A stretch of DNA of 64,000 nucleotides from Blastocatellia bacterium (lineage in GTDB: Bacteria > Acidobacteriota > Blastocatellia > RBC074): positions 15,682 through 79,681 of the forward strand of contig DAOLKO010000010.1 of assembly GCA_035331565.1 (NCBI GenBank). The letters run 5' to 3'. How positions within the stretch are numbered: position 1 is the stretch's first letter; each line of letters begins with the position of its first letter. The notes below the pieces were generated by a model. That model saw nothing but the letters and a program-made list of their open reading frames with translations, was not told the DNA's origin and searched no databases. The translations under genes and the position numbers were made by a program. Shown piece after piece: positions 1 to 64,000 of the stretch.

Positions 1-751
1 TTCCAAAGCCTACCGCGCCGCGAAAAAACTGTTTGACGAAGGCGCAATGGGCAAAGCCGTGATGGCGCATTCGGCCTGGGATCAAGGCGACATCTGGCCG
101 GATCGTCGCGGCAAACGCAGCGACTGGAAATCGCAACTGGATTACGAAATCCAACACTGGTACTTCTTCAAATGGCTTTGCGGCGACCACATCGTCGAAC
201 AGAACATCCACAACATTGACGTCATCAACTGGTTCCTGGGCGAACACCCTGTGCGCGCGACAGGCATCACGGCGCGCTTCAACAAATACGAATTCGGCGA
301 CATCAACGACCACTTCGCCATCACCTACGAGTATCCGAACGGCATCCTTTCGTCGAACACCTGCGTGCAAGTAAACGGCGTTGAAGGCGACGTTTCCGAA
401 ACCATTCGCGGAACCAAAGGAACATTCACCACCACCGCCGGCAAAGGCGGCACGGGCGGCGTCCGCATCGAAGCGGCGCGCACGCGCAAAGACCCGAATC
501 CCGCACCGATTTACAAATACGAGGGCGGCGACGACAAACACTACGACCAGGAAGCTGCTACCTTCGTTACCAGCGTGCTGGGCAAAGGCGAGGGCGAAGA
601 TAAATATCGCAACGACACGAAGTACGGCGTCGAAAGCACCTTCACCGCCATCCTCGGTCGTGAAGCCGCTTATCGCAAAACCGCGCTGAACTGGAACGAA
701 TTGTGGAACGAAAACAAGAAACTCGCCTTCAAACCTGAATCGAAGGCGTAA
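1..751 (+). CDS. C-terminal part of a Gfo/Idh/MocA-like oxidoreductase. The gene starts upstream of the window.
   Basis: The frame is open from nt 2 with no stop and continues the listed ORF 47..751. The pattern HSAWDQGDIWPDRRG...HIVEQNIHNIDVINWFLGEHPV resembles the C-terminal dimerisation domain of Gfo/Idh/MocA enzymes. Confidence 0.55.
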   Translation, partial: SKAYRAAKKLFDEGAMGKAVMAHSAWDQGDIWPDRRGKRSDWKSQLDYEIQHWYFFKWLCGDHIVEQNIHNIDVINWFLGEHPVRATGITARFNKYEFGDINDHFAITYEYPNGILSSNTCVQVNGVEGDVSETIRGTKGTFTTTAGKGGTGGVRIEAARTRKDPNPAPIYKYEGGDDKHYDQEAATFVTSVLGKGEGEDKYRNDTKYGVESTFTAILGREAAYRKTALNWNELWNENKKLAFKPESKA

Positions 752-768
752 CGATTGGATCGGCAAGG

Positions 769-818
769 CAGACGCGAAGAGCGCAAGAAGACTCGTCTTC
801 TTGCGCTCTTCGCGTCTG
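769..818. terminator. Perfect 24-bp inverted repeat with a 2-nt loop, immediately downstream of the oxidoreductase stop. Likely a terminator or stabilising hairpin.
   Basis: cagacgcgaagagcgcaagaagac-tc-gtcttcttgcgctcttcgcgtctg read directly from the sequence. No T-run follows. Confidence 0.45.
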
Positions 819-876
819 TGGACTCCGGCGTTACAATCGCCTCGCCGCAACCCAATGCCGAAAGGAGCAAGGTCAA

Positions 877-2052
877 GTGAAAATCAAACAACTGGATGTC
901 GCCGGATTCAGATCTCTGAAGAATGTGAGTTGGAAGCCAGGGGATTTGAACGTAGTGATTGGCCAAAATGGAACCGGCAAATCGAATTTGCTGCGGATAC
1001 TTGAATTAATCTCCGCCGCCGCCCAAGGCCAACTTGCAAAATATATCGAAGCCCTAGGTGGTATGAGCGCAATATTGTGGGATGGCCTAGCACCTTCTAT
1101 TTTTTTGGGACTAGAGATTGAGCAAGATAGTTCTTCCATGTTTAGAGAAGAAACTTATAAGTTGAAAATTGATGATAATTTTTTTGACCCACTGATAGAC
1201 CGCGAAGTATGGTCTGCTAGAAAACACGCTGATGATAAGAACTTAGTTTTAATAGATCGGGATGCTAAACAAGTGGTTTTCAATGGAAAACCTATTAGTT
1301 CACCTGCAAAAATTCCACAGCAGGAGACATTACTTTCCCTGCTTAATTCGCTGAGCTTCGAGGGAGACGCCTTCGATGAGTCAAGCTCTGCTTACTTATT
1401 TCGCCGTCAGCTAGGAGCATTAAGCGTTTACCACGATTTCGATGTAAGCCAAAACTCCTCAATTAGGCAGCCTGCTGTCCCTCGATATGAACACACAATT
1501 GAGCCAACGGGTCGGAATCTCGTTACGGTTTTGCATACTCTCTATTCTGGCAATCGCGCTTTTAAGCAAAATATCGATTTAGCAATGCGAGCCGCTTTCG
1601 GCAATGATTATGAAGAGATTACCTTTCCTCCTGCTTCAGACCGGCGCATTCAATTCCGTATTCGCTGGAAGACTTTGCGCCGGGAGCAGTCTGCCGCTGA
1701 TCTTTCCGACGGAACGCTACGCTTTCTTTTAATACTCGCAATCTTGTCAATGCCTTTACCATCAAGCCTGATCGCAATTGACGAACCTGAAACAGGACTA
1801 CATCCGTCAATGTTGCCGATTATTGCTGAGTTTGCAGTTGAAGCGTCGTCTCGTACCCAAGTTATTTTCACTACACATTCGCCGCAGTTTCTCAGCGCCT
1901 TCGGCAAGCATCCTCCGACAACAACTGTGGCGGAATGGCAAAATGGCGAAACGTTGCTTCACACGTTAGATAAGGAGCGGTTGGATTATTGGCTTGAAGA
2001 TTATTCCCTCGGAACGCTCTTCGAGTCCGGCGAGTTGGAGGCGATGACGTGA
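877..2052 (+). CDS. ABC/OLD-like AAA ATPase (AAA_21-type).
   Basis: GTG start sits after an AAAGGAG RBS. Walker A is GQNGTGKSNLL, the ABC-signature-like motif is LSDGTLRF and Walker B is LIAIDEPETGLHP. The gene is markedly AT-rich compared with its neighbours. Confidence 0.8.
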   Translation: MKIKQLDVAGFRSLKNVSWKPGDLNVVIGQNGTGKSNLLRILELISAAAQGQLAKYIEALGGMSAILWDGLAPSIFLGLEIEQDSSSMFREETYKLKIDDNFFDPLIDREVWSARKHADDKNLVLIDRDAKQVVFNGKPISSPAKIPQQETLLSLLNSLSFEGDAFDESSSAYLFRRQLGALSVYHDFDVSQNSSIRQPAVPRYEHTIEPTGRNLVTVLHTLYSGNRAFKQNIDLAMRAAFGNDYEEITFPPASDRRIQFRIRWKTLRREQSAADLSDGTLRFLLILAILSMPLPSSLIAIDEPETGLHPSMLPIIAEFAVEASSRTQVIFTTHSPQFLSAFGKHPPTTTVAEWQNGETLLHTLDKERLDYWLEDYSLGTLFESGELEAMT

Positions 2053-2681
2053 AATTCATACTGTTGGTCGAAGGTGATGCCGAGCGAATAGTTTTGCCTG
2101 ACTTCTTTAGACGTTGGCTTAATCCAAAATTGAAGCACCCTGTTAGTATCAAAGCCGTCAAACTCTCCGGCAGCGGTGGTTACTTGAAAGAGTTCGCTGG
2201 GCGAGTAAAAAAGCAGCTTTGCGATTCCGATGCTCACGATCTCATTGCCGTCATAGGGTTGCTTGACCTTTACGGACTACCTCAAAATTTCTATCCAACT
2301 AATTTGCCCAGTGCTGATGAGCGTTATGCTTGGGCGAAGCGAGAACTGGAAAGCCGAGTCGGCCAAGCTAGGTTTCGCCAGTTTTTCGCCGTGCATGAAC
2401 TGGAAGCTTGGTTGCTGAGCGATCCGACTATTTTTCCCAGAGAAGTAAGGGAAAACTTCCCTGCCGCAGTCTCCAGTCCCGAATCCGTCAATTTCAATCA
2501 GCCGCCGGGTGTTCTTTTGGAAAGGTTATATGGGCAAAAGCTGAAGAAATCCTATCAAAAGACTGTTCACGGAAATGACTTGTTCGCCAAACTTGATCCA
2601 GAAACCGCATGTCAAAAGTGCCCGCATTTGAGGGAACTGTTGGACGAAATGCTGGACTTTGCCAAACAGAGTGGGAATTGA
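2049..2681 (+). CDS. DUF4276-family protein (Toprim-like), partner of the upstream ATPase.
   Basis: Its GTG start overlaps the ATPase stop (GTGA). The ~210-aa product begins MKFILLVEGDAERIVLP, typical of DUF4276. It is co-oriented and translationally coupled with the ATPase. Confidence 0.55.
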   Translation: MKFILLVEGDAERIVLPDFFRRWLNPKLKHPVSIKAVKLSGSGGYLKEFAGRVKKQLCDSDAHDLIAVIGLLDLYGLPQNFYPTNLPSADERYAWAKRELESRVGQARFRQFFAVHELEAWLLSDPTIFPREVRENFPAAVSSPESVNFNQPPGVLLERLYGQKLKKSYQKTVHGNDLFAKLDPETACQKCPHLRELLDEMLDFAKQSGN

Positions 2682-4857
2682 GTCATTTCCATTTTATGTT
2701 TTTGCCGTGTTAACACTCGATACACCACTCATTGATCTGCACCTGCACCGCCTGCCGCGCATCGGCAAGAAGACCTCGGAGCATCTGGCGCTGGAAATCG
2801 CCGCCATCACCGCCCAAGCCAATCCGCGCAAAGCCACGGTGGAAGATCTGCTGCATTACCTGCCGATGCGTTACGAAGACCGGTCGAATCTGGCACGCAT
2901 TTCCGAATTGCAGGATGGCCAGGAGGCTTCCGTAGAAGTGAAGGTGCGTGTCGGCGGCATCATTCCGCTCAAAGGCGGTCGGCTAAAAATGTATGAGTTC
3001 ATTGCCACGGACGGCGAAGGCCAGGTGCGCGCCTTCTGGTGGAATCAAATCTTCCTGAACAAAGTCTTTACGCGCGGTTCGCGCGTCATCCTCTTCGGCC
3101 AATGGAAATGGAATAAGTATAAAGGTTACTTTGAAGTCGAAAACCCGGAATACGAACTACTGACCGATGAAGACGAGGACGCCGAAACCACTGCGATGCA
3201 CACCGCGCGGCGAGTGCCTGTGTACCGCAAACTCGGCGATTATCGAACACGACAACTTCGCTCCATCTTTCATCACGTTTTGACCAACCTGCCGCCGGAG
3301 TTTGCGGAGTCTTTGCCGGAGGAAATTCTCACGCGCTGTTCGCTGCCGCCGCGCGGCGAAGCAATTCGCAACGCCCACTTCCCTGCGGACGATGCGCCCA
3401 TCACCGATTACAACCAGATGCGTTCGCCGGCGCATCGGCGGCTGATTTTTGAAGAACTGTTCTGGCTTTCAATGGCGCTCGGCATTCGTCGCAGCCAGCG
3501 AGTCAAAGAACCGAAAGGTGAATACATCGAAATCACAGACCGCGTCCGCGAAGCCGTGCGCCGCATTCTGCCGTTCACACCGACCAATGCGCAGAAACGT
3601 GCGATCAAAGAAATTGTGGATGATATGACTGGTCAAGAGCCTATGAACCGTTTGCTACAAGGCGATGTCGGCAGCGGCAAAACTATCGTCGCCGTGCAGG
3701 CGATGGTGATTTCCGTCGAGAACGGCTACCAAGCGGCGCTGATGGCTCCAACTGAAATCCTGGCCGAACAACACGCGCGCAACATCAAACGCTGGCTGGC
3801 TCCGGGCAATTATTGCGTCGAACTGCTGATCGGCAGTCTGAAGACCAAAGAAAAACAAACCATCTACAAAGCCTTAAAATCCGGCGAAATTGACATCATC
3901 GTCGGCACGCACGCACTGATTCAGGAAGGCGTTGAGTTTCATAAATTGGGCTTGGCCGTGATTGACGAACAACATCGTTTCGGCGTGATGCAGCGCGCGG
4001 AACTGCGCCGGCGCGGCATCAATCCCGATGTGCTGGTCGTAACAGCCACGCCCATTCCGCGCAGCCTGGCAATGACCGTCTACGGCGACCTGGAAGTTTC
4101 CATCATTGATGAGCTTCCGCCAGGCCGCACGCCAATCAAAACCTTCGTGCGCGGAGACGACCGGCGCGACAAGATTTACGAATTCATCCGCGAACAACTC
4201 AAGACCGGACGACAAGCCTACATCGTGTACCCAATCATCGAAGAATCCGAAAAGCTTGATCTGCGAAACGCGACCGAAATGTACGAAAACCTGCGACAGG
4301 AAATCTTTCCCGAATACCGAATCGGTCTTCTTCACGGAAAGATGAAGCCTGCGGAGAAAGAGGAAATCATGAAGGCGTTTACTGCCAACGAAACCCAGAT
4401 TTTGGTAGCAACCACTGTTATCGAAGTTGGAGTAGATGTGCCGAACGCATCGGTAATGCTGATTGAACACGCTGAGCGATTCGGTCTGTCACAACTCCAT
4501 CAACTTCGCGGAAGAGTTGGTCGTGGAGCGGCGGAAAGTTACTGCATTCTGCTGGCGCAGTTTTCCAAAACCAAAGAAGCGCAAGAACGGCTGAAAATCA
4601 TGGAGCAAACCACGGATGGGTTTAAGATCGCTGAGAAAGATTTGGAGATTCGCGGCCCCGGCGAAGTGATGGGGACGCGGCAATCAGGCTTACCCGAATT
4701 TCGAATCGCCAACATTGTTCGCGACCAGAAGATTTTGGAAATGGCGCGCCACGAAGCGAGCTGTATGCTTGAAGAACGTCGTAACACCCGCGAGACCGAC
4801 CTATTAATTCGATACGTGCGGAACCAACCGCGATTCGGCCTAGCTCAAATCGGATAA
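2659..4857 (+). CDS. recG: ATP-dependent DNA helicase RecG.
   Basis: Motifs LHYLPMRYEDRS (wedge/N-terminal region), helicase motif I GDVGSGKT, DEQHRFG, and C-terminal QLHQLRGRVGRG. The exact start is uncertain: ATG 2659 overlaps the DUF4276 end, and GTG 2707 is an alternative. Confidence 0.9.
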   Translation: MPNRVGIESFPFYVFAVLTLDTPLIDLHLHRLPRIGKKTSEHLALEIAAITAQANPRKATVEDLLHYLPMRYEDRSNLARISELQDGQEASVEVKVRVGGIIPLKGGRLKMYEFIATDGEGQVRAFWWNQIFLNKVFTRGSRVILFGQWKWNKYKGYFEVENPEYELLTDEDEDAETTAMHTARRVPVYRKLGDYRTRQLRSIFHHVLTNLPPEFAESLPEEILTRCSLPPRGEAIRNAHFPADDAPITDYNQMRSPAHRRLIFEELFWLSMALGIRRSQRVKEPKGEYIEITDRVREAVRRILPFTPTNAQKRAIKEIVDDMTGQEPMNRLLQGDVGSGKTIVAVQAMVISVENGYQAALMAPTEILAEQHARNIKRWLAPGNYCVELLIGSLKTKEKQTIYKALKSGEIDIIVGTHALIQEGVEFHKLGLAVIDEQHRFGVMQRAELRRRGINPDVLVVTATPIPRSLAMTVYGDLEVSIIDELPPGRTPIKTFVRGDDRRDKIYEFIREQLKTGRQAYIVYPIIEESEKLDLRNATEMYENLRQEIFPEYRIGLLHGKMKPAEKEEIMKAFTANETQILVATTVIEVGVDVPNASVMLIEHAERFGLSQLHQLRGRVGRGAAESYCILLAQFSKTKEAQERLKIMEQTTDGFKIAEKDLEIRGPGEVMGTRQSGLPEFRIANIVRDQKILEMARHEASCMLEERRNTRETDLLIRYVRNQPRFGLAQIG

Positions 4858-4952
4858 CTTGCGTCCCGAATCGGTTAGGAGGGAGCCTCTCGGCTCCCGT
4901 CCTCCCACACTACCGGACGTGCGGTTCCGCATCCGGCGGTTCAGGTTGAAAG

Positions 4953-5225
4953 ATGTTGAAGTTTTCGCAGTTGATCCGTGTGCCGGCGGCAAGCCGGCGT
5001 GACTTTGCTCGAACGGCCGGATGGCGCTCGGATGTGTGTGATGCTCACGCAACCGGAGGTAGCCCTACTTTCCCATCTGTGCTCAGAGTTTCTTCGTCCC
5101 TGACCGCGATGATCCGAATAGTCCCTCAAATTCGGATTTTGCCGGCCTGCGAGCCTGTTGACTTTCGCAAGGGGTTGGATTCGCTCCTCGCCTTGTGCAA
5201 AGACCCGCTCGGACAAGACTCATGA
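4953..5225 (+). pseudogene. IS66-family relic: orf1-like C-terminal piece fused in frame to the first ~37 aa of TnpB (IS66 Orf2), then a stop.
   Basis: IVPQIRILPACEPVDFRKGLDSLLALCKDPLGQD is homologous to the TnpB copy at 13220 (MIQLVPQLRILLACQPVDFRKGLDSLLALCKGSLAQD). The upstream RRDFARTAGWRSDV parallels RRVLERADGARMTL at 13100. Confidence 0.6.
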
Positions 5226-5745
5226 TTCGTGGCGAGCGTTCGCGTCCGCGCGTCGGCGAATACCACCGGCCCACACAACGAAACGCCCCAGAGTCGCTCA
5301 CCGTCGCGTTGGCAGAGGGTGATTGCTTCTTTGAAGTAGGTTGCGGCACCTTGCTGATCAACCTGAGCTGTCAAGGGATTGACCAGGCACAGCGACAGGA
5401 ATATCAGGCCGAACCACCACGCTGATCTGATGGTGTCCCTGTCAATAGTTCCTCCAAATCATGCGGATCCCTGTGAAGGATTGGCCAACGGTGTTTCAGA
5501 CCGTTATGCGAGTGAAATTCAGTGGCGATTCGTACGGCCCAAGCAGCCTGTGACAACACAACACAGGCATCGGACTTTGGTTCGGCCTTGTTTTGTCCGT
5601 CCAAGCAGAAATCCGAACTACACCTTCTCGGCAAAGTAATAGTAGTTCTCTCCCTCGTCCTGGGCGTCAGTGACCCAGGTCAGGCCGGCATCGCGCAACA
5701 AGCGCTCATACGTATACTCGCCGAGGGATTGCGACCGGTGCCCGG

Positions 5746-6498
5746 TCATGGCGTCCAACCATAGGCAATGCTGGGATGGGTTTCGGGCACCGGCTGCCAG
5801 TCGCCGCCGAAGTGAATATAGGTCAGGCTTTCGTTTTTGTTTACATCGAGGAATCCGGTTTCGGTGTAGGTTTCCTTTAGCCCAAGCCTAGCAATGATTC
5901 TGTCCTGAAGGGCTTCGGCGTAGGTTTTGCCCGTGATCTTTTCGAGAATCAGCGTTAACAGGAAATAGCCCGAATTGCTGTAGGAATTCTTGGTGTCCGG
6001 TTCAAACTCCGGCGTGCCTTTGGCGGTCAGGGCGAGCATTTCATCTTTCGTGATTCCATTCTTCCAGTTTCTTTGCGGAGCCGAATCGCGCCTGACGTTT
6101 GGAATACCGCTGCGATGCGAGAGCATTTGCAGAACGGTAATTTTCGCGGCGTTCGGAACCTGCGGAAAGAACTTGTCCAGCGTATCCGTCAGCTTCAATT
6201 TCTTTTCCTCGGCGAGCTGCATCACCATCGCGGAGGTGTACATTTTGCCAATCGAAGCGATGCGGAAGCGGCTCGTCGAGGTCAGCGTTTTTTTCGTCGT
6301 TCCCTCAATCTGGGCATAACCGATGGCGCGACTGTAAACCACCTTGCTGTCCTGAGCGATGGTGAGACTTCCCATCGCTTTCTTCTTCTCAGCGAGCCGG
6401 TCAAAAAAACTGGTCGAGTTTGGCTGTATCCAGCGACTGGCCGTAGCCTGCGGTGAAGGACGCCAGCATCAGTATCGTTACGAATGGTATTTTGCTTT

Positions 6499-6502
<4 letters not shown>
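5746..6502 (-). pseudogene. Beta-lactamase-family serine hydrolase (class C/PBP-like fold), disrupted by a frameshift in an A7/T7 homopolymer.
   Basis: ATG at 6502 encodes a signal peptide MKSKIPFVTILMLASFTAGYGQSLDTAKLDQFF followed by TGA. A -1 shift in the A7 run 6403-6409 gives ...DRLAEKKKAMGSLTIAQD... joined to the listed ORF 5746..6375. That ORF has the SxxK motif (ASIGK) and the YxN motif (YSNSG). A further frame change near 5746 is possible. Confidence 0.6.
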
Positions 6503-6753
<251 letters not shown>

Positions 6754-6763
6754 GCGGGTCTCC

Positions 6764-7246
6764 TTATACGGTTAGGTCGTTCTCGGACTTCATCTCGACG
6801 GCGGTTTGTAAAAGTCGCTCAAACACGGCGGCGGTAGTGGCAGCCACGACCGAGACAAAAATCATCAAAAGGCCAATCATCACACCGCCTGCAATGTCCT
6901 CCTTACCGCGCTGAACGATAAAGAAGAAAGCTTCTGCCCCCACAATAAAAGCGATCAGGATCAGCGCGCAGTATTTGATCGTCCGCAAGGCTTTCACCGC
7001 GTGTGGCGAAAAGACCTCATTGGCTCCGATGTAACTCAATAGCTTGAAGGCTTGATAAAGCGCGACGAAAAAGGCAATCGAAGCCGTGTAGGCATACACC
7101 AGGAAGGGATCTTTGAAGTAAATCTCAAAGGGTGTGGCGTGCGCATTTCTGCCCTCAAGGTGAGGTTCCCAAAGCATCAGGGCAAGAGCGCCGATACCGA
7201 TAACCACGATGACGATCTGAAGAAATATCGTTGAGCTTCGTTTCAT
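6764..7246 (-). CDS. DUF2975-like integral membrane protein (four predicted TM helices), the usual partner of YozG-type HTH proteins.
   Basis: 160-aa hydrophobic product. It lies 10 nt upstream of the HTH gene on the same strand. Confidence 0.55.
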   Translation of the reverse strand: MKRSSTIFLQIVIVVIGIGALALMLWEPHLEGRNAHATPFEIYFKDPFLVYAYTASIAFFVALYQAFKLLSYIGANEVFSPHAVKALRTIKYCALILIAFIVGAEAFFFIVQRGKEDIAGGVMIGLLMIFVSVVAATTAAVFERLLQTAVEMKSENDLTV

Positions 7247-7323
7247 AAAGGTTCTTCCTGTACAGAGAGCAGTTCTTATCTTGGGTTCTCAAATTACGCT
7301 ATGGATTTATCGTTTGTCAATAT

Positions 7324-7518
7324 ATGAATATTGTATTGCGAGAATCGAAAGGAGATTTCCAAGTACGAGTACAGACAAATAGGGGCGCGGAAGGTGGGCA
7401 GACTCGAATGCGAGTAGCTTGTGCCGCAGCGCGCGCGCTGCGTAAAAATCTCGGCTTTACGTTGATCGCGGTGTTAACGCTCGCGCTCGGCATCGGTGCG
7501 AATACGGCCATTTTGTAG
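7324..7518 (+). pseudogene. N-terminal stub of an ADOP/MacB-like (FtsX-family) permease.
   Basis: ALRKNLGFTLIAVLTLALGIGANTAIL is the hallmark first TM segment of acidobacterial duplicated orphan permeases. The ORF then hits a stop and there is no downstream continuation. Confidence 0.5.
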
Positions 7519-7521
7519 TCG

Positions 7522-7559
7522 AGCGGGTGTTATGCACTGCAGCGCATAACACCCGCTCA
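7522..7559. terminator. 15-bp perfect stem with an 8-nt loop hairpin between the convergent ADOP stub and the M20 gene.
   Basis: gagcgggtgttatgc-actgcagc-gcataacacccgctc read from the sequence. Confidence 0.4.
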
Positions 7560-7607
7560 TTTACAAGCCACGCGTGGATTCGAGCGACAATCTGACGAAT
7601 TATGGCC

Positions 7608-8753
7608 TCAACACCTCATCATTAAGCTTGTCAACAAAGCGGCACGACGCGGAATATCGGCCAGCAGAATATGTTCATGTTCCGCGTGTGCGCCATCGCC
7701 GTCTACCCCAAGTCCGTCCAACACGGGCACTCCACAAGCAGCAATGAAATTGGCATCGGAACCGCCTCCGACACTGGCTTCGCGCAAATCAAAACCGAGT
7801 TCGGCAGCAAGTTGTCGCGCTTGTTCATACAATGCCAAATTACCGGCTGAACGTGGCATGGGCGGACGATCAAGACCGCCCTCGATGATAAGTTGTGCAT
7901 CTGGCAAAACGGCAGTGAGCGAATTGATTTGCGCGGCAATGGCATCCCACGCCGCCGGTGTTTGAAAGCGAATATCAATGCGGGCTGAGGCTTCTGCCGG
8001 AACTACGTTGGACGTTGTGCCGCCTTGCGTAACGCCCACGTTGATCGTCGTACCGTGCGAATTGTCATTCATCGCTGCGAGTCGCAACGTTTGATGCGCG
8101 AGTTCGACAACTGCATTGACGCCTTTGGTTGGATCGAGTCCGGCGTGCGCAGCGCGTCCGATGACACGCAGCGTGAAATCCGCAATGCCTTTGCGCCCGA
8201 TCTTGACGATACCGCCGGGCAATGGAGGCTCTAACACCAGCGCAGCAACCGCCTGGCACGCTTCGTCTTCGAGCAACACGCGCGAAGTCGCGCTCCCGAC
8301 TTCTTCGTCACAAGTGAGCAACAGTGCGATGGGATGCGCGGTCGGTTGACGATGGCTGATGAGCCGGCGCAAGGCTTCGACGATGACGGCGATACCCGCT
8401 TTCATATCGAACACACCTGGGCCGTGAATCGCGCCTTCGGTCGTTACGCGAAACGGCAATCGCGCCAGCGTCCCGACCGGCCAAACCGTATCGAGATGAC
8501 CGACGATCAGCAATTGCTTTTCGTCCGCACGATGGTTGCCGCGCCAACGCGCCAGCAGATTGGTGCCTGCGGAATCGTGACGAAACAACGTGATTTCCAT
8601 TCCGATCTCGCGCAGTTCCGCCGCGACGAATTGCGCCAGCGCATCCAGGCGCGCGCCGTCACCCGATGGCGATTCGTATTCAACCAGCGTGCGCAACCGT
8701 TCGAGAATGACGGGTTGTTGCGTAGTGAAATGTTTCAGCAAATCTTCAGCCAT
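7608..8753 (-). CDS. M20-family metallopeptidase or N-acyl-amino-acid deacylase (carboxypeptidase G2/ArgE/DapE-like).
   Basis: HLDTVWPVG, GPGVFDMKAG, the EE pair (CDEEVGS) and C-terminal GGSDANF motifs are typical of M20 dimetallohydrolases. Confidence 0.8.
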   Translation of the reverse strand: MAEDLLKHFTTQQPVILERLRTLVEYESPSGDGARLDALAQFVAAELREIGMEITLFRHDSAGTNLLARWRGNHRADEKQLLIVGHLDTVWPVGTLARLPFRVTTEGAIHGPGVFDMKAGIAVIVEALRRLISHRQPTAHPIALLLTCDEEVGSATSRVLLEDEACQAVAALVLEPPLPGGIVKIGRKGIADFTLRVIGRAAHAGLDPTKGVNAVVELAHQTLRLAAMNDNSHGTTINVGVTQGGTTSNVVPAEASARIDIRFQTPAAWDAIAAQINSLTAVLPDAQLIIEGGLDRPPMPRSAGNLALYEQARQLAAELGFDLREASVGGGSDANFIAACGVPVLDGLGVDGDGAHAEHEHILLADIPRRAALLTSLMMRC

Positions 8754-8756
8754 AAT

Positions 8757-9869
8757 TCAGCGCTTGAACGTTTCGCGTCGCACAGTCAGGCGTTCGATCA
8801 AATCTTCGCGCACGCGATAGCCAATGCCTTCGCTTGCCGGCAATTCGATCATGCCTTGCGGCGTCACAGTGACCTCCGGTTCAATAATGTCTTCGTGCCA
8901 ATAGCGCGCCGAAGCCGACACATCGCCGGGCAACGAAAACCCTTGCAACGAAGACATGGCAATGTTGTGCGCACGTCCGATGCCTGCTTCGAGCATGCCG
9001 CCACACCAAACCGGAATGCCGTTATCCAAACAATGTTGTTGAATGCGCCGCGCTTCGCTGTGACCGCCGACACGACCGAGCTTGATGTTGATGATGCGGC
9101 AGGACTGATGCGCAATGGCTTTGCGGGCGTGCGCAAGGCTCAAAATGGATTCGTCCAGGCAGAGCGCTGTTTTCAGTTGTCGTTGCAACACAGCGTGATC
9201 GTGCAAGTCATCATCGGCCAGCGGCTGTTCGATCATCAGCAGATTGAATTCATCCAGTTGTTGCAATGTCGCCAGATCGTCCAATGAATAAGCGGTGTTG
9301 GCGTCCACGGACAAACGAATGCCGGGAAATTGCTCACGAACTTTGGCCACAAAAGCGACATCGCTGCCCGGTTTGATTTTGAGTTTGATGCGGCGATATC
9401 CGGCGGCGAGTTCAGCCGCTACGCGCTCGACCATTAGTTCCGGTGTCGCGCGCAACCCCAATGACACGCCGCATTCGATTTGCGTGCGCGTTCCGCCAAG
9501 CATTTGCCAGAGCGGTTTATTCGCTAACTTTGCCTGCAAATCCCAACAAGCGGTTTCCAATGCGCCCTTTGCCATACGATGTCCGCGCACTGGCGCAAAA
9601 GCCTCGAACACGTCTTCCGCCTTCGTGGGATTGCCTTGCCAAAACAGCGGAATCAAATGTTGTTGCAACGCGAGCCACGCGCCATCAATCCATTCGGCGC
9701 AATAGTAAGGCTCTTCCGGCGCGGTGCATTCGCCCCACCCCGTCGCGCCGCTGCGATCAATAACCTGCACGAGCAGAATGCGACGCTCGGTGGTCAGATC
9801 AACGCTGGTCTGAAAGGGTTCACGCAACGGCAGGCGAATTTCACGCAAGACAATTCGTTCAACGTTCAT
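8757..9869 (-). CDS. Enolase-superfamily enzyme of the MR/MLE subgroup: N-succinylamino acid racemase / o-succinylbenzoate synthase-like.
   Basis: KIKPG...RLSVDANTAY...MIEQPL...CLDES are the metal-ligand and catalytic-Lys motifs. A 4-nt gap separates it from the M20 gene. Confidence 0.75.
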   Translation of the reverse strand: MNVERIVLREIRLPLREPFQTSVDLTTERRILLVQVIDRSGATGWGECTAPEEPYYCAEWIDGAWLALQQHLIPLFWQGNPTKAEDVFEAFAPVRGHRMAKGALETACWDLQAKLANKPLWQMLGGTRTQIECGVSLGLRATPELMVERVAAELAAGYRRIKLKIKPGSDVAFVAKVREQFPGIRLSVDANTAYSLDDLATLQQLDEFNLLMIEQPLADDDLHDHAVLQRQLKTALCLDESILSLAHARKAIAHQSCRIINIKLGRVGGHSEARRIQQHCLDNGIPVWCGGMLEAGIGRAHNIAMSSLQGFSLPGDVSASARYWHEDIIEPEVTVTPQGMIELPASEGIGYRVREDLIERLTVRRETFKR

Positions 9870-9905
9870 GCTGGTTTCAGGGAATGCGAGTAGATTGAGG
9901 CGCGA

Positions 9906-10742
9906 TCATTTTCCATTCGTCAACGCTTTACGCTGGAGTTCATAAACGCCCACGCGCTGAACACCGCGTTCGATAGGGTAAAAATTGATGACCTGATACC
10001 CGGACGCAAATGTATCAGTGAATGCCTGTCGCGTCACGGTGCGCCATTGCACTGCCAGTGCGCGGTCAGCTTCCTGCAACGCACTGATGTCGCCGGGAAT
10101 TTCGATAAAGATTGAAGGCGCGAGCATAATCTTTTGTTCGATGGGGTTTTGTTTTTCGTCACAGCGAATCAGCGCCTGTGCAGCTTGATAGTGGCCGGGC
10201 AAGATCGTAATTGCTCCTGCGATTTTTTGCTTGACGTGTTTGCTCGTCAGCTCCCAGCGAAGCCAGAAACGATCTGTGCCCAGTTGATGCAAGACACTGG
10301 TTGTCTCGCCGTAATAATCCACTTTGTATTGATCGCACACCGCGCCGAGCTTGCCGAAATTGAGCCGCGCGTTGCGGGCTTGCAGCGGATCGAACGTCCA
10401 CGAAACGCGCTGAATGCCGCGCGACAAGCACCATTCGCGTTGTGCGAGTTTCATCCGATAGCCCAACCGACGATCACGATAAGCCGGACTGACTGCGAGC
10501 ATGTCGGAATGAATCGTCAATCCGTCAGCATCCCGCGCGAGAATGCCGAAGACGAATCCGACCAGCGCCGTGCCGTCATACGCTCCCAGCAACATGCCGC
10601 CCGTGTCAGTCACGAGTTTGAGAAAGGGTGACGGAAGAACATCCAGATCGGCTTCGCCCCAGACATCTCGCTGCATTGTCTCGACCGCTTTCATTTCCTC
10701 CAGCGTGCGCAACTCTCTGATATGAATGCCGTCGTAATTCAT
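9906..10742 (-). CDS. GNAT-family N-acyltransferase. In this context it is a candidate N-succinyl/acetyl transferase for amino acids.
   Basis: 278-aa product with a GNAT core (LAVSPAYRDRRLGYRMKL). It sits in the same strand cluster as the NSAR-like and M20 genes. Confidence 0.55.
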   Translation of the reverse strand: MNYDGIHIRELRTLEEMKAVETMQRDVWGEADLDVLPSPFLKLVTDTGGMLLGAYDGTALVGFVFGILARDADGLTIHSDMLAVSPAYRDRRLGYRMKLAQREWCLSRGIQRVSWTFDPLQARNARLNFGKLGAVCDQYKVDYYGETTSVLHQLGTDRFWLRWELTSKHVKQKIAGAITILPGHYQAAQALIRCDEKQNPIEQKIMLAPSIFIEIPGDISALQEADRALAVQWRTVTRQAFTDTFASGYQVINFYPIERGVQRVGVYELQRKALTNGK

Positions 10743-10783
10743 AATTGCTCCTTCGAAGATTATTCTGATCGAATGAACTTTGA

Positions 10784-11311
10784 TTACCGCGTCGCATGAG
10801 CCTGAATCTTTTCGGCATCAAACACGATGACATCAGCAAACATTCCTTCGCCCAGCATTCCTCTTTCCTGGCCGCGTTCGCGCAAGCGCATTTGTTGCGC
10901 GAGCAATGAAGTCATCCGGCGAATCGCTTCTTCCAGCGTGAGCACTTTTTGTTCGCGCACGTAGCGCGCCAGCACACGCGGGAACGAGCCGTAGCTAAGC
11001 GGATGTGGAAAGCCTTCGCCCCAGGCGACCAGATCGCCATCGGTTTCGATCATCGCCCACGGATGCCGCAACAAGCGCACGACATCGGCTTCGTCCATCG
11101 CGTGAAAGATGCCGATAAAGCCGTCTTTGAGTTGCAACTCGATCAGCGCCTTGATGCCGTTCGCCAGTGTTGGCGCTTGTTTCTGGCCACACACGTAATC
11201 GGCCAGCGCGCGTCCGTTGTAGCGTTGATCGGCGGGCAGCTCGCGAAACTGGATGCTGGTTAAATCGCGTCCTGCCATGGTTGGAAAGATCGGTTGAAGC
11301 TTTATCGTCAC
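10784..11311 (-). pseudogene. C-terminal ~175 aa of an N-acyl-D-amino-acid deacylase (D-aminoacylase). The N-terminal ~300 aa are missing.
   Basis: SYGSFPRVLARYVREQKVLTLEEAIRRMTSL...GMFADVIVFD matches the D-aminoacylase C-terminal region. The ORF start abuts the stop of the upstream dehydrogenase gene, leaving no room for the catalytic N-terminal domain. Confidence 0.5.
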
Positions 11312-11317
11312 TAAACG

Positions 11318-12373
11318 TTATTGCGCGGCGCGCAGTCGTTGTTCGGCGAAGGCTTCTGCCGCCGCTGCAGTCGTGATTTTTTCCTGCGCGGCAAGATCGT
11401 AAACCGCCAGCAACGTGTCGTAAATTCCGGCAATGCGTTGTTCGAGTTGGGATGGGGATTCGCCCAGCAGGTAAGCGCCGCCGCTGATGATGCCGCCCGC
11501 GTTGAGGATGAAATCGGGAGCATAAAGAATGTCACGCGCTTCGATAACTTCGGCGTCTGCTTCTGTGTTTAATTGATTGTTCGCCGCTCCGGCGATGATG
11601 GCCGCTTGCAGACGCGGGATCGTTTGTTCGTTGAGGATTCCGCCCAACGCACAGGGTGCAAAGACATCCGCCGCTGCATCGTAAATTTCTTCGGGTGCAA
11701 CTGTGACAGCATCGCAGGCGCGAGCGCAGGCGGCGGCGCGCGCGGCGTCTACGTCAGTCACAATCAAACGCGCACCCGCTTCTTTCAGCAATTGCGCCAA
11801 TGCAAATCCGACATTGCCACAGCCTTGAAGCGCGACCGTCTTGCCACGTAAATCATCTCCGCCCCAACGTTGTCGCGCCGAAGCCTGTATGCCACGCAAC
11901 ACTCCGCGCGCCGTCCACGGCGAAGGATCGCCGCCGCGTCCGGCAAAGCCCGCGACAAAGCGCGTTTCCTGTGCGGCGGCTTGCATATCTTCGGGGCTGG
12001 TGCCGACGTCTTCGCCCGTAATGAAGCGGCCTTGCAGACTTTCGACAAAACGTCCGTGCGCACGAAACCACGCGGTGCGGTCAATGGTTCGCCCATCGCC
12101 GATGATGACGGCTTTGCCGCCGCCGAATGGCAATCCGGCTGCCGCGTTTTTGTACGTCATTCCGCGCGACAACCGCAGCACATCCGCCAGAGCTTCATCA
12201 AAGCTGTGATAAGGCCAGAAGCGCGTGCCGCCTACGGCTGGCCCAAGCTTCGTGCTGTGCAAGGCAATGATGCCGCGATAGTCCATGTCCGGTTCGTGCC
12301 AGGTCACGACTTTTTCGTAGTCTTCTACCTCAATCGTTTCAACGGCAGGGGTATTCATGTTTTGGTGTGTCAT
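11318..12373 (-). CDS. Glu/Leu/Phe/Val dehydrogenase family enzyme (Leu/Phe dehydrogenase-like, ~352 aa).
   Basis: GGTRFWPY, GLPFGGGKAV and a Rossmann GCGNVG. The start is placed at ATG 12373 (MTHQNMNTPAVE). The listed 493-aa ORF has a compositionally aberrant N-terminal extension. Confidence 0.8.
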   Translation of the reverse strand: MTHQNMNTPAVETIEVEDYEKVVTWHEPDMDYRGIIALHSTKLGPAVGGTRFWPYHSFDEALADVLRLSRGMTYKNAAAGLPFGGGKAVIIGDGRTIDRTAWFRAHGRFVESLQGRFITGEDVGTSPEDMQAAAQETRFVAGFAGRGGDPSPWTARGVLRGIQASARQRWGGDDLRGKTVALQGCGNVGFALAQLLKEAGARLIVTDVDAARAAACARACDAVTVAPEEIYDAAADVFAPCALGGILNEQTIPRLQAAIIAGAANNQLNTEADAEVIEARDILYAPDFILNAGGIISGGAYLLGESPSQLEQRIAGIYDTLLAVYDLAAQEKITTAAAAEAFAEQRLRAAQ

Positions 12374-12912
12374 CGAAGGCGCTAGCTTGCTATTCAGGTA
12401 TGTGGGCAGAAATGCTTTTTTATCATTCAGCAACCGGCTGCGCCAGATACGCGCGCGGGTAGAGTTTGCGCAGGACGCTGTCAATCCCTTCCCGGTTATA
12501 GCGGTTTTCAGGTGCGTGCGACCTGCAACCACAGATAAACACTGATGAACACGGCCCACAAAGACATCTATTGATTCGACCCGCAACCAGAGCACGAACT
12601 CTGTGCTTTCCAGCACAGGCGGGAACATGCCGGTCGGATTGCGGCGCACACCTTCAGCATCGGAAATCCAGCCTGCCGCCGTCGGCCTTGCCAGATCGTC
12701 AGCGTCCGCAATCTCGATGTAGTGTGTCCCAGCGGTAAGCGGGCGTGACTTGCTCGATTGGCTGCTTCTCTTTCGGCAAGGCTGCGTGACGCCAAGCACC
12801 GTCCTTTCCTATCTTCTCCTGCGGCATTCAATTCTTTTTTGTGGAGGTTTCCAATGAACGATTCACTTCCCGACGATCCGGCAAAACTCCAGGCCCGCTT
12901 TGAACACTCTCG

Positions 12913-13206
12913 ATGGTTTGCCGTGTTTGCCGACTTCACCCGACCTCGCTTCACAAGCGCGCCAAACCGGCCTCAACCTCTTCCAAGCCCGACACGCCTG
13001 TTCACGAATCCGCCGGCACATCCCGGACGGATTTCTATTGCTTGTCGCCGGCCGTCTCTTTACAGCAATCGCCGCTTTCCACTCCGGCGGCGGAGAATTG
13101 TCGGCGGGTGCTTGAGCGCGCCGACGGCGCTCGAATGACACTGGTCTTACCGCAGCTTGAGACCACGGCGCTCTCGACTCTCTGCTCGAATTTCCTGCGC
13201 CACTGA
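12913..13206 (+). pseudogene. IS66-family orf1-like remnant.
   Basis: Its C-terminus VLERADGARMTLVLPQL is homologous to the fragment at 5010-5060. It lies immediately upstream of an IS66 TnpB gene. Confidence 0.35.
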
Positions 13207-13219
13207 CGGCCCAAGTCCG

Positions 13220-13699
13220 ATGATTCAACTGGTTCCCCAACTCAGGATTCTGCTCGCCTGCCAGCCCGTTGATTTCAGGAAGGGGCTCGATTCGCTCCTT
13301 GCCCTGTGCAAAGGCTCGCTGGCGCAAGACCCTTTCTCCGGCACTTTGTTCGTCTTTCGCAACCGCGCCGGCACCGCCCTCAAACTGCTCGTCTATGACG
13401 GCACAGGCTATTGCCGCATCCAGTGGTGGCCGCGGGCTTCGGACACACCTCTCCATTCGCTCGAAGCCCAACAACTCTCGGTTTTGCTCTACAACGGATT
13501 GCCCGATCAGGCAGGCGTTGCCCCCCCTGGCGCAAGCTCGATCCCAACACCTTCGCTCAAGCTGCGCGTACTACAGCTTTCACTTCCAATTCTGCCGCAG
13601 GCTCGCCTCGCGCATAAGTCCACGGCAGAGACGCTGCCGGATTGGCCCGCGCTTCGGCTCAATGCCGCATCAGCCACAACAGGTACGCCCAGGCACTGA
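13220..13699 (+). mobile_element. tnpB: IS66-family accessory protein TnpB (Orf2). The expected stop is missing and the frame reads on into antisense of tnpC.
   Basis: MIQLVPQLRILLACQPVDFRKGLDSLLALCKGSLAQDPFSGTLFVFRNRAGTALKLLVYDGTGYCRIQWWPRASDTPL is a canonical IS66 Orf2. Confidence 0.7.
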
Positions 13700-14750
13700 C
13701 TTCGTTCAACCGACACGTCTCGATCAGACTGAGCAGGATTGCGCCCACCGACGCCCCGTGCTCGTTCTTGTAAAAGAGCGCGTTCTTGCGCAGCAGCACC
13801 GCCCGCTTCAAGGCACGCTCGGCTTGATTGTTATCCAGCGGCGCATTCGCCACACTCAGAAATCGTGTCAGCCCGGCCCAGTGTTTCAACACGTAGCGCA
13901 GCGCCTGTCCCAAACTGCTGTTCGGTTCGACCAGGCGTTCGGCAAACTGCGCCTCGATCCATTCCCGCAGGTCTTTCATCACCGCGCCGCTCTTCATTTG
14001 ATGGTGCTTCAGTCGCTGCCTGGCCTCCAGCCCTTTTGTCTCGGCGTCCGTCTCGTAGACCTTCGAAACCGCATCCAGCACGACTCCGCACTCTGACGGG
14101 AAGATCGCCTCGATCTCGATGAACTTCCGCCGCGCGTGCGGTGAGGCACTTGGCTTCAATCGTCTCCTCCTCTCCGCTCCAGTTGGCCGCCGGCGCATCC
14201 GACATTTGAATCGGCCTTCCCAGATCGGCGCTCCGCACCTTCAACAACTCGTCGAGATTCTCGCCCGCGTGCCGACGACCATTGGCATAGAGCGCGATCC
14301 GATGCCCACCGACTTCAATCACCATCCCGCTGGTGTTCGTCGCTCGCCGCTCCGACTCTTTGAGTTCTTTTTTCTCCTTCAAGCACGACAGGATTTTCAC
14401 TCGCGTGTCATCGCTGAAGATCACTTCGCCATCCGCCGCCAGGCGACGCAAATACAAAGACACCGGTAGCGCCGCATCCGCCACCGCTTCGCAGCGCTCG
14501 AACTGCACCGATTCCGCCAGCGGTCAATCGCTCCTGGCAGGCCCCAGCAGCGCAAGATTTCTTGTTCGTAGCGTGTCGCCCCGACCAGAGGCTGCCCGGT
14601 CAATTGGATGAAGATGGCCGGCTCTTTGGCGGAGGCCCCGGCATCGCTTCGAGCGTCCGTTCCGGGGCCGAAAATCAAGCGATTGAGCCGCTTGATGGAA
14701 GCGTTCTTACGCTCAAGCAGCGAGGCCATCGAAAGCACCAAGCGCAGCAA
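13659..14750 (-). pseudogene. IS66-family transposase (TnpC) split over three frames. It converges on the tnpB copy, so it belongs to a different, truncated IS copy.
   Basis: The N-terminal piece has LIFGPGTDAR, the middle piece GMVIEVGGHRIALYANG, and the C-terminal piece HARRKFIEIEA...NNQAERALKRAVLLRKN. At least two frameshifts separate them. Confidence 0.65.
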
Positions 14751-15233
14751 CCGCTCAACCAGTTGCGCATCGCGCGGCTCAATGCAGGAGCGCTTGACGC
14801 GCTCAATCAGCGCCTCGATTTCGGAAGGATCAGTCTTGGGAATGTCATCTTGCCTGGCCAGGGCCGCGCCTGCTACGGCAGGCCGCCAGAGAGGCCAAGC
14901 TCATCTCACACATTCAACGCGAGTTCACGCCTTTTTGCCGAAGGTTCACAACCAAACTGAAAGAGTCTCCTATGCGTGCTTGCCTGAGGCGGCAACAATT
15001 GATGGTGCCAAACTGGTTCTCAGGGTCAGGCTTTATCCCGGGTTAAGGGCACCAAGTCGAGAGCGACCTTCGGTCACTGAGGACAGGGTGATCATACTTC
15101 TGTCGTTCCTGATTCTCATCGCTGGTGGTGTACCAAGATTCATCAAGGCTTTATCCGAAGCGCTACCGTGATTTTCATAGGAGTCGAGATAAGGTAATGC
15201 TCACAAAGGCGAGGTGAAACGTTAGTCATGAAG

Positions 15234-16202
15234 TTATAACCTTCCGATCACATCTTTGGCGAAATACGTCAGGATCAAATCCGCGCCGGCGCGTTTGATG
15301 GCTATGAGTGATTCCATCATCACGCGCTCTTCATCAATCCAGCCCAGACGGCCTGCGGCCTTGATCTGCGCGTATTCGCCGGAAACCTGATAGGCCGCAA
15401 GCGGCAGGTTGAAGCGTTCGCGGACAGCGCGAATCACGTCCAGATAGGCCAGCGCTGGTTTGACCATCAGCATGTCCGTGCCTTGCTCCACGTCCAGTTC
15501 GGCTTCGCGCAAGGCCTCGCGGACGTTGGGCGGATCCATTTGATAACTGCGGCGGTCGCCGAATTGAGGCGCGCTGTCGGCAGCTTCTCGGAAAGGGCCG
15601 TAAAACGCCGAAGCATATTTCACGGCATAAGACAGAATCGGAATTTGCTCGAAGCCCGCCGCGTCCAATCCCGCGCGAATTGCGCCGACCATCCCGTCCA
15701 TCATTCCCGAAGGCGCGATGATGTCAGCGCCCGCCTGCGCCTGACTGACGGCGGTTTTGGCCAGCGTCTCCAAAGTTGGATCGTTGGCTACGTCATTATT
15801 TTCAATCGTGCCGCAATGGCCGTGCGAGGTGTATTCGCACAAACAGGTGTCGGCCAGCACAACCAAATCTTTGACTTCGCGTTTGACGGCGCGAACGGCG
15901 CGTTGGGTGATGCCGTCTTCGGCAAAGGCGTCGCTGCCGATTTCGTCTTTTTGTTCCGGCAGGCCGAAGACGATGATCGAAGACACGCCCAGTCGGCGCG
16001 CGGCTTCGCACTCCTTGACCAGTTCGTCCACGGACAGATTGAAGACGCCGGGCATCGAACTGATCTCTTTGCGAATGCCTTCGCCGGGACAGGCGAAGAG
16101 CGGATAAATCAGATTTGCGGGATCGAGTCGCGTTTCGCGTACCATTTCCCGCAACGTGGCGGTGCGGCGCAATCTTCGCGGACGTTGAATCAATGAAGCC
16201 AT
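15234..16202 (-). CDS. hemB: Porphobilinogen synthase (delta-aminolevulinate dehydratase).
   Basis: [17 protein letters not shown]...LIYPLF at the N-terminus, the active-site Lys region (MVKPA) and 322 aa length. Confidence 0.9.
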
Positions 16203-16214
16203 GAAAACTCTCCT

Positions 16215-17324
16215 TCAGTTCACTTGGTTAATGATCGTTTGGCAAACCTGCTCGGTTTGCTCTTCTGTCAATTGCGGAAACATCGGCAGGCTCAGCACCT
16301 CGCGCGCGGCGCGTTCGGTTTCAGGCAAACTGATTGGCGCGCGGTTTCGATAAGCCGGCTGCAAATGAACCGGCACGGGATAATGAATCAGCGCGCCGAT
16401 TCCCTGCTCTTTCAATCGCGCCTGCAAGCGGTCGCGCTCGCCGCTGCGCACCACATACTGATGATAAACGTGCGACGCCTCGCCTTTCGGCTTCGGCAAT
16501 TGCAACGGAGTCGCCGCCAATCGCTCGTCATAAATTCGCGCAATCCGTCGCCGCCGTTCGTTGTCTTCATCCAAAGCTTTCAGCTTGACGCGCAAAATCG
16601 CTGCTTGCAGTTCGTCCAGCCGCGAATTCATGCCGGCCACTTCGCTGACGTAGCGTTCGCGCCAGCCGTATTCGCGCAGCAATCGCACGCGCTCGGCCAG
16701 TTCGGCGTCGTTTGTCACCACCGCGCCGCCATCGCCCAGCGCGCCCAGATTTTTCGTCGGATAAAAACTGAAAGTCGCAATGTCGCTGAAGGTTCCGACT
16801 CGCTGCTTGCCGAGCTTCGCGCCGTGCGCCTGCGCGCAATCTTCGATAACGCGCAATTCAAAGCGCCGCGCAATTTCCAAAATTGCCGCCATCTCCGCCG
16901 GATGCCCGTAAAGATGCACGGCAATGATCGCTTTGAGGTCTGCTTCGCCGCGATGTTTTTTGACGGCATTTTCCACGGCTTGTGGGCTGATGGTGAACGT
17001 CGCCGGATCAATGTCCACCAGCAGCGGCACTGCTCCGGCTAACTCAATCGCAGCCACGGTTGCCACAGCCGTATGCGAGACGGTAATGACTGCATCGCCC
17101 GCGCCCACGCCGCAAGCGCGCAAGGCCAGCGTCAATGCGTCCGTCCCATTCGCCACGCCGATGCAATGCGCCGCGCCGAGATACGCGGCAAACTCCTGCT
17201 CAAAACCGGCCACCTGCCGCCCCAAAATGTACCAACCGCTATCAAGCGTTTGCCGAATCGCTTCGTCAATCTCGCGCCGATGCGCCAGGTAACCGGCTTT
17301 CAAATCATTCTGCGGAATAGTCAA
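16215..17324 (-). CDS. DegT/DnrJ/EryC1/StrS-family PLP-dependent sugar aminotransferase.
   Basis: [11 protein letters not shown]...[17 protein letters not shown]. The start is placed at TTG 17324 (MTIPQNDL), 7 nt after GGAGG. The longer listed ORF overlaps the upstream gene. Confidence 0.8.
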
Positions 17325-17349
17325 TGTCGTAACCTCCACCAACCACCGA

Positions 17350-18354
17350 TCACAGATACTTCGACAAATGTTCGCGGTAAAACACCAACGTTTGGCGCAA
17401 GCCTTCTGCCAAAGGCGTTCGTGGTTGCCAGCCAAGCGTCGCGCGAATGCGCGTGAAGTCCGCGTAGTAATCGCCGATGTCAATTCGTTTGCGATCCGCC
17501 GGATAGCTGCGCGTCAGGTATTCGCCGGAGCCGTTGGTCTTCACCACCAATTCGGCCAGGTCTTTCAAACTGATGATGCCGTCGCCGCCCAGATTGAAGA
17601 TTTCGCCGTTGGCGGCTTCGCTCGAGGCGGCCAGCAGGAAAGCTTCGACGGCGTCGTCCACGAAAGTGAAGTCGCGCAGTTGATGGCCTTCCCAAACTTC
17701 AAAGGATTTGCCCTCGACCGCCAGACGAATCCAAACGCCGAGAAAGGTTTGGCGTGCGTCCTTCACGCGCATTCGCGGGCCGTAAGTGTTAGTCAGCCGC
17801 AACGCGCAGGCGCGAATGCCGTAAACATTGTTGTAAAGGATGTGATACCACTCGCCGGCCATTTTGTTGATGCCGTTGACATCCACTGGCCGCAGCAAAT
17901 GTTTCTCGTCCACCGGCAGGTAATCCGGCTTACCGTAAAGCTGGCGTGTGGAAGCAAAGACGATTTTGATCGCGGGGTTGTATTTGCGGCAGGCTTCCAG
18001 AATGGAGAGTTGCGCGCGGCAATTGATTTCCAGATCCGCGTCCGGGTCGCTCATCGAATCCATATGGCTGGTCTGCCCGGCCAGATTGAAGAGGTAATCC
18101 TGTTCCTGCACCAGGTAACGCATCGAATGGGCATCGCGCACGTCGGAGATGTTCACCTGCACGCGGTCTTCTTCAGTGGTCAGCCCGGCGATGTTGAACA
18201 AGTTGCCGCCGTATTCGGGAATCAGACTATCCACCAGCAATACGCGCGCGCCCAATGCGACCAGCCGCCGCGCCAGATTCGAGCCGATGAACCCCAATGC
18301 GCCGGTAATCAAGACGCGGCGATTTTCAAACACGCTTTTGAATTCAACGCCCAT
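17350..18354 (-). CDS. NAD-dependent epimerase/dehydratase (extended SDR; UDP-glucuronate decarboxylase / dTDP-glucose dehydratase-like).
   Basis: [14 protein letters not shown] near the N-terminus and the YxxxK region. The start is placed at M16 (MGVEF). Confidence 0.8.
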
Positions 18355-21103
18355 TTGCCTCCAATCTTGCCAACGCCGCTTCGCAAGCGGCCAGTTCATT
18401 CATTGTTTGTTGTTTGTCCCGCGCGTCCACTGGCGAAAGCAAACTGCCTGGCATTTTGCTTTTCCAAATTTCCAGACTGCGCTCGAACCACAAGCGCGCC
18501 TGCCGCCAATTTTCGACTTGTTGTGATTTTGTTTTCGCGGCCAACGCCGCGTGTAATTTGCCGAAACGCGCGTAACAGCCGGCCAGCGCACGGCTCATTT
18601 CCAGGTTGGCGGCATCCTTACCGGCCAGTGATTCCAACCGCGTTTGCGCCTCGCGGTAATGCTCTTCCGCCTCCGCGAAATCGCCGCGCGCCAGCAAGAC
18701 ATCGCCGATTTGTTGGTGGCTGATGGCAATGTGACGATTGGCGTCGGCAAATGCCGGATCGGCGGCGAAGACCTCTTCGCGCAAAGCCAGCGTTTTGCGA
18801 TGCCATTCCAGCGCGCCCGCCGGATCATTTTTCCCGGCCAGCGTTTCGCCGATCAACTCCGTGGTGACGGTCAGATCGCCGCGCAGTAATTCGTTTTTCG
18901 GATCGTCGGCAAGGCCCGCTTCGCGCAATTCCAACGCGCGGCGATGCTGCGCCATCGCTTCATCGAAACGGTTCATCAACTGCAACATCTTGCCCGCCGA
19001 ATCCAGCGTCGTGGCCATTTCGCGCCGCACTGAAGTATTCAGCTTGTCTTCGGCAAACAAGACTTCGTAACGCGCCAGCGCCTGCCGGTAAAAGTCCAGC
19101 GCCTTGCCGTAATCGAGCATGGTGTAGCTGCGGTCGCCAAGTTTGATGTAACTGATGGCCAGATTGCGCCGCCACTTCGGCTCCTTCGGTTCGGCGGCGG
19201 CTACTTGTTCGGAAAACTCCAGCGATTTTTGCGTGTAGTCGAGAGAAGTTTTGTAATCACCTGTTTTTTCCAGCGTCTCAGCCAATCGTTCATAAATCGC
19301 GCCGACCCAGTTGCGAATCGCCGTGTCGTTCGGCGCGGCAGCCAACGCGCGTTCGCAAACGGGCAGAGCGTCGCGATAACCGGCCAGCGCACCGGCCAGA
19401 TCGCCGCTTTCGCTTTTCAAATCAGCCAGCAGGGTTTGACTGCGCGACAGGTTGTAAAGCGATGTGGCGTCACTCGCGCCCGCCGCACCCAGCGCACGCC
19501 GAATGGCCAGCGCCTTCTCGTAACTACGCATAGCGCCCGCGCGGTCGCCCAGATTGGAGTAATACGGATGGCCCTGCACCAACCCGACTTTCTCATAAGC
19601 CGCCGCCAGTTCCTGCTGCAAAGCCGCGTCGTTGCCGACTTCGCGCGAAAGATTGTCAAGGTATTCCAGCGCGTCCTTGACCAGCATTTCGCGGACGGGT
19701 GTTGCGCCGGGCAGGTTTTCGATGGCGTCGTGATATTTGAACATCACGTTGTTGGCCAGTTTGCGCACGTCGTTGAAGCGGCGTTCGGCAATGGCGCGCT
19801 GTTGCCGCGCAACGCGCATTTGCCAGATGGTCGTCACCAGTCCGGCCAACAGCGAAAGCGTAACCAACACGGCAGCGATGACGCCGGCGCGATGACGCGC
19901 GATGAATTTGCTCATCCGGTAACGCGCGGTGTCTTCGCGGGCGATGACCGGACGCCCGGCCAGATGGCGGCGGATGTCTTCGCTGAACTGCTGCACCGAA
20001 GCGTAACGACGCTCAGGCTCTTTGCGCAGCGCCATCAACACGATGTTGTCCAAATCGCCCTGCAATTGCCGCCGCAGTTTTTCGGCATATTCGACGTTGA
20101 AATTGCCGTTGGTTTCGCGCGCACCGTCGGAAGTTGTGCGGCGTATGACGGCGGTGCTGGGACGTTCGGGTTCGTTTTCGCAAACGACGCGGGCGATTTC
20201 GTGCGGCGAAACGCTCTTGATCTGATAGGGCTTCTGCCCGGTCAGCAATTCGTAAAGCACCACGCCCAGGCTGTAAACGTCCGTCGCCGTCGTCACGTTA
20301 TGACCAAGCACCTGTTCAGGACTGGCATAAGCCGGTGTCATCGGACGTTCCCAGGTGCGCGTTGGATAAATCGTATCGTCGGCGAGTTCCGGGTTCAGAA
20401 TTTTGGCGATGCCGAAATCAAGAAGCTTCACGGTGCAGTCTTCTGTGACCAGAATGTTGGTGGGTTTGATGTCGCGATGGATGACCAGATTTTGATGCGC
20501 GTAATGCACCGCCGCGCAGACCGTGCGGAAAAGCTCCAATCGCTCCGACGTTTTCAACTGATGCGATTCGCAGTAATCGTCAATCGGCCGGCCTTCGATG
20601 TGTTCCATCACGAAATACGGCATGCCTTCGGCGGTCGTGCCGCCATCAAGCAAACGCGCGATGTTCGGATGGTCGAGACTGGCCAGAATCTGCCGCTCAT
20701 GGCGGAAGCGCGAAAGGATTTCCGCCGAATCCATGCCGCGACGAACAATCTTGATAGCCACGCGCTTTTTGAATGCGTCGTCGTCGCGTTCAGCCAGATA
20801 AACATTGCCCATGCCGCCGCGCCCCAATTCGCTAATGACACGATAAAGACCAACGCGCTGCCCGATCATCGTCCGGTCTTGATCGAAGCGCGGCAGAATG
20901 GGCGCGGCGGCCAGCACCGCTTCGGTTTCTAAAAACGGCAGCGTGTCGGCGGAGGAGTTTTCGCGCAAGAGAGTTTCTACTTCGCGCCGCAAACTCGAAT
21001 CTTCGCCGCACGCTTCCTGAAGCCACGCCGCACGGCTCGCTGTATCTTTTTCCTGGGCTTCTTGAAAAAGTTGCTTGATGCGTTGATAGCGTTCGGGCGT
21101 CAT
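18344..21103 (-). CDS. Ser/Thr protein kinase with a TM segment and long C-terminal TPR repeats.
   Basis: Kinase subdomains VAIKIV, HRDIKPTNIL, DFGIAK and APE. The C-terminal ~450 aa are TPR-like. Confidence 0.85.
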   Translation of the reverse strand: MTPERYQRIKQLFQEAQEKDTASRAAWLQEACGEDSSLRREVETLLRENSSADTLPFLETEAVLAAAPILPRFDQDRTMIGQRVGLYRVISELGRGGMGNVYLAERDDDAFKKRVAIKIVRRGMDSAEILSRFRHERQILASLDHPNIARLLDGGTTAEGMPYFVMEHIEGRPIDDYCESHQLKTSERLELFRTVCAAVHYAHQNLVIHRDIKPTNILVTEDCTVKLLDFGIAKILNPELADDTIYPTRTWERPMTPAYASPEQVLGHNVTTATDVYSLGVVLYELLTGQKPYQIKSVSPHEIARVVCENEPERPSTAVIRRTTSDGARETNGNFNVEYAEKLRRQLQGDLDNIVLMALRKEPERRYASVQQFSEDIRRHLAGRPVIAREDTARYRMSKFIARHRAGVIAAVLVTLSLLAGLVTTIWQMRVARQQRAIAERRFNDVRKLANNVMFKYHDAIENLPGATPVREMLVKDALEYLDNLSREVGNDAALQQELAAAYEKVGLVQGHPYYSNLGDRAGAMRSYEKALAIRRALGAAGASDATSLYNLSRSQTLLADLKSESGDLAGALAGYRDALPVCERALAAAPNDTAIRNWVGAIYERLAETLEKTGDYKTSLDYTQKSLEFSEQVAAAEPKEPKWRRNLAISYIKLGDRSYTMLDYGKALDFYRQALARYEVLFAEDKLNTSVRREMATTLDSAGKMLQLMNRFDEAMAQHRRALELREAGLADDPKNELLRGDLTVTTELIGETLAGKNDPAGALEWHRKTLALREEVFAADPAFADANRHIAISHQQIGDVLLARGDFAEAEEHYREAQTRLESLAGKDAANLEMSRALAGCYARFGKLHAALAAKTKSQQVENWRQARLWFERSLEIWKSKMPGSLLSPVDARDKQQTMNELAACEAALARLEANGR

Positions 21104-21303
21104 AGGCAGGCGTTATCCGAATCTGTCGTTTTGTGTTGAAGGAGATTTCAAAACCGCCCGAAGCATAGCCAACCGCGTCGGAGGGAGTCAACGAACCGGT
21201 TTGCGAAAGAAACGGAAGAATGGGGAATTGAGGCAGGAACCAAAAGCCGCGAACAACATGCGGAATCGCCTGTCTTGTTCGCGGCTGTTTTTAGGATTGT
21301 GAT

Positions 21304-21642
21304 TTAGCGGCGGTCTTGCCGGTCGTGTTTTTGCCGGTAAATGTGGCGGTTGGCCTGATTCAGTTCGCGTTGAATCCGTGCCCGTTCGCGCGGCGTGAAT
21401 TGTCCGCCCGAACGCCGCGCACGCGCTTCCTGACGATGAATTCTCGCTTCTTCGCGCGCCAATCGCCTGGCTTCGCTGTGAGTCAGTTCACCGCTGCGAA
21501 CGCCCTGGCGAATGCGCTGTTGTTGTTCGCGCTGCCGCTCATTGATACCGTGATCCTGCGCCCAGCTCGCTGCGGGCAAAACAGTCATCACGAATGCCAC
21601 TGACAGAATAATTTTCGTCAACTTCCCAGTCATAAAATTCAT
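21304..21642 (-). CDS. Small secreted Arg/Glu-rich protein (signal peptide, then repeated R-E-x-A-R heptads).
   Basis: The signal peptide ends at ASWA. The mature ~85 aa are dominated by RQREQQQRIRQ...ARRLAREEARIHRQEARARR. Confidence 0.4.
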   Translation of the reverse strand: MNFMTGKLTKIILSVAFVMTVLPAASWAQDHGINERQREQQQRIRQGVRSGELTHSEARRLAREEARIHRQEARARRSGGQFTPRERARIQRELNQANRHIYRQKHDRQDRR

Positions 21643-21737
21643 ACCTCCATTGGTTTAAGGAAAGGGTACGCCTTAGACCGGGGGAGGCCGAAGAAAGTCT
21701 GAAAAATCTGGGCGTAGAAACGCAAAATTTTGCGTCT

Positions 21738-24695
21738 CTACCCTCTGTTCAAAACCTCATCCAGATTCAGGATGGTGTTGGCCGTCACGATCCAGGCGGC
21801 GAATTCGATTTTGCCGACGCCCACAGGCACGCGCGCGCGGCTGAGTTTCAGCAAAGCGTCGGCCTTTTCCGGGGCGGCGGCGAAATCGGTTTGCGCGTCC
21901 TTCCACAGCGCCAGCAGCGGCGCAGTTTCGCCTGCGTGCAAAGGACGGATCAACGCCAACCGCAATCCATAAGCAGCGCGCGATTCCGGCGTGGCGGCTT
22001 CGAGCAACATACGTCCGGCCAATCCGGCGGCGGCTTCCAGATAAACAGGATCGTTCAACGTAACCAACGCCTGAAGCGGCGTGTTCGTGCGCAGGCGGCG
22101 AATCTGGCAGACTTCGCCGCTGCCGCCGTCAAAAGTCGTCATCGCGGGATAGGGCGTGGTGCGTTTCAGGTAAGTGTACAAACCGCGCCGGAAACGGTCT
22201 TCGCCTTCGGCGTCCACCCAGGTTTTGGCGTTGTAGGTAGTGCGCCACAGTCCAGCGGGTTGCGGCGGCATCACAGGCGGGCCGCCCATCTTCAGCGACA
22301 GCAAACCGGCCACGGACAGCGCTTGGTCACGCACGGCTTCCGCGCCAAGCCGGAACCGCGCGCCGCGCGATTGCAGTAAATTGCGCGGATCGGCTTCTCG
22401 CAAAGTCGCAGTCGTTTCGGAAGCCTGCCGATAGGTATCGCTCATGACGATGGTTTTGAGCAGTTTTTTCAGCGACCAGCCGCCGTCGCGGTATTCCGCC
22501 GCCAGATAATCCAGCAAGACCGGATTCGTCGGCGCGGAACCGAGTGCGCCAAAATCTTCCTCTGTTTCGACAAGGCCCACGCCGAACAGCCGCGCCCATA
22601 CGCGATTGGCCCAAACGCGCGGCGTCAACGGATTGTCGCGGCTAACCAGCCATTGCGCTACGCCCAACCGATTGAGCGGCGCACCTTCCGGCAGTTTTCC
22701 GAAAGCTGCGGGCAGTCCCGGCGAAACCACATCGCCCTGATCGAGGAAACTGCCGCGCCGGTGGATTTTCGTCACGCGCTGTTTGTCGGCGGCCATTTCG
22801 CGCATCAGCGGCAATCGCACAATGCTGTCGTTGAATTTCGCCTGCGCCGTGTAAGCCGCCGCCAGATCGTCGTGCAACTTGCGCAGTTCGGGCGCAATGG
22901 CCGGCGGCTGCAACATCGCCGGATCGGCTTCGCTGGTCGAAAGGCGGAAGCGGCGTAAGGTCAGCGAATCGCCCGCTTGTTGCGAAAGCGTGACGCGCAA
23001 TTTCGCTTCGGCGGTCAAACGCAATGGCGCGGCAAAATCGAAGATGGCCGTGTGCGATTCGTGCGTGCGCGGAGCGATGGCCCAGCCGGTTTTCTCGTCG
23101 CCATCAATGGCCGCGTCAATGGGCTTTTTGTTTTCCGCGAAATCGGCGCGCGCATTGGTCAGCTTGACGGGTCGCGCGCTTGAAGCATCAAGCAGTTCTG
23201 CCGTCAATTCCGACAGCGTGAAATTCGACGTGCCGCCGTTGCGCCCAACAGCCAGTTGGCCGCTGCCGAGCTTTTCCGGCAGGACTTCCAATCGCAGCGC
23301 CGTGTGCGTTCCCGGCGGAAGCGTCAGGGTCACAACGTAAGTGTCTTCGGGCGGGGCTTTGCTGCCGGCGGTGATCGCGCCGTCTTTTTGCGCGGCCAGC
23401 GTCGCGCCGTCTTTGGAAAAAAGTTCCGTGACGACGAGCTTACGCCATTGGCGTTCGGCGGATTCGTTGGCTTTACCGGCAGCGTCTTCCAACGCCGTCA
23501 GTTCAGTGTTGAGCTTTTGCAGATGATTCTGCCAGTACCGGCGTTCGTCCTGCTCTTTCGGCGAAAGCAATTCCAAAAAGGGCGCATCGTCGCTCCGGTC
23601 TGCGTCTTCGGTTTGATTGAATAGCGCGTAAAAGCCGTAGTATTCGGCGTGTGAAATCGGGTCGTATTTATGCGAATGGCATTTGGCGCAGCCCATCGTC
23701 AATCCCATCCAGACTTGCACAGTGGTGTCCACGCGGTCTTTGACGGCGGCGACGCGAAACTCTTCGTTGTCCGTGCCGCCTTCATCGTTGGTCATCGTGT
23801 TGCGGTGAAAGGCCGTGGCGATCATCTGCTGCTCAGTGGGATTGGGCAGCAAATCTCCGGCAAGCTGTTCGGTCGTGAATTGATCGAGCGGCATATCGGC
23901 GTTGAGCGCGTTGACCACCCAATCGCGATACGGCCAGATGGTGCGGCCCAGGTCTTTTTCGTAGCCTTTGGTATCTGCGTAGCGCGCCAAATCCAGCCAC
24001 ATTCGCGCCCAGTGTTCGCCGAATTGCGGCTTGGCCAACAGTTCATTCACCATTCGTTCATAAGCCGCCGGCGAAGGATCGGCGGCGAATTTGTCCGCCA
24101 GTTCCGGCGTAGGCGGCAGCCCGATCAAATCCAACCATAACCGGCGCACCAACGTATGCGGCATGGCTGCGGGCCGCAGCGACAGCCCTTTTGCTGCAAG
24201 CGCGGCGCTGACCAGCGCGTCAATAGGCCTTTGTCCGGCAGCCACGGCAGGACGAACGACAGGCTCAAACGACCAATGCCGTCCCCACGCAGCGCCTTCG
24301 ACAATCCAGCGGCGCAAGGTTTCGATCTGTTCCGGCGAAATATGTTTGTGCGAGCCGGGCGGCGGCATCACGGCGTCAGGATCGTTGCTGGTGATGCGCG
24401 CCAGCAACAGGCTTTTTTGCGGCTCGCCGGGCGCAACGGGAAATCCGCTGCGACGTTTGGCTTTGGCTTCGGCTTCAATGTCCAGACGCAACCCGGCTTT
24501 GCGGTTTCTTTCGTCAGGCCCGTGGCAAGCGAAGCAGTTCGCCGAAAGAATCGGCAACACGTCGCGGCCAAACCGCACGGGTTCGGCAGCCGAAGGCATC
24601 GTTGAAGAAAACTGCCAGGAGAAAAGCACGAACACCGCCGTAAGCAACAGCAGGAGTTTGCACAAACGCTTGCGAAAGGAAGCTTGTCTTTTCAT
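21738..24695 (-). CDS. PSCyt1/DUF1549/DUF1553 (PSD1) protein, a Planctomycete-type cytochrome-like multidomain protein.
   Basis: N-terminal CFACHGP haem-binding-like motif after a signal peptide. The 985-aa architecture is typical of DUF1549-DUF1553 proteins. Confidence 0.65.
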   Translation of the reverse strand: MKRQASFRKRLCKLLLLLTAVFVLFSWQFSSTMPSAAEPVRFGRDVLPILSANCFACHGPDERNRKAGLRLDIEAEAKAKRRSGFPVAPGEPQKSLLLARITSNDPDAVMPPPGSHKHISPEQIETLRRWIVEGAAWGRHWSFEPVVRPAVAAGQRPIDALVSAALAAKGLSLRPAAMPHTLVRRLWLDLIGLPPTPELADKFAADPSPAAYERMVNELLAKPQFGEHWARMWLDLARYADTKGYEKDLGRTIWPYRDWVVNALNADMPLDQFTTEQLAGDLLPNPTEQQMIATAFHRNTMTNDEGGTDNEEFRVAAVKDRVDTTVQVWMGLTMGCAKCHSHKYDPISHAEYYGFYALFNQTEDADRSDDAPFLELLSPKEQDERRYWQNHLQKLNTELTALEDAAGKANESAERQWRKLVVTELFSKDGATLAAQKDGAITAGSKAPPEDTYVVTLTLPPGTHTALRLEVLPEKLGSGQLAVGRNGGTSNFTLSELTAELLDASSARPVKLTNARADFAENKKPIDAAIDGDEKTGWAIAPRTHESHTAIFDFAAPLRLTAEAKLRVTLSQQAGDSLTLRRFRLSTSEADPAMLQPPAIAPELRKLHDDLAAAYTAQAKFNDSIVRLPLMREMAADKQRVTKIHRRGSFLDQGDVVSPGLPAAFGKLPEGAPLNRLGVAQWLVSRDNPLTPRVWANRVWARLFGVGLVETEEDFGALGSAPTNPVLLDYLAAEYRDGGWSLKKLLKTIVMSDTYRQASETTATLREADPRNLLQSRGARFRLGAEAVRDQALSVAGLLSLKMGGPPVMPPQPAGLWRTTYNAKTWVDAEGEDRFRRGLYTYLKRTTPYPAMTTFDGGSGEVCQIRRLRTNTPLQALVTLNDPVYLEAAAGLAGRMLLEAATPESRAAYGLRLALIRPLHAGETAPLLALWKDAQTDFAAAPEKADALLKLSRARVPVGVGKIEFAAWIVTANTILNLDEVLNRG

Positions 24696-24885
24696 AGCCG
24701 GAAAGATTGAAAATTTATTGGTGAATGCGATGAACCAAAAACGCGCGTAGTCTAAATCGGAAGCCGGTTTTGTGGAACAGAACTTCAGCCCAGGTCGGCG
24801 TTTCGGATTGCGAACGACACAAAGCCCGCCATCGCATTGTCGCGATGGCGGGCTTTCAAGAATATGAGTGACGAGGCCGCCGCCG

Positions 24886-25260
24886 TTATTCCGCTTCCGG
24901 TTTCAAGCGGCGCAGACCGCGCAAAAACTCAGCGTCGCTGCGCCTGTCCAGCAGTTTGAAATCGGCATTGGGGGGAGCATCAACAATCACCATTACGTCT
25001 TCGCCGGCATTTTCAGTCAACCACAGCGCGAAGACGTGATAAACCGGAACATTGAGCAGTCGCGCCCGCAAGACATTCTTTTCGCGCAGTTGCGCGCGTT
25101 CAATTGCCTTTTCGATTTTCTCGGCCAGCGGCGAAATATAAAGCTCGCACAGTTTATGACCGGTCTTTCCGTGAGCCATCGAACATGCGTAACACAGCGG
25201 GTGGTAATAAAAAAGTAATGCTGCGAATTTGAGAAAAGCCAATAACAATGGGCGATCCAT
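24886..25260 (-). CDS. Hypothetical 124-aa protein.
   Basis: ORF only. It has an N-terminal hydrophobic segment and no recognisable motif. Confidence 0.3.
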   Translation of the reverse strand: MDRPLLLAFLKFAALLFYYHPLCYACSMAHGKTGHKLCELYISPLAEKIEKAIERAQLREKNVLRARLLNVPVYHVFALWLTENAGEDVMVIVDAPPNADFKLLDRRSDAEFLRGLRRLKPEAE

Positions 25261-25411
25261 TAATCTCCCAGCATTACTTTTTCATGACTACCCCGCCTTT
25301 TTCGCTAATTTACTTCCAAGCTCTGCAGGTAAATTGATCATTGCGCTCATCTGTATTTCTCCTTACGCACAAACATACATTTGCATCGGACGTTGCAATA
25401 GTTCTGCGCTC

Positions 25412-28204
25412 TTACTTACCCGTACTTAACTCAATCCAAGTCATTGCCTGTTTCAGCGGAATCACAAATGCCTCGCGTTCCTGTTTAAGCGGCTGACTGG
25501 GTTGATAGCTGCCGACACCGGTAGGTTTCGCAGGTTGTTCGATGCGCAGGCGGGCTTGCGGTGTTTCGGAAGTCGCACTCGCCAAGCTGACGCGCACCGC
25601 ACCGGTTTTCGCATTCAATTCGACGGTTTCAAAACGCCCGGCGTCCAGCGTCAGCCACAATCCGCGCGGCGCGAGGTAAACGCGCATCCGCATCGAATCT
25701 AATGGCGTCACGCTGACCCAGTCGCCTTTGCGCGTGACATTGCCGCCGAAGGCTTGCCAGCCGAATTCAGGATGATTGATGAGATAAGTTGCCGTGTTCA
25801 GCGCGTGCCCGAAAAAGTTCGGGCCGTAATCGCCGCTGTAAGCGTCCCATTTCAGCGTAGAGGGGAAAGAGTGAAACGCGGCGGACGCGAAGCCTTCACG
25901 GTCAATGTTGGTCAGTGCGCCCATCGTGCCGCCGTAACCGATGCGCAGCAGGTAATCGTCTTCAGGATGTTTGCGAAAATGCGACAGCGCCGGAATGGCG
26001 TTGATCCCCGAACCGTAATGATGAATCTGCCGTTCGATGCGCCGCAGTTTGCCGCCGTAAAGGAAATCCCAATAGCGGCGCGCGTTGCCGTTGTAGCCCC
26101 AATGCGGCACGGTCGGCATATAACCGATGATTGAATTGAGCGACACCAGCGCCTTGTCGTCGTAACCGAAATAATCGCACCACGCATAAACCTCTTCCTG
26201 CCCCGTGGAATCCCATGCCATTTCGCTGCCGAAGGGATACGCCTCGCGCTTCCAGCGGTCGCTGCGTTCGCGCATCAGCTTTTCAATATCGGCGGCCTTT
26301 TCCATCCAGCCTTCGCGTTTCAAGTCCAGCAGCACATTCAAGAAGATGTCGCCTTCCATCAAACCCAGTTCAACGTAGCCGACGCGGCGGCGATTGTTGT
26401 TGGCGTTGCGGCTGAAGGTGAACTTGGTTGTTTGATAAGCCTGTTCCAGATACCAATCCCACGGATGATTTTTGACCAGCCCTTCGGTGTTGCGCGCGAC
26501 GCGGTACATTGACCAATAGGCCGCGATGACGTGCGGATAGTTGTAGCCGCGCCCGATGGATTCGGCATCGGCCTTTTTCCAACTCGTCCACGTCGTCCAG
26601 TTCAAGGCCGAGTCGTATTGAAAGCCGGGCACGTCGGCGGGCGAATAAAACAGCATGCTTTTGCGCACGCCGTATTTGTTCGGGCCGTCGTTGTACTGCA
26701 ATCCGCCCCACAACACTTTGTCAATGAACTGCTCGTACTTGGCGATTTCTTCGCGTTTGGGTTGGCCGAACTGTTTCATCGCAGCGGCCAGCCACGAACC
26801 CGAACCGCCTTCATCGCCGAGGCCCGCAATCCAGACGCGGCTGTCCTGCGAAACGATCTTGTCGGCTTCACGGTCGTAACTCATCACCGAAGGGCTGCGA
26901 CGAAACGGATCGTTCGGATCAACGAACCATTGTTTGGTGAACAAGAAGTTGCCCAGGTCGGCTACGGCCTGCGTCGAAGGTTTGATGATGTAATAGCTAA
27001 TGGATTGTTGATTGCCGTCGGCATATTTCACGAGCAAACGCGCGCGTCCCCAGGTCTGACCGCGTAGCGTATACGCCTGCCAACCGTTGGCCGTGGGTTT
27101 GTCTTTGCGAATGGTGATTGCGCCCGCCGGCTCCGCCGCGATGACGGCGACTTTGCTTTTGGAATTCAGGAAAAGCTTGGCTTCGAGGTCTTGCGGCAAG
27201 ACGTAACCGGGAATGCCCACGGCCACCGGACGATTGTTGGCGGCCAGTGTTTTTTCGATGTTGCGGATTTCGTCCGAGACCAGAAAGCGCACGCCGTATG
27301 TCCGGCTCGCATTGGGCGCGAGCGTCGCGCTGGTCGGCGAATTCCATTGTTCGACGCCTTTCCATTCGGTTTCGGCATAAGCCCGGCTGTGCGACATCCA
27401 GGCAAACGTGCCTTCAAAAGTTTGCGCCGGGCGCATCGGTTCGTTGAGCAATTGCCAGGCTTCAAACGGCGTTTTGCCCTCTGGCACAACCACGAGCGCA
27501 GGGCCTTTGCCGCTCAGCCGCGTGACCTGCAAATAGCCCGCATCCTGCCCGATGTACGGATCGGCGAAGGAACAGATTTCGTGCGACTGTTGCAGATTGC
27601 GCCCGGTGATGTGGTTGTTGAACGCCATCGGAATGCCGAGCGCGCCGATTTCAAGCGGCTGCGAAGTCTTGTTTTTCAATTCGTAGCGCAACGCCAGCCG
27701 CCCATTTTCCAGCGCCCAACTGCGCGTGATCTGCACCGGACAATCGGCAGGCAGCGTCGGCGCAAGATCGGCGGCGGCGAGCGTTTGACCGGAAGCTGCA
27801 AGCGCCGTCACAGGTTTGCGCGCAGCAGCGGTGGAATACTCTTTCCAGTCGCTTCCGACGCGCACACGGATGGTCAAGTCGCCCAGATGTTGATGCCCAT
27901 CACTCGCGCGGCGTTCCAGCCGGTCGGCGGGCGTGAAATCGAATCCACTGCCGCCTTTCGGTTGTCCCTTCGGTATTAATGCCGCGATGGTTTGCGAAGC
28001 CTTGACCAGCTTCAGCGTGAAATCCGGCGTATCGAATTCCAGATAGCCTTGCTCCAAACCAAGCGTCGGCGTGGGCGTCGGCGTCGGTGCGGGTCTGCCC
28101 GGTTGAGCTTGTTGGTTTTGCGCGTGTCGGGTGAGAGGGAAGAGCGCCAGCACCAACAGGAGCGCGCTCGTTGCAACAATGATGGTTTGTTTGTTTTTGT
28201 TCAT
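25412..28204 (-). CDS. Large secreted protein of unknown function (930 aa).
   Basis: Signal peptide plus a PTPTPTP linker. Codon usage is consistent with the host. No family could be assigned from the sequence. Confidence 0.5.
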   Translation of the reverse strand: MNKNKQTIIVATSALLLVLALFPLTRHAQNQQAQPGRPAPTPTPTPTLGLEQGYLEFDTPDFTLKLVKASQTIAALIPKGQPKGGSGFDFTPADRLERRASDGHQHLGDLTIRVRVGSDWKEYSTAAARKPVTALAASGQTLAAADLAPTLPADCPVQITRSWALENGRLALRYELKNKTSQPLEIGALGIPMAFNNHITGRNLQQSHEICSFADPYIGQDAGYLQVTRLSGKGPALVVVPEGKTPFEAWQLLNEPMRPAQTFEGTFAWMSHSRAYAETEWKGVEQWNSPTSATLAPNASRTYGVRFLVSDEIRNIEKTLAANNRPVAVGIPGYVLPQDLEAKLFLNSKSKVAVIAAEPAGAITIRKDKPTANGWQAYTLRGQTWGRARLLVKYADGNQQSISYYIIKPSTQAVADLGNFLFTKQWFVDPNDPFRRSPSVMSYDREADKIVSQDSRVWIAGLGDEGGSGSWLAAAMKQFGQPKREEIAKYEQFIDKVLWGGLQYNDGPNKYGVRKSMLFYSPADVPGFQYDSALNWTTWTSWKKADAESIGRGYNYPHVIAAYWSMYRVARNTEGLVKNHPWDWYLEQAYQTTKFTFSRNANNNRRRVGYVELGLMEGDIFLNVLLDLKREGWMEKAADIEKLMRERSDRWKREAYPFGSEMAWDSTGQEEVYAWCDYFGYDDKALVSLNSIIGYMPTVPHWGYNGNARRYWDFLYGGKLRRIERQIHHYGSGINAIPALSHFRKHPEDDYLLRIGYGGTMGALTNIDREGFASAAFHSFPSTLKWDAYSGDYGPNFFGHALNTATYLINHPEFGWQAFGGNVTRKGDWVSVTPLDSMRMRVYLAPRGLWLTLDAGRFETVELNAKTGAVRVSLASATSETPQARLRIEQPAKPTGVGSYQPSQPLKQEREAFVIPLKQAMTWIELSTGK

Positions 28205-28355
28205 GGAGTTCTTTCCAACACAGGTTAAATTCGCTAGATACGGCTCAGCCGCGCTGCAGCAACGGTAATTGCTTCCTTCTCTTGTTTCGATCCGGTGATG
28301 AACTTCTGGTGAGGCAGACGGGAAGGTGGGCGATTGGGTTACATCTTCCGCACAA

Positions 28356-29039
28356 TTAACGAGAAGCCGGCACTCGTAAAAGCTGACGAATGGTTGCGCC
28401 GTTTTGGCCGGGGTGGGCTTCGAGCAAACACGCGGCGAAGCCTGTCAGGTGCGCCACAGCGAAGCTGATGCCGTTCAGATTGCGTTCGGGCGGCACGCCG
28501 GGAATCGGGCGCGCATAGCCTGAAGCCAGAAAACATTGTTTGGCTTCATCCCAGCGATACGCTTCGCGCGGACAATCCCAATCCAGCGACACGCCCAACA
28601 CCGACGGCAAACAGCCGGGCAGAGAATCCGCGCCGTTGATGTCGCGCGCGGCGACGACCGGCAAGTTTTCCGCTTGCGCCAACACGCGCTCGAACTTTTC
28701 CCGATGATTCAAATTCAGCGTCCCCAGGCTCAGGTTGACGAGGTGCATTTGATTCGCCGCGCACCATTCCAGCGCGCGCAAGATCGTTTCAATGTTGGTG
28801 GTCAGCGCGCGGTCAAAGACTTTGACGGCGTAAAGCTCTGCGTCCGGCGCTTTTTCGCGGATGGCTCCGGCGACAGCCGTGCCGTGGCCGATGAAATCCA
28901 GATACTGTTCTTCGGTTCCGCCGGGCGTGATGCGCATGCCGCCGGCCACGCCGCCGACGTGCGGATGAACTGGATTGACGCCACTGTCAATGATGGCGAC
29001 GCGGACGCCGCGCCCGGTCAGTGTTGGAGTTGCAGGCAT
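28356..29039 (-). CDS. qhpE: Small subtilisin-like serine protease, candidate QhpE (leader peptidase for the QHNDH gamma subunit).
   Basis: Catalytic triad contexts IIDSGV (Asp), GHGTAVAG (His) and GISFAVAHLTG (Ser) in only 227 aa. It overlaps the ABC exporter gene by 22 nt. Confidence 0.6.
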   Translation of the reverse strand: MPATPTLTGRGVRVAIIDSGVNPVHPHVGGVAGGMRITPGGTEEQYLDFIGHGTAVAGAIREKAPDAELYAVKVFDRALTTNIETILRALEWCAANQMHLVNLSLGTLNLNHREKFERVLAQAENLPVVAARDINGADSLPGCLPSVLGVSLDWDCPREAYRWDEAKQCFLASGYARPIPGVPPERNLNGISFAVAHLTGFAACLLEAHPGQNGATIRQLLRVPASR

Positions 29040-30703
29040 TCGTGGATTTTTCCGTTTTCCAGCGTCAGCACTTGATCGGCGATGGCGGCCAGCGCCGGAC
29101 GATGCGTGATGATGATTGCCGTGCGACCGCGCAGAGATTGCGACAGCGTCGCAGCCAGGCTTTGTTCGGTTGCAGCGTCGAGCGCGGCGCTCGGTTCGTC
29201 CAGCACCAGCACCGCCGGTTCGCGCAACAACGCGCGCGCAATGGCCAGTCGCTGGCGTTCGCCCACGGACAAAGCCAAACCGCGTTCGCCGACTTGCGTG
29301 TCGTAACCTTCCGGCAAAGCGGCGATGAATGCATCAAGCGCGGCGGCTTGCGCGGCGGCGGCGATTTTTTCGGGCGGCACGTCGGGCAAACCGTAAGCGA
29401 TGTTTTCGGCCAGGCCGGCGTTGAAAAGGATCGGCGTTTGATCCACCAGCAAAACGTGGCGGCGCACATCATCCAACCGCAAGTCGCGCAAATCGTGCCC
29501 GTCCAGTTTGACCGCGCCCGCCTGCGGATCGAACAACCGCACCATCAAATCGGCGATGGTGGATTTGCCAGCGCCGCTGCCGCCTGTGATGGCTGTGATG
29601 CTGCCTGCCGCGATGGTGAAACTTATGTCGTCCAGCACAAGGGCTTCGCGGTCGTGGCGAAAGCTGACGCGGTCGAAACGGATTTCACCGCGCGCTTCGT
29701 TGAGCGGCGCGGCGTGCGGACTTTCAACCACGTCTGGCGGAGTGTCGAGCAATTCAAAGACACGCCGCAACGAAACGCGCGCCGTCGTCAGGTTCGTGTA
29801 CAAACTCATCAGGCTTTGCACGGGCGCAAGCAGCCGCTGGTGATAAGCCATAAACGCCACCAGCGCGCCGATGCTGAGCGATCCTTTGATGACCAGCGCG
29901 CCGCCGTACAAAAACACCAGCGCTGTGGAAAGCGTCAGCATTGTGCCGGGCAGCGCGCCTGCCAAATACGAGGTCAGTTGCATCGCCAGCAAGGCATCAA
30001 TAAAGCCGCGATTGCGCGCGCGAAAACGCGCGACTTCGTGCGATTCGGCACGCGAAGTCACAATCAGCCGCATGCCTTGTAAGGATTCGATCAGAAAGCT
30101 GCCGATGTCCGCGCTGCGTTCGCGCAAGGTTTTGACCTGCCCGGTCAAACGTTGCTGGTAATGCCTGAGCGCCAGTACGCTGGGCGGAACCAGCACGATG
30201 CTGAGCAAAAACAAGCGCCAGTTCAGCCAAAGCATGATGGCGACGCTGCCGACGAAAAAGACCACATTAGCCAACACTGCCAGCAAACTGTCAGCGGCGA
30301 CGCGCTGGATTTCGGCGATGTCGTTGTTCAGGCGCGAAACGATGTCGCCCAGTCTGGTGCGCGCATAAAAGCGCGGCGAGAGCGTTTGCAGATGGCGGTA
30401 GAGCGCCAAGCGCATATCGAACAGCACTTCGGCGGAAACGGAGACGTAGCGGTAGCTGGACAGAATGTTCAGCGCAAATCCGAAGACAGTCACGACAACC
30501 ATCAGCGCGGCAACCTGCCACAGCGCGTTGAGATTGCGCCGCAACAAGGCTTCGTCAATCAGGAGTTTGGTGATGTAAGGCTGCGCCAGTCCGAGCAGCG
30601 TCGAGATCAGGCTGATGAACAAAACCAGCGTCAGCCGTTTCCAGTAAGGCGTGAGGTAAGCGAAAGCGCGGCGGTATTCGTTGAGCGAGGCGGGTTGTTT
30701 CAC
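29018..30703 (-). CDS. qhpF: ABC exporter with fused TMD and NBD, candidate QhpF.
   Basis: Six-TM N-terminal domain. Walker A is GGSGAGKST, signature LSVGERQRLAIARAL, Walker B LVLDEPSAALD. Confidence 0.75.
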   Translation of the reverse strand: MKQPASLNEYRRAFAYLTPYWKRLTLVLFISLISTLLGLAQPYITKLLIDEALLRRNLNALWQVAALMVVVTVFGFALNILSSYRYVSVSAEVLFDMRLALYRHLQTLSPRFYARTRLGDIVSRLNNDIAEIQRVAADSLLAVLANVVFFVGSVAIMLWLNWRLFLLSIVLVPPSVLALRHYQQRLTGQVKTLRERSADIGSFLIESLQGMRLIVTSRAESHEVARFRARNRGFIDALLAMQLTSYLAGALPGTMLTLSTALVFLYGGALVIKGSLSIGALVAFMAYHQRLLAPVQSLMSLYTNLTTARVSLRRVFELLDTPPDVVESPHAAPLNEARGEIRFDRVSFRHDREALVLDDISFTIAAGSITAITGGSGAGKSTIADLMVRLFDPQAGAVKLDGHDLRDLRLDDVRRHVLLVDQTPILFNAGLAENIAYGLPDVPPEKIAAAAQAAALDAFIAALPEGYDTQVGERGLALSVGERQRLAIARALLREPAVLVLDEPSAALDAATEQSLAATLSQSLRGRTAIIITHRPALAAIADQVLTLENGKIHECLQLQH

Positions 30704-30706
30704 AAT

Positions 30707-31717
30707 TCAAGCTTGGACTTTGTAATAGCACATAAACCCCGACGCGCAATGTTCGGGCGATTCGCGCAGGGATTTGGCGCGTTCGATGACGTGTAGCTTC
30801 GGAACGCCGTTGCGCGTGCGTTCGACGATGTCGCGCACCATTCGGACGCTCGCCATTTTCTTGAACGGCGCGGCTTCGCGTCCGACGATTTTCAGCGAAG
30901 CCACGCCGATGCGTTGCAAGTCTGGAATGGCGCACAAACCGCACGGGCCGTAAGGTAAACCTTTGGCCGTTGCGCCGCAGCCGTTGCCATTCAAGTACCA
31001 AACCCATTCGCGGTAATCGGTCAGGTTGCGCCGTAGCCAGTTGTGGCGGCGGCTCGTGAAGGTTTTGCCCGCCCATTCAAACCGCGTGTCCATTTCCGAC
31101 AATCCTGTGCAAAACGCGCCGACCGTGTGGTGATGCGTCGTCGAACAAAAGCCTTCTTCAAACGCGCAGCCGTCGTTGAGCATGAAGACTTCGATTTCAA
31201 CTTCGTCGCGGGTGTCGCGCGTGATGGTTTCGATTTCGGCCAGCGTCAGGCTGCGCGGCAGAATGACGCGCCGAACGCCAAAGTTCAGCAGAAAGCGCAC
31301 GGCTTCAGTGTTGAGCGTGGCGGCAACGGAGCTGACGTGCAGGTCGCAGGCGAGTTTGGCTTCGCTCAGCCGCAACAGCAGATTGATGTCGGTGACGATC
31401 AGTGCATCCACGCCGATTTCTTCAGAGAGTTTACGCGCCAGTTCCATCACCAGCGGCATCTGCTCGGCGGTGTAAAACGGGGAGTTGAGCGTGATGAAAA
31501 CTGGAAGCTTGCAGGAGTGCGCGTCATCCACCAGCCGTTTCAAATCGGCGTAAGTTTCCAGACTGCCGCCTTTGGGACTGCGGCGATTGAGCCAGACCGC
31601 GCCGGTGTATTTTTCCATCCACTCGCGCGGGACAATGCCGCAGAACAACTCTTCCGCGCCGGCGGCGGCCAGCATTTCCAGTTCTTCGTGCGCAGCGATG
31701 GGAGCCAGGATTTTCAT
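30707..31717 (-). CDS. U32-family [4Fe-4S] protein, UbiU/RlhA-like. A candidate O2-independent hydroxylase.
   Basis: MKILAPIAAHEELEMLAAAGAEELFCG N-terminus, U32 signature-like EVFMLNDGCAFEEGFCS, and additional Cys at CTGL and CGLC. It lies 3 nt upstream of qhpF. Confidence 0.65.
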   Translation of the reverse strand: MKILAPIAAHEELEMLAAAGAEELFCGIVPREWMEKYTGAVWLNRRSPKGGSLETYADLKRLVDDAHSCKLPVFITLNSPFYTAEQMPLVMELARKLSEEIGVDALIVTDINLLLRLSEAKLACDLHVSSVAATLNTEAVRFLLNFGVRRVILPRSLTLAEIETITRDTRDEVEIEVFMLNDGCAFEEGFCSTTHHHTVGAFCTGLSEMDTRFEWAGKTFTSRRHNWLRRNLTDYREWVWYLNGNGCGATAKGLPYGPCGLCAIPDLQRIGVASLKIVGREAAPFKKMASVRMVRDIVERTRNGVPKLHVIERAKSLRESPEHCASGFMCYYKVQA

Positions 31718-31725
31718 GGCAGGGG

Positions 31726-32358
31726 TTAGTCGAGAATGCCTGCGAGTTTGAGCGTCAGCCCGTCGAACAACAGTTCGCCGGTGATGGTCTTGGGATGATT
31801 GAGTACTTTGGCGCGCGCGCCGGGACGATAAACGTGAGCTTTCTTTTCCAGCGGATCAATCAGCCAGCCGAGTTGCGCGCCGTTTTCCAGATATTCTTCC
31901 ATCTTCTCTTTGAGCATATCGAGATCATCGCTTTCAGAGCGTAACTCGACGACAAAGTCGGGGCAGATGGGCGCAAATTTCTTGCGCAATTTTTTGGGAA
32001 TGGCTTCCCAACGCTCACGCGCGATCCAGGAAAGGTCGGGCGAGCGTTTCGCGCCATTGGGCAGCGTGAACCCCGTGGCGGAATCAAAGCCGACGCCCGT
32101 TCCGTCCGTTTTGGCCCAAATGCCAAACTCGACGGCGAGATTGAAGTTCCGATTCCCGCCTTCACTGCCCGTCGGCATCATGATTATCATTTGCCCCTCC
32201 TTGGTCATCTCGATCCGCAGTTCATTGTTGTTGGCGCAGAACTCGAAGAATTCATCGTCGGTCACTTTTTTGCGAAGCGGCCCAAGGCGAATAACCATTG
32301 TGTCCAAATCAGGCGGAGCGGAGCGCGGAGTAATTTGCGGCGATAGGCGTGTACTCAT
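31726..32358 (-). CDS. Uma2-family (DUF820) PD-(D/E)xK endonuclease-like protein.
   Basis: 210-aa product. The pattern IEMTKEGQMIIMMPTGSEGGNRNFNLAVEFGIW...PDFVVELRSESDD is typical of Uma2. The real start is ATG 32358; the longer listed ORF overlaps the upstream gene. Confidence 0.6.
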   Translation of the reverse strand: MSTRLSPQITPRSAPPDLDTMVIRLGPLRKKVTDDEFFEFCANNNELRIEMTKEGQMIIMMPTGSEGGNRNFNLAVEFGIWAKTDGTGVGFDSATGFTLPNGAKRSPDLSWIARERWEAIPKKLRKKFAPICPDFVVELRSESDDLDMLKEKMEEYLENGAQLGWLIDPLEKKAHVYRPGARAKVLNHPKTITGELLFDGLTLKLAGILD

Positions 32359-32369
32359 AATTGATCCTC

Positions 32370-33296
32370 TCAGATCGCTATCATCGGCAGGCGTGGTTGA
32401 AAAATCAATCTTGCGATTCGGCCTTGCGCGGCTTGTGCCGGCAATGCGCGCAGCATTGGTTCGCTGTGGTGATAAAAATATGAATTGCCTTTCAGATAAA
32501 ACTTCTGGTCGCGATTGCCGAAGGGAGAATTGGTGTACTGGTATTCCAGCAAATGCGTCTGGCATTCGTGACGGCAAGGCGCGCCGGGCTGGAACTTGTC
32601 TGCTTTGTGGTAGTGCAAGCCCGCCGCCATGCAAACGCGGCTGGTGCTGATAAATCCGAACGGCAGGTAAATAGCGATGGCCAGGCCACCCACGTTCAGA
32701 TCGTTGCCTTGCGGCAGATTGTCCATTTCGATCATTTCGACGCCGAACCGCCTGAGCATCATCGCGTAACTGGCGTTGTCCAGGTTGGAGCCTTGCAGCA
32801 CGTTCAAGGCGGAAGCAGGCGCGGGCGCAGCGGCATACATCGTCGTCACGCGCGGGTCGCGCAAGGATTTGTTCAGCAAACGGCCTTGCACGGGGCGCAG
32901 CGTCGGATAGTCCCGGCGCAATAAATTCAGCACGCCCCAATCGTTGAAGACGACTTCATTGCCGGCCTGCTCAGCCAGCGCATCAAACAGGGGGCGCAAA
33001 GCGGTGATGCCTTCATTGCCGACATAAGGCGTCAATAACGTAAAAGCCAGATTGCGCGATTGTGCAGCGGCGAGCGCCTGCCGGAGCGAAGCGGCTGACG
33101 GCAACAGGTGTTCGCAAAATTCGTTTCCGAAAACGCAACCGTCGAAGAAGACTTCGCCGTGATGTTCCTGAATAACTTTTGCGGCGAGTGCGACCAATGG
33201 TTGGATGATGGCACTGGCTTCAAACGTAGCCAATCGGGCGAGGCTGAGTTCGCCTTGCAAATCGTCAGCGCCTTTGATGTGCAATCGCCATTGCAT
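32370..33296 (-). CDS. Second U32-family protein, UbiV-like (one N-terminal and three C-terminal Cys).
   Basis: VFFDGCVFGNEFC ... NDWGVLNLL ... SRVCMAAGLHYHKADKFQPGAPCRHEC parallels the UbiV 4-Cys cluster arrangement. Confidence 0.5.
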   Translation of the reverse strand: MQWRLHIKGADDLQGELSLARLATFEASAIIQPLVALAAKVIQEHHGEVFFDGCVFGNEFCEHLLPSAASLRQALAAAQSRNLAFTLLTPYVGNEGITALRPLFDALAEQAGNEVVFNDWGVLNLLRRDYPTLRPVQGRLLNKSLRDPRVTTMYAAAPAPASALNVLQGSNLDNASYAMMLRRFGVEMIEMDNLPQGNDLNVGGLAIAIYLPFGFISTSRVCMAAGLHYHKADKFQPGAPCRHECQTHLLEYQYTNSPFGNRDQKFYLKGNSYFYHHSEPMLRALPAQAAQGRIARLIFQPRLPMIAI

Positions 33297-33301
33297 ACTT
33301 G

Positions 33302-34423
33302 TTACTGCCGAGGTTTGACGACCAGCAGGTTCGTCGTCATATCGCCGTCAAAGGTGATGACGCGCTGTTGTTTGAAGGTTTGCGCGTCGTAACATTCGAT
33401 GGTCGGGCCTGCGCCGTGGATGTAAAGCTGTTTCCCGTCGCCGGAGAGCGTGAACGAAAACCGCGAGCGACTTTCAAATTCGTGTTTGTTGACCAGTTTG
33501 CGCGCCGCCAGATCGAACACCCAAAACTCCGTGCGCCGCGTCGCGCCGTTGCCGTTGAAGGCCACGGTGTAGCCGGTCTTGCGATCCGGCGAAAGTTGCA
33601 GGCCGGTCATGCCTGTGGTGGCCGGGCCAATCGGCGTGAAATCCAGCTTGCGCGTATTCAGGTCTAACCGCGCGAGGCCGAAAATGCGCCGCCGCACCAC
33701 CGGGTCAGTCGCGTTGAAGACCGAAGTCACTATGCTGGGGTCTTCGTTGGGATCGCCGCCCGCGCCGATCCGCACAGGGAAAATGCCCGGATGCTGCGGT
33801 TTGGACAGTTCAATCTTGTCTATTTGCTTGAACTCTTTGAGGTCGAAAATCAGCACGTCTTCCTTGAACACGTAAAGCAGCTTGCCGTCGGGTGAAACGC
33901 GGTAGCCGGCCTGAAAGCCGAAGGGCGAATCGTATTCTTTGGGAAAGTCGAAAGTCTTGGTGATTTTCTTTTGCGCCAGATCAATCACGGCGAATTTTGG
34001 TTTTTCGATTTCAAAGCGATCAATCTTTTTCACCGCGGCAGTGATCGTGGCGTATAGGAATTGATCGGTCGGGTCGGGCGCAAACCCATTCATACGGACG
34101 ATGCGTTCGCCTTCGTTGAGCGTGAACGAATTGACGACTTTGCGCGTGGCCAAATCAATCACTTCGATGCCGTTGTTCCAGGTGCTGACGTAGATTTTCT
34201 TTTTGTCGTAAGACAGCGTCAGCCCTTGCGGCGTGCCGGTGTTGAGTTGAATCCGGTCAACGACTTTGCCTTGCGCTTCGTCAATCACCAGCACCGTGCG
34301 CTGCCAAACGCCGGTGTAAAGCATCGCGCCCGCCGCCGCTTTTGTTTGCGCGAATGCAGCGGCAGCCAACAGCAGAATGAAAGCAACAGCCAATGTGAAT
34401 CGCATATCGTTTCCCTCGTTCAT
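33302..34423 (-). CDS. qhpB: QHNDH beta subunit (7-bladed beta-propeller), candidate QhpB.
   Basis: Signal peptide, ~350-aa repeat-rich beta-strand protein. Its position in the operon matches qhpB. Confidence 0.6.
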   Translation of the reverse strand: MNEGNDMRFTLAVAFILLLAAAAFAQTKAAAGAMLYTGVWQRTVLVIDEAQGKVVDRIQLNTGTPQGLTLSYDKKKIYVSTWNNGIEVIDLATRKVVNSFTLNEGERIVRMNGFAPDPTDQFLYATITAAVKKIDRFEIEKPKFAVIDLAQKKITKTFDFPKEYDSPFGFQAGYRVSPDGKLLYVFKEDVLIFDLKEFKQIDKIELSKPQHPGIFPVRIGAGGDPNEDPSIVTSVFNATDPVVRRRIFGLARLDLNTRKLDFTPIGPATTGMTGLQLSPDRKTGYTVAFNGNGATRRTEFWVFDLAARKLVNKHEFESRSRFSFTLSGDGKQLYIHGAGPTIECYDAQTFKQQRVITFDGDMTTNLLVVKPRQ

Positions 34424-34441
34424 TTTGGTTGCCTGACAAGC

Positions 34442-34984
34442 TCAGAAGTCAAAACGATAAGCCACCCAATAATCAGAATGGCTTCGACAAAAATCTCTGA
34501 AATACTCAACGCGCGCTATCATCTCTTTTCTCATCACACGCAAATCATCCGGGTGTTCGTGTATTGATTTGAGCATACAATCCACGTGTTCGGATGTGAG
34601 CAAGAGAAAGTCACATTCCTCTTCCCGGAAATACTTGCCGCAAGAAATAGATCCCGGTGGGTCAACTCCTGAAAACACGTGAGCGTGACATCCCCAGTAA
34701 TCAAGATGGACGGTTTCTTCGCCTAAGCAGAAATCCAACGCTAGCTGTTTTTTGAAATCGTTCAGTTTCGTCTCAGCAAGCAATTCCTCAACCGCTTTCG
34801 TTACGGAAGTCCCATTTTGGCTCATCACAAAGACTAATGAACTATGGAGAGTTGCACTAGCTTGATCCTTAGCTTCCAAGACATCAATGTTGTCTTCTAA
34901 AAAGCGCGTGAGCGTTGGCCGATTCATCTTAAGAATTCGGTCAGAAAGCCGCTTGTCGTAAAGTTGTATCCAGTCAGTTCCCAT
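34442..34984 (-). CDS. Low-GC Cys/His-rich 180-aa protein of unknown function, inserted between qhpC and qhpB.
   Basis: The DNA is conspicuously AT-rich relative to its flanks. Motifs include HLDYWGCHAHVF, CGKYFREEECDF and HVDCMLKSIHEHPDD. Confidence 0.5.
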   Translation of the reverse strand: MGTDWIQLYDKRLSDRILKMNRPTLTRFLEDNIDVLEAKDQASATLHSSLVFVMSQNGTSVTKAVEELLAETKLNDFKKQLALDFCLGEETVHLDYWGCHAHVFSGVDPPGSISCGKYFREEECDFLLLTSEHVDCMLKSIHEHPDDLRVMRKEMIARVEYFRDFCRSHSDYWVAYRFDF

Positions 34985-35000
34985 TTCAATTCAATGGGTT

Positions 35001-35345
35001 TCACGGAAAGACTAGATCAATGTTGCGCCAGTCTTTAGTTGCGCTGGCGCACTTGCTCGTCCAGTCGGGATAGTTGTTCAGATGATCCGGCACTTGCGCG
35101 GGCCAGAAACAACTGATGTAGCAGTCATAAAGATCGCGTTCGACAGGCTGGCACAAACCCGCCGTCCCGCCTGTGGAATCCACTTCCCAGCCGGGCGAAA
35201 AGACCAGCGAACAACCCATTGGATAATGCGGGCGAGTTGGCGCGGGCGGGCCGCCTTGTTGCAGCGCAACGATGTCGCCGAATTCAGCGGCCACGTATTC
35301 TTCAATCCGCACTGCTTTGCGGTTGATTGCCCTGATGTGTTTCAT
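35001..35345 (-). CDS. qhpC: QHNDH gamma-subunit precursor (CTQ- and thioether-bearing small subunit), candidate QhpC.
   Basis: 115-aa product. The leader MKHIRAINRKAVRIEEYVAAEF is followed by a Cys/Asp/Glu/Trp-rich core GCSLVFSPGWEVDSTGGTAGLCQPVERDLYDCYISCFWPAQ. Its ATG overlaps the qhpD stop (ATGA). An AAGGAAA RBS is present. Confidence 0.65.
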   Translation of the reverse strand: MKHIRAINRKAVRIEEYVAAEFGDIVALQQGGPPAPTRPHYPMGCSLVFSPGWEVDSTGGTAGLCQPVERDLYDCYISCFWPAQVPDHLNNYPDWTSKCASATKDWRNIDLVFP

Positions 35346-36772
35346 AGCGTTTTCCTTTCGTCGAAGTGAGCCAAAAATTGCGGATTGCGCGTTGCCAGTT
35401 CGCCATAGACGCGCAAACAAACGTCCGTCCAACCGCGAATCCAATCGCAGTAATGCAAATTTGCCTGCCCCGTGTCGCCGTAGCGCACGAAGGCTTCGTG
35501 GTAACAGCCGCCCGAACAAACAGGCCGCGCCCAACAGGTCAGACATTCGGGTTTGCGGTTGATGTGGCCGCGTTCCAGAAAATCCGCTTGTTGCGCACGG
35601 TCAATGCCGGTTTGGATTGTGCCGAGTTTGTGCGCGTCGGCGTCCACGAACCGATGGCAGGGCGCGATGTCGCCCGAAGGGCTGACGCCCAGCAAGCCCA
35701 AGCCCGCGCCGCACGGATGCGCTTTGCTGATGCCCGCGTGCAATTCGGCCAGCGTGTCGCTGACGTTTGAAAAGCCGTGATGTTCATTGCGCAGCGCGCA
35801 TTCCAGATATTCTTCCGCCAGCGCGGTGAACTGTTCCAGAATGCTGTTTAAGCCGTTTGTGCCGATGGCGTAAAGCCGCACAGGCGAAGTCGTGACCGGC
35901 GCGAAACCGACTTCGTGAAAGCCCAGTTCGTCTTTCAAGTGGCGATAGATTTTCTTCACGTCCACGACTTGCGAAGTCAGCGTGACGCGCGCGGCGATGG
36001 GGCGCGTTCGGTGTTTGGCCAGCAAGGCTTTGATCTTCGGCGCGATCATTTCGTAACTGCCTTGCCCGTTGGAAAACACGCGCAACTGGTCGTTCATTTC
36101 CTGCGGCCCGTCAATGCTGATCGTCACGCCGACGTGTTGTTCGGCCAGATATTCGATCACCGGTTCGGTCAGCAAAGTCGCGTTCGTCGTCAGGCTGAAA
36201 TCAATGTATTTGCCCGCCGCGTGAGCCTGTTGCCGGGCGTAATCAATCGTGGCGCGAACGACTTTGAAGTTCATCAAAGTTTCGCCGCCGAAAAAGGTCA
36301 GATGCACTGCACGACGTCCGGGCGATTGCGCCAACAGGAAGTCCACGGCGGCGAAAGCCGTCGCTTCGTCCATGAACTTCGTCTTGCCTTCGGGCATGGC
36401 CAAGCGATCTTCGCCGAATTCGTAGCAGTACTTGCACGAAAGATTGCATTGATTGGTAACGTTGAGTACCAGCGTTTGCAGCGGGAAAGGCATCGGCGCG
36501 GGCTGCACTTCGTCGGCGTAACCGTGGCCGTTGGTGAGGGCGCGCGACTGATACAACTCGGCGACGGTTTCTTCGGCTTCGACGTAATTGAAGCCTTGCG
36601 TGGTTAGATCGGCGACCAAATCCAGGCGTTCGCGTTCGCCCGCGCGCAAGGTTTGGATGACGGCGGACGAAAGTTCATCGAGCGCGAAAATCGCGCCGCT
36701 CGGCACCAGGTAAAGATAGTCTTGCCCGCCGCCGCTGAACTCGTGAAATTCGCCGAGCCGCAATGTCGTCAT
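35342..36772 (-). CDS. qhpD: Radical SAM/SPASM peptide maturase, candidate QhpD (thioether-forming).
   Basis: CNLSCKYC CxxxCxxC motif, C-terminal SPASM cysteines CHRF...CLTCWARPVCSGGCYHE. The start is taken at ATG 36772 (MTTLRLGEF), just after the qhpA stop. Confidence 0.75.
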   Translation of the reverse strand: MTTLRLGEFHEFSGGGQDYLYLVPSGAIFALDELSSAVIQTLRAGERERLDLVADLTTQGFNYVEAEETVAELYQSRALTNGHGYADEVQPAPMPFPLQTLVLNVTNQCNLSCKYCYEFGEDRLAMPEGKTKFMDEATAFAAVDFLLAQSPGRRAVHLTFFGGETLMNFKVVRATIDYARQQAHAAGKYIDFSLTTNATLLTEPVIEYLAEQHVGVTISIDGPQEMNDQLRVFSNGQGSYEMIAPKIKALLAKHRTRPIAARVTLTSQVVDVKKIYRHLKDELGFHEVGFAPVTTSPVRLYAIGTNGLNSILEQFTALAEEYLECALRNEHHGFSNVSDTLAELHAGISKAHPCGAGLGLLGVSPSGDIAPCHRFVDADAHKLGTIQTGIDRAQQADFLERGHINRKPECLTCWARPVCSGGCYHEAFVRYGDTGQANLHYCDWIRGWTDVCLRVYGELATRNPQFLAHFDERKTL

Positions 36773-38550
36773 CGCGCTACCTCCGGTTGATCCCATTTCA
36801 TATAAAGCGGAACTGTGACGACTAAGTAAGACCGCGCCGTTAATGGCTTGGCGTCTTTATCCTGCTGCCTGGTGTCCTGCTGTTTAATGGTCGCCACGAT
36901 CCACAGGTCGCCGTAGTTGTTGCGCGAATGTTTCCGCTGCGGATTGGGGCCTTCAATCGCCGGCGTGAACAATCCCGTCGCGCTCAGCTTGCCGGAATAG
37001 TCTTTGTCGTCGTCGTCGTAAATCGCGGGAAATTCTTCGACCGTCCATTCAGCGTCCATCGCGCCGAGCGGCAAATCGTCAGCCGTTTGCGGTTTGTTGT
37101 CGGGGCCGCGGAAATAGCCTATGGCCTCGAACTGCCAATAGCCTTTGGGGTATTTCACGCCGCCCAACCGCGCCAGGGCGTTATCAGGATTCACTTTGAT
37201 GTAATCCACTTTGTCGTAAATCGTCACCGCGCCGGGCACGAAGGCGCGCCGAACAGCCAAGTCGCGTTTGCCGAGCGGCGCTTTTTCTTCAATGTCCACG
37301 GCGACGGTGAGCGCATCGCGCCCAACGTTGACGATGCGCGTGACTTTGACGCCGGGGCCGAAATCAATGTCTTCGGGTTTCAAGTCCGACGGGAAGTTCG
37401 CGCCGAAGATTTTCACCTGTTCATTGGCGGCGGGCGCTTTGAGCGCGAAACGATCCAAGCCCAGTGCAATCGTTCCGGTGTCAACGCGCCGCAGCGTGAG
37501 ATCAATGCCGAACTCTTCGTAATCGCCCCAGAACCAGCGACCGTCCATTTGCGACTGGTCGCGCGAAACCAGCATGACTTCGCGCATTTCGCGCGGATCG
37601 TCGCCGGGATCGCCGTTGCCGTTTTCGCGCGCGCCGCCTTGCGAACGCCCGCGCCAACTGTAGCCGGTGTAAACCAAACTGCGCCCTGTGCGCGTGAAGG
37701 TCTTGCCGCTTTTGACGAAAGTCAGTTGCGTGCGCGTCGTGAATTCGTCTTCTGCCGCGCCGGGTTCAATCGTCATTTCGCCGTAAACGCGACCTTTGCC
37801 GACTTGATAGCCGCTGACCAGCCAACGCCCGGCAAGTTTGGGCGTGCGCGAATTCGCCCGCCACGCAGCCCATTCCGGCGTGTGCAGCGGAAAGGTTTTG
37901 GCCAAAAACTCCACGGCGCGATCCGCTGGATGGCGCGTGTCTGTTCCCGGCGGCGGAGGTGGCGCATCAGGCGGCGGCGGGAAGCGGCGGAAGCCTTGAA
38001 ATTCGACGACGGGGAAATAGCCAACGTGCATGTTGACCAGCAAATCCCACTCTTCTTTCGAGCGGCGCTGCGACTGCACGCGTCCGTAGGTGTGGCAGAT
38101 CGTGCAGGTGTTACGCAGGTTTTCATCGGGAACGGTTTCGTCAAGCACGCGATGCTCGACTTCATAAAACGCAGGCCGCGCTTCTTCCGGTGCCAAGCCG
38201 TGGTTCGCACTCAGGTAACGGACAATCTGACGCGCTTCCTCCGGCGACAACGTCAGACCGTTCAAGCGAACCATGCGTTTGATGATTTGTTGCCAGCCTT
38301 CGGGTGTAGTGCGCTCCCACGAAATGCGCGTCAGATTGCCTTTGTCATCGGCCTTGTGACAGGTCGAACATTTGGCAATGACAAGTTGGTTGGTGACGGG
38401 AATGCCCTCCTCACCGGGCGGTTTGGCGGGCGGCGCGGCTTGTGGCGTTTGTGCCGGCTGCGTTTGTGATTGTTGAGTTTGGGAATAAACCGTGAAACCT
38501 ACGGGCAGCAGCAACGTGCCCATCAAGACGAACAGCTTGAGCAAGCGCAT
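36769..38550 (-). CDS. qhpA: QHNDH alpha subunit (dihaem cytochrome c N-domain plus beta-sandwich domains), candidate QhpA.
   Basis: Signal peptide and two CxxCH motifs (CSTCH, CTICH) in the first ~170 aa, followed by a ~400-aa beta-rich region. Confidence 0.7.
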   Translation of the reverse strand: MRLLKLFVLMGTLLLPVGFTVYSQTQQSQTQPAQTPQAAPPAKPPGEEGIPVTNQLVIAKCSTCHKADDKGNLTRISWERTTPEGWQQIIKRMVRLNGLTLSPEEARQIVRYLSANHGLAPEEARPAFYEVEHRVLDETVPDENLRNTCTICHTYGRVQSQRRSKEEWDLLVNMHVGYFPVVEFQGFRRFPPPPDAPPPPPGTDTRHPADRAVEFLAKTFPLHTPEWAAWRANSRTPKLAGRWLVSGYQVGKGRVYGEMTIEPGAAEDEFTTRTQLTFVKSGKTFTRTGRSLVYTGYSWRGRSQGGARENGNGDPGDDPREMREVMLVSRDQSQMDGRWFWGDYEEFGIDLTLRRVDTGTIALGLDRFALKAPAANEQVKIFGANFPSDLKPEDIDFGPGVKVTRIVNVGRDALTVAVDIEEKAPLGKRDLAVRRAFVPGAVTIYDKVDYIKVNPDNALARLGGVKYPKGYWQFEAIGYFRGPDNKPQTADDLPLGAMDAEWTVEEFPAIYDDDDKDYSGKLSATGLFTPAIEGPNPQRKHSRNNYGDLWIVATIKQQDTRQQDKDAKPLTARSYLVVTVPLYMKWDQPEVAR

Positions 38551-38726
38551 GGGGACAGCCTCCTCTTCTACTGCCGGCAGTCGGCATCGAACGAACGTGG
38601 TATATCAATAGTTCTGAGAGTGATAGTCGCCGCACGATGATATGCATTCACCCTCAAAAGGCAATTGCGCCAAGCAGCTTTTACAAGAAAGCAGCGATAG
38701 CTCTATGTTGTTGTGAGTGGTAAAAG

Positions 38727-38770
38727 AATGGGCTTGGCTGGACTCGAACCAGCGGCCTACTGCTTAGGAG
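38727..38770. repeat. attL-like 44-nt direct repeat, identical to the 3' half of tRNA-Arg at 51024-51067.
   Basis: aatgggcttggctggactcgaaccagcggcctactgcttaggag is present at both sites. The sequences diverge immediately afterwards. Confidence 0.8.
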
Positions 38771-38937
38771 TCTAATGCCGCCCATTTTCCTGACCTGTCT
38801 GAACATTTCTTACCTCTTCAAAAGCCTGTAAATACTGCATTTTTCTTGCCTGCATTATTCACTATCTCTCCCGACTTGTCATCTGATTGTGTTACGATGT
38901 GTGTCACAAGACAGATTAAACTTTCGGGAGAAGCATC

Positions 38938-40068
38938 ATGCCAAGACAACGGACTGGTTACGTTTGGTACTGGAAAGAACGCAAATCCTGGTATGCCCGC
39001 CTGACCTTCACGGATGCCAGCGGCAAACGGCGCAATGTCTGCCGCTCCGTCGAAAACAAAACCGAAGGCAACAAACTGCTCAAACAATTGATCCGGGATT
39101 TGGAAGATAACGGCGAGAAAGCGTTGGATTCCGAAAAGCTGACCTTTCGCCAACTCGCCAAGCTTTACTCCGACCGCAAACTTATCGCCGCTGAATATCA
39201 AGGTGACACGAAAGTGCGCGGATTGCGCTCGCATAAAAACCAGCAAGGGTATCTGAAAACACTGGTTGACCATTTCGGCGGGCTGCGCGTGCGCGCCATC
39301 ACGCACAGCGACCTGGAAGATTACCGAGCCAAACGATTGCAAACCATAACCCGACGAGGCGCGCAACTCAGCGCGGCCAGCGTCAACCGGGAATTAAGCC
39401 TGATGCGCGCGGTTTTGAATTTTGCCCGGCGACAAGGCTGGCTCAGCCGAAATCCTTTTGATGCGGGCGATCCGGTTATCAAACCCGCCGACGAAGTGAA
39501 GCGCGAGCGCGTGTTGACGTTTGAAGAAGAAGGGCGGTTGTTACTGGCTTGCGCTGCACCGCGCGAACATTTGCGCCCGATGCTGATTTTCGCGCTTGAT
39601 ACCGGCTTGCGGAAATCCGAAATGCTGGCTTTGCGCTGGGCCGACGTTGACCTTGAATCCGGGATGATTCGCGCGCGTAGCTCGACCACCAAGACGCGCA
39701 AAGCCCGAACTATAGGTATGACTTCGCGCCTGAAAGCCGAGCTTGAGCGAATGCGAGAGTCGGCGGGCGATGATCCTGAATCGCGCATCTTCAACCAGAA
39801 AGACATGAAGCGCTCCTTTGCGACGGCTTGCGAACTGGCCGGTGTTGAAAACCTGCACTGGCACGACCTGCGCCACACCGCGACAACGCGAATGGTTGAA
39901 GTCGGCCTTGCGCCGATGATTGTCATGAAGCTGACCGGCCATACTCAGATGGCAACCTTTGCCCGCTACGTCAACGCCAACGATGAAGCGGCGACCAAAG
40001 GCGCGGAAGCTCTCGACGCTTACCGGCAAAACGCTCTCGGCGAAAGCACGCCGGAGAGAATCAACTGA
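38938..40068 (+). CDS. int: Tyrosine-type site-specific integrase.
   Basis: C-terminal HDLRHTATTRMVEVG...ATFARYVN carries the R-H-R-Y catalytic signature. It is adjacent to the att repeat. Confidence 0.85.
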   Translation: MPRQRTGYVWYWKERKSWYARLTFTDASGKRRNVCRSVENKTEGNKLLKQLIRDLEDNGEKALDSEKLTFRQLAKLYSDRKLIAAEYQGDTKVRGLRSHKNQQGYLKTLVDHFGGLRVRAITHSDLEDYRAKRLQTITRRGAQLSAASVNRELSLMRAVLNFARRQGWLSRNPFDAGDPVIKPADEVKRERVLTFEEEGRLLLACAAPREHLRPMLIFALDTGLRKSEMLALRWADVDLESGMIRARSSTTKTRKARTIGMTSRLKAELERMRESAGDDPESRIFNQKDMKRSFATACELAGVENLHWHDLRHTATTRMVEVGLAPMIVMKLTGHTQMATFARYVNANDEAATKGAEALDAYRQNALGESTPERIN

Positions 40069-40175
40069 AACGGCTTCGGCTCGCCTTACGCCTGATTAGC
40101 TACCCGGCGGACAGCGGTGAAACCTTCGCTCCGTTGGAGAGCCGAAAACACGAAGGACACCTGGAAGGGGAGACA

Positions 40176-41450
40176 ATGCAAAATGAGCAAGAGTTTCGTC
40201 AGATCATAGAAAGGATTGATGAAGTGACGCGGGCGCTTTTGCAAGTAAGGGATTACAAGGCGGAGGCGATTGACCTTAATGGTGCAGACGCTCCTTTGAA
40301 ACTTCTAGCGCGAACTTGGCGGGACACTCAGTTACCAAGTCAGTCTGATGAAAAGCTCGCCAATATGATACGGCAGCGGTTAGAGGAAACATTATCTCCA
40401 ATCTTGTGGATTGCTACGGGACAAATAGTTTCTGGTGCGCTCGAATACGCTACGCGCGAAACTGGGGCAACCGTAATGCCCACCTTTGATGGACTTTCAA
40501 GGGTGGGCATAGCTGAGCAACCATATTCCGAAGATGAAGAAGAGGTTTGGTTGATTGGTTTAGCGGAGAGAATACGAATAAAAGGAACGCTTCAGGTGAG
40601 CCTAAATTGGGGAGAGATTGAATCTATTCTTGATGATTTTTTTGGCTCGTCTCTTTCAGCGTGTAAAACTGAGCAAGAAGCAAAAACGGCTTGGAATAGC
40701 TTTCTCAAGAAGGAGCAAAAGCACCTCAAAAAAAGAATGGGGGATTCACCGGTAGAAAAAATCGTAGAGACCAACCGGAAGGTTGAAATGCTGACGGATA
40801 AACAAAGAGAGCAGATGCGAAGCGATCTGGTAAAACTCGCTTCGCAAAACTTCAAATTAAACATAGATCACGTTATTCGTTGTGCTATTGCGGCCAATCT
40901 GTTCTTGAGCCTGGTGTATTGGGAATACGCTTTTGATCGTGAAAAAGGAAGAGCCGAGAAGGAAGTTCAGCAATCACTGCCCGGAGTAGAAGAACTAAGA
41001 GACATAATAGGTAAGAGATTGAATGACTGGCTTATTCAACCGCTTCCAAAAAGACCGCGCCTAGGTAAACAAGCAAAAGCTGATTTAAGCCAACTGCGCC
41101 AGTTTTACGAGGAAGTTATTGGGGATTGGCGTGATGCCTTTAGCTTCTGTCGTGAGGCTCTCAATTCTCGTTCAGCAACCCGCCGTGCAACTTGGAAAGA
41201 AGACCTCAAAAAATACTATCCCAGTCTGCGAGATTACGACGATTTGATTGAGCGGCTACAGCCCATAGAGAACTGGCCAGAGCAGGTAGCTGCGAAATGT
41301 TCAGAGCAGGGGGGCGAGGATAAGCCTGAAGACATCGCTTACGAACATGCTGCACGACTATGCGACGCAGCCAATTACACGTACAAGCTGTCTTCGCTTA
41401 TTGAGGAATACCGCAAGCAAGGGCGACAAAAAAAAGAAGAAAAAGAATGA
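40176..41450 (+). CDS. Island-encoded hypothetical protein (~425 aa, acidic, AT-richer).
   Basis: ORF with a GGAGA RBS before ATG 40176. No recognisable domain. Confidence 0.45.
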   Translation: MQNEQEFRQIIERIDEVTRALLQVRDYKAEAIDLNGADAPLKLLARTWRDTQLPSQSDEKLANMIRQRLEETLSPILWIATGQIVSGALEYATRETGATVMPTFDGLSRVGIAEQPYSEDEEEVWLIGLAERIRIKGTLQVSLNWGEIESILDDFFGSSLSACKTEQEAKTAWNSFLKKEQKHLKKRMGDSPVEKIVETNRKVEMLTDKQREQMRSDLVKLASQNFKLNIDHVIRCAIAANLFLSLVYWEYAFDREKGRAEKEVQQSLPGVEELRDIIGKRLNDWLIQPLPKRPRLGKQAKADLSQLRQFYEEVIGDWRDAFSFCREALNSRSATRRATWKEDLKKYYPSLRDYDDLIERLQPIENWPEQVAAKCSEQGGEDKPEDIAYEHAARLCDAANYTYKLSSLIEEYRKQGRQKKEEKE

Positions 41451-41665
41451 AAATTTTGCACTCGACCAACACCACACAATTTAGAAAAAAAAGAATTGAG
41501 ACTTCTGAAAAGCTTATCAGTTTGGCCTAAATTGCAGGTTGAGGTAACTCAAGACGATCTGACAAAACAGTGGGCAAGAGCCGTTCGATTTCTGAGGCCG
41601 CGCGGCACTTGCCCTTGACCTAAACCCGCCGCTTTTGGCGGCAAAGCACAGGAGTTTTTTAAATT

Positions 41666-41896
41666 ATGTCCCAAGTGTCTTTTGAAGCCAACACCAGCCC
41701 AAAACAACCAATCCTCGAAACCGCTGTCTACGGGCGCGACGAGGCAATCGCTATCACCGGCTTTTCGCTCTCGACGCTGATCCGCGCCGAAGAGAAAGGA
41801 AAGCTGCGAGGTCGCTACGAAGGCCGTCGCCGATTTTATTTCGGGCGCGATCTGCTGCGCTGGCTGGGAGCCTGCGAGGAAGGAGGTGCGGAGTGA
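41666..41896 (+). CDS. AlpA/excisionase-like small HTH DNA-binding protein.
   Basis: 76-aa product. DEAIAITGFSLSTLIRAEEKGKL is an HTH resembling phage AlpA/Xis. Confidence 0.55.
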   Translation: MSQVSFEANTSPKQPILETAVYGRDEAIAITGFSLSTLIRAEEKGKLRGRYEGRRRFYFGRDLLRWLGACEEGGAE

Positions 41897-42195
41897 AGTC
41901 AAAAAACCAAAAGCCGCCAGCGGCGGGAATCGCTGACGGCTCTCGAAATCGAACTAAAAATTACGAGCCGGATTCTGCCACGCTGCGCCGACAAACGGCA
42001 ACAACAAATTTGCCGGAGTGCCCGTGTCCCGTATGCGCGCGCAGTTATCGTTACGCATGGGGCTGGTTGATGGTGCTGCCGACGGCGCGAGTCGTTGACC
42101 TGTGCGCGTATTGCACGCGCACTTTGCGCTACGGCTCAGCGTCGGAGCGTCAGGCAATTGCCGACGCGATTGCAACGCGGGAGGTGGCACTATGA
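41893..42195 (+). CDS. Small Cys-rich protein (putative zinc-ribbon).
   Basis: CPCPVC...CAYCTR is a four-Cys arrangement. Its stop overlaps the primase ATG (ATGA). Confidence 0.35.
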   Translation: MKSKNQKPPAAGIADGSRNRTKNYEPDSATLRRQTATTNLPECPCPVCARSYRYAWGWLMVLPTARVVDLCAYCTRTLRYGSASERQAIADAIATREVAL

Positions 42196-44801
42196 ACAGG
42201 CTTGATTACGCGAAAGACTATCAAGGCAGGGGCTACACGCCTCTGCCGCTTCCACTCAAGGCGAAGAATCCAGGTTTTCATGATTGGCAGAAATACCAGC
42301 CGGTTAATGGCCGGCTTGAGCGTGATTTCAGCAACGAAGGCAACATCGGGTTGCTACTCGGCAAACCGTCGGGCTGGCTGATTGACGTGGATTTGGATTG
42401 GCCGGAATCGCAAAGGCTCGCGTCTGCTTTCCTGCCTGAAACGACAGCCAAAAGCGGGCGTGAATCCGCGCCGCTGTCGCATTACTGGTATCACTGCGAA
42501 ACCGGAACGAAGAAGTTCAGCGATCCGACCAAGCCGGGCGGCGACGACCAGCGCGCGATGATTGTCGAGCTTCGGTCAACGGGATTGCAGACGGTTGTCG
42601 AGCCAAGCATTCATCCGTCTGGCGAGCGGTACGTCTGGCAAGGCGAATTGATGCCCGCGCAAATTGACGCTGCAACGCTTCAACGCGCGGTTGCGCGGTT
42701 GGCGGCGTGTGCGCTTGTCGCTCGACATTGGCCGCAAGGCCGCCGACACGATGCGGCGCTGGCGTTGGCCGGTGCGCTGTTTCGCAACGCCTGGGCGCGC
42801 GCCGATGTCGAGCGGTTCATACTGTCGGCGGCTGGTGTGGCGGGCGATGAAGAAATCGAAGACCGCAAACGCGCCATTGCCGACACGGAAGAAAAGCTCC
42901 GCAGAGGCGAACACGTGACCGGCTTGCCAACCTTGTCGGAGTTCATCGGCGAAAAGACCGTCGGCGCGCTGGTCAAATGGTTAGGGCTGACAGCCCAGCC
43001 GGAAAAGCCTGCCGAAGCGATAAGCAATCAATCACGCGAGCCGGTTGCCTGCCCTTACAAAGCCAACGGCATCGGCCTGGTGTGGCTGAAGCCCGTCGCC
43101 ACAAGAGACGGCGCGGCGGAGCCGCTTGCCGTTCAGCTTACCAACTTCATCGCCGAAATCACTGGCGAAGTGTGCCGCGATGATGGTGCGGAGCAAACGC
43201 GGGTTTATGAGATTACGGCGCAGCTTGCGGGCGAAACCGCTTCGCACAAAGGCGCAGTCGTTGCCGAAGAGTTCGGCCTTTTGAAATGGCCCGCCACGAT
43301 TTTGGGCGCAAGGGCTGTCATCTATCCGAGCAAAAAAGAGCATACCGGCGTAGCGATTCAACTCTTGTCGCGCAAGATCGAAAGCCGTCGTGTCGTGGCT
43401 CATACAGGCTGGCGCAACGATGGCAACGGCTGGCGTTATTACCACGCGGCGGGCGCAATCGGCGCGGAAGGACTGATTGACGCCGAAGTTGAGTTGCCGA
43501 CTGCGCTGGCGGCTTATTCATTGCCTGCGCCGCCAGTGGGCGAAACGCTGAAGGATACAGTATCGGCAGTCATTGGGCTGGCCGGTGTGGGGCCGGATGA
43601 TGTGACGCTGCCCACGTTGGGCGCAGTTTGGGCAAGCGTGCTGACGGGCGCGGATTTTTCTATTTATCTAGCCGGGCGCACAGGCAGCGGGAAAAGTATT
43701 TTGACGGCGCTCTTTCTGTCCTTGTTCGGCTCCGGCTTTGACTTCAACGCGCTGCCCGCGTCGTGGTCTTCAACCGGCAACAGCCTGGAATCGTTGGCGC
43801 ACGCGGCAAAAGATTGCGTGTTAGCCGTTGACGATTTTTGTCCGCAAGGTTCGGCGGCAGACCAAGCGCGATTGCAGGCAGCGGCGGATAGAATCTTCCG
43901 CGCACAAGGCAACCATTCCGGGCGATTGCGTTGCCGGACAGACGGAACGGTCAGAGCGGTCAAACCGCCGCGCGGTCTGATTCTCTCGACCGGCGAAGAT
44001 ATTCCGCACGGCCAGAGCCTGCGCGCTCGCACGCTCATCCGCGAAGTCGTCAGGGAGTCGTTGGACTGGCCAGCCATCACAGAGGCGCAAGCAATCGCTC
44101 GGCAAGGCGTTTACGCGCAAGCAATGGCCGCTTTTCTGCAATGGCTGGCGACTGGCGACCGAATCGAAAAGCTTCGAGCATCTGCGCCGGATGATGTTTC
44201 GCGCTGGCGCGAAGAATGGACAACGCGCGGTCTGAATGGTCACAAGCGCAATGCGTCAACGCTGGCTCAATTGGCGCGCGCCTGGCATTGCTGGCTCGGT
44301 TTTGCCTGTGAAGCCGGAGCCATCACGCCCGAAGAGAGCAAGAAGCTCTGGCGGCGCGTGTGGGCTGCGCTGGATGCGGCGGGCAAAGGGCAGGAGCAAT
44401 ATCAGGCGAGCGAGAATCCGGCTTCCCGCTTCATTGAATTGATTCAAGCTGCGCTGGCCAGCGGCAAGGCTCATCTGGCGGCGACAGACGGCGGTAAGCC
44501 GGATTCTGCCGATGCGCAAGCTTTTGGCTGGCGCGATGGCGAACCGCAAGGGGAACGAATCGGATGGCTTGACGGCGACGACCTGTATTTGCAACCGGAT
44601 GCGGCCTATTTATTGGCTCGGCGAATGGCGACAGATGGCGAAGGGCTGACCGTGTCGAGCCAAACGCTGTGGAAACGACTCAACGAAGCCGGGTTGCTGG
44701 CTTCGACTGATACGGCGCGAAAGACCAATAAAGTCCGCAAAACAATCGCCGGAAAATCTAATCCGGTGATTCATCTGCGGTCGGAAATTTTCGCCGGGTA
44801 G
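42192..44801 (+). CDS. Replication protein: N-terminal bifunctional primase-polymerase-like domain plus a central P-loop NTPase (D5/DUF3987-like).
   Basis: Start at ATG 42192 after GGAGGTGG. The N-terminus YTPLPLPLKAKNPGFHDWQKY...GLLLGKPSGWLIDVDLD is Prim-Pol-like. Walker A is AGRTGSGKS and Walker B LAVDDF. Confidence 0.65.
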   Translation: MNRLDYAKDYQGRGYTPLPLPLKAKNPGFHDWQKYQPVNGRLERDFSNEGNIGLLLGKPSGWLIDVDLDWPESQRLASAFLPETTAKSGRESAPLSHYWYHCETGTKKFSDPTKPGGDDQRAMIVELRSTGLQTVVEPSIHPSGERYVWQGELMPAQIDAATLQRAVARLAACALVARHWPQGRRHDAALALAGALFRNAWARADVERFILSAAGVAGDEEIEDRKRAIADTEEKLRRGEHVTGLPTLSEFIGEKTVGALVKWLGLTAQPEKPAEAISNQSREPVACPYKANGIGLVWLKPVATRDGAAEPLAVQLTNFIAEITGEVCRDDGAEQTRVYEITAQLAGETASHKGAVVAEEFGLLKWPATILGARAVIYPSKKEHTGVAIQLLSRKIESRRVVAHTGWRNDGNGWRYYHAAGAIGAEGLIDAEVELPTALAAYSLPAPPVGETLKDTVSAVIGLAGVGPDDVTLPTLGAVWASVLTGADFSIYLAGRTGSGKSILTALFLSLFGSGFDFNALPASWSSTGNSLESLAHAAKDCVLAVDDFCPQGSAADQARLQAAADRIFRAQGNHSGRLRCRTDGTVRAVKPPRGLILSTGEDIPHGQSLRARTLIREVVRESLDWPAITEAQAIARQGVYAQAMAAFLQWLATGDRIEKLRASAPDDVSRWREEWTTRGLNGHKRNASTLAQLARAWHCWLGFACEAGAITPEESKKLWRRVWAALDAAGKGQEQYQASENPASRFIELIQAALASGKAHLAATDGGKPDSADAQAFGWRDGEPQGERIGWLDGDDLYLQPDAAYLLARRMATDGEGLTVSSQTLWKRLNEAGLLASTDTARKTNKVRKTIAGKSNPVIHLRSEIFAG

Positions 44802-44805
44802 GGGT

Positions 44806-45065
44806 CTAGTGGAGAAAACCCGACAAACCCGACATTTGGGCAAAAACGGTTTCAATGTCGGGTTTTCGTTGTCGGGTTTTTCGGAGAATCTGGCGAAAAT
44901 GCCGAAAATGCGGCCACAGAAACTAAGTCCCTTCAATAGTTTACCAATCAATGTCGGGTTTGTCGGGTTTTCTCCACATAAGAGCGGTCTGGGATAAATT
45001 CCAGGCGTTCAATGTCGGGTAGGCTTCAAAAAGCCGACACCAAAACCCGACAAAAACCGACAAGG
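44806..45065. repeat. Iteron-like block with at least 10 copies of the CCGACA/TGTCGGG heptamer in both orientations.
   Basis: Representative copies are aaacccgacaaacccgacattt, caatgtcgggttttcgttgtcgggttttt, caatgtcgggtttgtcgggtttt, caatgtcgggtaggc and gccgacaccaaaacccgacaaaaaccgacaagg. Confidence 0.6.
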
Positions 45066-45082
45066 AATAGGGAGCGGGCAAA

Positions 45083-45493
45083 ATGGGAAACGAGATTTTG
45101 ATTGAAATTGAGAGGCTTTCCACAAAGCAACAACGAGCGATTGAAGCGTTGTTGACCGAGCCAACAACGCGCGCAGCGGCGGCTGCGGCAGAGGTCTCCG
45201 AAGCAACAATCTGGCGCTGGCTGGCGGAGCCGGAATTTTCTATTGCGTATCGTGCGGCGCGTGGGCGCTTGCTGGAATCCACGTTGACGGCGTTGCAATC
45301 GGCCAGCGTGGATGCCGTGGTTTGTTTGCGCGAAATTCTGAACGACAAAACTGCGCAGGTTTCCGCTCGCGTCAGCGCGGCCAAGTCGGTTCTGGAACTC
45401 GGATTGAAGGCGCGCGAAGTTCTGGAAGTTGAAGAGCGGCTGGCTTACCTGGAAAAGGCGTTGGAACTCAAAAACGCAAAGAGGAGTGCATGA
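45083..45493 (+). CDS. HTH-domain protein (regulator or terminase-small-subunit-like).
   Basis: AAAAAEVSEATIWRWL HTH followed by a coiled-coil C-terminus. Confidence 0.4.
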   Translation: MGNEILIEIERLSTKQQRAIEALLTEPTTRAAAAAAEVSEATIWRWLAEPEFSIAYRAARGRLLESTLTALQSASVDAVVCLREILNDKTAQVSARVSAAKSVLELGLKAREVLEVEERLAYLEKALELKNAKRSA

Positions 45494-45993
45494 CGACTGC
45501 AAGAAGACTTTCGGCGATGGAGCCGCTGATTGAACCCGAACGAGCATTGCTTCGCCATAACCGGGCAATTCTGCTGTCGGCAATTCCCGAAGTGATGGCC
45601 AAGCTCGGAAAGACCGAAGAAGAGGCGCGGCGGCTTTTGTTGCTACTCTGGTCGCCTGAAGAAGCGGCGCTGGCGGCGGATGATTGGGAAATCAATCCGC
45701 TGGCGCTGGACTTGCTCAAGAAGCTGAATCAGCCCAACGGACGGCAGAAGCTCATCGAATCGGGCTTGCAACGGGGAGCGGATGCGTTTGGCCTGAGTGT
45801 TGAAGATTTGATTTGTCTGGTTTGCCTTGACCCGCGTAACTCTCTGGCGTCCAAGCTGGAACTGGTCAAAATCGCCAACGAACGGAAGATGCCCGCAATC
45901 CTTTTGAAGCTTCACGGCGAAAATCCGGTTGAACGGATAGACCGCCTTGCAGATAGTGTGGCTAATCACGTTGTAGATGACCTGACTGGATGA
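45490..45993 (+). CDS. Island hypothetical protein.
   Basis: ORF coupled to the upstream gene by an ATGA overlap. Confidence 0.35.
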   Translation: MTTARRLSAMEPLIEPERALLRHNRAILLSAIPEVMAKLGKTEEEARRLLLLLWSPEEAALAADDWEINPLALDLLKKLNQPNGRQKLIESGLQRGADAFGLSVEDLICLVCLDPRNSLASKLELVKIANERKMPAILLKLHGENPVERIDRLADSVANHVVDDLTG

Positions 45994-46100
45994 CGAATCG
46001 CCGGGCACGACCAGCCCCGCCAAACTGTAGAATTTTTCTTGCCTCAGCCCGCGATGCGGCATAGACTCCGCGCGTCATCAAACGATGCTCCCCCCGCGTC

Positions 46101-47027
46101 TTGCCAAAGCCCTTAAATAGCTTAGCTATGGAAAACTATAACTATGCGGCTATCCTCCTCGGATTAGCATCCTGTTATTTCTTCCTGTTTCTGGTGCCCT
46201 TTTCAATTTCCTGCATAATTATTTATTGGATTCAACCTCTGTCCCGAAATGCATTTCTGCTCGTCTCGCTCTTACCTTGTTTAGCAGGAACACTATTGAC
46301 GCAGGATTGGAAGTTGGAGGCAGCTATAGTTTTCGCATTGTTCCAATTCAGCATCATAGGTTTCCTGGAATTGTGGATGCTGTTTTTGTTTTTCCGAAAA
46401 TTGATCAAGCCACCAATAACATATATGTCAACACCACCTTTACCAACAACACAATTAAAAGAACCGATTCCGCCAGATTTCGATTTTGAATTTTGGAAGG
46501 ATCGGCTAATTGATCGCACCATCAGAAGCTACCTATCAGACACGCAAAAGCAACAATTGAACGACCTTCGCTTAAGTGATACTCAGCGGGATCAGATTAA
46601 GTACGGCACAAGGCCGCCCCAAGAGATAAATGATTTTTTGGAAGATGCAATAAAAGATGTCGAAGTTGCGGTCACTAACGACGACGGTGAAGCCTTGCGA
46701 AAGGCTATTGAACAAGCTCATCAGAAACTTACAAAATTTGAATCAGAGAGGGTAAAGAGAAGCAACGAGTTCCTTAATAAGCTTACAAATTCGTTTCGCC
46801 GAGCGAATGGTGCTCCTATAGTTTTTGTTGGCTTATTCATAATTGCTTTCGGGTTCTTGTTTTCAAGAGGATATAGCCAATCTATGGGAGTCTTGGGAAG
46901 CTTGCCGCGTATGGTTGTGGACGTCGGCAACCTCAGCATTGCAACCAAATGGGTATTACTTTTTGGGATTGGGCTGTGCCTTTGGGGATTTTACGCGCGT
47001 TTTAGTGATACTCAGAAGAATAACTAA
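46101..47027 (+). CDS. AT-rich integral membrane protein of unknown function.
   Basis: Four N-terminal TM helices, a central charged coiled region, and two C-terminal TM helices. The DNA is strongly AT-rich. Confidence 0.45.
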   Translation: MPKPLNSLAMENYNYAAILLGLASCYFFLFLVPFSISCIIIYWIQPLSRNAFLLVSLLPCLAGTLLTQDWKLEAAIVFALFQFSIIGFLELWMLFLFFRKLIKPPITYMSTPPLPTTQLKEPIPPDFDFEFWKDRLIDRTIRSYLSDTQKQQLNDLRLSDTQRDQIKYGTRPPQEINDFLEDAIKDVEVAVTNDDGEALRKAIEQAHQKLTKFESERVKRSNEFLNKLTNSFRRANGAPIVFVGLFIIAFGFLFSRGYSQSMGVLGSLPRMVVDVGNLSIATKWVLLFGIGLCLWGFYARFSDTQKNN

Positions 47028-47030
47028 AAC

Positions 47031-47849
47031 TTGTTCAGAGGGTTCGCTCTAATGATCAATATGGATACTAAGCAGCTAAAAACTATGTTTTGGAGCTTGG
47101 CATTAGGCGCATGCGGTTTCTGGATTTGGCTTAACCAAGGCGGAAATCCTATGCCTGATTTCTATTTACTAGATGATGCGGTTATTGCCAAAGGGTATAT
47201 TGTTGAAATTACTGAGAGTGCTGGTGAAGAGGGCGACAGTACTTTTACCGCCGAATATCAATTTAAGCTTCCTGACGGTCGAGAGTTAACTAATCGAACA
47301 GACAAGTTTGATGAAGAAATCATCGAACAAAAAATGCCATATCCCATTGAAATTGAATATTACAAAGCTAATCCAGAAATCAACAGGATCAATGGAACTG
47401 GAAGTCGCACATTTACAGAGTGGCTTTGGCGAAGTTTAGGAGGAGGAGTTGTTTTGCTCGCATTATGCTTAAGTCCAAGCATCTGGTTATTCCGATGCGG
47501 TTGGCAGGACATGAGACAAAAACGCGAAATTAAAAGCCGGAAATTGAGAAAAGCTCAGAAGAAAGCGGCCAAGCGACTGGTGAAAGGAGCGGCGGAGGCT
47601 GCGCAGCTAACCTCTATACAGCAGGAAGCCTCACAGATGGCCGATACGCCGACCAACATTCAGATACCGGATCGGGAGCAATTTCCGCCGGGTATTCTGG
47701 GGGATAGTATGTATCGGATGTCTGCTGACCGTGTGCGAAAGTTGTTGGCGAGGGAGGCCAAAAGGGCGGCGAAGGCTACGAAGCCTACGCAACAAGTTAC
47801 TCAAGCGGATGCAGATGAGACAACGTCAAATAACTTCAAAACCAGGTAA
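47031..47849 (+). CDS. AT-rich membrane protein with a DUF3592-like topology (TM, beta-domain, TM, then a Lys/Ala-rich tail).
   Basis: TM1 WSLALGACGFWIW, then a ~100-aa soluble domain, then TM2 LGGGVVLLALCL, then a basic tail. Confidence 0.4.
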   Translation: MFRGFALMINMDTKQLKTMFWSLALGACGFWIWLNQGGNPMPDFYLLDDAVIAKGYIVEITESAGEEGDSTFTAEYQFKLPDGRELTNRTDKFDEEIIEQKMPYPIEIEYYKANPEINRINGTGSRTFTEWLWRSLGGGVVLLALCLSPSIWLFRCGWQDMRQKREIKSRKLRKAQKKAAKRLVKGAAEAAQLTSIQQEASQMADTPTNIQIPDREQFPPGILGDSMYRMSADRVRKLLAREAKRAAKATKPTQQVTQADADETTSNNFKTR

Positions 47850-48358
47850 TAACTTGAACTTTTCTTGCTGACTTGCCTACTGGCGCTCAATTGGCGCAAT
47901 GTGGGAGTGCTTACCATACCAGCTAATCCGCATGTAGAATCTGTCAAGCGAATAGTCGCCCACTGACCGGCAACCGCGAGGCAGCGCAAATTCGCCCAAC
48001 GAAAAGCCGCTCGACTTTTGCTGGGTGGTCTTTGTTTTGTCATTTCTCTTTGGCTCAATATGCGTTTCTGGGAGCTATACCTAAAGCAACCGTTTGAAGC
48101 TCTGATTCTTAAGGACTTATGTCGCTAGTCAAAGACTCGCTCCTTGAAACAGCTATTGAGCCTTCTCTTTTCCTTCACAGCCTCGACTCCGGCGGCTTTT
48201 CCCTTGCCTTATCATCCACCCCCAACGCTTTCAACACGCGCTCAAACTACGCGTTATTGCTTTCCCATTTAGTGAAGTTTGTGACCGAGGGGCTTTCGGG
48301 TTTTCAGCAATGGTCACCAATAGCGGCAAGCAAGATAATGTCTCAGCCTATAGCGATT

Positions 48359-48904
48359 TCAGGCGTAGGCAAGTTCGGATTCCAGCCGGTAAGAGTAGCG
48401 CGCCGGTTTGTGCGGATTGACCAGTAAAGCCATCGCATCCGATCTTTGCAGGACGATGGCGGCGAGTTGGTCGGCGACGTGGGCGGGAATGGCGCGGCCT
48501 TGCTTTTCCGCTAGTAGGTAAAAATACATCAGCCGCATCAGCGAATCGGCTTGCGGGCCGATGGTCTGCCCGCCATTTTCCCACCGTGAAAGTGTGGCCG
48601 TGTCTATGTGAAGGTAGGCCGCCCATTCCTTCGCCTTCAATCCCAAATGTTGGCGGAGAAAGCGAGCTTCTTTGCCGGACAGCGGCTGACTCTGCAACGC
48701 GATGGCCTGGCCGATGGTGGCGTGCAAATCGTTGATGCGGGGAATGCGCGGAGCAACCTCGCCGCAAGCTTCGCAGACGCGCACGTCAATGTTTTCCAGG
48801 TAAACGTTATCCAATCCGCATTCGGTATAGTGGTAGCGTTGCTCACGTTTGATGACCGTCTCGGCTTTGCACATTTCGCATTTCATAGTTTGTTGCTCCA
48901 TCAA
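48359..48904 (-). CDS. MqsA-like antitoxin: N-terminal YgiT-type zinc ribbon plus C-terminal XRE HTH.
   Basis: CEMCKAE...CEACGEV is the Zn ribbon. LSGKEARFLRQHLGLKAKEWAAYLHIDTATLSRWENG is the HTH. Confidence 0.65.
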   Translation of the reverse strand: MMEQQTMKCEMCKAETVIKREQRYHYTECGLDNVYLENIDVRVCEACGEVAPRIPRINDLHATIGQAIALQSQPLSGKEARFLRQHLGLKAKEWAAYLHIDTATLSRWENGGQTIGPQADSLMRLMYFYLLAEKQGRAIPAHVADQLAAIVLQRSDAMALLVNPHKPARYSYRLESELAYA

Positions 48905-49206
48905 AAAACCGTCACGATGTAGAGCGTCATGTCTGATTCGATAATCAATGTAATGGCGATCAATTCATCGCCGTCAATGTCTTCGCCTTCGACGCGATAT
49001 TTCCAGTTGCTGTAAACGTCGTCCCATTCCGGCGCGCGGCGAATCTGGCCAAGTTTTAACGCATTGACCACATCCAGCATTGTTACGCCGCGCTTCGGCA
49101 TTGATTCGCGGCGGCAGTGAAACGAAAGCTCCACCGTGCCATCGTTGAGAATGACCAGAATCTTGTCTTTGGCTTCATCGGCGGAAAACGGATTCGGCTT
49201 GCTCAT
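48901..49206 (-). CDS. DUF4258-family toxin partner.
   Basis: 101-aa product located upstream of and overlapping the antitoxin by ATGA. Composition is GVTMLDVVNALKLGQI...LIAITLIIESDMTLYIVTVF. Confidence 0.5.
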   Translation of the reverse strand: MSKPNPFSADEAKDKILVILNDGTVELSFHCRRESMPKRGVTMLDVVNALKLGQIRRAPEWDDVYSNWKYRVEGEDIDGDELIAITLIIESDMTLYIVTVF

Positions 49207-49357
49207 TGGTTCACTCTGTTTGCCTGCGTTGCTCCCAGTGTCTTTACGCTTCTCTACGTTTCCATAGTTGGCAGCTTAGCAAGACTTGACAATATGTCAA
49301 TTGATGGATTGGCCGCCCAGTCACTGACCGGGCGGCGTTATAAGGTGAATTTCCGGC

Positions 49358-49918
49358 TTATGTCAGCGGCTGAATGCGGGCAATCAAGGCGTCGAGTTTG
49401 GCCGCGTCGTTTCCTTCCGTGGCTTTTCTCGCTGCGATCTTACCGACGACCAGCGCGCTGAAATTGGCCAGCGTCTGGCGCTTCGCCGCGCGCCATTCCT
49501 TCGCCGACAAATAGCAGCAATACGGCTCGCGCTCCCTTCCCTGCTCATCGTAGAAGCGAAGATTGACGCGAAAACCGGCATCCGCCAACCGCACGCGAAA
49601 TGACATCCTTGAACCGGCTTTGACCGTCCAGGATTCCTGTCCGTTCCGGCGCGATTCTCGGATTTCCAGTTTTGGAAGCTTTGTTGCTGCATTTGTTGGC
49701 CTTCCGTTTTTTTTCGGGCTAGCCCGACTTGGCGCGTTTTTGTCGTCAATTTTCGCTGGTTTCGGGCTAGCCCGGCTTTCGGCTCTCGGGGTTGGCGTCG
49801 AGACTCGCGCCGATGATGTGACCGGCGACGGCGGGGCATCCGTCTCGGTCAGGGCAGGGGCATCATCAGCGCCGGTCAGTTTCCCCTTTCTTGTCCCGTG
49901 ACATCTTTGCCAGGCCAC
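49358..49918 (-). CDS. Island hypothetical protein.
   Basis: ORF whose start overlaps the end of the upstream membrane-protein gene. Confidence 0.3.
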   Translation of the reverse strand: MAWQRCHGTRKGKLTGADDAPALTETDAPPSPVTSSARVSTPTPRAESRASPKPAKIDDKNAPSRASPKKNGRPTNAATKLPKLEIRESRRNGQESWTVKAGSRMSFRVRLADAGFRVNLRFYDEQGREREPYCCYLSAKEWRAAKRQTLANFSALVVGKIAARKATEGNDAAKLDALIARIQPLT

Positions 49919-50691
49919 GTTACGGGCGGCTTCGATTGTTGCCGGGCAAGCAAAGCTTCGTCTTCGGCGATCTTCCGTCGCGCTTCGTCTACGTCGTGGC
50001 TGTCAATCTGGCCGACGATCTGCGCCGCGCGGTCAATTGCCGCCTTTGTCGCCATTCGTTTGACGGCGGCTTTCACTTCCGGCGCGTCAATCCCTTCGCG
50101 GTATGCGCCGATGATCTGTTCGCGCTGTTCGCGTTGAATCTGCCGCCATTGCGCGTTGTATTCGGATTCGGCTTCGAGCGTGGCAATCCGCTCCTGTGAA
50201 TCCGGGTGCAAGTCGAGCAGCCATTTCCACAAATAGGGAACGGCGACAATCGAAAGCGGCAGGATATACCGCACATAAAAGAGCAGGGGCGCGGGCAGTT
50301 CGGATGAGCCGAACCAGCCGCCGTCACTGTAACCGATGGCAAATTGCGCCAGCGTGTTGATGGCCAGCACTCCCCAGACGCCAAACGAGGCGATGAAGCC
50401 CAGCCGCCGCTGTTCGCTGCCCTTGAAGAAATACAAGCGGCCAAGCGTCAGGCCGATGGCTGTTCCTTCGAGCAGGACGACCGGCAGCCAGCTTGCCACG
50501 TCGAGCCAGTCCGCGTAGAGCTTGCTGCCTTTCATTCCATTGTAGGCCAGACCGTGTGTCTGAATGGCGGTGACGATCACGCCGACGGCGATCATCAGCC
50601 AACTGATGACCATTCCCAGCCCGTTGCCGGACTTCTCGACGGAATCAGAAATGCGCTTGGCGCGCTGTTGGTATTTGTCAAAATCTTTCAT
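49876..50691 (-). CDS. Island membrane protein (five or six TM helices plus a coiled-coil C-terminus).
   Basis: Start at ATG 50691 (MKDFDKYQQ) preceded by GGAG. The core is hydrophobic. Confidence 0.4.
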   Translation of the reverse strand: MKDFDKYQQRAKRISDSVEKSGNGLGMVISWLMIAVGVIVTAIQTHGLAYNGMKGSKLYADWLDVASWLPVVLLEGTAIGLTLGRLYFFKGSEQRRLGFIASFGVWGVLAINTLAQFAIGYSDGGWFGSSELPAPLLFYVRYILPLSIVAVPYLWKWLLDLHPDSQERIATLEAESEYNAQWRQIQREQREQIIGAYREGIDAPEVKAAVKRMATKAAIDRAAQIVGQIDSHDVDEARRKIAEDEALLARQQSKPPVTWPGKDVTGQERGN

Positions 50692-51025
50692 GGTTGCTTT
50701 CTCCATTGGTTGAGGAGTGCTAACCTTACTTTGCGAAAGGCTGTTAGCACTTCGGTGTTGATAGTTGTCCGGGCTTGTGGAGAGTTGACGCTTTCCGCAA
50801 GCCCTTCGCATTTAAGAAAGAATAATTCAGCCGGAGGGAACATTGGCCCTGAAACCAAAATTCCACCAGCCTTTTTTCGCGTTTGGAATAGACGAGAGAG
50901 TTCAGAGGTGAAGACACCGAAAAATGTGATTTTGGTGGCGTATGTGTTACGGAACGTGTTACGAAGGGTATAAAAAGAAAAAAGCTTGGCGCTAGAAGTT
51001 GCGCTAAGCTCTTTAGAATCAATAA

Positions 51026-51099
<74 letters not shown>

Positions 51100-51329
51100 G
51101 TCAAGAGACTGTCGAATTCGCCGCGCATTCTAACAAGCCAGACGCGTTGCCGCCAGCCGATCAAACAAATTGCCAGACAGCTTGTTGAAGAGCGCCCCGT
51201 CCGACAAGGAAATGGTCTTGAAAGGCAGTCGGATGACGTTCTCCGAATTGGCTTCGATATTCGAGTACATGAATTCATCGGCAGTTTGGAGAAGTATTAT
51301 TGGAAGCCATCGCACTCCGAAACCAGCCT

Positions 51330-51752
51330 TCAGCTTTCATTTGCCGTCGGGCGTGCGCAGTTGACCATCCAGGGGATGCCGAACTGGTCAATCAGCATAC
51401 CGAATTTTTCGGCCCAGAACGTTTGCTGCAACGGCATGTTGACTTTGCCGTTTTCGGCCAGCGCGTTAAAGACGCGGTCGGCCTCGGCGGGGTCTTCCAT
51501 ACTGAGCGATACGCAAAAGCCGTTGGGTTGCTGGTAAAAACCTGGCGGGCTGTCGGAAACCAGCACAGAGGTCTCACCGAGGTCTATCGTCGCGTGCATA
51601 ATCTTGTCCCCGAATTCGGCAGGAAACTGCCCTGCCATCGGCGACGCGGCATAGGTAATCGTAAACGTGGTCTTCGCGCCCAAATGTCGTTCGTAAAACT
51701 TCAAGGCTTCGGCGCAATTGCCGTTGAAGTTCAAATGTGCATTCAGCTTCAT
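51330..51752 (-). CDS. VOC/glyoxalase-family protein (PhnB-like).
   Basis: 140-aa product. The FYERHLGAKTTF...MHATIDLGETSVLVSD fold pattern is PhnB-like. Confidence 0.6.
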   Translation of the reverse strand: MKLNAHLNFNGNCAEALKFYERHLGAKTTFTITYAASPMAGQFPAEFGDKIMHATIDLGETSVLVSDSPPGFYQQPNGFCVSLSMEDPAEADRVFNALAENGKVNMPLQQTFWAEKFGMLIDQFGIPWMVNCARPTANES

Positions 51753-51876
51753 ATTGTGCTCCTTGTGTTAGTGCGCGATTGCGCGTTGATTGCGTGATTG
51801 CCTTTTGGTTATTGGTTGACGGCGCTCGGATGGCGCACGATGTGTTGAAAGGCGGCCTGGTTTGATTGCGCAACAC

Positions 51877-52329
51877 TTACTGCGCGTAAGCCTGCTGCAA
51901 TGCCTGAATATCAATCTTGCTCATTTGCAGCATGGCCTGCATTACGCGCCCGGCTTTGGCTGGGTCTTTGTCGCCCATCAATTCGCCCAAAACCGTGGGA
52001 ATGATTTGCCAGGACAATCCGTACTTGTCTTTCAGCCAGCCGCACCTGGATTGCTCGCCGCCTGCGGAAAGCTTCTCCCACAATTCATCCACTTCCGCCT
52101 GTGTTTCGCAGTTGACGAACAGCGAAATGGCTTCGGTGAATTTGAATTGCGGACCGCCGTTGAGCGCGTGAAAGGTCTGGCCTTCCAGTTGAAAACTCGC
52201 CATCAACAGTTTCCCATCCGGGCCGGGCGCGGTATGCAGGATTTTCGAGTTTTTGAAGATTGAGACGTAAAAGTTGATCGCTTCTTCGGCGTTATTGTCG
52301 AACCACAAGAACGGAATGATTTTTTGCAT
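51877..52329 (-). CDS. VOC-family protein (PhnB/YjdN-like).
   Basis: [28 protein letters not shown] is a typical N-terminus of the 3-demethylubiquinone-9 methyltransferase-like VOC family. Confidence 0.6.
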
Positions 52330-52458
52330 GGACTCTCCTTTTTCCATAAGTTTCCACGGGTCAGTACCGCGAACGGCAGCAAGCAACGAAGCGCCAGCGA
52401 AAGCTTGGCAGATATTGCGGTTTGTTTTGCCACGAAACAACGCTTACCCCACCATTCC

Positions 52459-53580
52459 TTAAGGCTTTGGCGTGCGAGCGCGATCCTTTTTGAGCTGCTC
52501 TTCCTTCAGCCTTTGGACTTCGGCGAATTCGCGGTCGGCGTCGGCTTTGCGGCCAAGCTGACGATACAAGCGTGCAAGTTGATAGCGTTTGACCGGATCG
52601 GTCGGGTCTTTGGCTACGGCGCGTTCCAGCGGCGCGAGGGCTTCAGCGTCTTTGCCCTGTTTGGAAAGAAGTTTGCTGAGCAAGGAATTGGCTTCGATGG
52701 ATTGCGGCTGTTGTTTCAAAGCGGCGTCCAGATTTTGCCTGGCTTCCTCCAGTTGGCCTTCGGCTTCCTGCAAATAGGCGATGTGGTAAAGCGTTGAATA
52801 ATCCTGCGGTTGGCGTTTGCGTTCTTCCAGAAAAGCGGTGAGCGATTCTTTGTTCTGGCCGAGTTTCAAATGCGCAAAGCCCATCGAGTAATACAAACGC
52901 GGCAATTCGGTGTTGAGATTGGCGGCGGCGTTCAATTCCTCCAGCGCGTGTTCAAATTCCAGGTCGCGCAAAAACGCCTGCCCTTGCAGCAAATGTAGAA
53001 CTGGCTGCCCAGCAGGAAATGCCGCCAGCCGTTCCAGCGTGGCGCGAAAGCCTGCTTTGCCCAATCGCAAATACGCCATTCCCATTTGATAAAGCACAGC
53101 CGCATCAGGCGGCGCGGCGTCCAGCGTCGGTTCCAGTTGTTTTAACGCTTCTTCCTCCCGCCCTAGCGAAGCCAGTGACAAACCATAAAGCTGCCGCGCC
53201 TGCACAACGTCCGGCTTTTCTTTCAAAAATCTTTCGAAGACTTCAATGGCTTTGGCGAATTGTCCGGCGCGGTAATGCGCGATGCCCAGGTTAAGTAAAA
53301 TTGGCGTCAATTGCGGCGCAAGCTTGAGCGCGGATTCATAGGAAGCAACGGCTTCTTCATATTTGCCCAACCTTGCCAGCACCACGCCTAAATTGGCGTG
53401 CGCTTCCATGTAATCGGGTTTGGTCTTCAACGTGGCGCGATATTCCTCAGCGGCTTCGGCCAGCTTGCCCTGTTGTTGCAATTGAACGGCACGGTTGAAT
53501 TGTTGCGTCAGGTCAGGAGTTTGCGGCCCTTGAAAGGCGAATGAAAGCGCGAGAATGAAGCTCAAAACGACTTGCGACAT
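52459..53580 (-). CDS. Secreted TPR-repeat protein.
   Basis: Signal peptide followed by about ten 34-aa TPR units. Confidence 0.7.
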   Translation of the reverse strand: MSQVVLSFILALSFAFQGPQTPDLTQQFNRAVQLQQQGKLAEAAEEYRATLKTKPDYMEAHANLGVVLARLGKYEEAVASYESALKLAPQLTPILLNLGIAHYRAGQFAKAIEVFERFLKEKPDVVQARQLYGLSLASLGREEEALKQLEPTLDAAPPDAAVLYQMGMAYLRLGKAGFRATLERLAAFPAGQPVLHLLQGQAFLRDLEFEHALEELNAAANLNTELPRLYYSMGFAHLKLGQNKESLTAFLEERKRQPQDYSTLYHIAYLQEAEGQLEEARQNLDAALKQQPQSIEANSLLSKLLSKQGKDAEALAPLERAVAKDPTDPVKRYQLARLYRQLGRKADADREFAEVQRLKEEQLKKDRARTPKP

Positions 53581-53643
53581 AACAAAAATACCTTATCGCG
53601 GGATTAGTAACAGGACATATGAAACAGTAGAAATCCGTCAGGA

Positions 53644-54687
53644 TCAGTTCTTCTCCGATTTGCTGCGTGCGCGCCAATCGGCTTCCATTTTCTGCAAACT
53701 GGCAGCGTCCGAAGCTTTGGGATTAGCTTTCAAATACGCGCGGATTTCGTCCGCAGCTTCTTTGAACTTTTGTTCGTGCGCGAAGATTTCAGCCAGATAA
53801 ACGTGCGCGCGGGCGGCACTTTCGCCGTTGAGTTTCAGGGCTTGTTCCAAACACTGGCGGGCTTCTTCGTAGCGTTGCAACGAAAGGTTGCCGTAACCGA
53901 GCAGCAACAGAGTCATCGGCGCACTCGGTTCCAGGACGTAAGCCTTTTCCAGATTTGCCACCGCCTCAGTGAATTTCTTTTGTTGAATTTGGCAATAGCC
54001 AAGGCCGCGCAGCGCCGGAGCGTATTTGGCGTGGAGTTGCAGCGCCTGCTCAAAATCGATTTCGGATTCCGCCAGTTTGTTGTGCTGCATCAAAAGGTTT
54101 CCGCGCTCGGTGAGAGCCTGAAAGTAGGCCGGAAACAAGTCAATCGCTTTATTGAACTGTTCCAGCGCCTGTTGCGGGCGGTTTTCCTTGTGGAATTTCA
54201 GGCCTTGTTCGTAGGCTTTGCGGGCGTCTTTGGGAATATTTTGCGCGGCTTCAATCGCGCTGATGGTTCCGGGTTTGGATTCTTTTTTGTCGCCATGCAG
54301 CGGCAATCGCAAATAGACGTTGATTTGCAACCGGTTGGCGAATGCGCGTGTGGTGTCGGATTCCGCCGGTTCGGAAAATTGTTCCGGCACGTCGGGGTTG
54401 GTGGCGTAAACACGATAACGACCGCCGCTCATGCCACGAAATTCATAATTACCTTCCTGATCTGTCAGCACGTCGCGTTTTAAGCCGTTCATTGTTTCAA
54501 TGAAGACTTTGACGCGCGCCGCCGGCTGACCGTCCGGCAAGCTGACGCGCCCAAAAATCAGGAATCCGCCCTGCCAGACGGCTTTGACCGAAAGAACGGA
54601 GCAGAACAGGGAGCAAACTATGGCAAGGGAAAAAACTGGTTTACGCATAAGCGGAAAGGAAAAACGGGGACTGCAAAATGTTTGCAA
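53644..54687 (-). CDS. Secreted protein with a carboxypeptidase-regulatory-like domain plus TPR repeats.
   Basis: GRVSLPDGQPAARVKVFIETMNGLKRDVLTDQEGNYEF is a CarbopepD_reg-like beta-sandwich. It is followed by TPRs. Confidence 0.6.
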   Translation of the reverse strand: MQTFCSPRFSFPLMRKPVFSLAIVCSLFCSVLSVKAVWQGGFLIFGRVSLPDGQPAARVKVFIETMNGLKRDVLTDQEGNYEFRGMSGGRYRVYATNPDVPEQFSEPAESDTTRAFANRLQINVYLRLPLHGDKKESKPGTISAIEAAQNIPKDARKAYEQGLKFHKENRPQQALEQFNKAIDLFPAYFQALTERGNLLMQHNKLAESEIDFEQALQLHAKYAPALRGLGYCQIQQKKFTEAVANLEKAYVLEPSAPMTLLLLGYGNLSLQRYEEARQCLEQALKLNGESAARAHVYLAEIFAHEQKFKEAADEIRAYLKANPKASDAASLQKMEADWRARSKSEKN

Positions 54688-54720
54688 TCCCCGTGTAGGT
54701 TTTAAGCAGTGTTGTCCGGT

Positions 54721-58419
<3,699 letters not shown>

Positions 58420-58766
58420 GGGATTCCTCCACTGGATGTACAGGCGACCAGACGGACACCTGTTTGAATGAGTGACCAGACGATTGACCATCAATTGATC
58501 AGTCGCCTCTTTAATATTCAAAAATGGATTCGAGCGTTTTATGAAACCGGAATTGGTTCGGAAGATTTTTCCGGCAAATCGCTGCCGGATGCCTGCGCGG
58601 ACTGAAGCATATTCAGCAAAGCTATTTTGATTTTTTGAACTCTCTCGAAACAGTGGTGAGCCGCGTCAGCGGCGCGGATTATCCGCCTCGATTCAGGAAA
58701 CTGTCAAGGTATGACCAATGAACTTTAACCTTTTCATCAAAGGCATTGGTAATTGTGGCGGGCGGC

Positions 58767-60191
58767 TTATTGCTCATAAGCATAAGCCGCGTTGAGTAGG
58801 CGCGCTTCGTCAAAATGGTTTCCAATCAATTGCAAGCCAATGGGCAATCCGTTTGACGATGCGCCGCAAGGCACGCTGATCCCGGGCAACCCGACCAAAT
58901 TAAGCGTCACGGTATAGATGTCGCCCAGGTACATCGCCAGCGGATCATCGGATTTGTCGCCGATCTTGAAAGCCGGCGTCGGCGCGGTGGGCGTGGCGAT
59001 GACATCGCATTTCTTGAAAGCTTCGGCGAAATCGCCCGCCAGCATCGCGCGGACGCGCTGCGCCTTTTCGTAATAAGCGTCGTAATAACCCGAAGACAAT
59101 GCGAACGTGCCGAGCATAATTCGCCGTTTGACTTCTGCGCCGAAACCTTCGTCGCGAGTGCGGCGATAGAGTTCGGAAAGCGTCCTGGCCTCTTCGGTTC
59201 GATAGCCGTAACGCACGCCGTCAAAGCGCGCCAGATTGGACGAAGCTTCCGCCGTGGCAATCAGGTAATAAACGGCGATGACGTACTTGGTGTGCGGTAA
59301 ATGGACTTCAACGATTTCCGCGCCGCGCGCTTCCAGCTTTTTGATGGCGGCTTCGACGGCGGCTTTGACTTCAGTGTCCAGCCCTTCGCCAAAACATTCC
59401 GGCGGCACGCCGACGCGCAAACCTTTGATGTCGCCGGTCAGCGCGTTCAGGTAATCCGGCACTGCCGCATTAGCCGAAGTCGAATCGTGGCGGTCGTGGC
59501 CGGAGATGACTTGCAACATTCGCGCGGCGTCGCGGACGTTTGCGGCAAACGGCCCGATTTGATCCAGCGAAGACGCAAAAGCCACCAAACCGAATCGCGA
59601 CACGCGGCCATAAGTCGGCTTCAATCCGACAATCCCGCAAAACGAAGCCGGCTGACGAATGGAACCGCCAGTATCAGAACCGAGCGACACCGGCACGTGC
59701 CCCGCAGCCACGGCCACCGCCGAACCGCCGGAACTTCCGCCCGGCACATACTCCGGATTGACAGGATTGCGCGCCGTTCCGAACGCGGAGTTTTCCGTCG
59801 AACTCCCCATCGCGAATTCATCCAGGTTGGTTTTGCCGACAATGATTGCGCCGGCGGCTTCGAGTTTTTTGACTACTGTTGCGGTGTACTGTGGAACGTA
59901 ATTGCCCAGAATCCGCGAACCGCAAGTCGTGCGGACGCCTTCGGTACACATATTATCTTTGATGGCGACCGGCACGCCCGCCAGCGGCTGGGTTTGCATC
60001 GCGGATTGAATTGCGCCGTCCAATGTGGCGGCTTGGTTGAGCGCACCTTCGCGATTGATAGTCAGATAAGCGTTAAGGCGCTCATTGTCGGCTTCGATCT
60101 TTTCGATTGCCGCGCGGACGATTTCGCTCGGCGTAGCGTCGCCCGCAGCGTAGAGGCGATGGATTTCTTCGACAGTCAGTTTCGTGCTCAA
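58767..60191 (-). CDS. gatA: Glutamyl-tRNA(Gln)/Asp-tRNA(Asn) amidotransferase subunit A.
   Basis: Amidase signature [14 protein letters not shown] and the Ser-cisSer-Lys context. The start is probably TTG 60191 after AGGAACGGAG. Confidence 0.85.
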
Positions 60192-60206
60192 AGCAGTGAC
60201 TCCGTT

Positions 60207-60311
60207 CCTGGGAGCGCACGCGGCCTCGCGTGCTGACGTGGCAGGTCTAATGATGATTTCCAAAGGGTTCGCCTATCGAAGCAGGCACGCGAGGCCGCGT
60301 GCGCTCCCAGG
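60207..60311. repeat. Perfect 27-bp inverted repeat (two arms with a 51-nt spacer) in the gatC-gatA intergenic region.
   Basis: The arm cctgggagcgcacgcggcctcgcgtgc lies at 60207-60233. Its exact reverse complement lies at 60285-60311. Confidence 0.7.
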
Positions 60312-60322
60312 CATTTCGACTT

Positions 60323-60619
60323 TCAAATGACGCGCGGAACCAGAAAATGGCCTTCGTCCGCGTCCGGCGCTTGCACCAAAGCTTTCGCCTGGCCGAGGCT
60401 GGGTTCGACGACATCGGCGCGCGAAGCATACGACGTGACGGCTTCGCCCGCGCTGCGTGGTTGCCAGGCATTGACGGCGGCAGTGTCCACTTCGTTCAAT
60501 TGGTCAATGTATTCGACGATGGCGGCCAATTGGCCGGAAAAACTTTCCTTCTCAGCGTCGGTCAATTCCAGATTGGCCAGCTTGGCGATTTTTTCGACTT
60601 CGGTTCGTGTGATGGGCAT
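60323..60619 (-). CDS. gatC: Glu-tRNA(Gln)/Asp-tRNA(Asn) amidotransferase subunit C.
   Basis: 98-aa product with [16 protein letters not shown]...YIDQL. It lies immediately upstream of gatA. Confidence 0.8.
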
Positions 60620-60669
60620 AAAACAATTTCAAATTTCAGATTCTGGATTCGAGATTACCATCCGCTCCC

Positions 60670-61131
60670 TTACGGTCGCGGTTCCGATTCTTTTCTTTCC
60701 AAGCTCTTCGCCGCCGTGCGCAAAAACTGTGCGCGCAATTCCGGGTCTTTTATTTGTTCGGCGGACGCGCGCAATTCTTCGGTCAATTCTTCGGTGTGAT
60801 TAAACTCGAAAGGTTTGGCCGCGTGTCCGTGCGCTTGTAGGACGTGCCGGCGGTCTTCGCGAAATTCGATGAACGTGACCAGAGGCGCGCCGAGCAGCGA
60901 ATTGATGCGGAACAGATATTCTCCGGCCAGTTTTTCCAACTGTTTTTTCCAGGTTTGATCCAGCACGGCAATAACCAACTGTTTGCGATAGAGCCGGAAG
61001 GGTTCGCAACCGCTGATAATTCCCTTCCCCGCCGCCACGCGCCAAGCCGCAAAGACCGCCTGCTCACGCACTTCTTCATTGTCGCCCGACAGGCGAATCA
61101 TCATCGGCAGCAATTTGAGCAGGCTTTCCAT
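60670..61131 (-). CDS. DUF721/DciA-like protein (putative replicative helicase loader-associated).
   Basis: [38 protein letters not shown] matches the DUF721 core. The start is taken at MESLL. Confidence 0.55.
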
Positions 61132-61132
61132 C

Positions 61133-62782
61133 TCAGTTTCTTTTGACTCGCCGCGTCGTGCCGGATTTAGGTTTGGCTCCGGCGGAGTCCGGTTGCTGGA
61201 ACGTATTTTTGTGCGCAACCACCGGCCAATACTTATCGAACACGAAATCCGGACTGTTTTCGCGGTCGTGGCAGATCAAGCAACTCTGGTTTTTCGTCGG
61301 TGTTTTGTAAATCTTGGCGGTCGGTTGCGCCACGTGTTCCGCGCCGGGGCCGTGACAAGATTCGCATTGCACGTTGGCCAGTTGCGGCGTGGCTTTGATG
61401 TTCACGAATCCGCCCGGCTTTTGAAATCCCAGCGAATGACAGCCAATGCAGGCGGCGTCATAAAGCCGCTTCTTGGTTTCGAGCGGCGCGAAGGCGTGCG
61501 CGTGACGCGAATTTTTCCAGACTTCGTATTCCTGAACGTGGCACTTGCCGCAGGCTTCGGACATCACGTAAGGCGACGCCTGATTGCCGGAATAGTTTGC
61601 CGCCACCAGCTTGGCTTCTTCTTCGGCCAGACGATTTTGAACCTCGTCAATTTCCTGCCGCGCCTGTTTGGTCATTGCGGCCATTGGCGGATCATCCGGG
61701 ATAACTTCATCAAGCTGCACGTAACGCGCCGTGAAACGATCCACCGCGCCGTCTTTGTCCGCGTAAAACCGCAATTCACCCAGATGCTTGGTTTCTTTGG
61801 CGGCATAAACCACCAGCGCGTTGTTGATCTGGCGCGGATCAGGAACCAGGCCGCGTTCGTCCGTGGTGATGATGACATCGAGGTCGTCGTTTTGCCGCGC
61901 CAGTTTGTTGACAGACGGAAGCGAAAGGAATCCGACGACGATGGTCACATCCGCTTTGTCGCGAACTTCGGCCAGCGCAGCTTTGGCGGCTTCAAACGGA
62001 TCGTTGATAACCAAACCGCTCGCCGCCACTGCCTTTTGATGTTCTTCCGGCGCGGCTTCGCTGACACCTATGAAGGCAATGCGCACCGGTTCGGGCAGTC
62101 GTTTGGCGGTGACGGTCTTGATGACGTAAGGCGCTGGGCTGACGTGCGCGGCGTCTGCGGATTTGATGTTGGCGGAAATCAGCGTGGACTTTTCCGGCTT
62201 CAGTTTGGCGTCCGAGCGCAGCAGCGATTCGGCGTAACGCAAATCGCGGTAGCCCAGATTCACCACATCCAAATTCATCGCTTCGTTGGCGCGTACAATC
62301 CAGTCATTCATCAACCGCGCATCTTCTTTCAAGGCGTCGCCTGCCGCGTTCAGGTCGTCGCTGAAAATATATCCGGCATCCACCTGCAAGACGGCGGCGT
62401 CTGGACTGCGCTGTCTGAAAGCATTGATGTAGCCCGCCCGCCGCGCCACGCCTCCCAGCGGATGAATCGGGCAGCCGCAGACTTCCAGATTGCCGTGAAC
62501 CGTCGAAGAGTAAAACACCACCAAGCCGTAACCGTCATCTTCCGCCAACCGGTCTTTCACCGAACCGGAAGGCGCAGGCTTTTTGGCCAAAGCCTCACGG
62601 TCATTCAGCTTCCCTGGTAGCTTGCCCGGCTTGGACGCAGGTTTTTGCGGCGGAGTTTTTTTGGCTTGTTGCAAGGCGAGCGCGAACGCCTCGGTCACGC
62701 TTGCCGGCAGGTTCGCGACCAGCGCGCACGCGGCGAACAGACCAATGATGATGAAAGAAACAACTCGTTTTCGGTACGGCAT
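61133..62782 (-). CDS. Secreted tetrahaem c-type cytochrome with an N-terminal metallophosphoesterase/5'-nucleotidase-like domain.
   Basis: Four CxxCH motifs (CGKCH, CIGCH, CESCH, CLICH) in the C-terminal 150 aa. The N-domain has [13 protein letters not shown]...[11 protein letters not shown], resembling the 5'-nucleotidase metal site but lacking the Asp. Confidence 0.55.
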
Positions 62783-62928
62783 AACTTCTCGAATGTAGCG
62801 GATTTGCAGGCCGGAATCGGCAAGCGCCGACAGTGTAGACAAAAAGCCCAAGTGCGACAAGACAGCGTTCCGACCTCGCCCAAACGGTTTGAAAAGTGCG
62901 GCGGCAGGCGGTTACTCTCCGCCGCGCC

Positions 62929-64000
62929 ATGAAAATTCTCACTGCACAACAAATGCGCGAAATGGATCGGCTGACCGTCGAGCAGGCGGGCATTTCCTAC
63001 GCCACACTGATGGAAACCGCCGGTTCGCGTGTGGTCGAAGCAATTGTTTCCTGTTTCGGCGAAGTCGCGGGCAAATCATTTCTCGTTGTTTGCGGCAAAG
63101 GCAACAACGGCGGAGACGGTGCGGTCATTGCGCGCGGGTTATGGTTGCGCGGCGCATTCGTCAAAGTACGGCTTCATAGTCGGCTGACGGATACGCAAGA
63201 CGAAGCGCGAGCCAATTTCGAGGCTGTCCGCCAACTCGCATCCTCGCGCCAACTACTTTTTGAGGATGACGAACAGAGTTATCACCCTGCACGACTTCAT
63301 CCACCGCGCCTGAAAGATGAACAGTTCAACACGCCGGATTTCATTGTGGATGCGCTGTTCGGAACCGGCTTGACTCGACCGGTGGAAGGCAAATTGGCTC
63401 AGGCCATTTCCCGCATCAACGATTACAGAAAACATTGCGCGTCAAAAGTTGTTGCCGTGGACATCCCATCCGGCCTTTCTTCAGATACCGGACAGCCGCT
63501 CGGCATTCACGTCGAAGCGGATTTGACTGTGACTTTTACTGCACCCAAGTTTGGCAATGTTTTGCCGCCGGCTTCCACCGCGAACGGGAAGTTACTGGTT
63601 GCGCCGATTGGAACGCCGGACTGGTTGCTCGAAGAAGAATGTCCTTCCGATGTTTTTCTGATTGGCGAAGGCCAAATTACAGAGTGGTTGATCGCTTCGC
63701 GCAGACGCCCGGAGGCACATAAAAACTCCGTGGGAGATGTGTTGCTAATTGCCGGATCGCGCGGCAAGACCGGTGCCGCAGCATTAGCCGCAGAATCCAT
63801 CTTGCGGGCCGGTGCCGGTTTAGTGACGGTTGCAACGGCACACTCCGCCCAATCCATTCTGGTCAATCAAACGCGCCTCGAAGTAATGACCGAAGCTTTG
63901 CCCGAAACTGAAAGCAGCGCGATTTCTGAACAGGCACTGGAACGCGTGCTGCAATTGGCGGCGAAAAAAACCGTCCTGGCAATTGGCCCCGGCCTTTCTT
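62929..64000 (+). CDS. nnr: NAD(P)H-hydrate epimerase/dehydratase (YjeF N- and C-domains). It runs off the window end.
   Basis: ATG at 62929. LVVCGKGNNGGDG is the YjeF-N signature. The later LLIAGSRGKTGAA is the YjeF-C carbohydrate-kinase-like part. Confidence 0.75.
   Translation, partial: MKILTAQQMREMDRLTVEQAGISYATLMETAGSRVVEAIVSCFGEVAGKSFLVVCGKGNNGGDGAVIARGLWLRGAFVKVRLHSRLTDTQDEARANFEAVRQLASSRQLLFEDDEQSYHPARLHPPRLKDEQFNTPDFIVDALFGTGLTRPVEGKLAQAISRINDYRKHCASKVVAVDIPSGLSSDTGQPLGIHVEADLTVTFTAPKFGNVLPPASTANGKLLVAPIGTPDWLLEEECPSDVFLIGEGQITEWLIASRRRPEAHKNSVGDVLLIAGSRGKTGAAALAAESILRAGAGLVTVATAHSAQSILVNQTRLEVMTEALPETESSAISEQALERVLQLAAKKTVLAIGPGLS

Follow-up and report, generated by a model that had tools for sequence, protein, structure and literature searches.

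A predicted QhpC precursor with a conserved fifth cysteine, and a candidate O2-independent hydroxylase pair, in a qhp operon of Blastocatellia

A small open reading frame on the minus strand of a 64,000-nucleotide stretch of Blastocatellia (Acidobacteriota) DNA, the window of this study, raises three questions: whether its product is QhpC, the ribosomally synthesised precursor that matures into the ~9-kDa gamma subunit of quinohemoprotein amine dehydrogenase (QHNDH); whether a fifth Cys, one more than in the usual description, adds a cross-link; and how the Trp of the CTQ pair could be hydroxylated at a locus without qhpG. The features of the reading frame are as follows.

35001–35345, minus strand: qhpC, predicted 114-residue precursor of the QHNDH gamma subunit (from PF08992, NF037958 and the ungapped alignment to 1jmx_G and 1jju_C)
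35351–35357, minus strand: Shine-Dalgarno sequence AAGGAAA of qhpC, within the 3' end of qhpD and kept in relatives
35265–35345, minus strand: predicted leader peptide, residues 1–27 (MKHIRAINRKAVRIEEYVAAEFGDIVA), with the putative QhpE cleavage site between Ala27 and Leu28
35214–35264, minus strand: N-terminal arm of the predicted mature subunit, residues 28–44 (LQQGGPPAPTRPHYPMG), from homologue alignments
35085–35213, minus strand: cross-link core with Cys45 (7), Glu54 (16), Cys65 (27), Asp71 (33), Cys75 (37), Cys79 (41), Trp81 (43) and Asp87 (49), mature positions in brackets, codons verified
35049–35051, minus strand: fifth Cys, Cys99 (mature position 61), Ala in both solved structures

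The small ORF is confirmed as a real gene. It runs from an ATG at 35345..35343 to a stop codon at 35003..35001 (114 codons), and its translation contains five Cys, four Trp and 13 Asp plus Glu. Minus-strand bases 35345..35342 read ATGA, and the TGA within this motif is the stop codon of the radical-SAM gene qhpD (36772..35342), indicating that the overlap described in the original prediction is real; the shared four nucleotides support the translational coupling that was proposed with it. The Shine-Dalgarno-like AAGGAAA is also present as described. It lies at 35357..35351 and ends 5 nt upstream of the start codon, reading GACGAAAGGAAAACGCT-ATG, and relatives of qhpC repeat the start context GAAAGGAA(A/G)GCGATATGA. 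A longer in-frame ORF from 35546 (181 residues) was rejected, since the ATG at 35345 is the start that agrees with the family model, with the homologues and with the Shine-Dalgarno sequence.

Judged from its sequence, the encoded protein is very probably QhpC, as had been proposed. It matches Pfam PF08992 with 124.9 bits (E=1.3e-36; curated cut-off 25) and the NCBIfam equivalog NF037958 with 134.7 bits over the full length of the model, positions 1–104 of 104 (E=9.7e-40; cut-off 50). In a comparison with PDB it finds 1jmx_G (E=7.6e-25) and 1jju_C (E=1.9e-23). The family match is far beyond chance, and our analysis yielded no evidence against the identity. A protein 100% identical to it (HMV50683.1, from Blastocatellia MAGs) is annotated in GenBank as 'quinohemoprotein amine dehydrogenase subunit gamma'. 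The gene itself is thus ordinary: a textbook member of a curated family that is already named in GenBank.

No gap is needed to align the sequence with the two solved gamma subunits, the chains of Pseudomonas (1jmx_G) and Paracoccus (1jju_C), and all eight cross-link residues are in register (the cross-link map of the gamma subunit is taken from PMC7876137). In particular, three Cys/acidic pairs, Cys7-x8-Glu16, Cys27-x5-Asp33 and Cys41-x7-Asp49, fall in register with the solved chains, as does the CTQ pair Cys37/Trp43, which corresponds to Cys75/Trp81 of the window. The spacing of Cys to Asp/Glu and the Cys/Trp pair, on which the earlier assignment was built, match those of the Paracoccus and Pseudomonas subunits exactly. 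Both CTQ residues are invariant across 123 aligned sequences, and all eight cross-link residues are invariant in 120 homologues, save for one substitution of Glu16. Two details of the original prediction do not hold. The core quoted there contains four Cys rather than five, the fifth being Cys99 in the C-terminal tail KCASATKDW; and the core does not follow the leader directly, because 15 residues (QQGGPPAPTRPHYPM) lie between the two quoted strings.

qhpC is encoded beside qhpD, together with qhpA, qhpB, qhpE and qhpF, in an order shared by about 75 of 80 related loci. Roughly 600 genomes matched the QhpC pattern in the scan. The 80 loci are close Acidobacteriota relatives only; the content of the classical proteobacterial operon is from PMC7876137. 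The other genes of the operon are as follows.

36769–38550, minus strand: qhpA, di-haem alpha subunit (TIGR03908, 513.2 bits, cut-off 274; four QHNDH alpha-subunit Pfam domains)
35342–36772, minus strand: qhpD, radical SAM/SPASM thioether maturase (TIGR03906 equivalog, 590.9 bits, cut-off 453)
34442–34984, minus strand: orf180, hypothetical gene between qhpC and qhpB (no Pfam, NCBIfam or PHROG match)
33302–34405, minus strand: qhpB, divergent beta-propeller beta subunit (best NCBIfam match TIGR03907 QH_beta, 73.9 bits, cut-off 223; 1jmx_B, E=1.2e-4)
32370–33296, minus strand: orf308 ('qhpX'), unannotated, four invariant Cys (C61, C222, C241 and C245), predicted TIM barrel
31726–32358, minus strand: Uma2-family endonuclease gene between orf308 and the U32 gene (PF05685, E=4.6e-41)
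30707–31717, minus strand: U32-family, UbiU-like Fe-S protein ('qhpY'), candidate O2-independent hydroxylase (PF01136, 118.1 bits, cut-off 22.4)
29018–30703, minus strand: qhpF, putative ABC exporter for the processed gamma subunit (ABC_membrane and ABC_tran domains; role by analogy, PMC7876137)
28356–29039, minus strand: qhpE, subtilisin-like leader protease (NF049966 QhpE, 158.7 bits, slightly below its cut-off of 165; Peptidase_S8 domain)

Counted from its ATG (36772), the qhpD product has 476 residues; the longest reading frame begins at 36796. The gene shares an ATGA with each neighbour, at 36772..36769 with qhpA and at 35345..35342 with qhpC. qhpB is placed after qhpC in 79 of the 80 related loci, and the position of qhpF is conserved in 54. 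Neither QhpB nor QhpE reaches its equivalog cut-off, indicating that the enzyme is divergent. Two genes are insertions. orf180 was rejected as part of the qhp system: it is absent from all 80 related loci, it is seen only in near-identical MAG contigs, and its GC content is 45–50% versus 54–60% in the flanks. The Uma2 gene is found at its place in only one of the 80.

The maturation steps of QHNDH have been characterised in the Paracoccus and Pseudomonas systems (PMC7876137), and we infer those of the window from them. The N-terminal leader, about 27 residues, would dock QhpC on the radical-SAM/SPASM enzyme QhpD, which would form the Cys45-Glu54, Cys65-Asp71 and Cys79-Asp87 thioethers in the cytoplasm. 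Trp81 would then be dihydroxylated. QhpE would cut off the leader and QhpF would export the peptide, and the Cys75-Trp81 link and the quinone would be completed in the periplasm on assembly with QhpA and QhpB. For the window QhpC, the thioethers, CTQ and leader cleavage are all assigned by homology. In the known systems, Trp43 is hydroxylated by the flavin monooxygenase QhpG, which uses O2.

The QhpE site is probably located between Ala27 and Leu28. The solved mature chains begin with MNALVGC or MSAVAGC, corresponding to residue 29 of the classical precursor (...EVTA followed by METVVGC), and the homologue alignment sets Ala27-Leu28 of the window on the classical Ala-Met, the known site between A28 and M29. 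Homology therefore ends the leader at Ala27, not at Leu28 as had been proposed. The leader motif D-x-V-A-L-Q is conserved among relatives. If cut at Ala27, the predicted mature subunit would have 17 residues before the first Cys, versus six in the solved subunits. The GGPPAPT part of this arm is variable in sequence and length; R-P-H-x-P-x-G-C is invariant within the clade (P39, H40, P42 and G44). A cleavage nearer the core, between Arg38 and Pro39, is possible.

The count of five Cys in the precursor is borne out. The codon of Cys99 lies at 35051..35049, and the residue is real and strongly conserved, indicating that it is not noise. Of the 120 closest homologues, 119 have Cys61, as it is numbered in the mature chain. 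So do 21 of 26 full-length representatives at 50% identity and about 29 of 36 representative tails that are intact. Counting the window, 80 of 81 loci have it, and the remaining locus shows an alignment gap there. By these alignments, the fifth Cys is a feature of whole lineages, found through most non-proteobacterial ones, and is not peculiar to the window locus. We find no study of its chemical state in the literature searched.

The first possibility is that Cys99 (61) is linked by QhpD to the methylene carbon of Asp105 (67), giving a gamma subunit with four bridges. Asp105-Trp106 (mature 67-68) is invariant everywhere, Asp67 lies six residues downstream of Cys61, and the spacing Cys61-x5-Asp67 equals that of the known Cys27-Asp33 bridge. 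Besides the invariant Asp67, such a bridge is favored by the conservation of Cys61, which is kept by 119 of 120 close homologues and also by divergent lineages. A lone thiol is unusual in a periplasmic protein, and QhpA and QhpB lack a conserved Cys partner for a disulfide, both of which also speak for it. However, Asp67-Trp68 is equally invariant in classical QhpCs with Ala or Lys at position 61, indicating that Asp67 is conserved independently of Cys61, and no residue co-varies by eye with Cys61 in the aligned representatives. We consider a fourth thioether unlikely. An AlphaFold2 model of QhpC (62-sequence alignment) has a pLDDT of 46.8 and a pTM of 0.20 and is too poor to judge a Cys61-Asp67 contact, as expected for a fold that is held by cross-links.

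A disulfide from Cys61 to QhpA or QhpB is very improbable and is largely refuted by the same want of a conserved partner. The window QhpB does have exactly one Cys, Cys344, which could serve as the partner, but this Cys is present in only 6 of 67 relatives, even though all 67 keep the gamma-subunit Cys61, and the Cys conserved in QhpA are only the four that bind haem (CXXCH).

Most simply, Cys61 is an unlinked conserved thiol, with a role in buried packing, in redox chemistry or, transiently, in biogenesis, and the topology is three thioethers plus CTQ. We regard this reading as modestly probable. Every canonical bridge residue is intact and in register, and other lineages have Ala, Lys, Tyr or Leu at position 61 while keeping the rest of the tail, which suggests that the fold needs no bridge there. 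Against it, the near-absolute conservation of Cys61 across lineages that are 35-50% identical exceeds that of a usual neutral packing residue.

A tblastn search of the 64-kb window with 20 QhpG-like queries, each 300 residues or longer, finds no QhpG-like sequence (best E=0.018), and there is no FAD-monooxygenase domain among the scanned proteins of the cluster and its neighbours. Between qhpB and qhpF lie instead orf308 and the U32 gene. The U32 protein (336 residues) has UbiU as its best NCBIfam match (NF047963 equivalog), at 89.5 bits and under the cut-off of 440; by this measure it is UbiU-like, not UbiU. Comparison with E. coli UbiU by hhalign gives a probability of 98.4% (E=6e-15, 268 columns), and residues C184, C191 and C203 align with UbiU C169, C176 and C193. 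The pattern C184-x6-C191-x11-C203-x43-C247 is invariant in 10 relatives (UbiU: CX6CX16CX38C); among distant members the fourth Cys is shifted or cannot be placed with certainty, a conserved GPCGLC offering another candidate. The invariant pattern of orf308 is CXnCX18CX3C; that of UbiV is CXnCX12CX3C (PMC6747719). By hhalign, orf308 is significantly similar neither to E. coli UbiV (E=0.12-0.24, probability 0.3-0.5%) nor to its U32 partner and that protein's family, where the match is marginal (E=0.003-0.005, probability 7-11%). Its model fold matches TIM barrels in general.

The orf308/U32 pair is found in 13 of the 80 related loci, every time between qhpB and qhpF. Genomes with the pair include GCA_035330305.1, GCA_035333365.1, GCA_050250895.1 and the assembly of the 3.3-Mb contig JAXLQP010000001.1. 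QhpG-like genes are found in 24 of the 80, and never together with the pair (Fisher p=0.008, a statistic that ignores shared ancestry). Three distant lineages of QhpC, at 45-54% identity, repeat the order qhpA-D-C-B-X-U32-F-E and have no QhpG-like gene; one of the three is Vulcanimicrobiota. The recurrence of the pair in distant lineages and its failure to co-occur with QhpG-like genes suggest, without proving, O2-independent hydroxylation of the Trp. No residue of QhpC was found that tells U32-type from QhpG-type operons, the core being almost invariant in both.

U32 proteins have been linked to the hydroxylation of aromatic rings without O2 (PMC10990095, PMC6747719), although direct hydroxylase activity in vitro has so far not been shown for them (PMC10990095). 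By analogy, the conserved pair may hydroxylate Trp43 of QhpC, using the chemistry proposed for U32 hydroxylases, which depends on prephenate and not on O2; we rate this as a serious possibility, just short of probable. Against it, we know of no U32 protein that acts on a protein substrate, and Blastocatellia are mostly aerobes.

The alternative is that the pair is not a Trp hydroxylase but a peptidase, a chaperone of QhpC or QhpD, or an unrelated hitch-hiker, with QhpG encoded elsewhere in the genome. We hold this evenly poised between true and false. In 43 of the 80 related loci, neither the pair nor a QhpG-like gene lies within 10 kb, indicating that the hydroxylase can be encoded elsewhere and that an unlinked one is common. 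In addition, U32 is formally a peptidase family, and the dissimilarity of orf308 to UbiV fits a function other than hydroxylation. Against this reading stand the presence of a dedicated leader protease, QhpE, the constant place of the pair in distant operons and the zero overlap with QhpG-like genes. Characterised U32 members with this Cys motif are tied to hydroxylation, not to proteolysis (PMC6747719, PMC10990095).

Taken together, we tentatively propose that in this and many other non-proteobacterial qhp operons QhpG may be replaced by an orf308/U32 module that dihydroxylates the QhpC Trp without O2, and that Cys61 could also carry a fourth thioether; the proposal as a whole is possible, and we would not call it probable. 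QhpG is described as essential, and, to our knowledge, all known tryptophylquinone cofactors are thought to require O2 or H2O2 for their oxygen atoms. With a conserved U32 Fe-S pair in qhp operons without qhpG, an O2-independent route becomes open to a direct test with three or four cloned genes. If true, QhpC would be the first protein known to be a substrate for this kind of hydroxylase, extending these enzymes from lipids and RNA to proteins, and the route to a tryptophylquinone cofactor would be O2-independent. As for the fifth Cys, the 'four Cys' description goes back to two crystallised gamma subunits that seem to represent a minority; the conserved residue is found in most of the sequence lineages.

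The closest known relatives of the window QhpC with a structure are those of Pseudomonas putida (1JMX/1JMZ, chain G) and Paracoccus denitrificans (1JJU/1PBY, chain C), which align with it over 72 residues without gaps at about 51% identity. They have in common with it the C-terminal DW...VFP, the leader junction V-x-A followed by M/L, and a qhpC gene directly after qhpD. The window QhpC differs from the solved subunits by Cys for Ala at position 61, Phe for Trp at 42, beside the CTQ Trp, Arg for Ala at 32, and about 11 more residues from the leader junction to the first Cys. The window QhpB is only remotely similar to the solved beta subunits (E about 1e-4).

Compared with the canonical qhpABCDEFGR (Nakai et al. 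2014; Oozeki et al. 2021, PMC7876137), the window likewise has qhpA, D, C, B, F and E closely spaced on a single strand, and qhpA/qhpD, qhpD/qhpC and qhpF/qhpE overlap as in canonical qhp operons. It differs in that qhpG is not found in the 64 kb, that two additional conserved genes, orf308 and U32, stand between qhpB and qhpF, and that orf180 and Uma2 are present as strain-specific insertions.

In ubiquinone biosynthesis, UbiU-UbiV is a hydroxylase pair that depends on prephenate and not on O2 (PMC6747719, PMC10990095). The window pair resembles it in consisting of two adjacent genes, in having one clear UbiU homologue with three of four cluster Cys aligned, in the upstream Cys plus CX18CX3C of orf308 (UbiV: CXnCX12CX3C), and in the proposed substrate, an aromatic ring that needs hydroxylation. 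It differs in that the U32 protein scores 89.5 against the UbiU cut-off of 440 and orf308 is not detectably homologous to UbiV; the orf308 partner comes first in the window, whereas ubiU precedes ubiV in E. coli; and the proposed substrate is a peptidyl Trp rather than a prenylated phenol.

The next best matches of QhpD after its own family are the radical-SAM/SPASM enzymes of SCIFF and ranthipeptide systems (TIGR03974 and PapB; 277 and 273 bits). Common to these systems are leader-guided thioethers from Cys to side-chain carbons on a small peptide rich in Cys, Asp and Glu. The QHNDH product, in contrast, is an enzyme subunit with a quinone cofactor and not a free peptide, and the window QhpD passes the cut-off of its own equivalog and fails those of SCIFF and ranthipeptide.

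The qhp operon of the window contains a qhpC gene with the complete canonical residue set, coupled to qhpD. The operon has no qhpG and contains a conserved Fe-S gene pair, orf308 and a U32-family gene. Every gene of the cluster is on the minus strand:

38550..36769, minus, qhpA (TIGR03908, 513 bits)
36772..35342, minus, qhpD (TIGR03906, 591 bits)
35345..35001, minus, qhpC (PF08992, NF037958)
34984..34442, minus, orf180, no family match
34405..33302, minus, divergent qhpB, best match QH_beta (TIGR03907), 73.9 bits vs cut-off 223
33296..32370, minus, orf308, no family match
32358..31726, minus, Uma2 endonuclease (PF05685)
31717..30707, minus, U32-family protein (PF01136)
30703..29018, minus, qhpF, ABC exporter (ABC domains)
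29039..28356, minus, qhpE (NF049966, 158.7 bits vs cut-off 165)

The qhpC ORF has 114 codons, from ATG 35345..35343 to the stop at 35003..35001. The radical-SAM gene upstream terminates at the TGA within the minus-strand ATGA at 35345..35342, and an ATGA overlap also joins qhpA and qhpD. The sequence AAGGAAA is located 5 nt ahead of the ATG, and the start context, GAAAGGAA(A/G)GCGATATGA, is found again in relatives. The product contains five Cys, four Trp, and 13 Asp plus Glu. The original prediction of an ATGA overlap, a Shine-Dalgarno-like AAGGAAA, and five Cys is thus correct by sequence check, as are its coordinates 35001-35345, to which the minus strand has to be added. The leader and core that it quoted both exist but are not contiguous, as 15 residues (QQGGPPAPTRPHYPM) lie between them; the quoted core holds only four Cys, and the fifth is further downstream in KCASATKDW. 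A longer in-frame ORF from 35546 is rejected as the gene, because ATG 35345 agrees with the family model and the homologues and also with the ribosome-binding site.

QhpC matches the Pfam family of the QHNDH gamma subunit (PF08992; E=1.3e-36, 124.9 bits, cut-off 25) and covers the whole NCBIfam equivalog model NF037958 (134.7 bits, cut-off 50). Residues 43-114 align with zero gaps to positions 5-76 in each of the two solved gamma subunits (1jmx_G of Pseudomonas putida, E=7.6e-25; 1jju_C of Paracoccus denitrificans, E=1.9e-23); subtracting 38 from a window residue number gives its mature position. In this alignment the key residues are Cys45 (mature Cys7), Glu54 (Glu16), Cys65 (Cys27), Asp71 (Asp33), Cys75 (Cys37), Cys79 (Cys41), Trp81 (Trp43), and Asp87 (Asp49), which constitute the complete set for three Cys-to-Asp/Glu thioethers and cysteine tryptophylquinone (CTQ)(PMC7876137). 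Since all eight are aligned ungapped, the predicted Cys-Trp and Cys-Asp/Glu register with known gamma subunits is present. The eight positions are invariant among the 120 closest database homologues, except for one Glu16 substitution. By each sequence criterion tried, the ORF is a full QhpC family member. Taken as a gene, it is ordinary and annotated already: identical deposited proteins (HMV50683.1 and others) bear the name 'quinohemoprotein amine dehydrogenase subunit gamma [Blastocatellia bacterium]', and MAGs GCA_035330305.1 and GCA_035333365.1 also have contigs with the window gene order.

The solved gamma chains start with MNALVGC and MSAVAGC, corresponding to residue 29 of a classical precursor (homologue P0159, junction between ...LEVTA and METVVGC), which fits the reported 28-residue leader (PMC7876137). 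In one QhpC alignment (A1), Ala27-Leu28 of the window protein sits on the Ala-Met junction of the classical precursor, and the D-x-V-A-L-Q motif of the leader is kept within the clade. Based on the chain starts, the alignment, and the motif, we predict leader cleavage between Ala27 and Leu28. In the predicted mature subunit, the first Cys would therefore be preceded by 17 residues, compared with 6 in the solved subunits. Within this N-terminal arm, the GGPPAPT stretch varies and RPHxPxGC stays invariant. Another possible cleavage site, between Arg38 and Pro39, would give back the six-residue spacing.

The fifth cysteine, Cys99, occupies mature position 61, where the two crystal structures both have Ala. 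Position 61 is Cys in 119/120 closest homologues, 80/81 genomic loci including the window (the remaining one has a gap), 21/26 full-length 50%-identity cluster representatives, and about 29/36 representatives with an intact C-terminal tail. Representatives bearing it include sequences merely 36-50% identical to the query, and it is also present in three distant lineages with inspected operons; in the classical proteobacterial type, Ala, Lys, or Leu takes its place. Judging from these sequences, Cys99 is no local substitution. Cys61 is six positions ahead of Asp67, the same spacing as in the known Cys27-Asp33 bridge, as would suit a fourth thioether. However, Asp67-Trp68 is invariant in all lineages, and Asp67 is just as constant in sequences with another residue at position 61, which argues against its conservation depending on a bridge. 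We regard a fourth thioether as rather unlikely and lean towards Cys99 being a conserved, unlinked thiol; other states take the remaining probability. An inter-subunit disulfide is very unlikely, as QhpA conserves just the four haem Cys and the one Cys of the window QhpB recurs in only 6/67 relatives. The AF2 model of QhpC (pLDDT 46.8) is too poor for geometry. A literature search found no paper discussing a fifth QhpC cysteine. Two divergent representatives (P0212 and P0266) have seven Cys each, one of the extra ones being about 11 residues past Cys61 (in KDWQKLCFVPD and SDWRTLCTVPD) and a further one close to the N-terminal bridge. The Cys content of the QhpC family varies more than the two crystal structures suggest.

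We compare the operon with 80 related loci from species-representative genomes, all Acidobacteriota-type relatives, in which the qhpA-D-C-B order is nearly universal. Orf180, a 180-aa hypothetical protein between qhpC and qhpB (34442-34984, minus) that is called as a gene in near-identical MAGs, is absent from all 80. Its GC content is 45-50%, compared with 54-60% in the surroundings, and it appears to have been inserted into the operon recently from a foreign source. The Uma2 gene, of a putative restriction endonuclease family, is present in 1/80 loci (L003, likewise between orf308 and the U32 gene). Orf180 and the Uma2 gene are strain-specific insertions outside the system. The distant locus L082 has a Uma2 gene a few kb upstream of its qhp operon. 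Window QhpB diverges strongly from the solved beta subunits, matching 1jmx_B with E=1e-4 and scoring far under the TIGR03907 cut-off; a Cys pair at its positions 298 and 318, found in about 28/67 relatives, is missing. Downstream of qhpE, on the minus strand, are genes for a 930-aa DUF5695 protein (1304 bits; 25412-28204) and a 985-aa PSCyt1/PSCyt2/PSD1 'planctomycete cytochrome' protein (21738-24695). Neither is seen adjoining qhp in related loci, and both are therefore probably unrelated neighbours. Directly upstream of qhpA is a 12.3-kb integrated element (38724-51099). A 47-nt direct repeat, with copies at 38724-38770 and 51021-51067, corresponds to the 3' part of the tRNA-Arg(CCT) gene at 51026-51099. 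The element contains a tyrosine integrase gene at 38938-40068 and, at 42102-44801, a primase-like gene (Prim-Pol/DUF927), together with several unknown ORFs.

Where the system has been characterised, Trp43 is dihydroxylated by the flavoprotein QhpG with O2, and all of qhpABCDEFGR are reported to be necessary (PMC7876137). No FAD-monooxygenase domain is found in the scanned proteins of the cluster and its neighbours, and the best tblastn match of 20 QhpG-like proteins (at least 300 aa) to the 64-kb window has only E=0.018. The orf308-U32 pair is present in 13/80 related loci, invariably between qhpB and qhpF. Its positions in the window and in four other loci are:

30707-33296 of the window, minus, between qhpB and qhpF
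11513-13468 of related locus L001
11325-13147 of L082
7397-9300 of L084
3142-5009 of L086

The pair and a QhpG-like gene occur together in 0/80 loci (Fisher p=0.008, uncorrected for shared ancestry), and 43/80 have neither within 10 kb. In three distant QhpC lineages (45-54% identity to a divergent representative; one from a 985-kb contig of a Vulcanimicrobiota MAG), the order is qhpA-D-C-B, a 274-296-aa protein without Pfam matches, a Peptidase_U32 protein, and qhpF, followed by qhpE wherever the contig reaches so far. No QhpG-like gene is found at these three operons. A short flavoprotein (typically about 340 aa, range about 320-380 aa) is present in 24/80 related loci (L024, L026, L035, L049 and 20 others; in L049 at 5775-6740, minus). 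Its best NCBIfam match is QhpG (53-69 bits vs cut-off 240), then the tryptophylquinone maturases LodB and GoxB; it probably represents a QhpG type, truncated or divergent, that current models overlook.

The U32 protein (336 aa) is a homologue of E. coli UbiU (268 hhalign columns, probability 98.4%, E=6e-15) but is not UbiU itself, scoring 89.5 bits against an equivalog cut-off of 440. Its C184, C191, and C203 line up with UbiU C169, C176, and C193, which are cluster ligands (PMC6747719). The orf308 family has 397 database members; those listed are 'hypothetical' or unnamed and lack a Pfam domain. C61, C222, C241, and C245 are invariant in the family down to 35% identity. The pattern, CXnCX18CX3C, resembles CXnCX12CX3C of UbiV, and the predicted structure is a TIM barrel of good confidence (pLDDT 80.7, pTM 0.83). 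However, profile comparison with UbiV is negative, and that with the U32 partner is marginal (E=0.003-0.005, probability 7-11%). Therefore, orf308 appears UbiV-like in pattern and predicted fold class, and is not demonstrably a UbiV homologue.

The U32 proteins UbiU/UbiV, RlhA, and TrhP are proposed to be O2-independent, prephenate-dependent aromatic-ring hydroxylases, and U32 subfamilies are mostly uncharacterised (PMC10990095, PMC6747719). By analogy with known systems, QhpD, guided by the leader, would make three thioethers in QhpC, QhpE would take off the leader, QhpF would export the gamma subunit, and CTQ would be finished in the periplasm with QhpA and QhpB. The pair is a candidate O2-independent Trp hydroxylase in CTQ biogenesis; that it stands in for QhpG, hydroxylating Trp81 without O2, is a realistic possibility that falls a little short of an even chance. 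A search of the available literature for U32 or UbiU alongside QHNDH or tryptophylquinone found no paper. Beside the routine qhpC, the U32 lead is concrete, cheap to test, and apparently unreported, and the presence of a U32-type module rather than the flavin monooxygenase is the point of specialist interest. The window operon differs from the canonical qhp operon at a defining point, qhpG. Its system is a variant in which the gamma subunit has five Cys, the N-terminal arm is longer, the beta subunit is divergent, and a U32-type module stands where the canonical operon has the flavin monooxygenase.

Follow-up and report, generated by a model that had tools for sequence, protein, structure and literature searches.

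The array of short repeats that fills the gap downstream of a primase-helicase gene in a Blastocatellia contig most probably serves as the vegetative origin of replication for an integrative island of 12.3 kb, and it appears to be built like the origins of SaPI and PICI elements. The window that we analyzed is a stretch of 64,000 nucleotides from this contig, and all positions below are given in its coordinates. The origin reading is based on three observations. The array travels with the primase-helicase gene (Pri-Rep), comparable arrays recur in 53 of 79 homologous loci, and the modelled C-terminal fold of Pri-Rep matches that of SaPIbov1 Rep. The same results, obtained by sequence comparison and structure modelling, support the suggestion of the first-pass annotation of the window that an origin of replication is located here. 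The design is an expected one and the mechanism a known one; what would be new is the extension of this replicon to an acidobacterial island.

A dense repeat cluster between the primase/helicase gene and a helix-turn-helix (HTH) protein gene had been noticed in the first-pass annotation, and the cluster is real. The hexamer CCGACA occurs ten times within 243 nt (44820-45062), five times on each strand, where 0.16 copies would be expected from the density elsewhere in the window (Poisson P ~3e-15); the whole 64-kb window holds 53 copies against 34 expected from shuffles. The ten heptamers counted originally are correct as CCGACA cores, but only eight of them are exact copies of the heptamer CCCGACA, and the remaining two are one-base variants, AAAGCCGACA and AAAACCGACA. 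These eight exact copies are found among 12 in the window. The true repeat unit is 10-11 nt long and consists of the 7-bp core and an A-tract, AAA(A)CCCGACA. Within the island (38727-51067), the exact heptamer is confined to the array and there is no second cluster.

The PrimPol-DUF927 gene stops at 44801 and the HTH gene starts with an ATG at 45083; the array occupies the 281 nt that separate them, its first iteron beginning 15 nt past the stop. Five iteron copies are read on the plus strand (44816-44825, 44825-44834, 45030-45039, 45043-45052 and 45053-45062) and five on the minus strand (44856-44865, 44870-44879, 44952-44961, 44961-44970 and 45013-45022). Left of a central spacer lie a plus-strand tandem pair (44816-44834, two copies of AAACCCGACA with 9-nt spacing), which is invariant in 8 related loci, and two minus-strand iterons (TGTCGGGTTT) with 14-nt spacing (44856-44879). 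Right of the spacer lie a minus-strand tandem pair (TGTCGGGTTTGTCGGGTTT, 44952-44970), which is conserved more widely in the family than any other module, a single minus-strand iteron (TGTCGGGTAG, 45013-45022), and three plus-strand iterons (AAAGCCGACA, AAACCCGACA and AAAACCGACA, 45030-45062). Both orientations are therefore present on either side of the spacer, with four iterons to its left, six to its right, and at least two per side in opposite directions. On its two sides the spacer is bordered by iterons of a single orientation, so that the layout is no simple mirror image. A pair quoted in the first-pass annotation as inverted, tgtcgggttttcgttgtcggg, is in fact a direct pair on the opposite strand, although it is inverted relative to the first pair of the array. 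A perfect 28-nt inverted repeat (44809-44836 and 44950-44977) encloses two tandem pairs, the one starting at 44816 and the one starting at 44952.

The 72-nt spacer (44880-44951) is proposed as the melting region, and its sequence is variable among relatives. Its A+T content is 57% against 47% for the island, a modest AT-richness, and extra iterons are found inside the spacer in three relatives (L003, L091 and L093). Close to its right end lies TCAATAGTTTA (44933-44943, plus strand), a TCAA-N4-TTR motif placed 19 nt upstream of the tandem pair, which resembles the IHF consensus, WATCAANNNNTTR, and which may be a bending site. A promoter and terminator scan detected no promoter-like (sigma-70-like) site in the gap; its four terminator-like sites were weak, and all of them lay outside the array. 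An Rfam search of 44300-45500 matched no family at E <= 1.

Two copies of a perfect 44-bp direct repeat, 38727-38770 and 51024-51067, mark the ends of the island itself. The right copy (attR) lies inside a minus-strand tRNA-Arg(CCT) gene (51026-51099) and the left copy (attL) is an exact repeat that duplicates the 3' part of this gene; the end repeats therefore indicate a 12.3-kb island integrated in tRNA-Arg. The genes recognized run in the order int, AlpA-like, pri-rep, array and TerS-like, all on the plus strand, with the AlpA assignment being weak. The tyrosine integrase (38938-40068) matches Pfam Phage_integrase (3.5e-26) and phrog_1 (1.5e-61). The small HTH_17 protein, AlpA/excisionase-like (41666-41896, plus strand), has a weak match to Pfam HTH_17 (E 7e-4, below the curated cutoff) and to the excisionase/regulator family phrog_66 (E 2e-3), and PF12728 is detected in genes at the equivalent position of L003, L007 and L092. 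A 438-aa protein without annotation and a 100-aa protein are also encoded upstream of Pri-Rep on the same strand. Pri-Rep (42192-44801, plus strand, 869 aa) combines a PrimPol domain (Pfam Prim-Pol, 2e-11), a DUF927 helicase (1e-7) and a C-terminal winged helix, and a Blastocatellia (Acidobacteriota) MAG encodes a protein of 100% identity to it.

The gene after the array (45083-45493, plus strand) encodes a 136-aa HTH protein that is terminase small subunit (TerS)-like, as it matches four PHROG TerS families (E 9e-7 to 2.5e-3); no Pfam terminase family was matched above cutoff. When this protein was compared with a phage collection, all 34 matches were Streptococcus satellite records, and no relatives were found in a viral-contig collection. 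A DUF4258/MqsA-like pair (48359-49206) is also carried in the island. Searches with Pfam, PHROGs and NCBIfam detected no structural, lysis or large-terminase genes in the island, in which several proteins remain unannotated; the NCBIfam search of nine island proteins returned no matches, and no Rep_3-like Pfam match was found in the island. An excised-circle contig was also sought, and all 13 contigs with an identical Rep show the integrated form. The island occurs in the metagenomes ERZ27268127, ERZ27268160 and SRR3501862. The first-pass annotation had considered the element a phage-plasmid or a satellite. An integrated island of 12.3 kb in tRNA-Arg, with a TerS-like gene and no structural, lysis or large-terminase gene detected, fits the satellite better than the phage-plasmid.

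Comparison with close relatives shows, at the level of sequence, that the array is linked to the primase-helicase gene and not to the downstream HTH gene. The array lies directly past the Pri-Rep stop in every close relative examined, regardless of which gene comes next. In L002 (Rep 90% identical) a TerS-like gene is next after the CCCGACA array. In L001 (89%) an extra gene of ~98 aa precedes a TerS-like gene that is 49% identical, and the iterons are unchanged. A DUF6788-type zinc-ribbon gene is next in L007 (87%), which carries TIR and type I restriction (defence-type) cargo, while in L092 (85%), with a family-B DNA polymerase as cargo, a DUF6788-type ORF precedes the called 322-aa gene; both are without a TerS-like gene within 6 kb. 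An inserted 147-aa gene followed by a TerS-like gene of 74% identity is found in L093 (72%), a TerS-like gene of 62% identity in L003 (70%), and a DUF6788 gene next to the array in L091 (58%). Where the first downstream gene was called automatically by longest ORF, wrong frames were chosen in GC-rich DNA, and such calls are used solely as evidence that the neighbours vary. Among more distant members of the family, ten loci (Rep ~40% identical) have TGTCGGG repeats starting 1-13 nt past the stop and an integrase gene next. L064 and L068 have the TerS-like gene upstream of the primase gene, and L068 keeps a TGTCGGG tandem pair past the primase stop. In an alignment of eight arrays (58-90% Rep identity) the invariant columns are almost only the iteron cores, and the spacers diverge with indels.

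An array fixed to the 3' end of pri-rep, with changing next genes, favours an origin read by Rep over a packaging or operator site. A packaging recognition site (pac or lambda cosB-like), at which the TerS-like protein would bind the repeats and start packaging into helper-phage capsids, was weighed in view of the next gene and its four PHROG terminase-small-subunit matches, the end of the array 20 nt short of its start codon, the recurrence of TerS-like genes among elements of this family, and the IHF-consensus-like motif between the repeat blocks. The cosB site of lambda likewise has an IHF site between its repeats. Against these points, the array is intact in L007 and L092, with no TerS-like gene within 6 kb, and it is likewise kept without a TerS-like gene in L091 and in the ten loci with an integrase gene next. 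Moreover, a TerS-like protein of merely 49% identity in L001 accompanies unchanged iterons, the TerS-like gene of L064 and L068 is found upstream of the primase gene while the TGTCGGG pair of L068 is still past the primase stop, and the homolog in Streptococcus satellites is not adjacent to rep. We consider a packaging site improbable as the function of the array. The right-hand iterons may nevertheless have a second role, in expression or packaging, with the array ending so close to the TerS-like start.

An operator array, consisting of sites for the AlpA-like HTH_17 protein or for a Rep repressor that control late genes with no role in replication, is judged to be just as improbable. The array is directly upstream of the next gene and near its ribosome-binding site, and control of read-through is conceivable because no terminator follows the primase gene. 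However, no sigma-70-like promoter was detected in the gap, and among relatives the downstream gene varies without any shift of the array from the primase 3' end. The HTH_17 protein is diverged or without a tblastn match in L001 and L003 even though the iterons are identical, and a spacer flanked by ten sites that point both ways resembles an origin more than an operator. Still less credible are arm-type integrase sites of attP. The array is directly upstream of the integrase gene in the ten distant relatives and has the IHF-consensus-like motif, but this reading does not fit because the att sites lie several kb away (in the window and in close relatives the integrase gene and attL are ~6 kb from the array, with att repeats at 38727 and 51024) and because integrases diverge among relatives (23-53% identical) while the iterons stay identical. 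A partition centromere (parC/parS-like) stabilising an extrachromosomal form, which the first-pass annotation had named beside the origin, is equally hard to credit, as Pfam, PHROGs and NCBIfam searches of the island proteins gave no NTPase of the ParA, ParM or TubZ type, the element is integrated and has an integrase, and the array is tied to the helicase-primase gene.

The replication origin reading is also in agreement with the pattern across the wider family. A metagenome scan with the Rep alignment returned 80 loci. Of these and the loci collected separately, 79 extend at least 250 nt past the conserved C-terminal domain and make up the counted set. Arrays were scored as at least five copies of one 7-mer, on both strands, between -60 and +450 nt of the end of this domain. 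By this measure 53 of the 79 homologous loci (48 of 74 distinct) carry an array, compared with 2.2% of the 1046 background windows drawn from these loci, and several further loci carry at least a tandem pair. At least 15 iteron sequences are found at the fixed position past the Pri-Rep C-terminal domain; they include CCCGACA, CGGCCCA, C(C)TGACCA, ACCGTCC, AGTGGGGACAG, ATGGGCA, GGGATCA, CGGGAACAG and CGGGGCAA. The CGGGGCAA type is found in L005, whose Rep is 55% identical to that of the window and whose array has the same layout. This locus was considered as a means to discriminate Rep from TerS as the protein that reads the array, and it cannot separate the two hypotheses because its downstream HTH protein is not significantly similar to the TerS-like protein of the window (E 1.5). 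A single MAG (GCA_035330305.1) carries both a CCCGACA island and a CGGGGCAA island; co-residence of this kind is expected of replicons that have diverged in specificity, with the caution that binning could mislead. Among 28 distinct CCCGACA-type arrays, eight have the exact TCAA-N4-TTR motif at an offset of 19-20 nt upstream of the tandem pair (against 0.36% of background windows), and versions with one mismatch are found at an equal offset in about nine more. As a positive control, a repeat search was performed after the rep-like genes of the Streptococcus satellites Javan138 and Javan147; it gave no clear array, and very short AT-rich iterons were possibly missed.

The proposed reader of the iterons is the C-terminal winged helix of Pri-Rep (133 residues, 44400-44798, plus strand), a suggestion that draws on structure modelling. 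The last ~130 residues of the protein are conserved across the family as a helix-turn-helix and a wing, with the consensus LYLxPxAAY..AQ...GExLxVSxQTLxKRLxExGLLASxD..R.T..VRR.I.G....VLHL. This domain was modelled with AlphaFold2 from an alignment of 14 sequences (mean pLDDT 88), and the best match of the model among solved structures is the winged helix of SaPIbov1 Rep. By sequence the helicase is only marginally similar to either solved protein (E 0.0039 with a profile to SCCmec Cch, 5DGK; E about 0.07 to SaPIbov1 Rep, 8TCH; range over both 0.004-0.085). Residues of the turn and of the wing vary between iteron types. After regression on helicase identity, winged-helix identity is higher by 0.08 for pairs of loci with the same iteron (0/2000 label permutations), a value from which shared ancestry is not fully removed.

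If the array functions as proposed, Pri-Rep would be made from the gene ending 15 nt upstream of the first iteron, and its winged helix would bind the ten AAA(A)CCCGACA iterons, in both orientations, that flank the 72-nt spacer. Hexamers would then assemble on the iteron blocks, possibly aided by a bend at the TCAA-N4-TTA motif. The spacer would melt and the helicase would load itself. The fused PrimPol domain would subsequently prime synthesis, and the host polymerase would copy the excised circle. The DNA binding, melting, self-loading and replication in this scheme, together with any dependence on a helper phage, are what we infer.

The closest precedents are the SaPI origins. SaPI Reps bind 6-12 short iterons located directly 3' of rep through a C-terminal winged helix, a central AT-rich region lies between the iterons, and the helicase self-loads without ATP-dependent loaders (PMC9371898). 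The SaPI iterons are 5-6 nt long, and binding of a SaPI Rep to its cognate origin has been shown with other SaPI origins as controls (PMC9371898). Origins of the SaPI/PICI type carry two or more iterons per side, in opposite directions. The array described here resembles the SaPIbov1, SaPI1 and SaPI5 origins in its position directly 3' of rep and in its iterons in both orientations around a central region, and its ten iterons fall within the SaPI range. The initiator is likewise a helicase with a C-terminal winged helix, here identified by its AlphaFold2 fold and predicted to read the iterons; the primase is fused to the helicase, an arrangement shared with SaPI5 PriRep, and related elements differ in iteron sequence in both systems. 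In contrast, the iteron is longer here (a 7-bp core in a unit of 10-11 nt, compared with 5-6 nt), the spacer is weakly AT-rich, and in sequence the helicase is only marginally similar (E about 0.07). The host is also an acidobacterium, and the TCAA-N4-TTR motif at a fixed distance from the tandem pair is a further difference from the SaPI origins.

The organization of the island as a whole resembles that of the Gram-negative PICIs. In those elements int, alpA, pri-rep and ori run in one direction, the ori has an AT-rich region with one iteron set on either side, and a plasmid can replicate from pri-rep-ori, as shown for EcCICFT073 (PMC6092414). The Blastocatellia island shares with them the gene order, the single direction, the origin 3' of pri-rep and the two iteron sets, followed by accessory or packaging genes. 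It also shares their size (12.3 kb, against ~10-15 kb), the possession of its own att sites and integrase, and the lack of detected structural and lysis genes. It differs in its TerS-like gene, whose relatives are found in Streptococcus satellites.

Other replicons offer partial likenesses. The alpha protein of phage P4 holds primase, helicase and a C-terminal origin-binding domain in one polypeptide and needs the crr cluster several kb from ori. The single-polypeptide initiator, the short iterons in both orientations, the satellite lifestyle and the integration beside a tRNA gene are all features that P4 has in common with the reading given here. Unlike P4, the island has no second CCCGACA cluster; in addition, no sequence match to alpha was found for Pri-Rep, and the origin-binding domain of alpha is absent among the top structural matches. 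Iteron plasmid origins (RepA/pi/RepE) have a Rep_3-type initiator and directly repeated iterons of ~17-22 bp. The island differs from these in having no Rep_3-like match and in its iterons of 10-11 nt in both orientations. SCCmec Cch and Cch2 have DUF927 and an MCM-like helicase, and the 5DGK chain is without a fused PrimPol, whereas PrimPol and helicase form one protein here. An earlier description of the protein architecture is that of the PrimPol-PV1 supergroup, in which a PrimPol, a DUF927-type ATPase and a C-terminal winged helix occur in tRNA-integrated elements and origin recognition was predicted (Kazlauskas et al. 2018, PMC5862659). The portion of that study drawn upon here gives the winged-helix prediction without cognate origins described, while in this work the DNA sites are located and compared (PMC5862659).

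A broader reading, which we put forward tentatively and with slightly less than even confidence, is that the island of the window stands for an extensive clade of satellite-like, replicative islands whose hosts are soil bacteria, the Acidobacteriota and others. The PrimPol-DUF927-winged-helix initiator of this clade would have split into at least 15 iteron specificities, with islands co-resident in one genome differing in theirs and with an IHF-like bending site kept at constant distance from the core tandem pair. Such a clade would carry the design of the SaPI/PICI replicon, and possibly the satellite lifestyle, into a phylum without reported satellites; in a text search of the paper library consulted, none connected Acidobacteria with phage satellites or PICIs. 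Confirmation would mean that the SaPI/PICI replicon, a self-loading primase-helicase with a winged helix that reads iterons just past its own gene, reaches into the Acidobacteriota, a major soil phylum that is hard to culture. The value of the results lies in this reach and in the paired set of winged helices and iterons, and not in a new principle. Winged-helix variants paired with their likely DNA sites could serve the study of a recognition code, and the compact rep-plus-ori cassettes could be candidate replicons for genetic tools in Acidobacteria. For the annotation of metagenomes, the results provide the rule that repeated 7-mers should be sought just past a PrimPol-DUF927 gene.

Several further features of the gap were evaluated. 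An ORF of 62 aa that crosses the array (44809-44997) was rejected as coding because the indels among relatives are not multiples of three. Beside the tandem pair, TTCTCCACA has one mismatch to the DnaA box TTWTNCACA; chance alone should give ~0.4 matches of this quality in the gap, and no DnaA box is claimed. A conserved hairpin or cruciform formed by the 28-nt inverted repeat was not established, as its arms are non-complementary in L091 and L092. As a separate observation, the flank of this inverted repeat in L003 varies in a matching manner.

An 11-nt motif of the form TCAA-N4-TTR, resembling the IHF consensus, was located beside the tandem iteron pair of the array (pair at window 44952-44970, minus strand; motif at window 44933-44943). 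Of 28 distinct arrays, 8 carry the motif at a distance of exactly 19-20 nt on the upstream side of this pair, against 0.36% of background windows. Equal offsets were observed in the related loci L001, L002, L007, L030, L053, L060 and L091, and other arrays carry one-mismatch versions with the offset unchanged. Two of the tandem iteron pairs are contained in a 28-nt inverted repeat (window 44809-44836 and 44950-44977), the counterpart of which in L003, whose Rep is 70% identical, lies at 8640-8665 and 8785-8812. Comparison of the two loci demonstrates that the flanks of the L003 repeat are altered in matching fashion, from GGAGAAAAC/GTTTTCTCC to GAATAAAAC/GTTTTATTC. This matching change is absent in L091 and L092. 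Both flank versions are DnaA box-like (TTCTCCACA and TTATTCACT), a likeness that is not significant by itself.

Two pairs of sibling islands were recovered together, L095 with L006 in a single MAG (GCA_035330305.1) and L098 with L005 in a single sample (ERZ27268160). The Reps of these siblings are 55% identical and their iterons differ (CCCGACA versus CGGGGCAA). The finding of both kinds of island in one MAG and in one sample suggests that replicons of distinct specificity reside together, although the apparent co-residence may be a binning artefact.

Four CCGACA hexamers also occur in a 197-nt stretch inside the primase coding region (window 42743-42939). Unlike the iterons, these copies have neither an A-tract nor CCC flanks, and they probably reflect chance or codon usage. 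In many distant relatives (L010, L011, L015, L016, L022-L025 and others) the Rep frame is open across the iteron array, with the stop located 100-500 nt past the conserved C-terminal domain. Either a C-terminal extension of Rep takes in part of the arrays of these relatives, or the open frames arise by chance, the DNA being GC-rich.

The TerS-like HTH protein encoded beyond the array (window 45083-45493) has relatives in a collection of 50,697 phage records only among 34 'Streptococcus satellite phage Javan' records, at 36-44% identity (for example, L089 5814-6173 and L090 9550-9918). In the Javan satellites the homologue is found in the late region and does not adjoin the rep-like gene.

The 12.3-kb island is bounded by a 44-bp perfect direct repeat (window 38727-38770 and 51024-51067) and is integrated at the 3' end of a tRNA-Arg(CCT) gene (window 51026-51099, minus strand), the integrase being at the end distant from the intact tRNA gene. 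Its cargo includes a minus-strand toxin-antitoxin-like pair (window 48359-49206), consisting of an MqsA-like HTH antitoxin (48359-48904) and a DUF4258 protein (48901-49206). The cargo differs among sister islands that share this Rep and origin module: L007 (10519-14799) encodes pentapeptide/TIR proteins together with a type I restriction enzyme, L005 (6501-11686) SocA/Panacea, TIR and a methyltransferase, and L092 (12521-14695) a family-B DNA polymerase. A cargo hotspot appears to lie 3' of the origin, much of it taken up by defence genes.

The contig bearing the 90%-identical L002 island (JAJNQA010000015.1) is labelled 'Heliomicrobium sp. MAG_31' (Firmicutes), while the other close relatives are Acidobacteriota. 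Recent transfer is the less likely explanation of this label, and mis-binning the likely one.

Follow-up and report, generated by a model that had tools for sequence, protein, structure and literature searches.

The locus studied here, two adjacent AT-rich genes on an integrase-bearing island in a 64,000-nucleotide stretch of a Blastocatellia contig (hereafter the window), raises the question of whether its products protect the carrier cell against phages or are cargo of some other kind. The original prediction had pointed to abortive infection or superinfection exclusion. Its description of the genes as adjacent, strongly AT-rich and membrane-protein encoding was borne out by the coordinates, the shared plus strand, the GC content and the transmembrane (TM) predictions, while the lengths it gave (308 and 272 aa) rest on TTG codons and become 299 aa for ORF1 and 265 aa for ORF2 when the likely start codons, ATG 46128 and ATG 47052, are used (Table 1). 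For ORF2, the ATG is favoured because a Shine-Dalgarno-like sequence upstream and the homologue alignments agree; the latter begin at about residue 6 and cover both TM1 and an invariant GNP motif, so the start used by NCBI (Met41, giving 232 aa) removes TM1. ORF1 has no clear ribosome-binding site on reading of the sequence. The two genes share one frame with a single TAA between them and are probably co-transcribed, and a hairpin downstream of ORF2 might mark the 3′ end of that transcript; the promoter and terminator scan of the region returned no more sites than its shuffled controls. The region is 100% identical in three other assemblies.

Table 1. Positions in the window of the gene pair, its candidate signals and the main features of the surrounding element.
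Feature	Coordinates	Strand	Description and evidence
attL, 47-nt copy of tRNA-Arg 3′ part	38724-38770		direct repeat D1, two copies 98% identical
Tyrosine integrase	38938-40068	+	Pfam Phage_integrase 3.5e-26, Int_N
Prim-Pol/DUF927 primase-replicase	42192-44801	+	PF09250 2e-11, PF06048 1.1e-7
HTH protein, TerS-like	45083-45493	+	PHROG terminase small subunit 9.1e-7, 3.9e-6; HTH_Tnp_1_2 1.6e-5, below gathering score
Variable cargo slot	46105-49359		blastn against related islands L004 and L005
ORF1, polytopic membrane protein, nearly orphan	46128-47027	+	299 aa; ORF list, hydropathy, AF2
Shine-Dalgarno-like AGAGGG	47037-47042	+	9 nt 5′ of ORF2 ATG 47052; sequence reading
ORF2, whole gene	47052-47849	+	265 aa from ATG
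ORF2 core, divergent DUF3592-family module	47052-47525	+	phmmer relatives, AF2, Foldseek
ORF2 C-terminal tail, residues ~148-265	47526-47849	+	composition, charge, AF2 helices
Terminator-like hairpin with T-rich run	48006-48039	+	about 160 nt 3′ of ORF2 stop; consensus scan
MqsA-like zinc-ribbon/HTH antitoxin	48359-48904	-	PF15731 1.8e-7, with HTH_3
DUF4258 protein, putative type II toxin-antitoxin pair	48901-49206	-	PF14076 8.7e-7
attR repeat (51021-51067) overlapping tRNA-Arg(CCT) (51026-51099)	51021-51099	-	ARAGORN; Rfam tRNA 71 bits; repeat

With a GC content of 0.437, where the window averages 0.556 (z = -3.4), 46128-47849 ranks lowest among all 1.7-kb segments (0.12% of which are equal or lower), and GC3 is 0.44 in each of the two genes versus 0.59-0.70 in backbone and flanking genes. 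ORF1 has a GC content of 0.42, and the drop stops within ORF2, from 0.41 in the core to 0.52 in the tail. The contrast with the window therefore stands, whereas the proposed contrast with the rest of the island does not, since a 438-aa island ORF at 40134-41450 is likewise AT-rich (GC 0.46, GC3 0.43).

The island spans 12.3 kb between two copies of a 47-nt repeat that corresponds to the 3′ end of tRNA-Arg(CCT), which is its integration site. Its genes run from the integrase through an AlpA-like gene (a 76-aa ORF assigned by eye), the Prim-Pol/DUF927 gene and iterons to the TerS-like HTH gene and a following gene (45490-45993), downstream of which lie ORF1 and ORF2; convergent with these, across a 0.5-kb spacer, the same slot holds the toxin-antitoxin pair (48359-49206). 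The tRNA was the only Rfam match in the island. Phage-inducible chromosomal island-like (PICI-like) satellites are recognised by an integrase, an AlpA/MerR/Stl-type regulator, a primase-replicase and a small terminase in conserved order, a length of about 10-15 kb and the absence of tail and lysis genes (PMC10085698). Here the integrase and the Prim-Pol/DUF927 gene are present and the length fits, with TerS assigned by a weak PHROG match (9e-7) and AlpA by eye, so that by its gene content the element would be a PICI-like phage satellite. It resembles PICI- and P4-like satellites in these genes and in size, and PICI-like ones also in having cargo downstream of both the integrase and the TerS-like module. 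PICI accessory genes occur between the integrase and the regulator/primase module or 3′ of terS (PMC10085698), positions that both AT-rich segments, 40134-41450 and ORF1-ORF2, fit. It differs in the weakness of the TerS assignment, in that no capsid-morphogenesis gene was identified in it, in a satellite status read from gene content, and in its host, an uncultured member of Blastocatellia (Acidobacteriota); more than 99.9% of the PICI found by SatelliteFinder came from Proteobacteria or Firmicutes (PMC10085698).

Two related islands, L004 and L005, were found through the Prim-Pol/DUF927 gene, whose relatives there are 89-90% identical. By blastn, L005 matches the window at 41682-46105 and again at 49359-50691, and L004 at 41878-45067 and again at 49803-50813. 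Because similarity to both islands ends by 46105 and returns only after 49359, ORF1 and ORF2 fall in a variable cargo slot. The equivalent slots in L004 and L005 are also lower in GC (0.48-0.50 versus 0.60) and contain uncharacterised secreted and membrane proteins with no recognisable defence genes. Taken with the att repeats, the tRNA-Arg and the integrase, this difference in slot content upholds the description of the pair as island cargo: ORF1-ORF2 is a horizontally acquired cassette in an accessory slot of a 12.3-kb PICI-like element at tRNA-Arg.

The better characterised of the two products is that of ORF2. A word-indexed homology search found only the protein itself, and its relatives came from exhaustive phmmer searches, which yielded 220 at E ≤ 1e-3, the best of them at 8.7e-28; identity is 30-42%, and every one aligns to approximately residues 6-158. 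Relatives are labelled 'DUF3592 domain-containing protein' in their source annotations. Within an alignment of ORF2 and 61 homologues (62 sequences, alignment A1), 26 match PF12158 (DUF3592; best 6.5e-7), and ORF2 itself is not among them, giving no match to this model even at E ≤ 0.1 and falling short of its gathering score. Foldseek searches with the ORF2 model matched giant-virus and T4-like phage proteins annotated as DUF3592 (E 3e-6 to 1e-3). ORF2 is thus a divergent DUF3592-family protein, and its predicted TM-domain-TM layout, too, agrees with what had been proposed, the family link running through homologues and structure and not through a direct Pfam match. No informative Pfam, PHROG or NCBIfam match was obtained for ORF2, sequence searches of the PDB were empty, an IMG/VR scan with the patterns used found no relatives, and tblastn against 50,697 phage records and a plasmid collection gave no matches.

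ORF2 consists of a short basic N-terminus, TM1 (residues ~6-30), the GNP motif, an acidic beta domain (43-113, net charge -11) and TM2 (from ~121), followed by the tail that had been singled out as Lys/Ala-rich, a stretch of 118 aa with 17 Ala, 13 Arg and 13 Lys and a net charge of +13. The AlphaFold2 (AF2) model (pLDDT 86 overall, above 90 throughout the core) has a helix at 6-30, strands within 43-113 and helices at 121-197, 218-243 and 248-263, so the tail is predicted to prolong the TM2 helix on the cytoplasmic side and then to form two further helices. Most homologues finish 5-20 residues past TM2 and so have no basic tail. The hallmarks of the subfamily are the invariant GNP after TM1 and a P-x-P-[IV]-E-[VI]-E-Y block, and ORF2 retains all of its invariant residues. 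Relatives often make up the C-terminal part of a longer fusion protein, with Response_reg, TPR and pentapeptide among the fused domains in a Pfam scan of A1 and DUF6804 fused in 6 of the 62 sequences.

ORF1, also correctly described as a membrane protein, has five predicted TM helices by hydropathy and AF2 (residues ~6-35, 39-56, 63-92, 228-245 and 271-298), a Pro-rich linker (93-119), a helical region at 120-226 that is probably cytoplasmic, and three S-D-T-Q motifs; the AF2 model is of low confidence (pLDDT 58, pTM 0.29). A word-indexed search over 5.8 billion proteins matched only ORF1 itself, and exhaustive phmmer added one partial relative, P0139, at 45% identity across aligned columns, with similarity clear only in the C-terminal two-TM hairpin. 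Matches in Pfam, PHROGs and NCBIfam did not rise above noise, and the sole PADLOC-DB v2 hit, to JetA over a coiled-coil stretch (E = 0.012), was counted as no match. Identity with DUF6804 was considered and rejected (hhalign probability 0.2%, no Pfam match).

Focusing on the genomic neighbourhoods of ORF2 relatives, we found that they do not lie consistently in non-mobile, housekeeping settings: about half of some 20 informative contexts, given as raw counts from a small sample, carry integrase, transposase, excisionase or toxin-antitoxin genes, and those of L042 (Der, GroEL), L029 (RibD_C) and L031 (beta-lactamase, NamZ) are ordinary chromosomal ones. Defence-type neighbours occur in four of seven long contexts (again raw counts from a small sample), namely McrBC 0.3 kb from the relative, together with a transposase (L046); an Abi_2 protein matching AbiD (6e-80) with an integrase fragment and Toprim (L052); HNH and a Fic protein matching SoFic (6e-34) (L051); and TIR and caspase with ArdC and a transposase (L049). 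Other long contexts hold an integrase, an excisionase-like HTH gene and an IS element (L047) or RelB/ParE and HTH_17 (L048). Among neighbours in 13 shorter loci there are at least two strong PADLOC matches, PD-Lambda-3_A (2e-41) and PDC-S64 (9e-48), and integrases were seen in L013, L024 and L038, the last adjoining a tRNA-Leu. Cell-wall enzymes (Amidase_3 twice, NamZ, beta-lactamase) are encoded in several contexts, and in L050, L052 and L021 the relatives sit within runs of small uncharacterised membrane proteins. The recurrent partner is DUF6804, fused or adjacent, which stands next to or near the relative in L048, L050 and L051; no DUF6804-like ORF was found in the window, and no ORF1-like neighbour beside any ORF2 relative, so that the ORF1-ORF2 pairing recurs nowhere.

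Neither ORF2 nor any of the 62 A1 sequences matched PADLOC-DB v2, and since PADLOC, PHROGs, NCBIfam and Pfam were negative for both proteins, we, too, recognised no named system. Our best guess for the pair, drawn solely from genomic context and given a probability of roughly 0.35, is envelope-level phage exclusion or abortive infection. Anti-phage systems concentrate in satellite and prophage hotspots of this kind (PMC9122126), and the slot also holds a toxin-antitoxin pair. ORF2 is predicted to be inserted N-in in the inner membrane with its acidic beta domain in the periplasm, returning through TM2 to place the basic helical tail in the cytoplasm, and ORF1 to cross the membrane five times with its helical domain on the cytoplasmic side. 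In such a scheme, the cassette would act at the envelope to guard both its carrier cell and the island itself. The outward domain of ORF2 might hinder the DNA-delivery machinery of incoming phages, amounting to superinfection exclusion, or ORF2 might sense infection and ORF1 act as a membrane effector or scaffold, so that membrane function would collapse in abortive infection. Against defence stand the unconserved pairing, the single partial relative of ORF1, the lack of a PADLOC match, L004 and L005 slots without recognised defence genes, the chromosomal location of some relatives, a recurrent partner that is not ORF1, and the small sample of about 20 loci. A wider and more doubtful proposal is that the GNP-motif DUF3592 subfamily, whether by itself, as a DUF6804 fusion or together with another polytopic membrane protein such as ORF1, could be an unrecognised class of mobile envelope protection in environmental bacteria, covering phage exclusion, abortive infection and possibly toxin immunity, with the basic tail of ORF2 as a lineage-specific output or anchoring domain.

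Much of the same evidence bears on other explanations. Both proteins might be accessory envelope proteins outside any conflict, ORF2 serving envelope biogenesis or sensing as a membrane-anchored scaffold or cofactor and ORF1 being an unrelated membrane protein, each an island passenger with a possible effect on the envelope physiology of the host. The DUF3592 family is broad, and one mycobacterial member is the predicted cofactor of an essential cell-envelope glycosyltransferase, the MptB mannosyltransferase (bioRxiv 10.64898/2026.07.15.738315), and the sensory or scaffold fusions, the cell-wall enzymes, the membrane-protein runs and the unmatched defence models all suit such a role. It is nevertheless somewhat unlikely in view of the replaceable slot and foreign composition of the pair, the repeated proximity of the subfamily to integrases, transposases, toxin-antitoxin pairs and defence genes, and a patchiness and near-orphan status unexpected for housekeeping scaffolds. 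A satellite life-cycle cassette, one that targets the helper phage or influences when lysis and release occur instead of shielding the host against unrelated phages, would account for membrane-protein products encoded directly 3′ of the packaging-related TerS-like module; a core function in the life cycle is unlikely because the slot is unconserved among islands with the same backbone, PHROGs show no holin or spanin similarity, and we regard this as the least probable explanation. Immunity factors against membrane-acting toxins are typically small membrane proteins, and ORF2, perhaps with ORF1, might be an orphan immunity protein against polymorphic toxins or bacteriocins, that is, pore-forming or membrane-acting toxins of competitors. 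The mobile, variable, AT-rich character of the cargo would agree with this, as would the fact that LXG-3 type VII toxin loci in Streptococcus suis encode a DUF3592 transmembrane protein, with no role assigned there (PMC12482557). That sole literature link is an observation of co-location, however, and neither the immediate surroundings of the pair nor the seven domain-annotated long contexts contain a toxin, LXG, Rhs or CDI gene, which makes toxin immunity quite improbable.

Finally, the pair may be no functional unit, being either two unrelated hitch-hikers or what is left of a longer gene cut in two by a nonsense codon, in both cases drifting. The shared frame with its single stop, the frequency of ORF2 relatives as C-terminal modules of fusions, the orphan status and poor model of ORF1 and its lack of a clear ribosome-binding site, the unconserved pairing and a composition break within ORF2 that suggests a patchwork origin all lean that way. 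We nonetheless hold it unlikely, given two long, intact frames in DNA of 42-46% GC, the complete set of invariant residues and confident fold of ORF2, the hairpin of ORF1 conserved in P0139, and a one-in-three chance of sharing a frame. A single read-through gene in particular is not favoured, as ORF2 has a Shine-Dalgarno-like site and ATG of its own and is as complete at the N-terminus as its homologues.

If a defence or exclusion role for DUF3592 proteins were true, it would annotate many genes together, since the family is very large and has no assigned function, and anti-phage systems would gain a purely membrane-embedded module; modules without an enzymatic domain are probably overlooked by present defence HMM sets. 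With the element, the range of PICI-like satellites with defence-type hotspots would likewise come to include Acidobacteriota. Should the pair be merely accessory envelope cargo, the finding would be an ordinary one.

Compared with known families and systems, ORF2 shares with DUF3592 (PF12158), including NrdC.7-type proteins of T4-like phages and those of giant viruses, the arrangement of a small beta domain between two TM helices, transitive homology and Foldseek similarity, and differs in scoring below the Pfam threshold, in belonging to a distinct subfamily marked by the GNP and P-x-P-[IV]-E-[VI]-E-Y motifs and in its basic tail. The modules of DUF6804 and DUF3592-like genes, of which no description was found in the searchable literature, also place a membrane-protein gene directly beside a DUF3592-like gene on the same strand; ORF1 is not DUF6804, is much larger and has a 130-aa soluble helical region. 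T4 Imm and Sp and HK97 gp15 are superinfection-exclusion membrane proteins. P22 SieA, another, acts at the inner membrane to block the injection of DNA (PMC10883804). Like these, ORF1 and ORF2 are encoded on a mobile element and predicted to lie in the cytoplasmic membrane, although they are unlike any PHROG family of known function and found no tblastn match in the phage records. Two-gene membrane modules for abortive infection include lambda RexAB and, reportedly, mycobacteriophage Butters gp30/gp31; ORF1-ORF2 has no homology to either, and what it has in common with both is the form of a two-gene cassette on a mobile element with a polytopic membrane component.

The two adjacent membrane-protein genes under study, ORF1 and ORF2, form a cassette of foreign composition in an att-bounded, PICI-like element, where they fill a variable accessory slot. 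Both open frames were found where the original prediction had placed them; its sizes of 308 and 272 aa probably do not hold, as the likely ATG starts give 299 and 265 aa. The ORF2 ATG is preceded by AGAGGG at a spacing of 9 nt; for ORF1, two assemblies carry an annotation of 299 aa and another one of 243 aa. From the likely starts, 46128-47849 has a GC content of 0.437 where the whole window averages 0.556, ranking lowest among its 1.7-kb windows (z = -3.4), and GC3 is 0.44 in both genes versus 0.59-0.70 in backbone and flanking genes. The strong AT-richness that had been described is thus borne out, except as a distinction from the rest of the island, where the 438-aa ORF following the integrase also has a GC content of 0.46. 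The low-GC block stops within ORF2 (core GC 0.41, tail GC 0.52). The second-lowest GC stretch (1026-2747, 0.46), which spans ORFs 877-2052 and 2049-2681, lies outside the island. The same population is represented by three further assemblies, all 100% identical to the window, which leaves no polymorphism for a selection test.

A 47-nt direct repeat copying the 3' part of tRNA-Arg(CCT) delimits this 12.3-kb element. Searching with the Prim-Pol protein recovered two related islands from other MAGs, L004 and L005 (89-90% protein identity; 86-87% nucleotide identity between the Prim-Pol genes), inserted beside tRNA-Phe and tRNA-Met, respectively, unlike the tRNA-Arg site of the window. Nucleotide matches cover window positions 41682-46105 and 49359-50691 for L005 (JAJNQA010000015.1), and 41878-45067 and 49803-50813 for L004 (CADECP010000025.1). 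The first L005 match stops a few bases from ORF1's open frame, and these limits show that 46105-49359 is a replaceable cargo slot. It comprises ORF1 and ORF2, then a spacer and the overlapping DUF4258 and MqsA-like zinc-ribbon/HTH genes, a putative type II toxin-antitoxin pair. The L004 and L005 slots (GC 0.48-0.50 versus 0.60) hold unknown secreted, lipoprotein, zinc-ribbon and GYF_2/DUF2569 membrane proteins, among which PADLOC found only a weak STK_OB match (OB-domain, E = 1.2e-4, a 125-aa L005 protein). L005 is labelled 'Heliomicrobium sp.' (Firmicutes), yet its island matches Acidobacteria MAGs; mis-binning of the contig or transfer of the island may lie behind this.

Outside the slot, all three related islands keep two backbone genes next to attR, neither with a family match. 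The product of one is a membrane protein (271-311 aa) whose C-terminus is helical and charged; that of the other ranges from 82 to 195 aa with the choice of start (186 aa in the window). Between the Prim-Pol/DUF927 and TerS-like HTH genes sit the iterons, four copies of TCAATGTCGGGTTT with 86-100% identity; L004 and L005 carry inverted 28-nt matches to this stretch, a candidate for the element's replication origin. The 438-aa ORF, a second AT-rich cargo gene (GC3 0.43), encodes a soluble, helical, charged product with no family match beyond a noise-level BrxC-helical hit (E = 0.019), and GC is low as well at the corresponding place in L004 and L005 (about 8000-9500).

Positions of element features (window coordinates), ORF2 segments and DUF6804 genes, with gene content at loci of ORF2 relatives
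Feature	Position	Strand	Remark
attL	38724-38770
Tyrosine integrase	38938-40068		first in element order
438-aa AT-rich ORF	40134-41450		directly after integrase
AlpA/excisionase-like HTH ORF, 76 aa	41666-41896		judged by eye
Prim-Pol/DUF927 primase-replicase	42192-44801
Four 14-nt iterons	44852-45022
HTH protein, small-terminase-like	45083-45493		PHROG small-terminase families, 9e-7
167-aa ORF			between HTH/TerS-like gene and ORF1
ORF1 open frame	46101-47027	+	likely ATG 46128
ORF2 open frame	47031-47849	+	likely ATG 47052
DUF4258/MqsA-like pair	48359-49206	-	putative; convergent with ORF1-ORF2
Conserved attR-side gene	49358-49918	-
Conserved attR-side gene	49876-50811	-
attR	51021-51067
tRNA-Arg(CCT)	51026-51099
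ORF2 helix	residues 6-30		AF2
ORF2 beta domain	residues 43-113		AF2
ORF2 long helix	residues 121-197		AF2; TM2 running on into cytoplasm (predicted)
ORF2 further helices	residues 218-263		AF2
L046			McrBC, SNase, transposase
L047			IS element, excisionase-like HTH, integrase
L048	6656-7021 (DUF6804)		HTH_17, RelB/ParE
L049			transposase, caspase, pentapeptide-TIR, ArdC
L050	7621-7977 (DUF6804)		DUF6804 directly upstream; small membrane proteins around
L051	8540-8884 (DUF6804)		DUF6804 downstream, overlapping; Fic, RNA ligase, DUF5677, HNH
L052			integrase fragment, Toprim/AAA_25, Abi_2

ORF2 is a divergent DUF3592 protein. In a word-indexed search of 5.8 billion proteins, ORF1 and ORF2 each matched only themselves, and a Pfam search gave no match for ORF2. 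Exhaustive phmmer against 1.84 billion cluster representatives, with ORF1 joined to ORF2 as query, returned 220 matches at E <= 1e-3; all of the 150 listed fell on ORF2 except the ORF1 self match and one other, and the 147 listed non-self ORF2 matches lay within about residues 6-158 (best E 8.7e-28, 30-42% identity). When ORF2 was aligned with 61 homologues, 26 of the 62 sequences matched PF12158 (DUF3592), and other members carried an N-terminal DUF6804 (6) or TPR, pentapeptide or receiver domains. The AF2 model built from this alignment is confident (pLDDT 86), and Foldseek matched it in BFVD to DUF3592-annotated giant-virus and T4-like phage proteins (E 3e-6 to 1e-3), including an NrdC.7-type protein. 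Net charges of -11 in the ectodomain and +13 in the 118-aa tail (A17, R13, K13), together with the positive-inside rule, predict N-in and C-in termini, placing the beta domain outside. The DUF3592-like TM-domain-TM layout with a Lys/Ala-rich tail was therefore correctly described. This tail is unusual, as relatives mostly stop 5-20 residues past TM2, and it is also set apart by composition. Relatives are frequently C-terminal modules in longer membrane fusion proteins. The public annotation of ORF2 (PLD20_13915, 232 aa) begins at Met41, a start that is probably mis-called: homologue alignments set in near residue 6 and run across TM1 and an invariant G-N-P, so this start would cut off TM1 and separate the GNP motif from the remaining protein (window 47052-47151).

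ORF1 is a near-orphan without a match in family libraries. Exhaustive phmmer added a single partial relative, the 163-aa P0139 from a contig of 1.7 kb; it is 45% identical across aligned columns, with similarity clear solely in the two-TM hairpin at the C-terminus. The hydropathy profile and an AF2 model of low confidence (pLDDT 58) suggest that ORF1 combines five TM helices with a Pro-rich linker and a helical stretch of some 100 residues, the latter predicted to be cytoplasmic from the basic residues that flank it. Two of the three S-D-T-Q motifs of ORF1, RLSDTQ and RFSDTQ, are encoded by an 18-nt direct repeat (46569-46586, 46998-47015).

Relatives of ORF2 were absent from the phage and plasmid collections and, for the patterns used, from IMG/VR. 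From 34 metagenome loci and seven long contigs we obtained about 20 informative contexts, a small sample without a background control, in which consistent non-mobile housekeeping settings were not seen; L029, L031 and L042 appeared chromosomal. Tyrosine integrases were the only conserved neighbour family (L013, L024 and L038, the last adjoined by tRNA-Leu). PADLOC identified AbiD (6e-80), SoFic (6e-34) and several PDC candidates among long-contig neighbours, and PD-Lambda-3_A (2e-41) and PDC-S64 (9e-48) in shorter loci. These neighbourhoods suggest that the ORF2 subfamily is accessory or mobile cargo. DUF6804, a small membrane protein, was a recurrent partner, adjacent to GNP-motif DUF3592 genes or fused to them (P0004, P0010, P0190, P0203, P0205 and P0214). 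No ORF1-like gene was found beside ORF2 relatives; ORF1 itself was ruled out as a DUF6804 protein (hhalign probability 0.2%).

For function, we tentatively favor an envelope-level protective role, phage exclusion or abortive infection, at a probability of roughly one in three. The grounds are the slot and its neighbouring toxin-antitoxin pair, the gene surroundings of relatives, and the precedents of SieA, an inner-membrane exclusion protein (PMC10883804), and protective cargo in satellite hotspots (PMC9122126). The original prediction of defensive cargo thus stands for the cargo and the DUF3592-like layout, with the defense role a tentative one. Somewhat less probable is that the two are envelope accessory proteins with no part in conflict; our literature search found no function assigned to DUF3592 and no paper on DUF6804 or PF12158, and a mycobacterial DUF3592 protein is a predicted glycosyltransferase cofactor (bioRxiv 10.64898/2026.07.15.738315).

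That the pair is non-functional or split seems unlikely. Just one TAA and eight codons (47025-47054) stand between the genes, which share a reading frame, so that an ancestral fusion or read-through is conceivable; that ORF1 stays open over 300 codons of 42% GC DNA and has the conserved hairpin argues for a real gene. Orphan immunity against membrane-acting toxins, with DUF3592 co-located in an LXG toxin locus (PMC12482557), is more doubtful still, and a role in the satellite life cycle has the slimmest chance. With a protective role favored, ORF1-ORF2 is a candidate rather than a demonstrated system.

Judged by gene content, the element would be a PICI-like satellite. Its gene order is that described for PICI-type satellites, in which accessory genes occupy two places, from integrase to regulator or primase module and downstream of terS (PMC10085698); the two AT-rich segments of the element occupy exactly these accessory positions.
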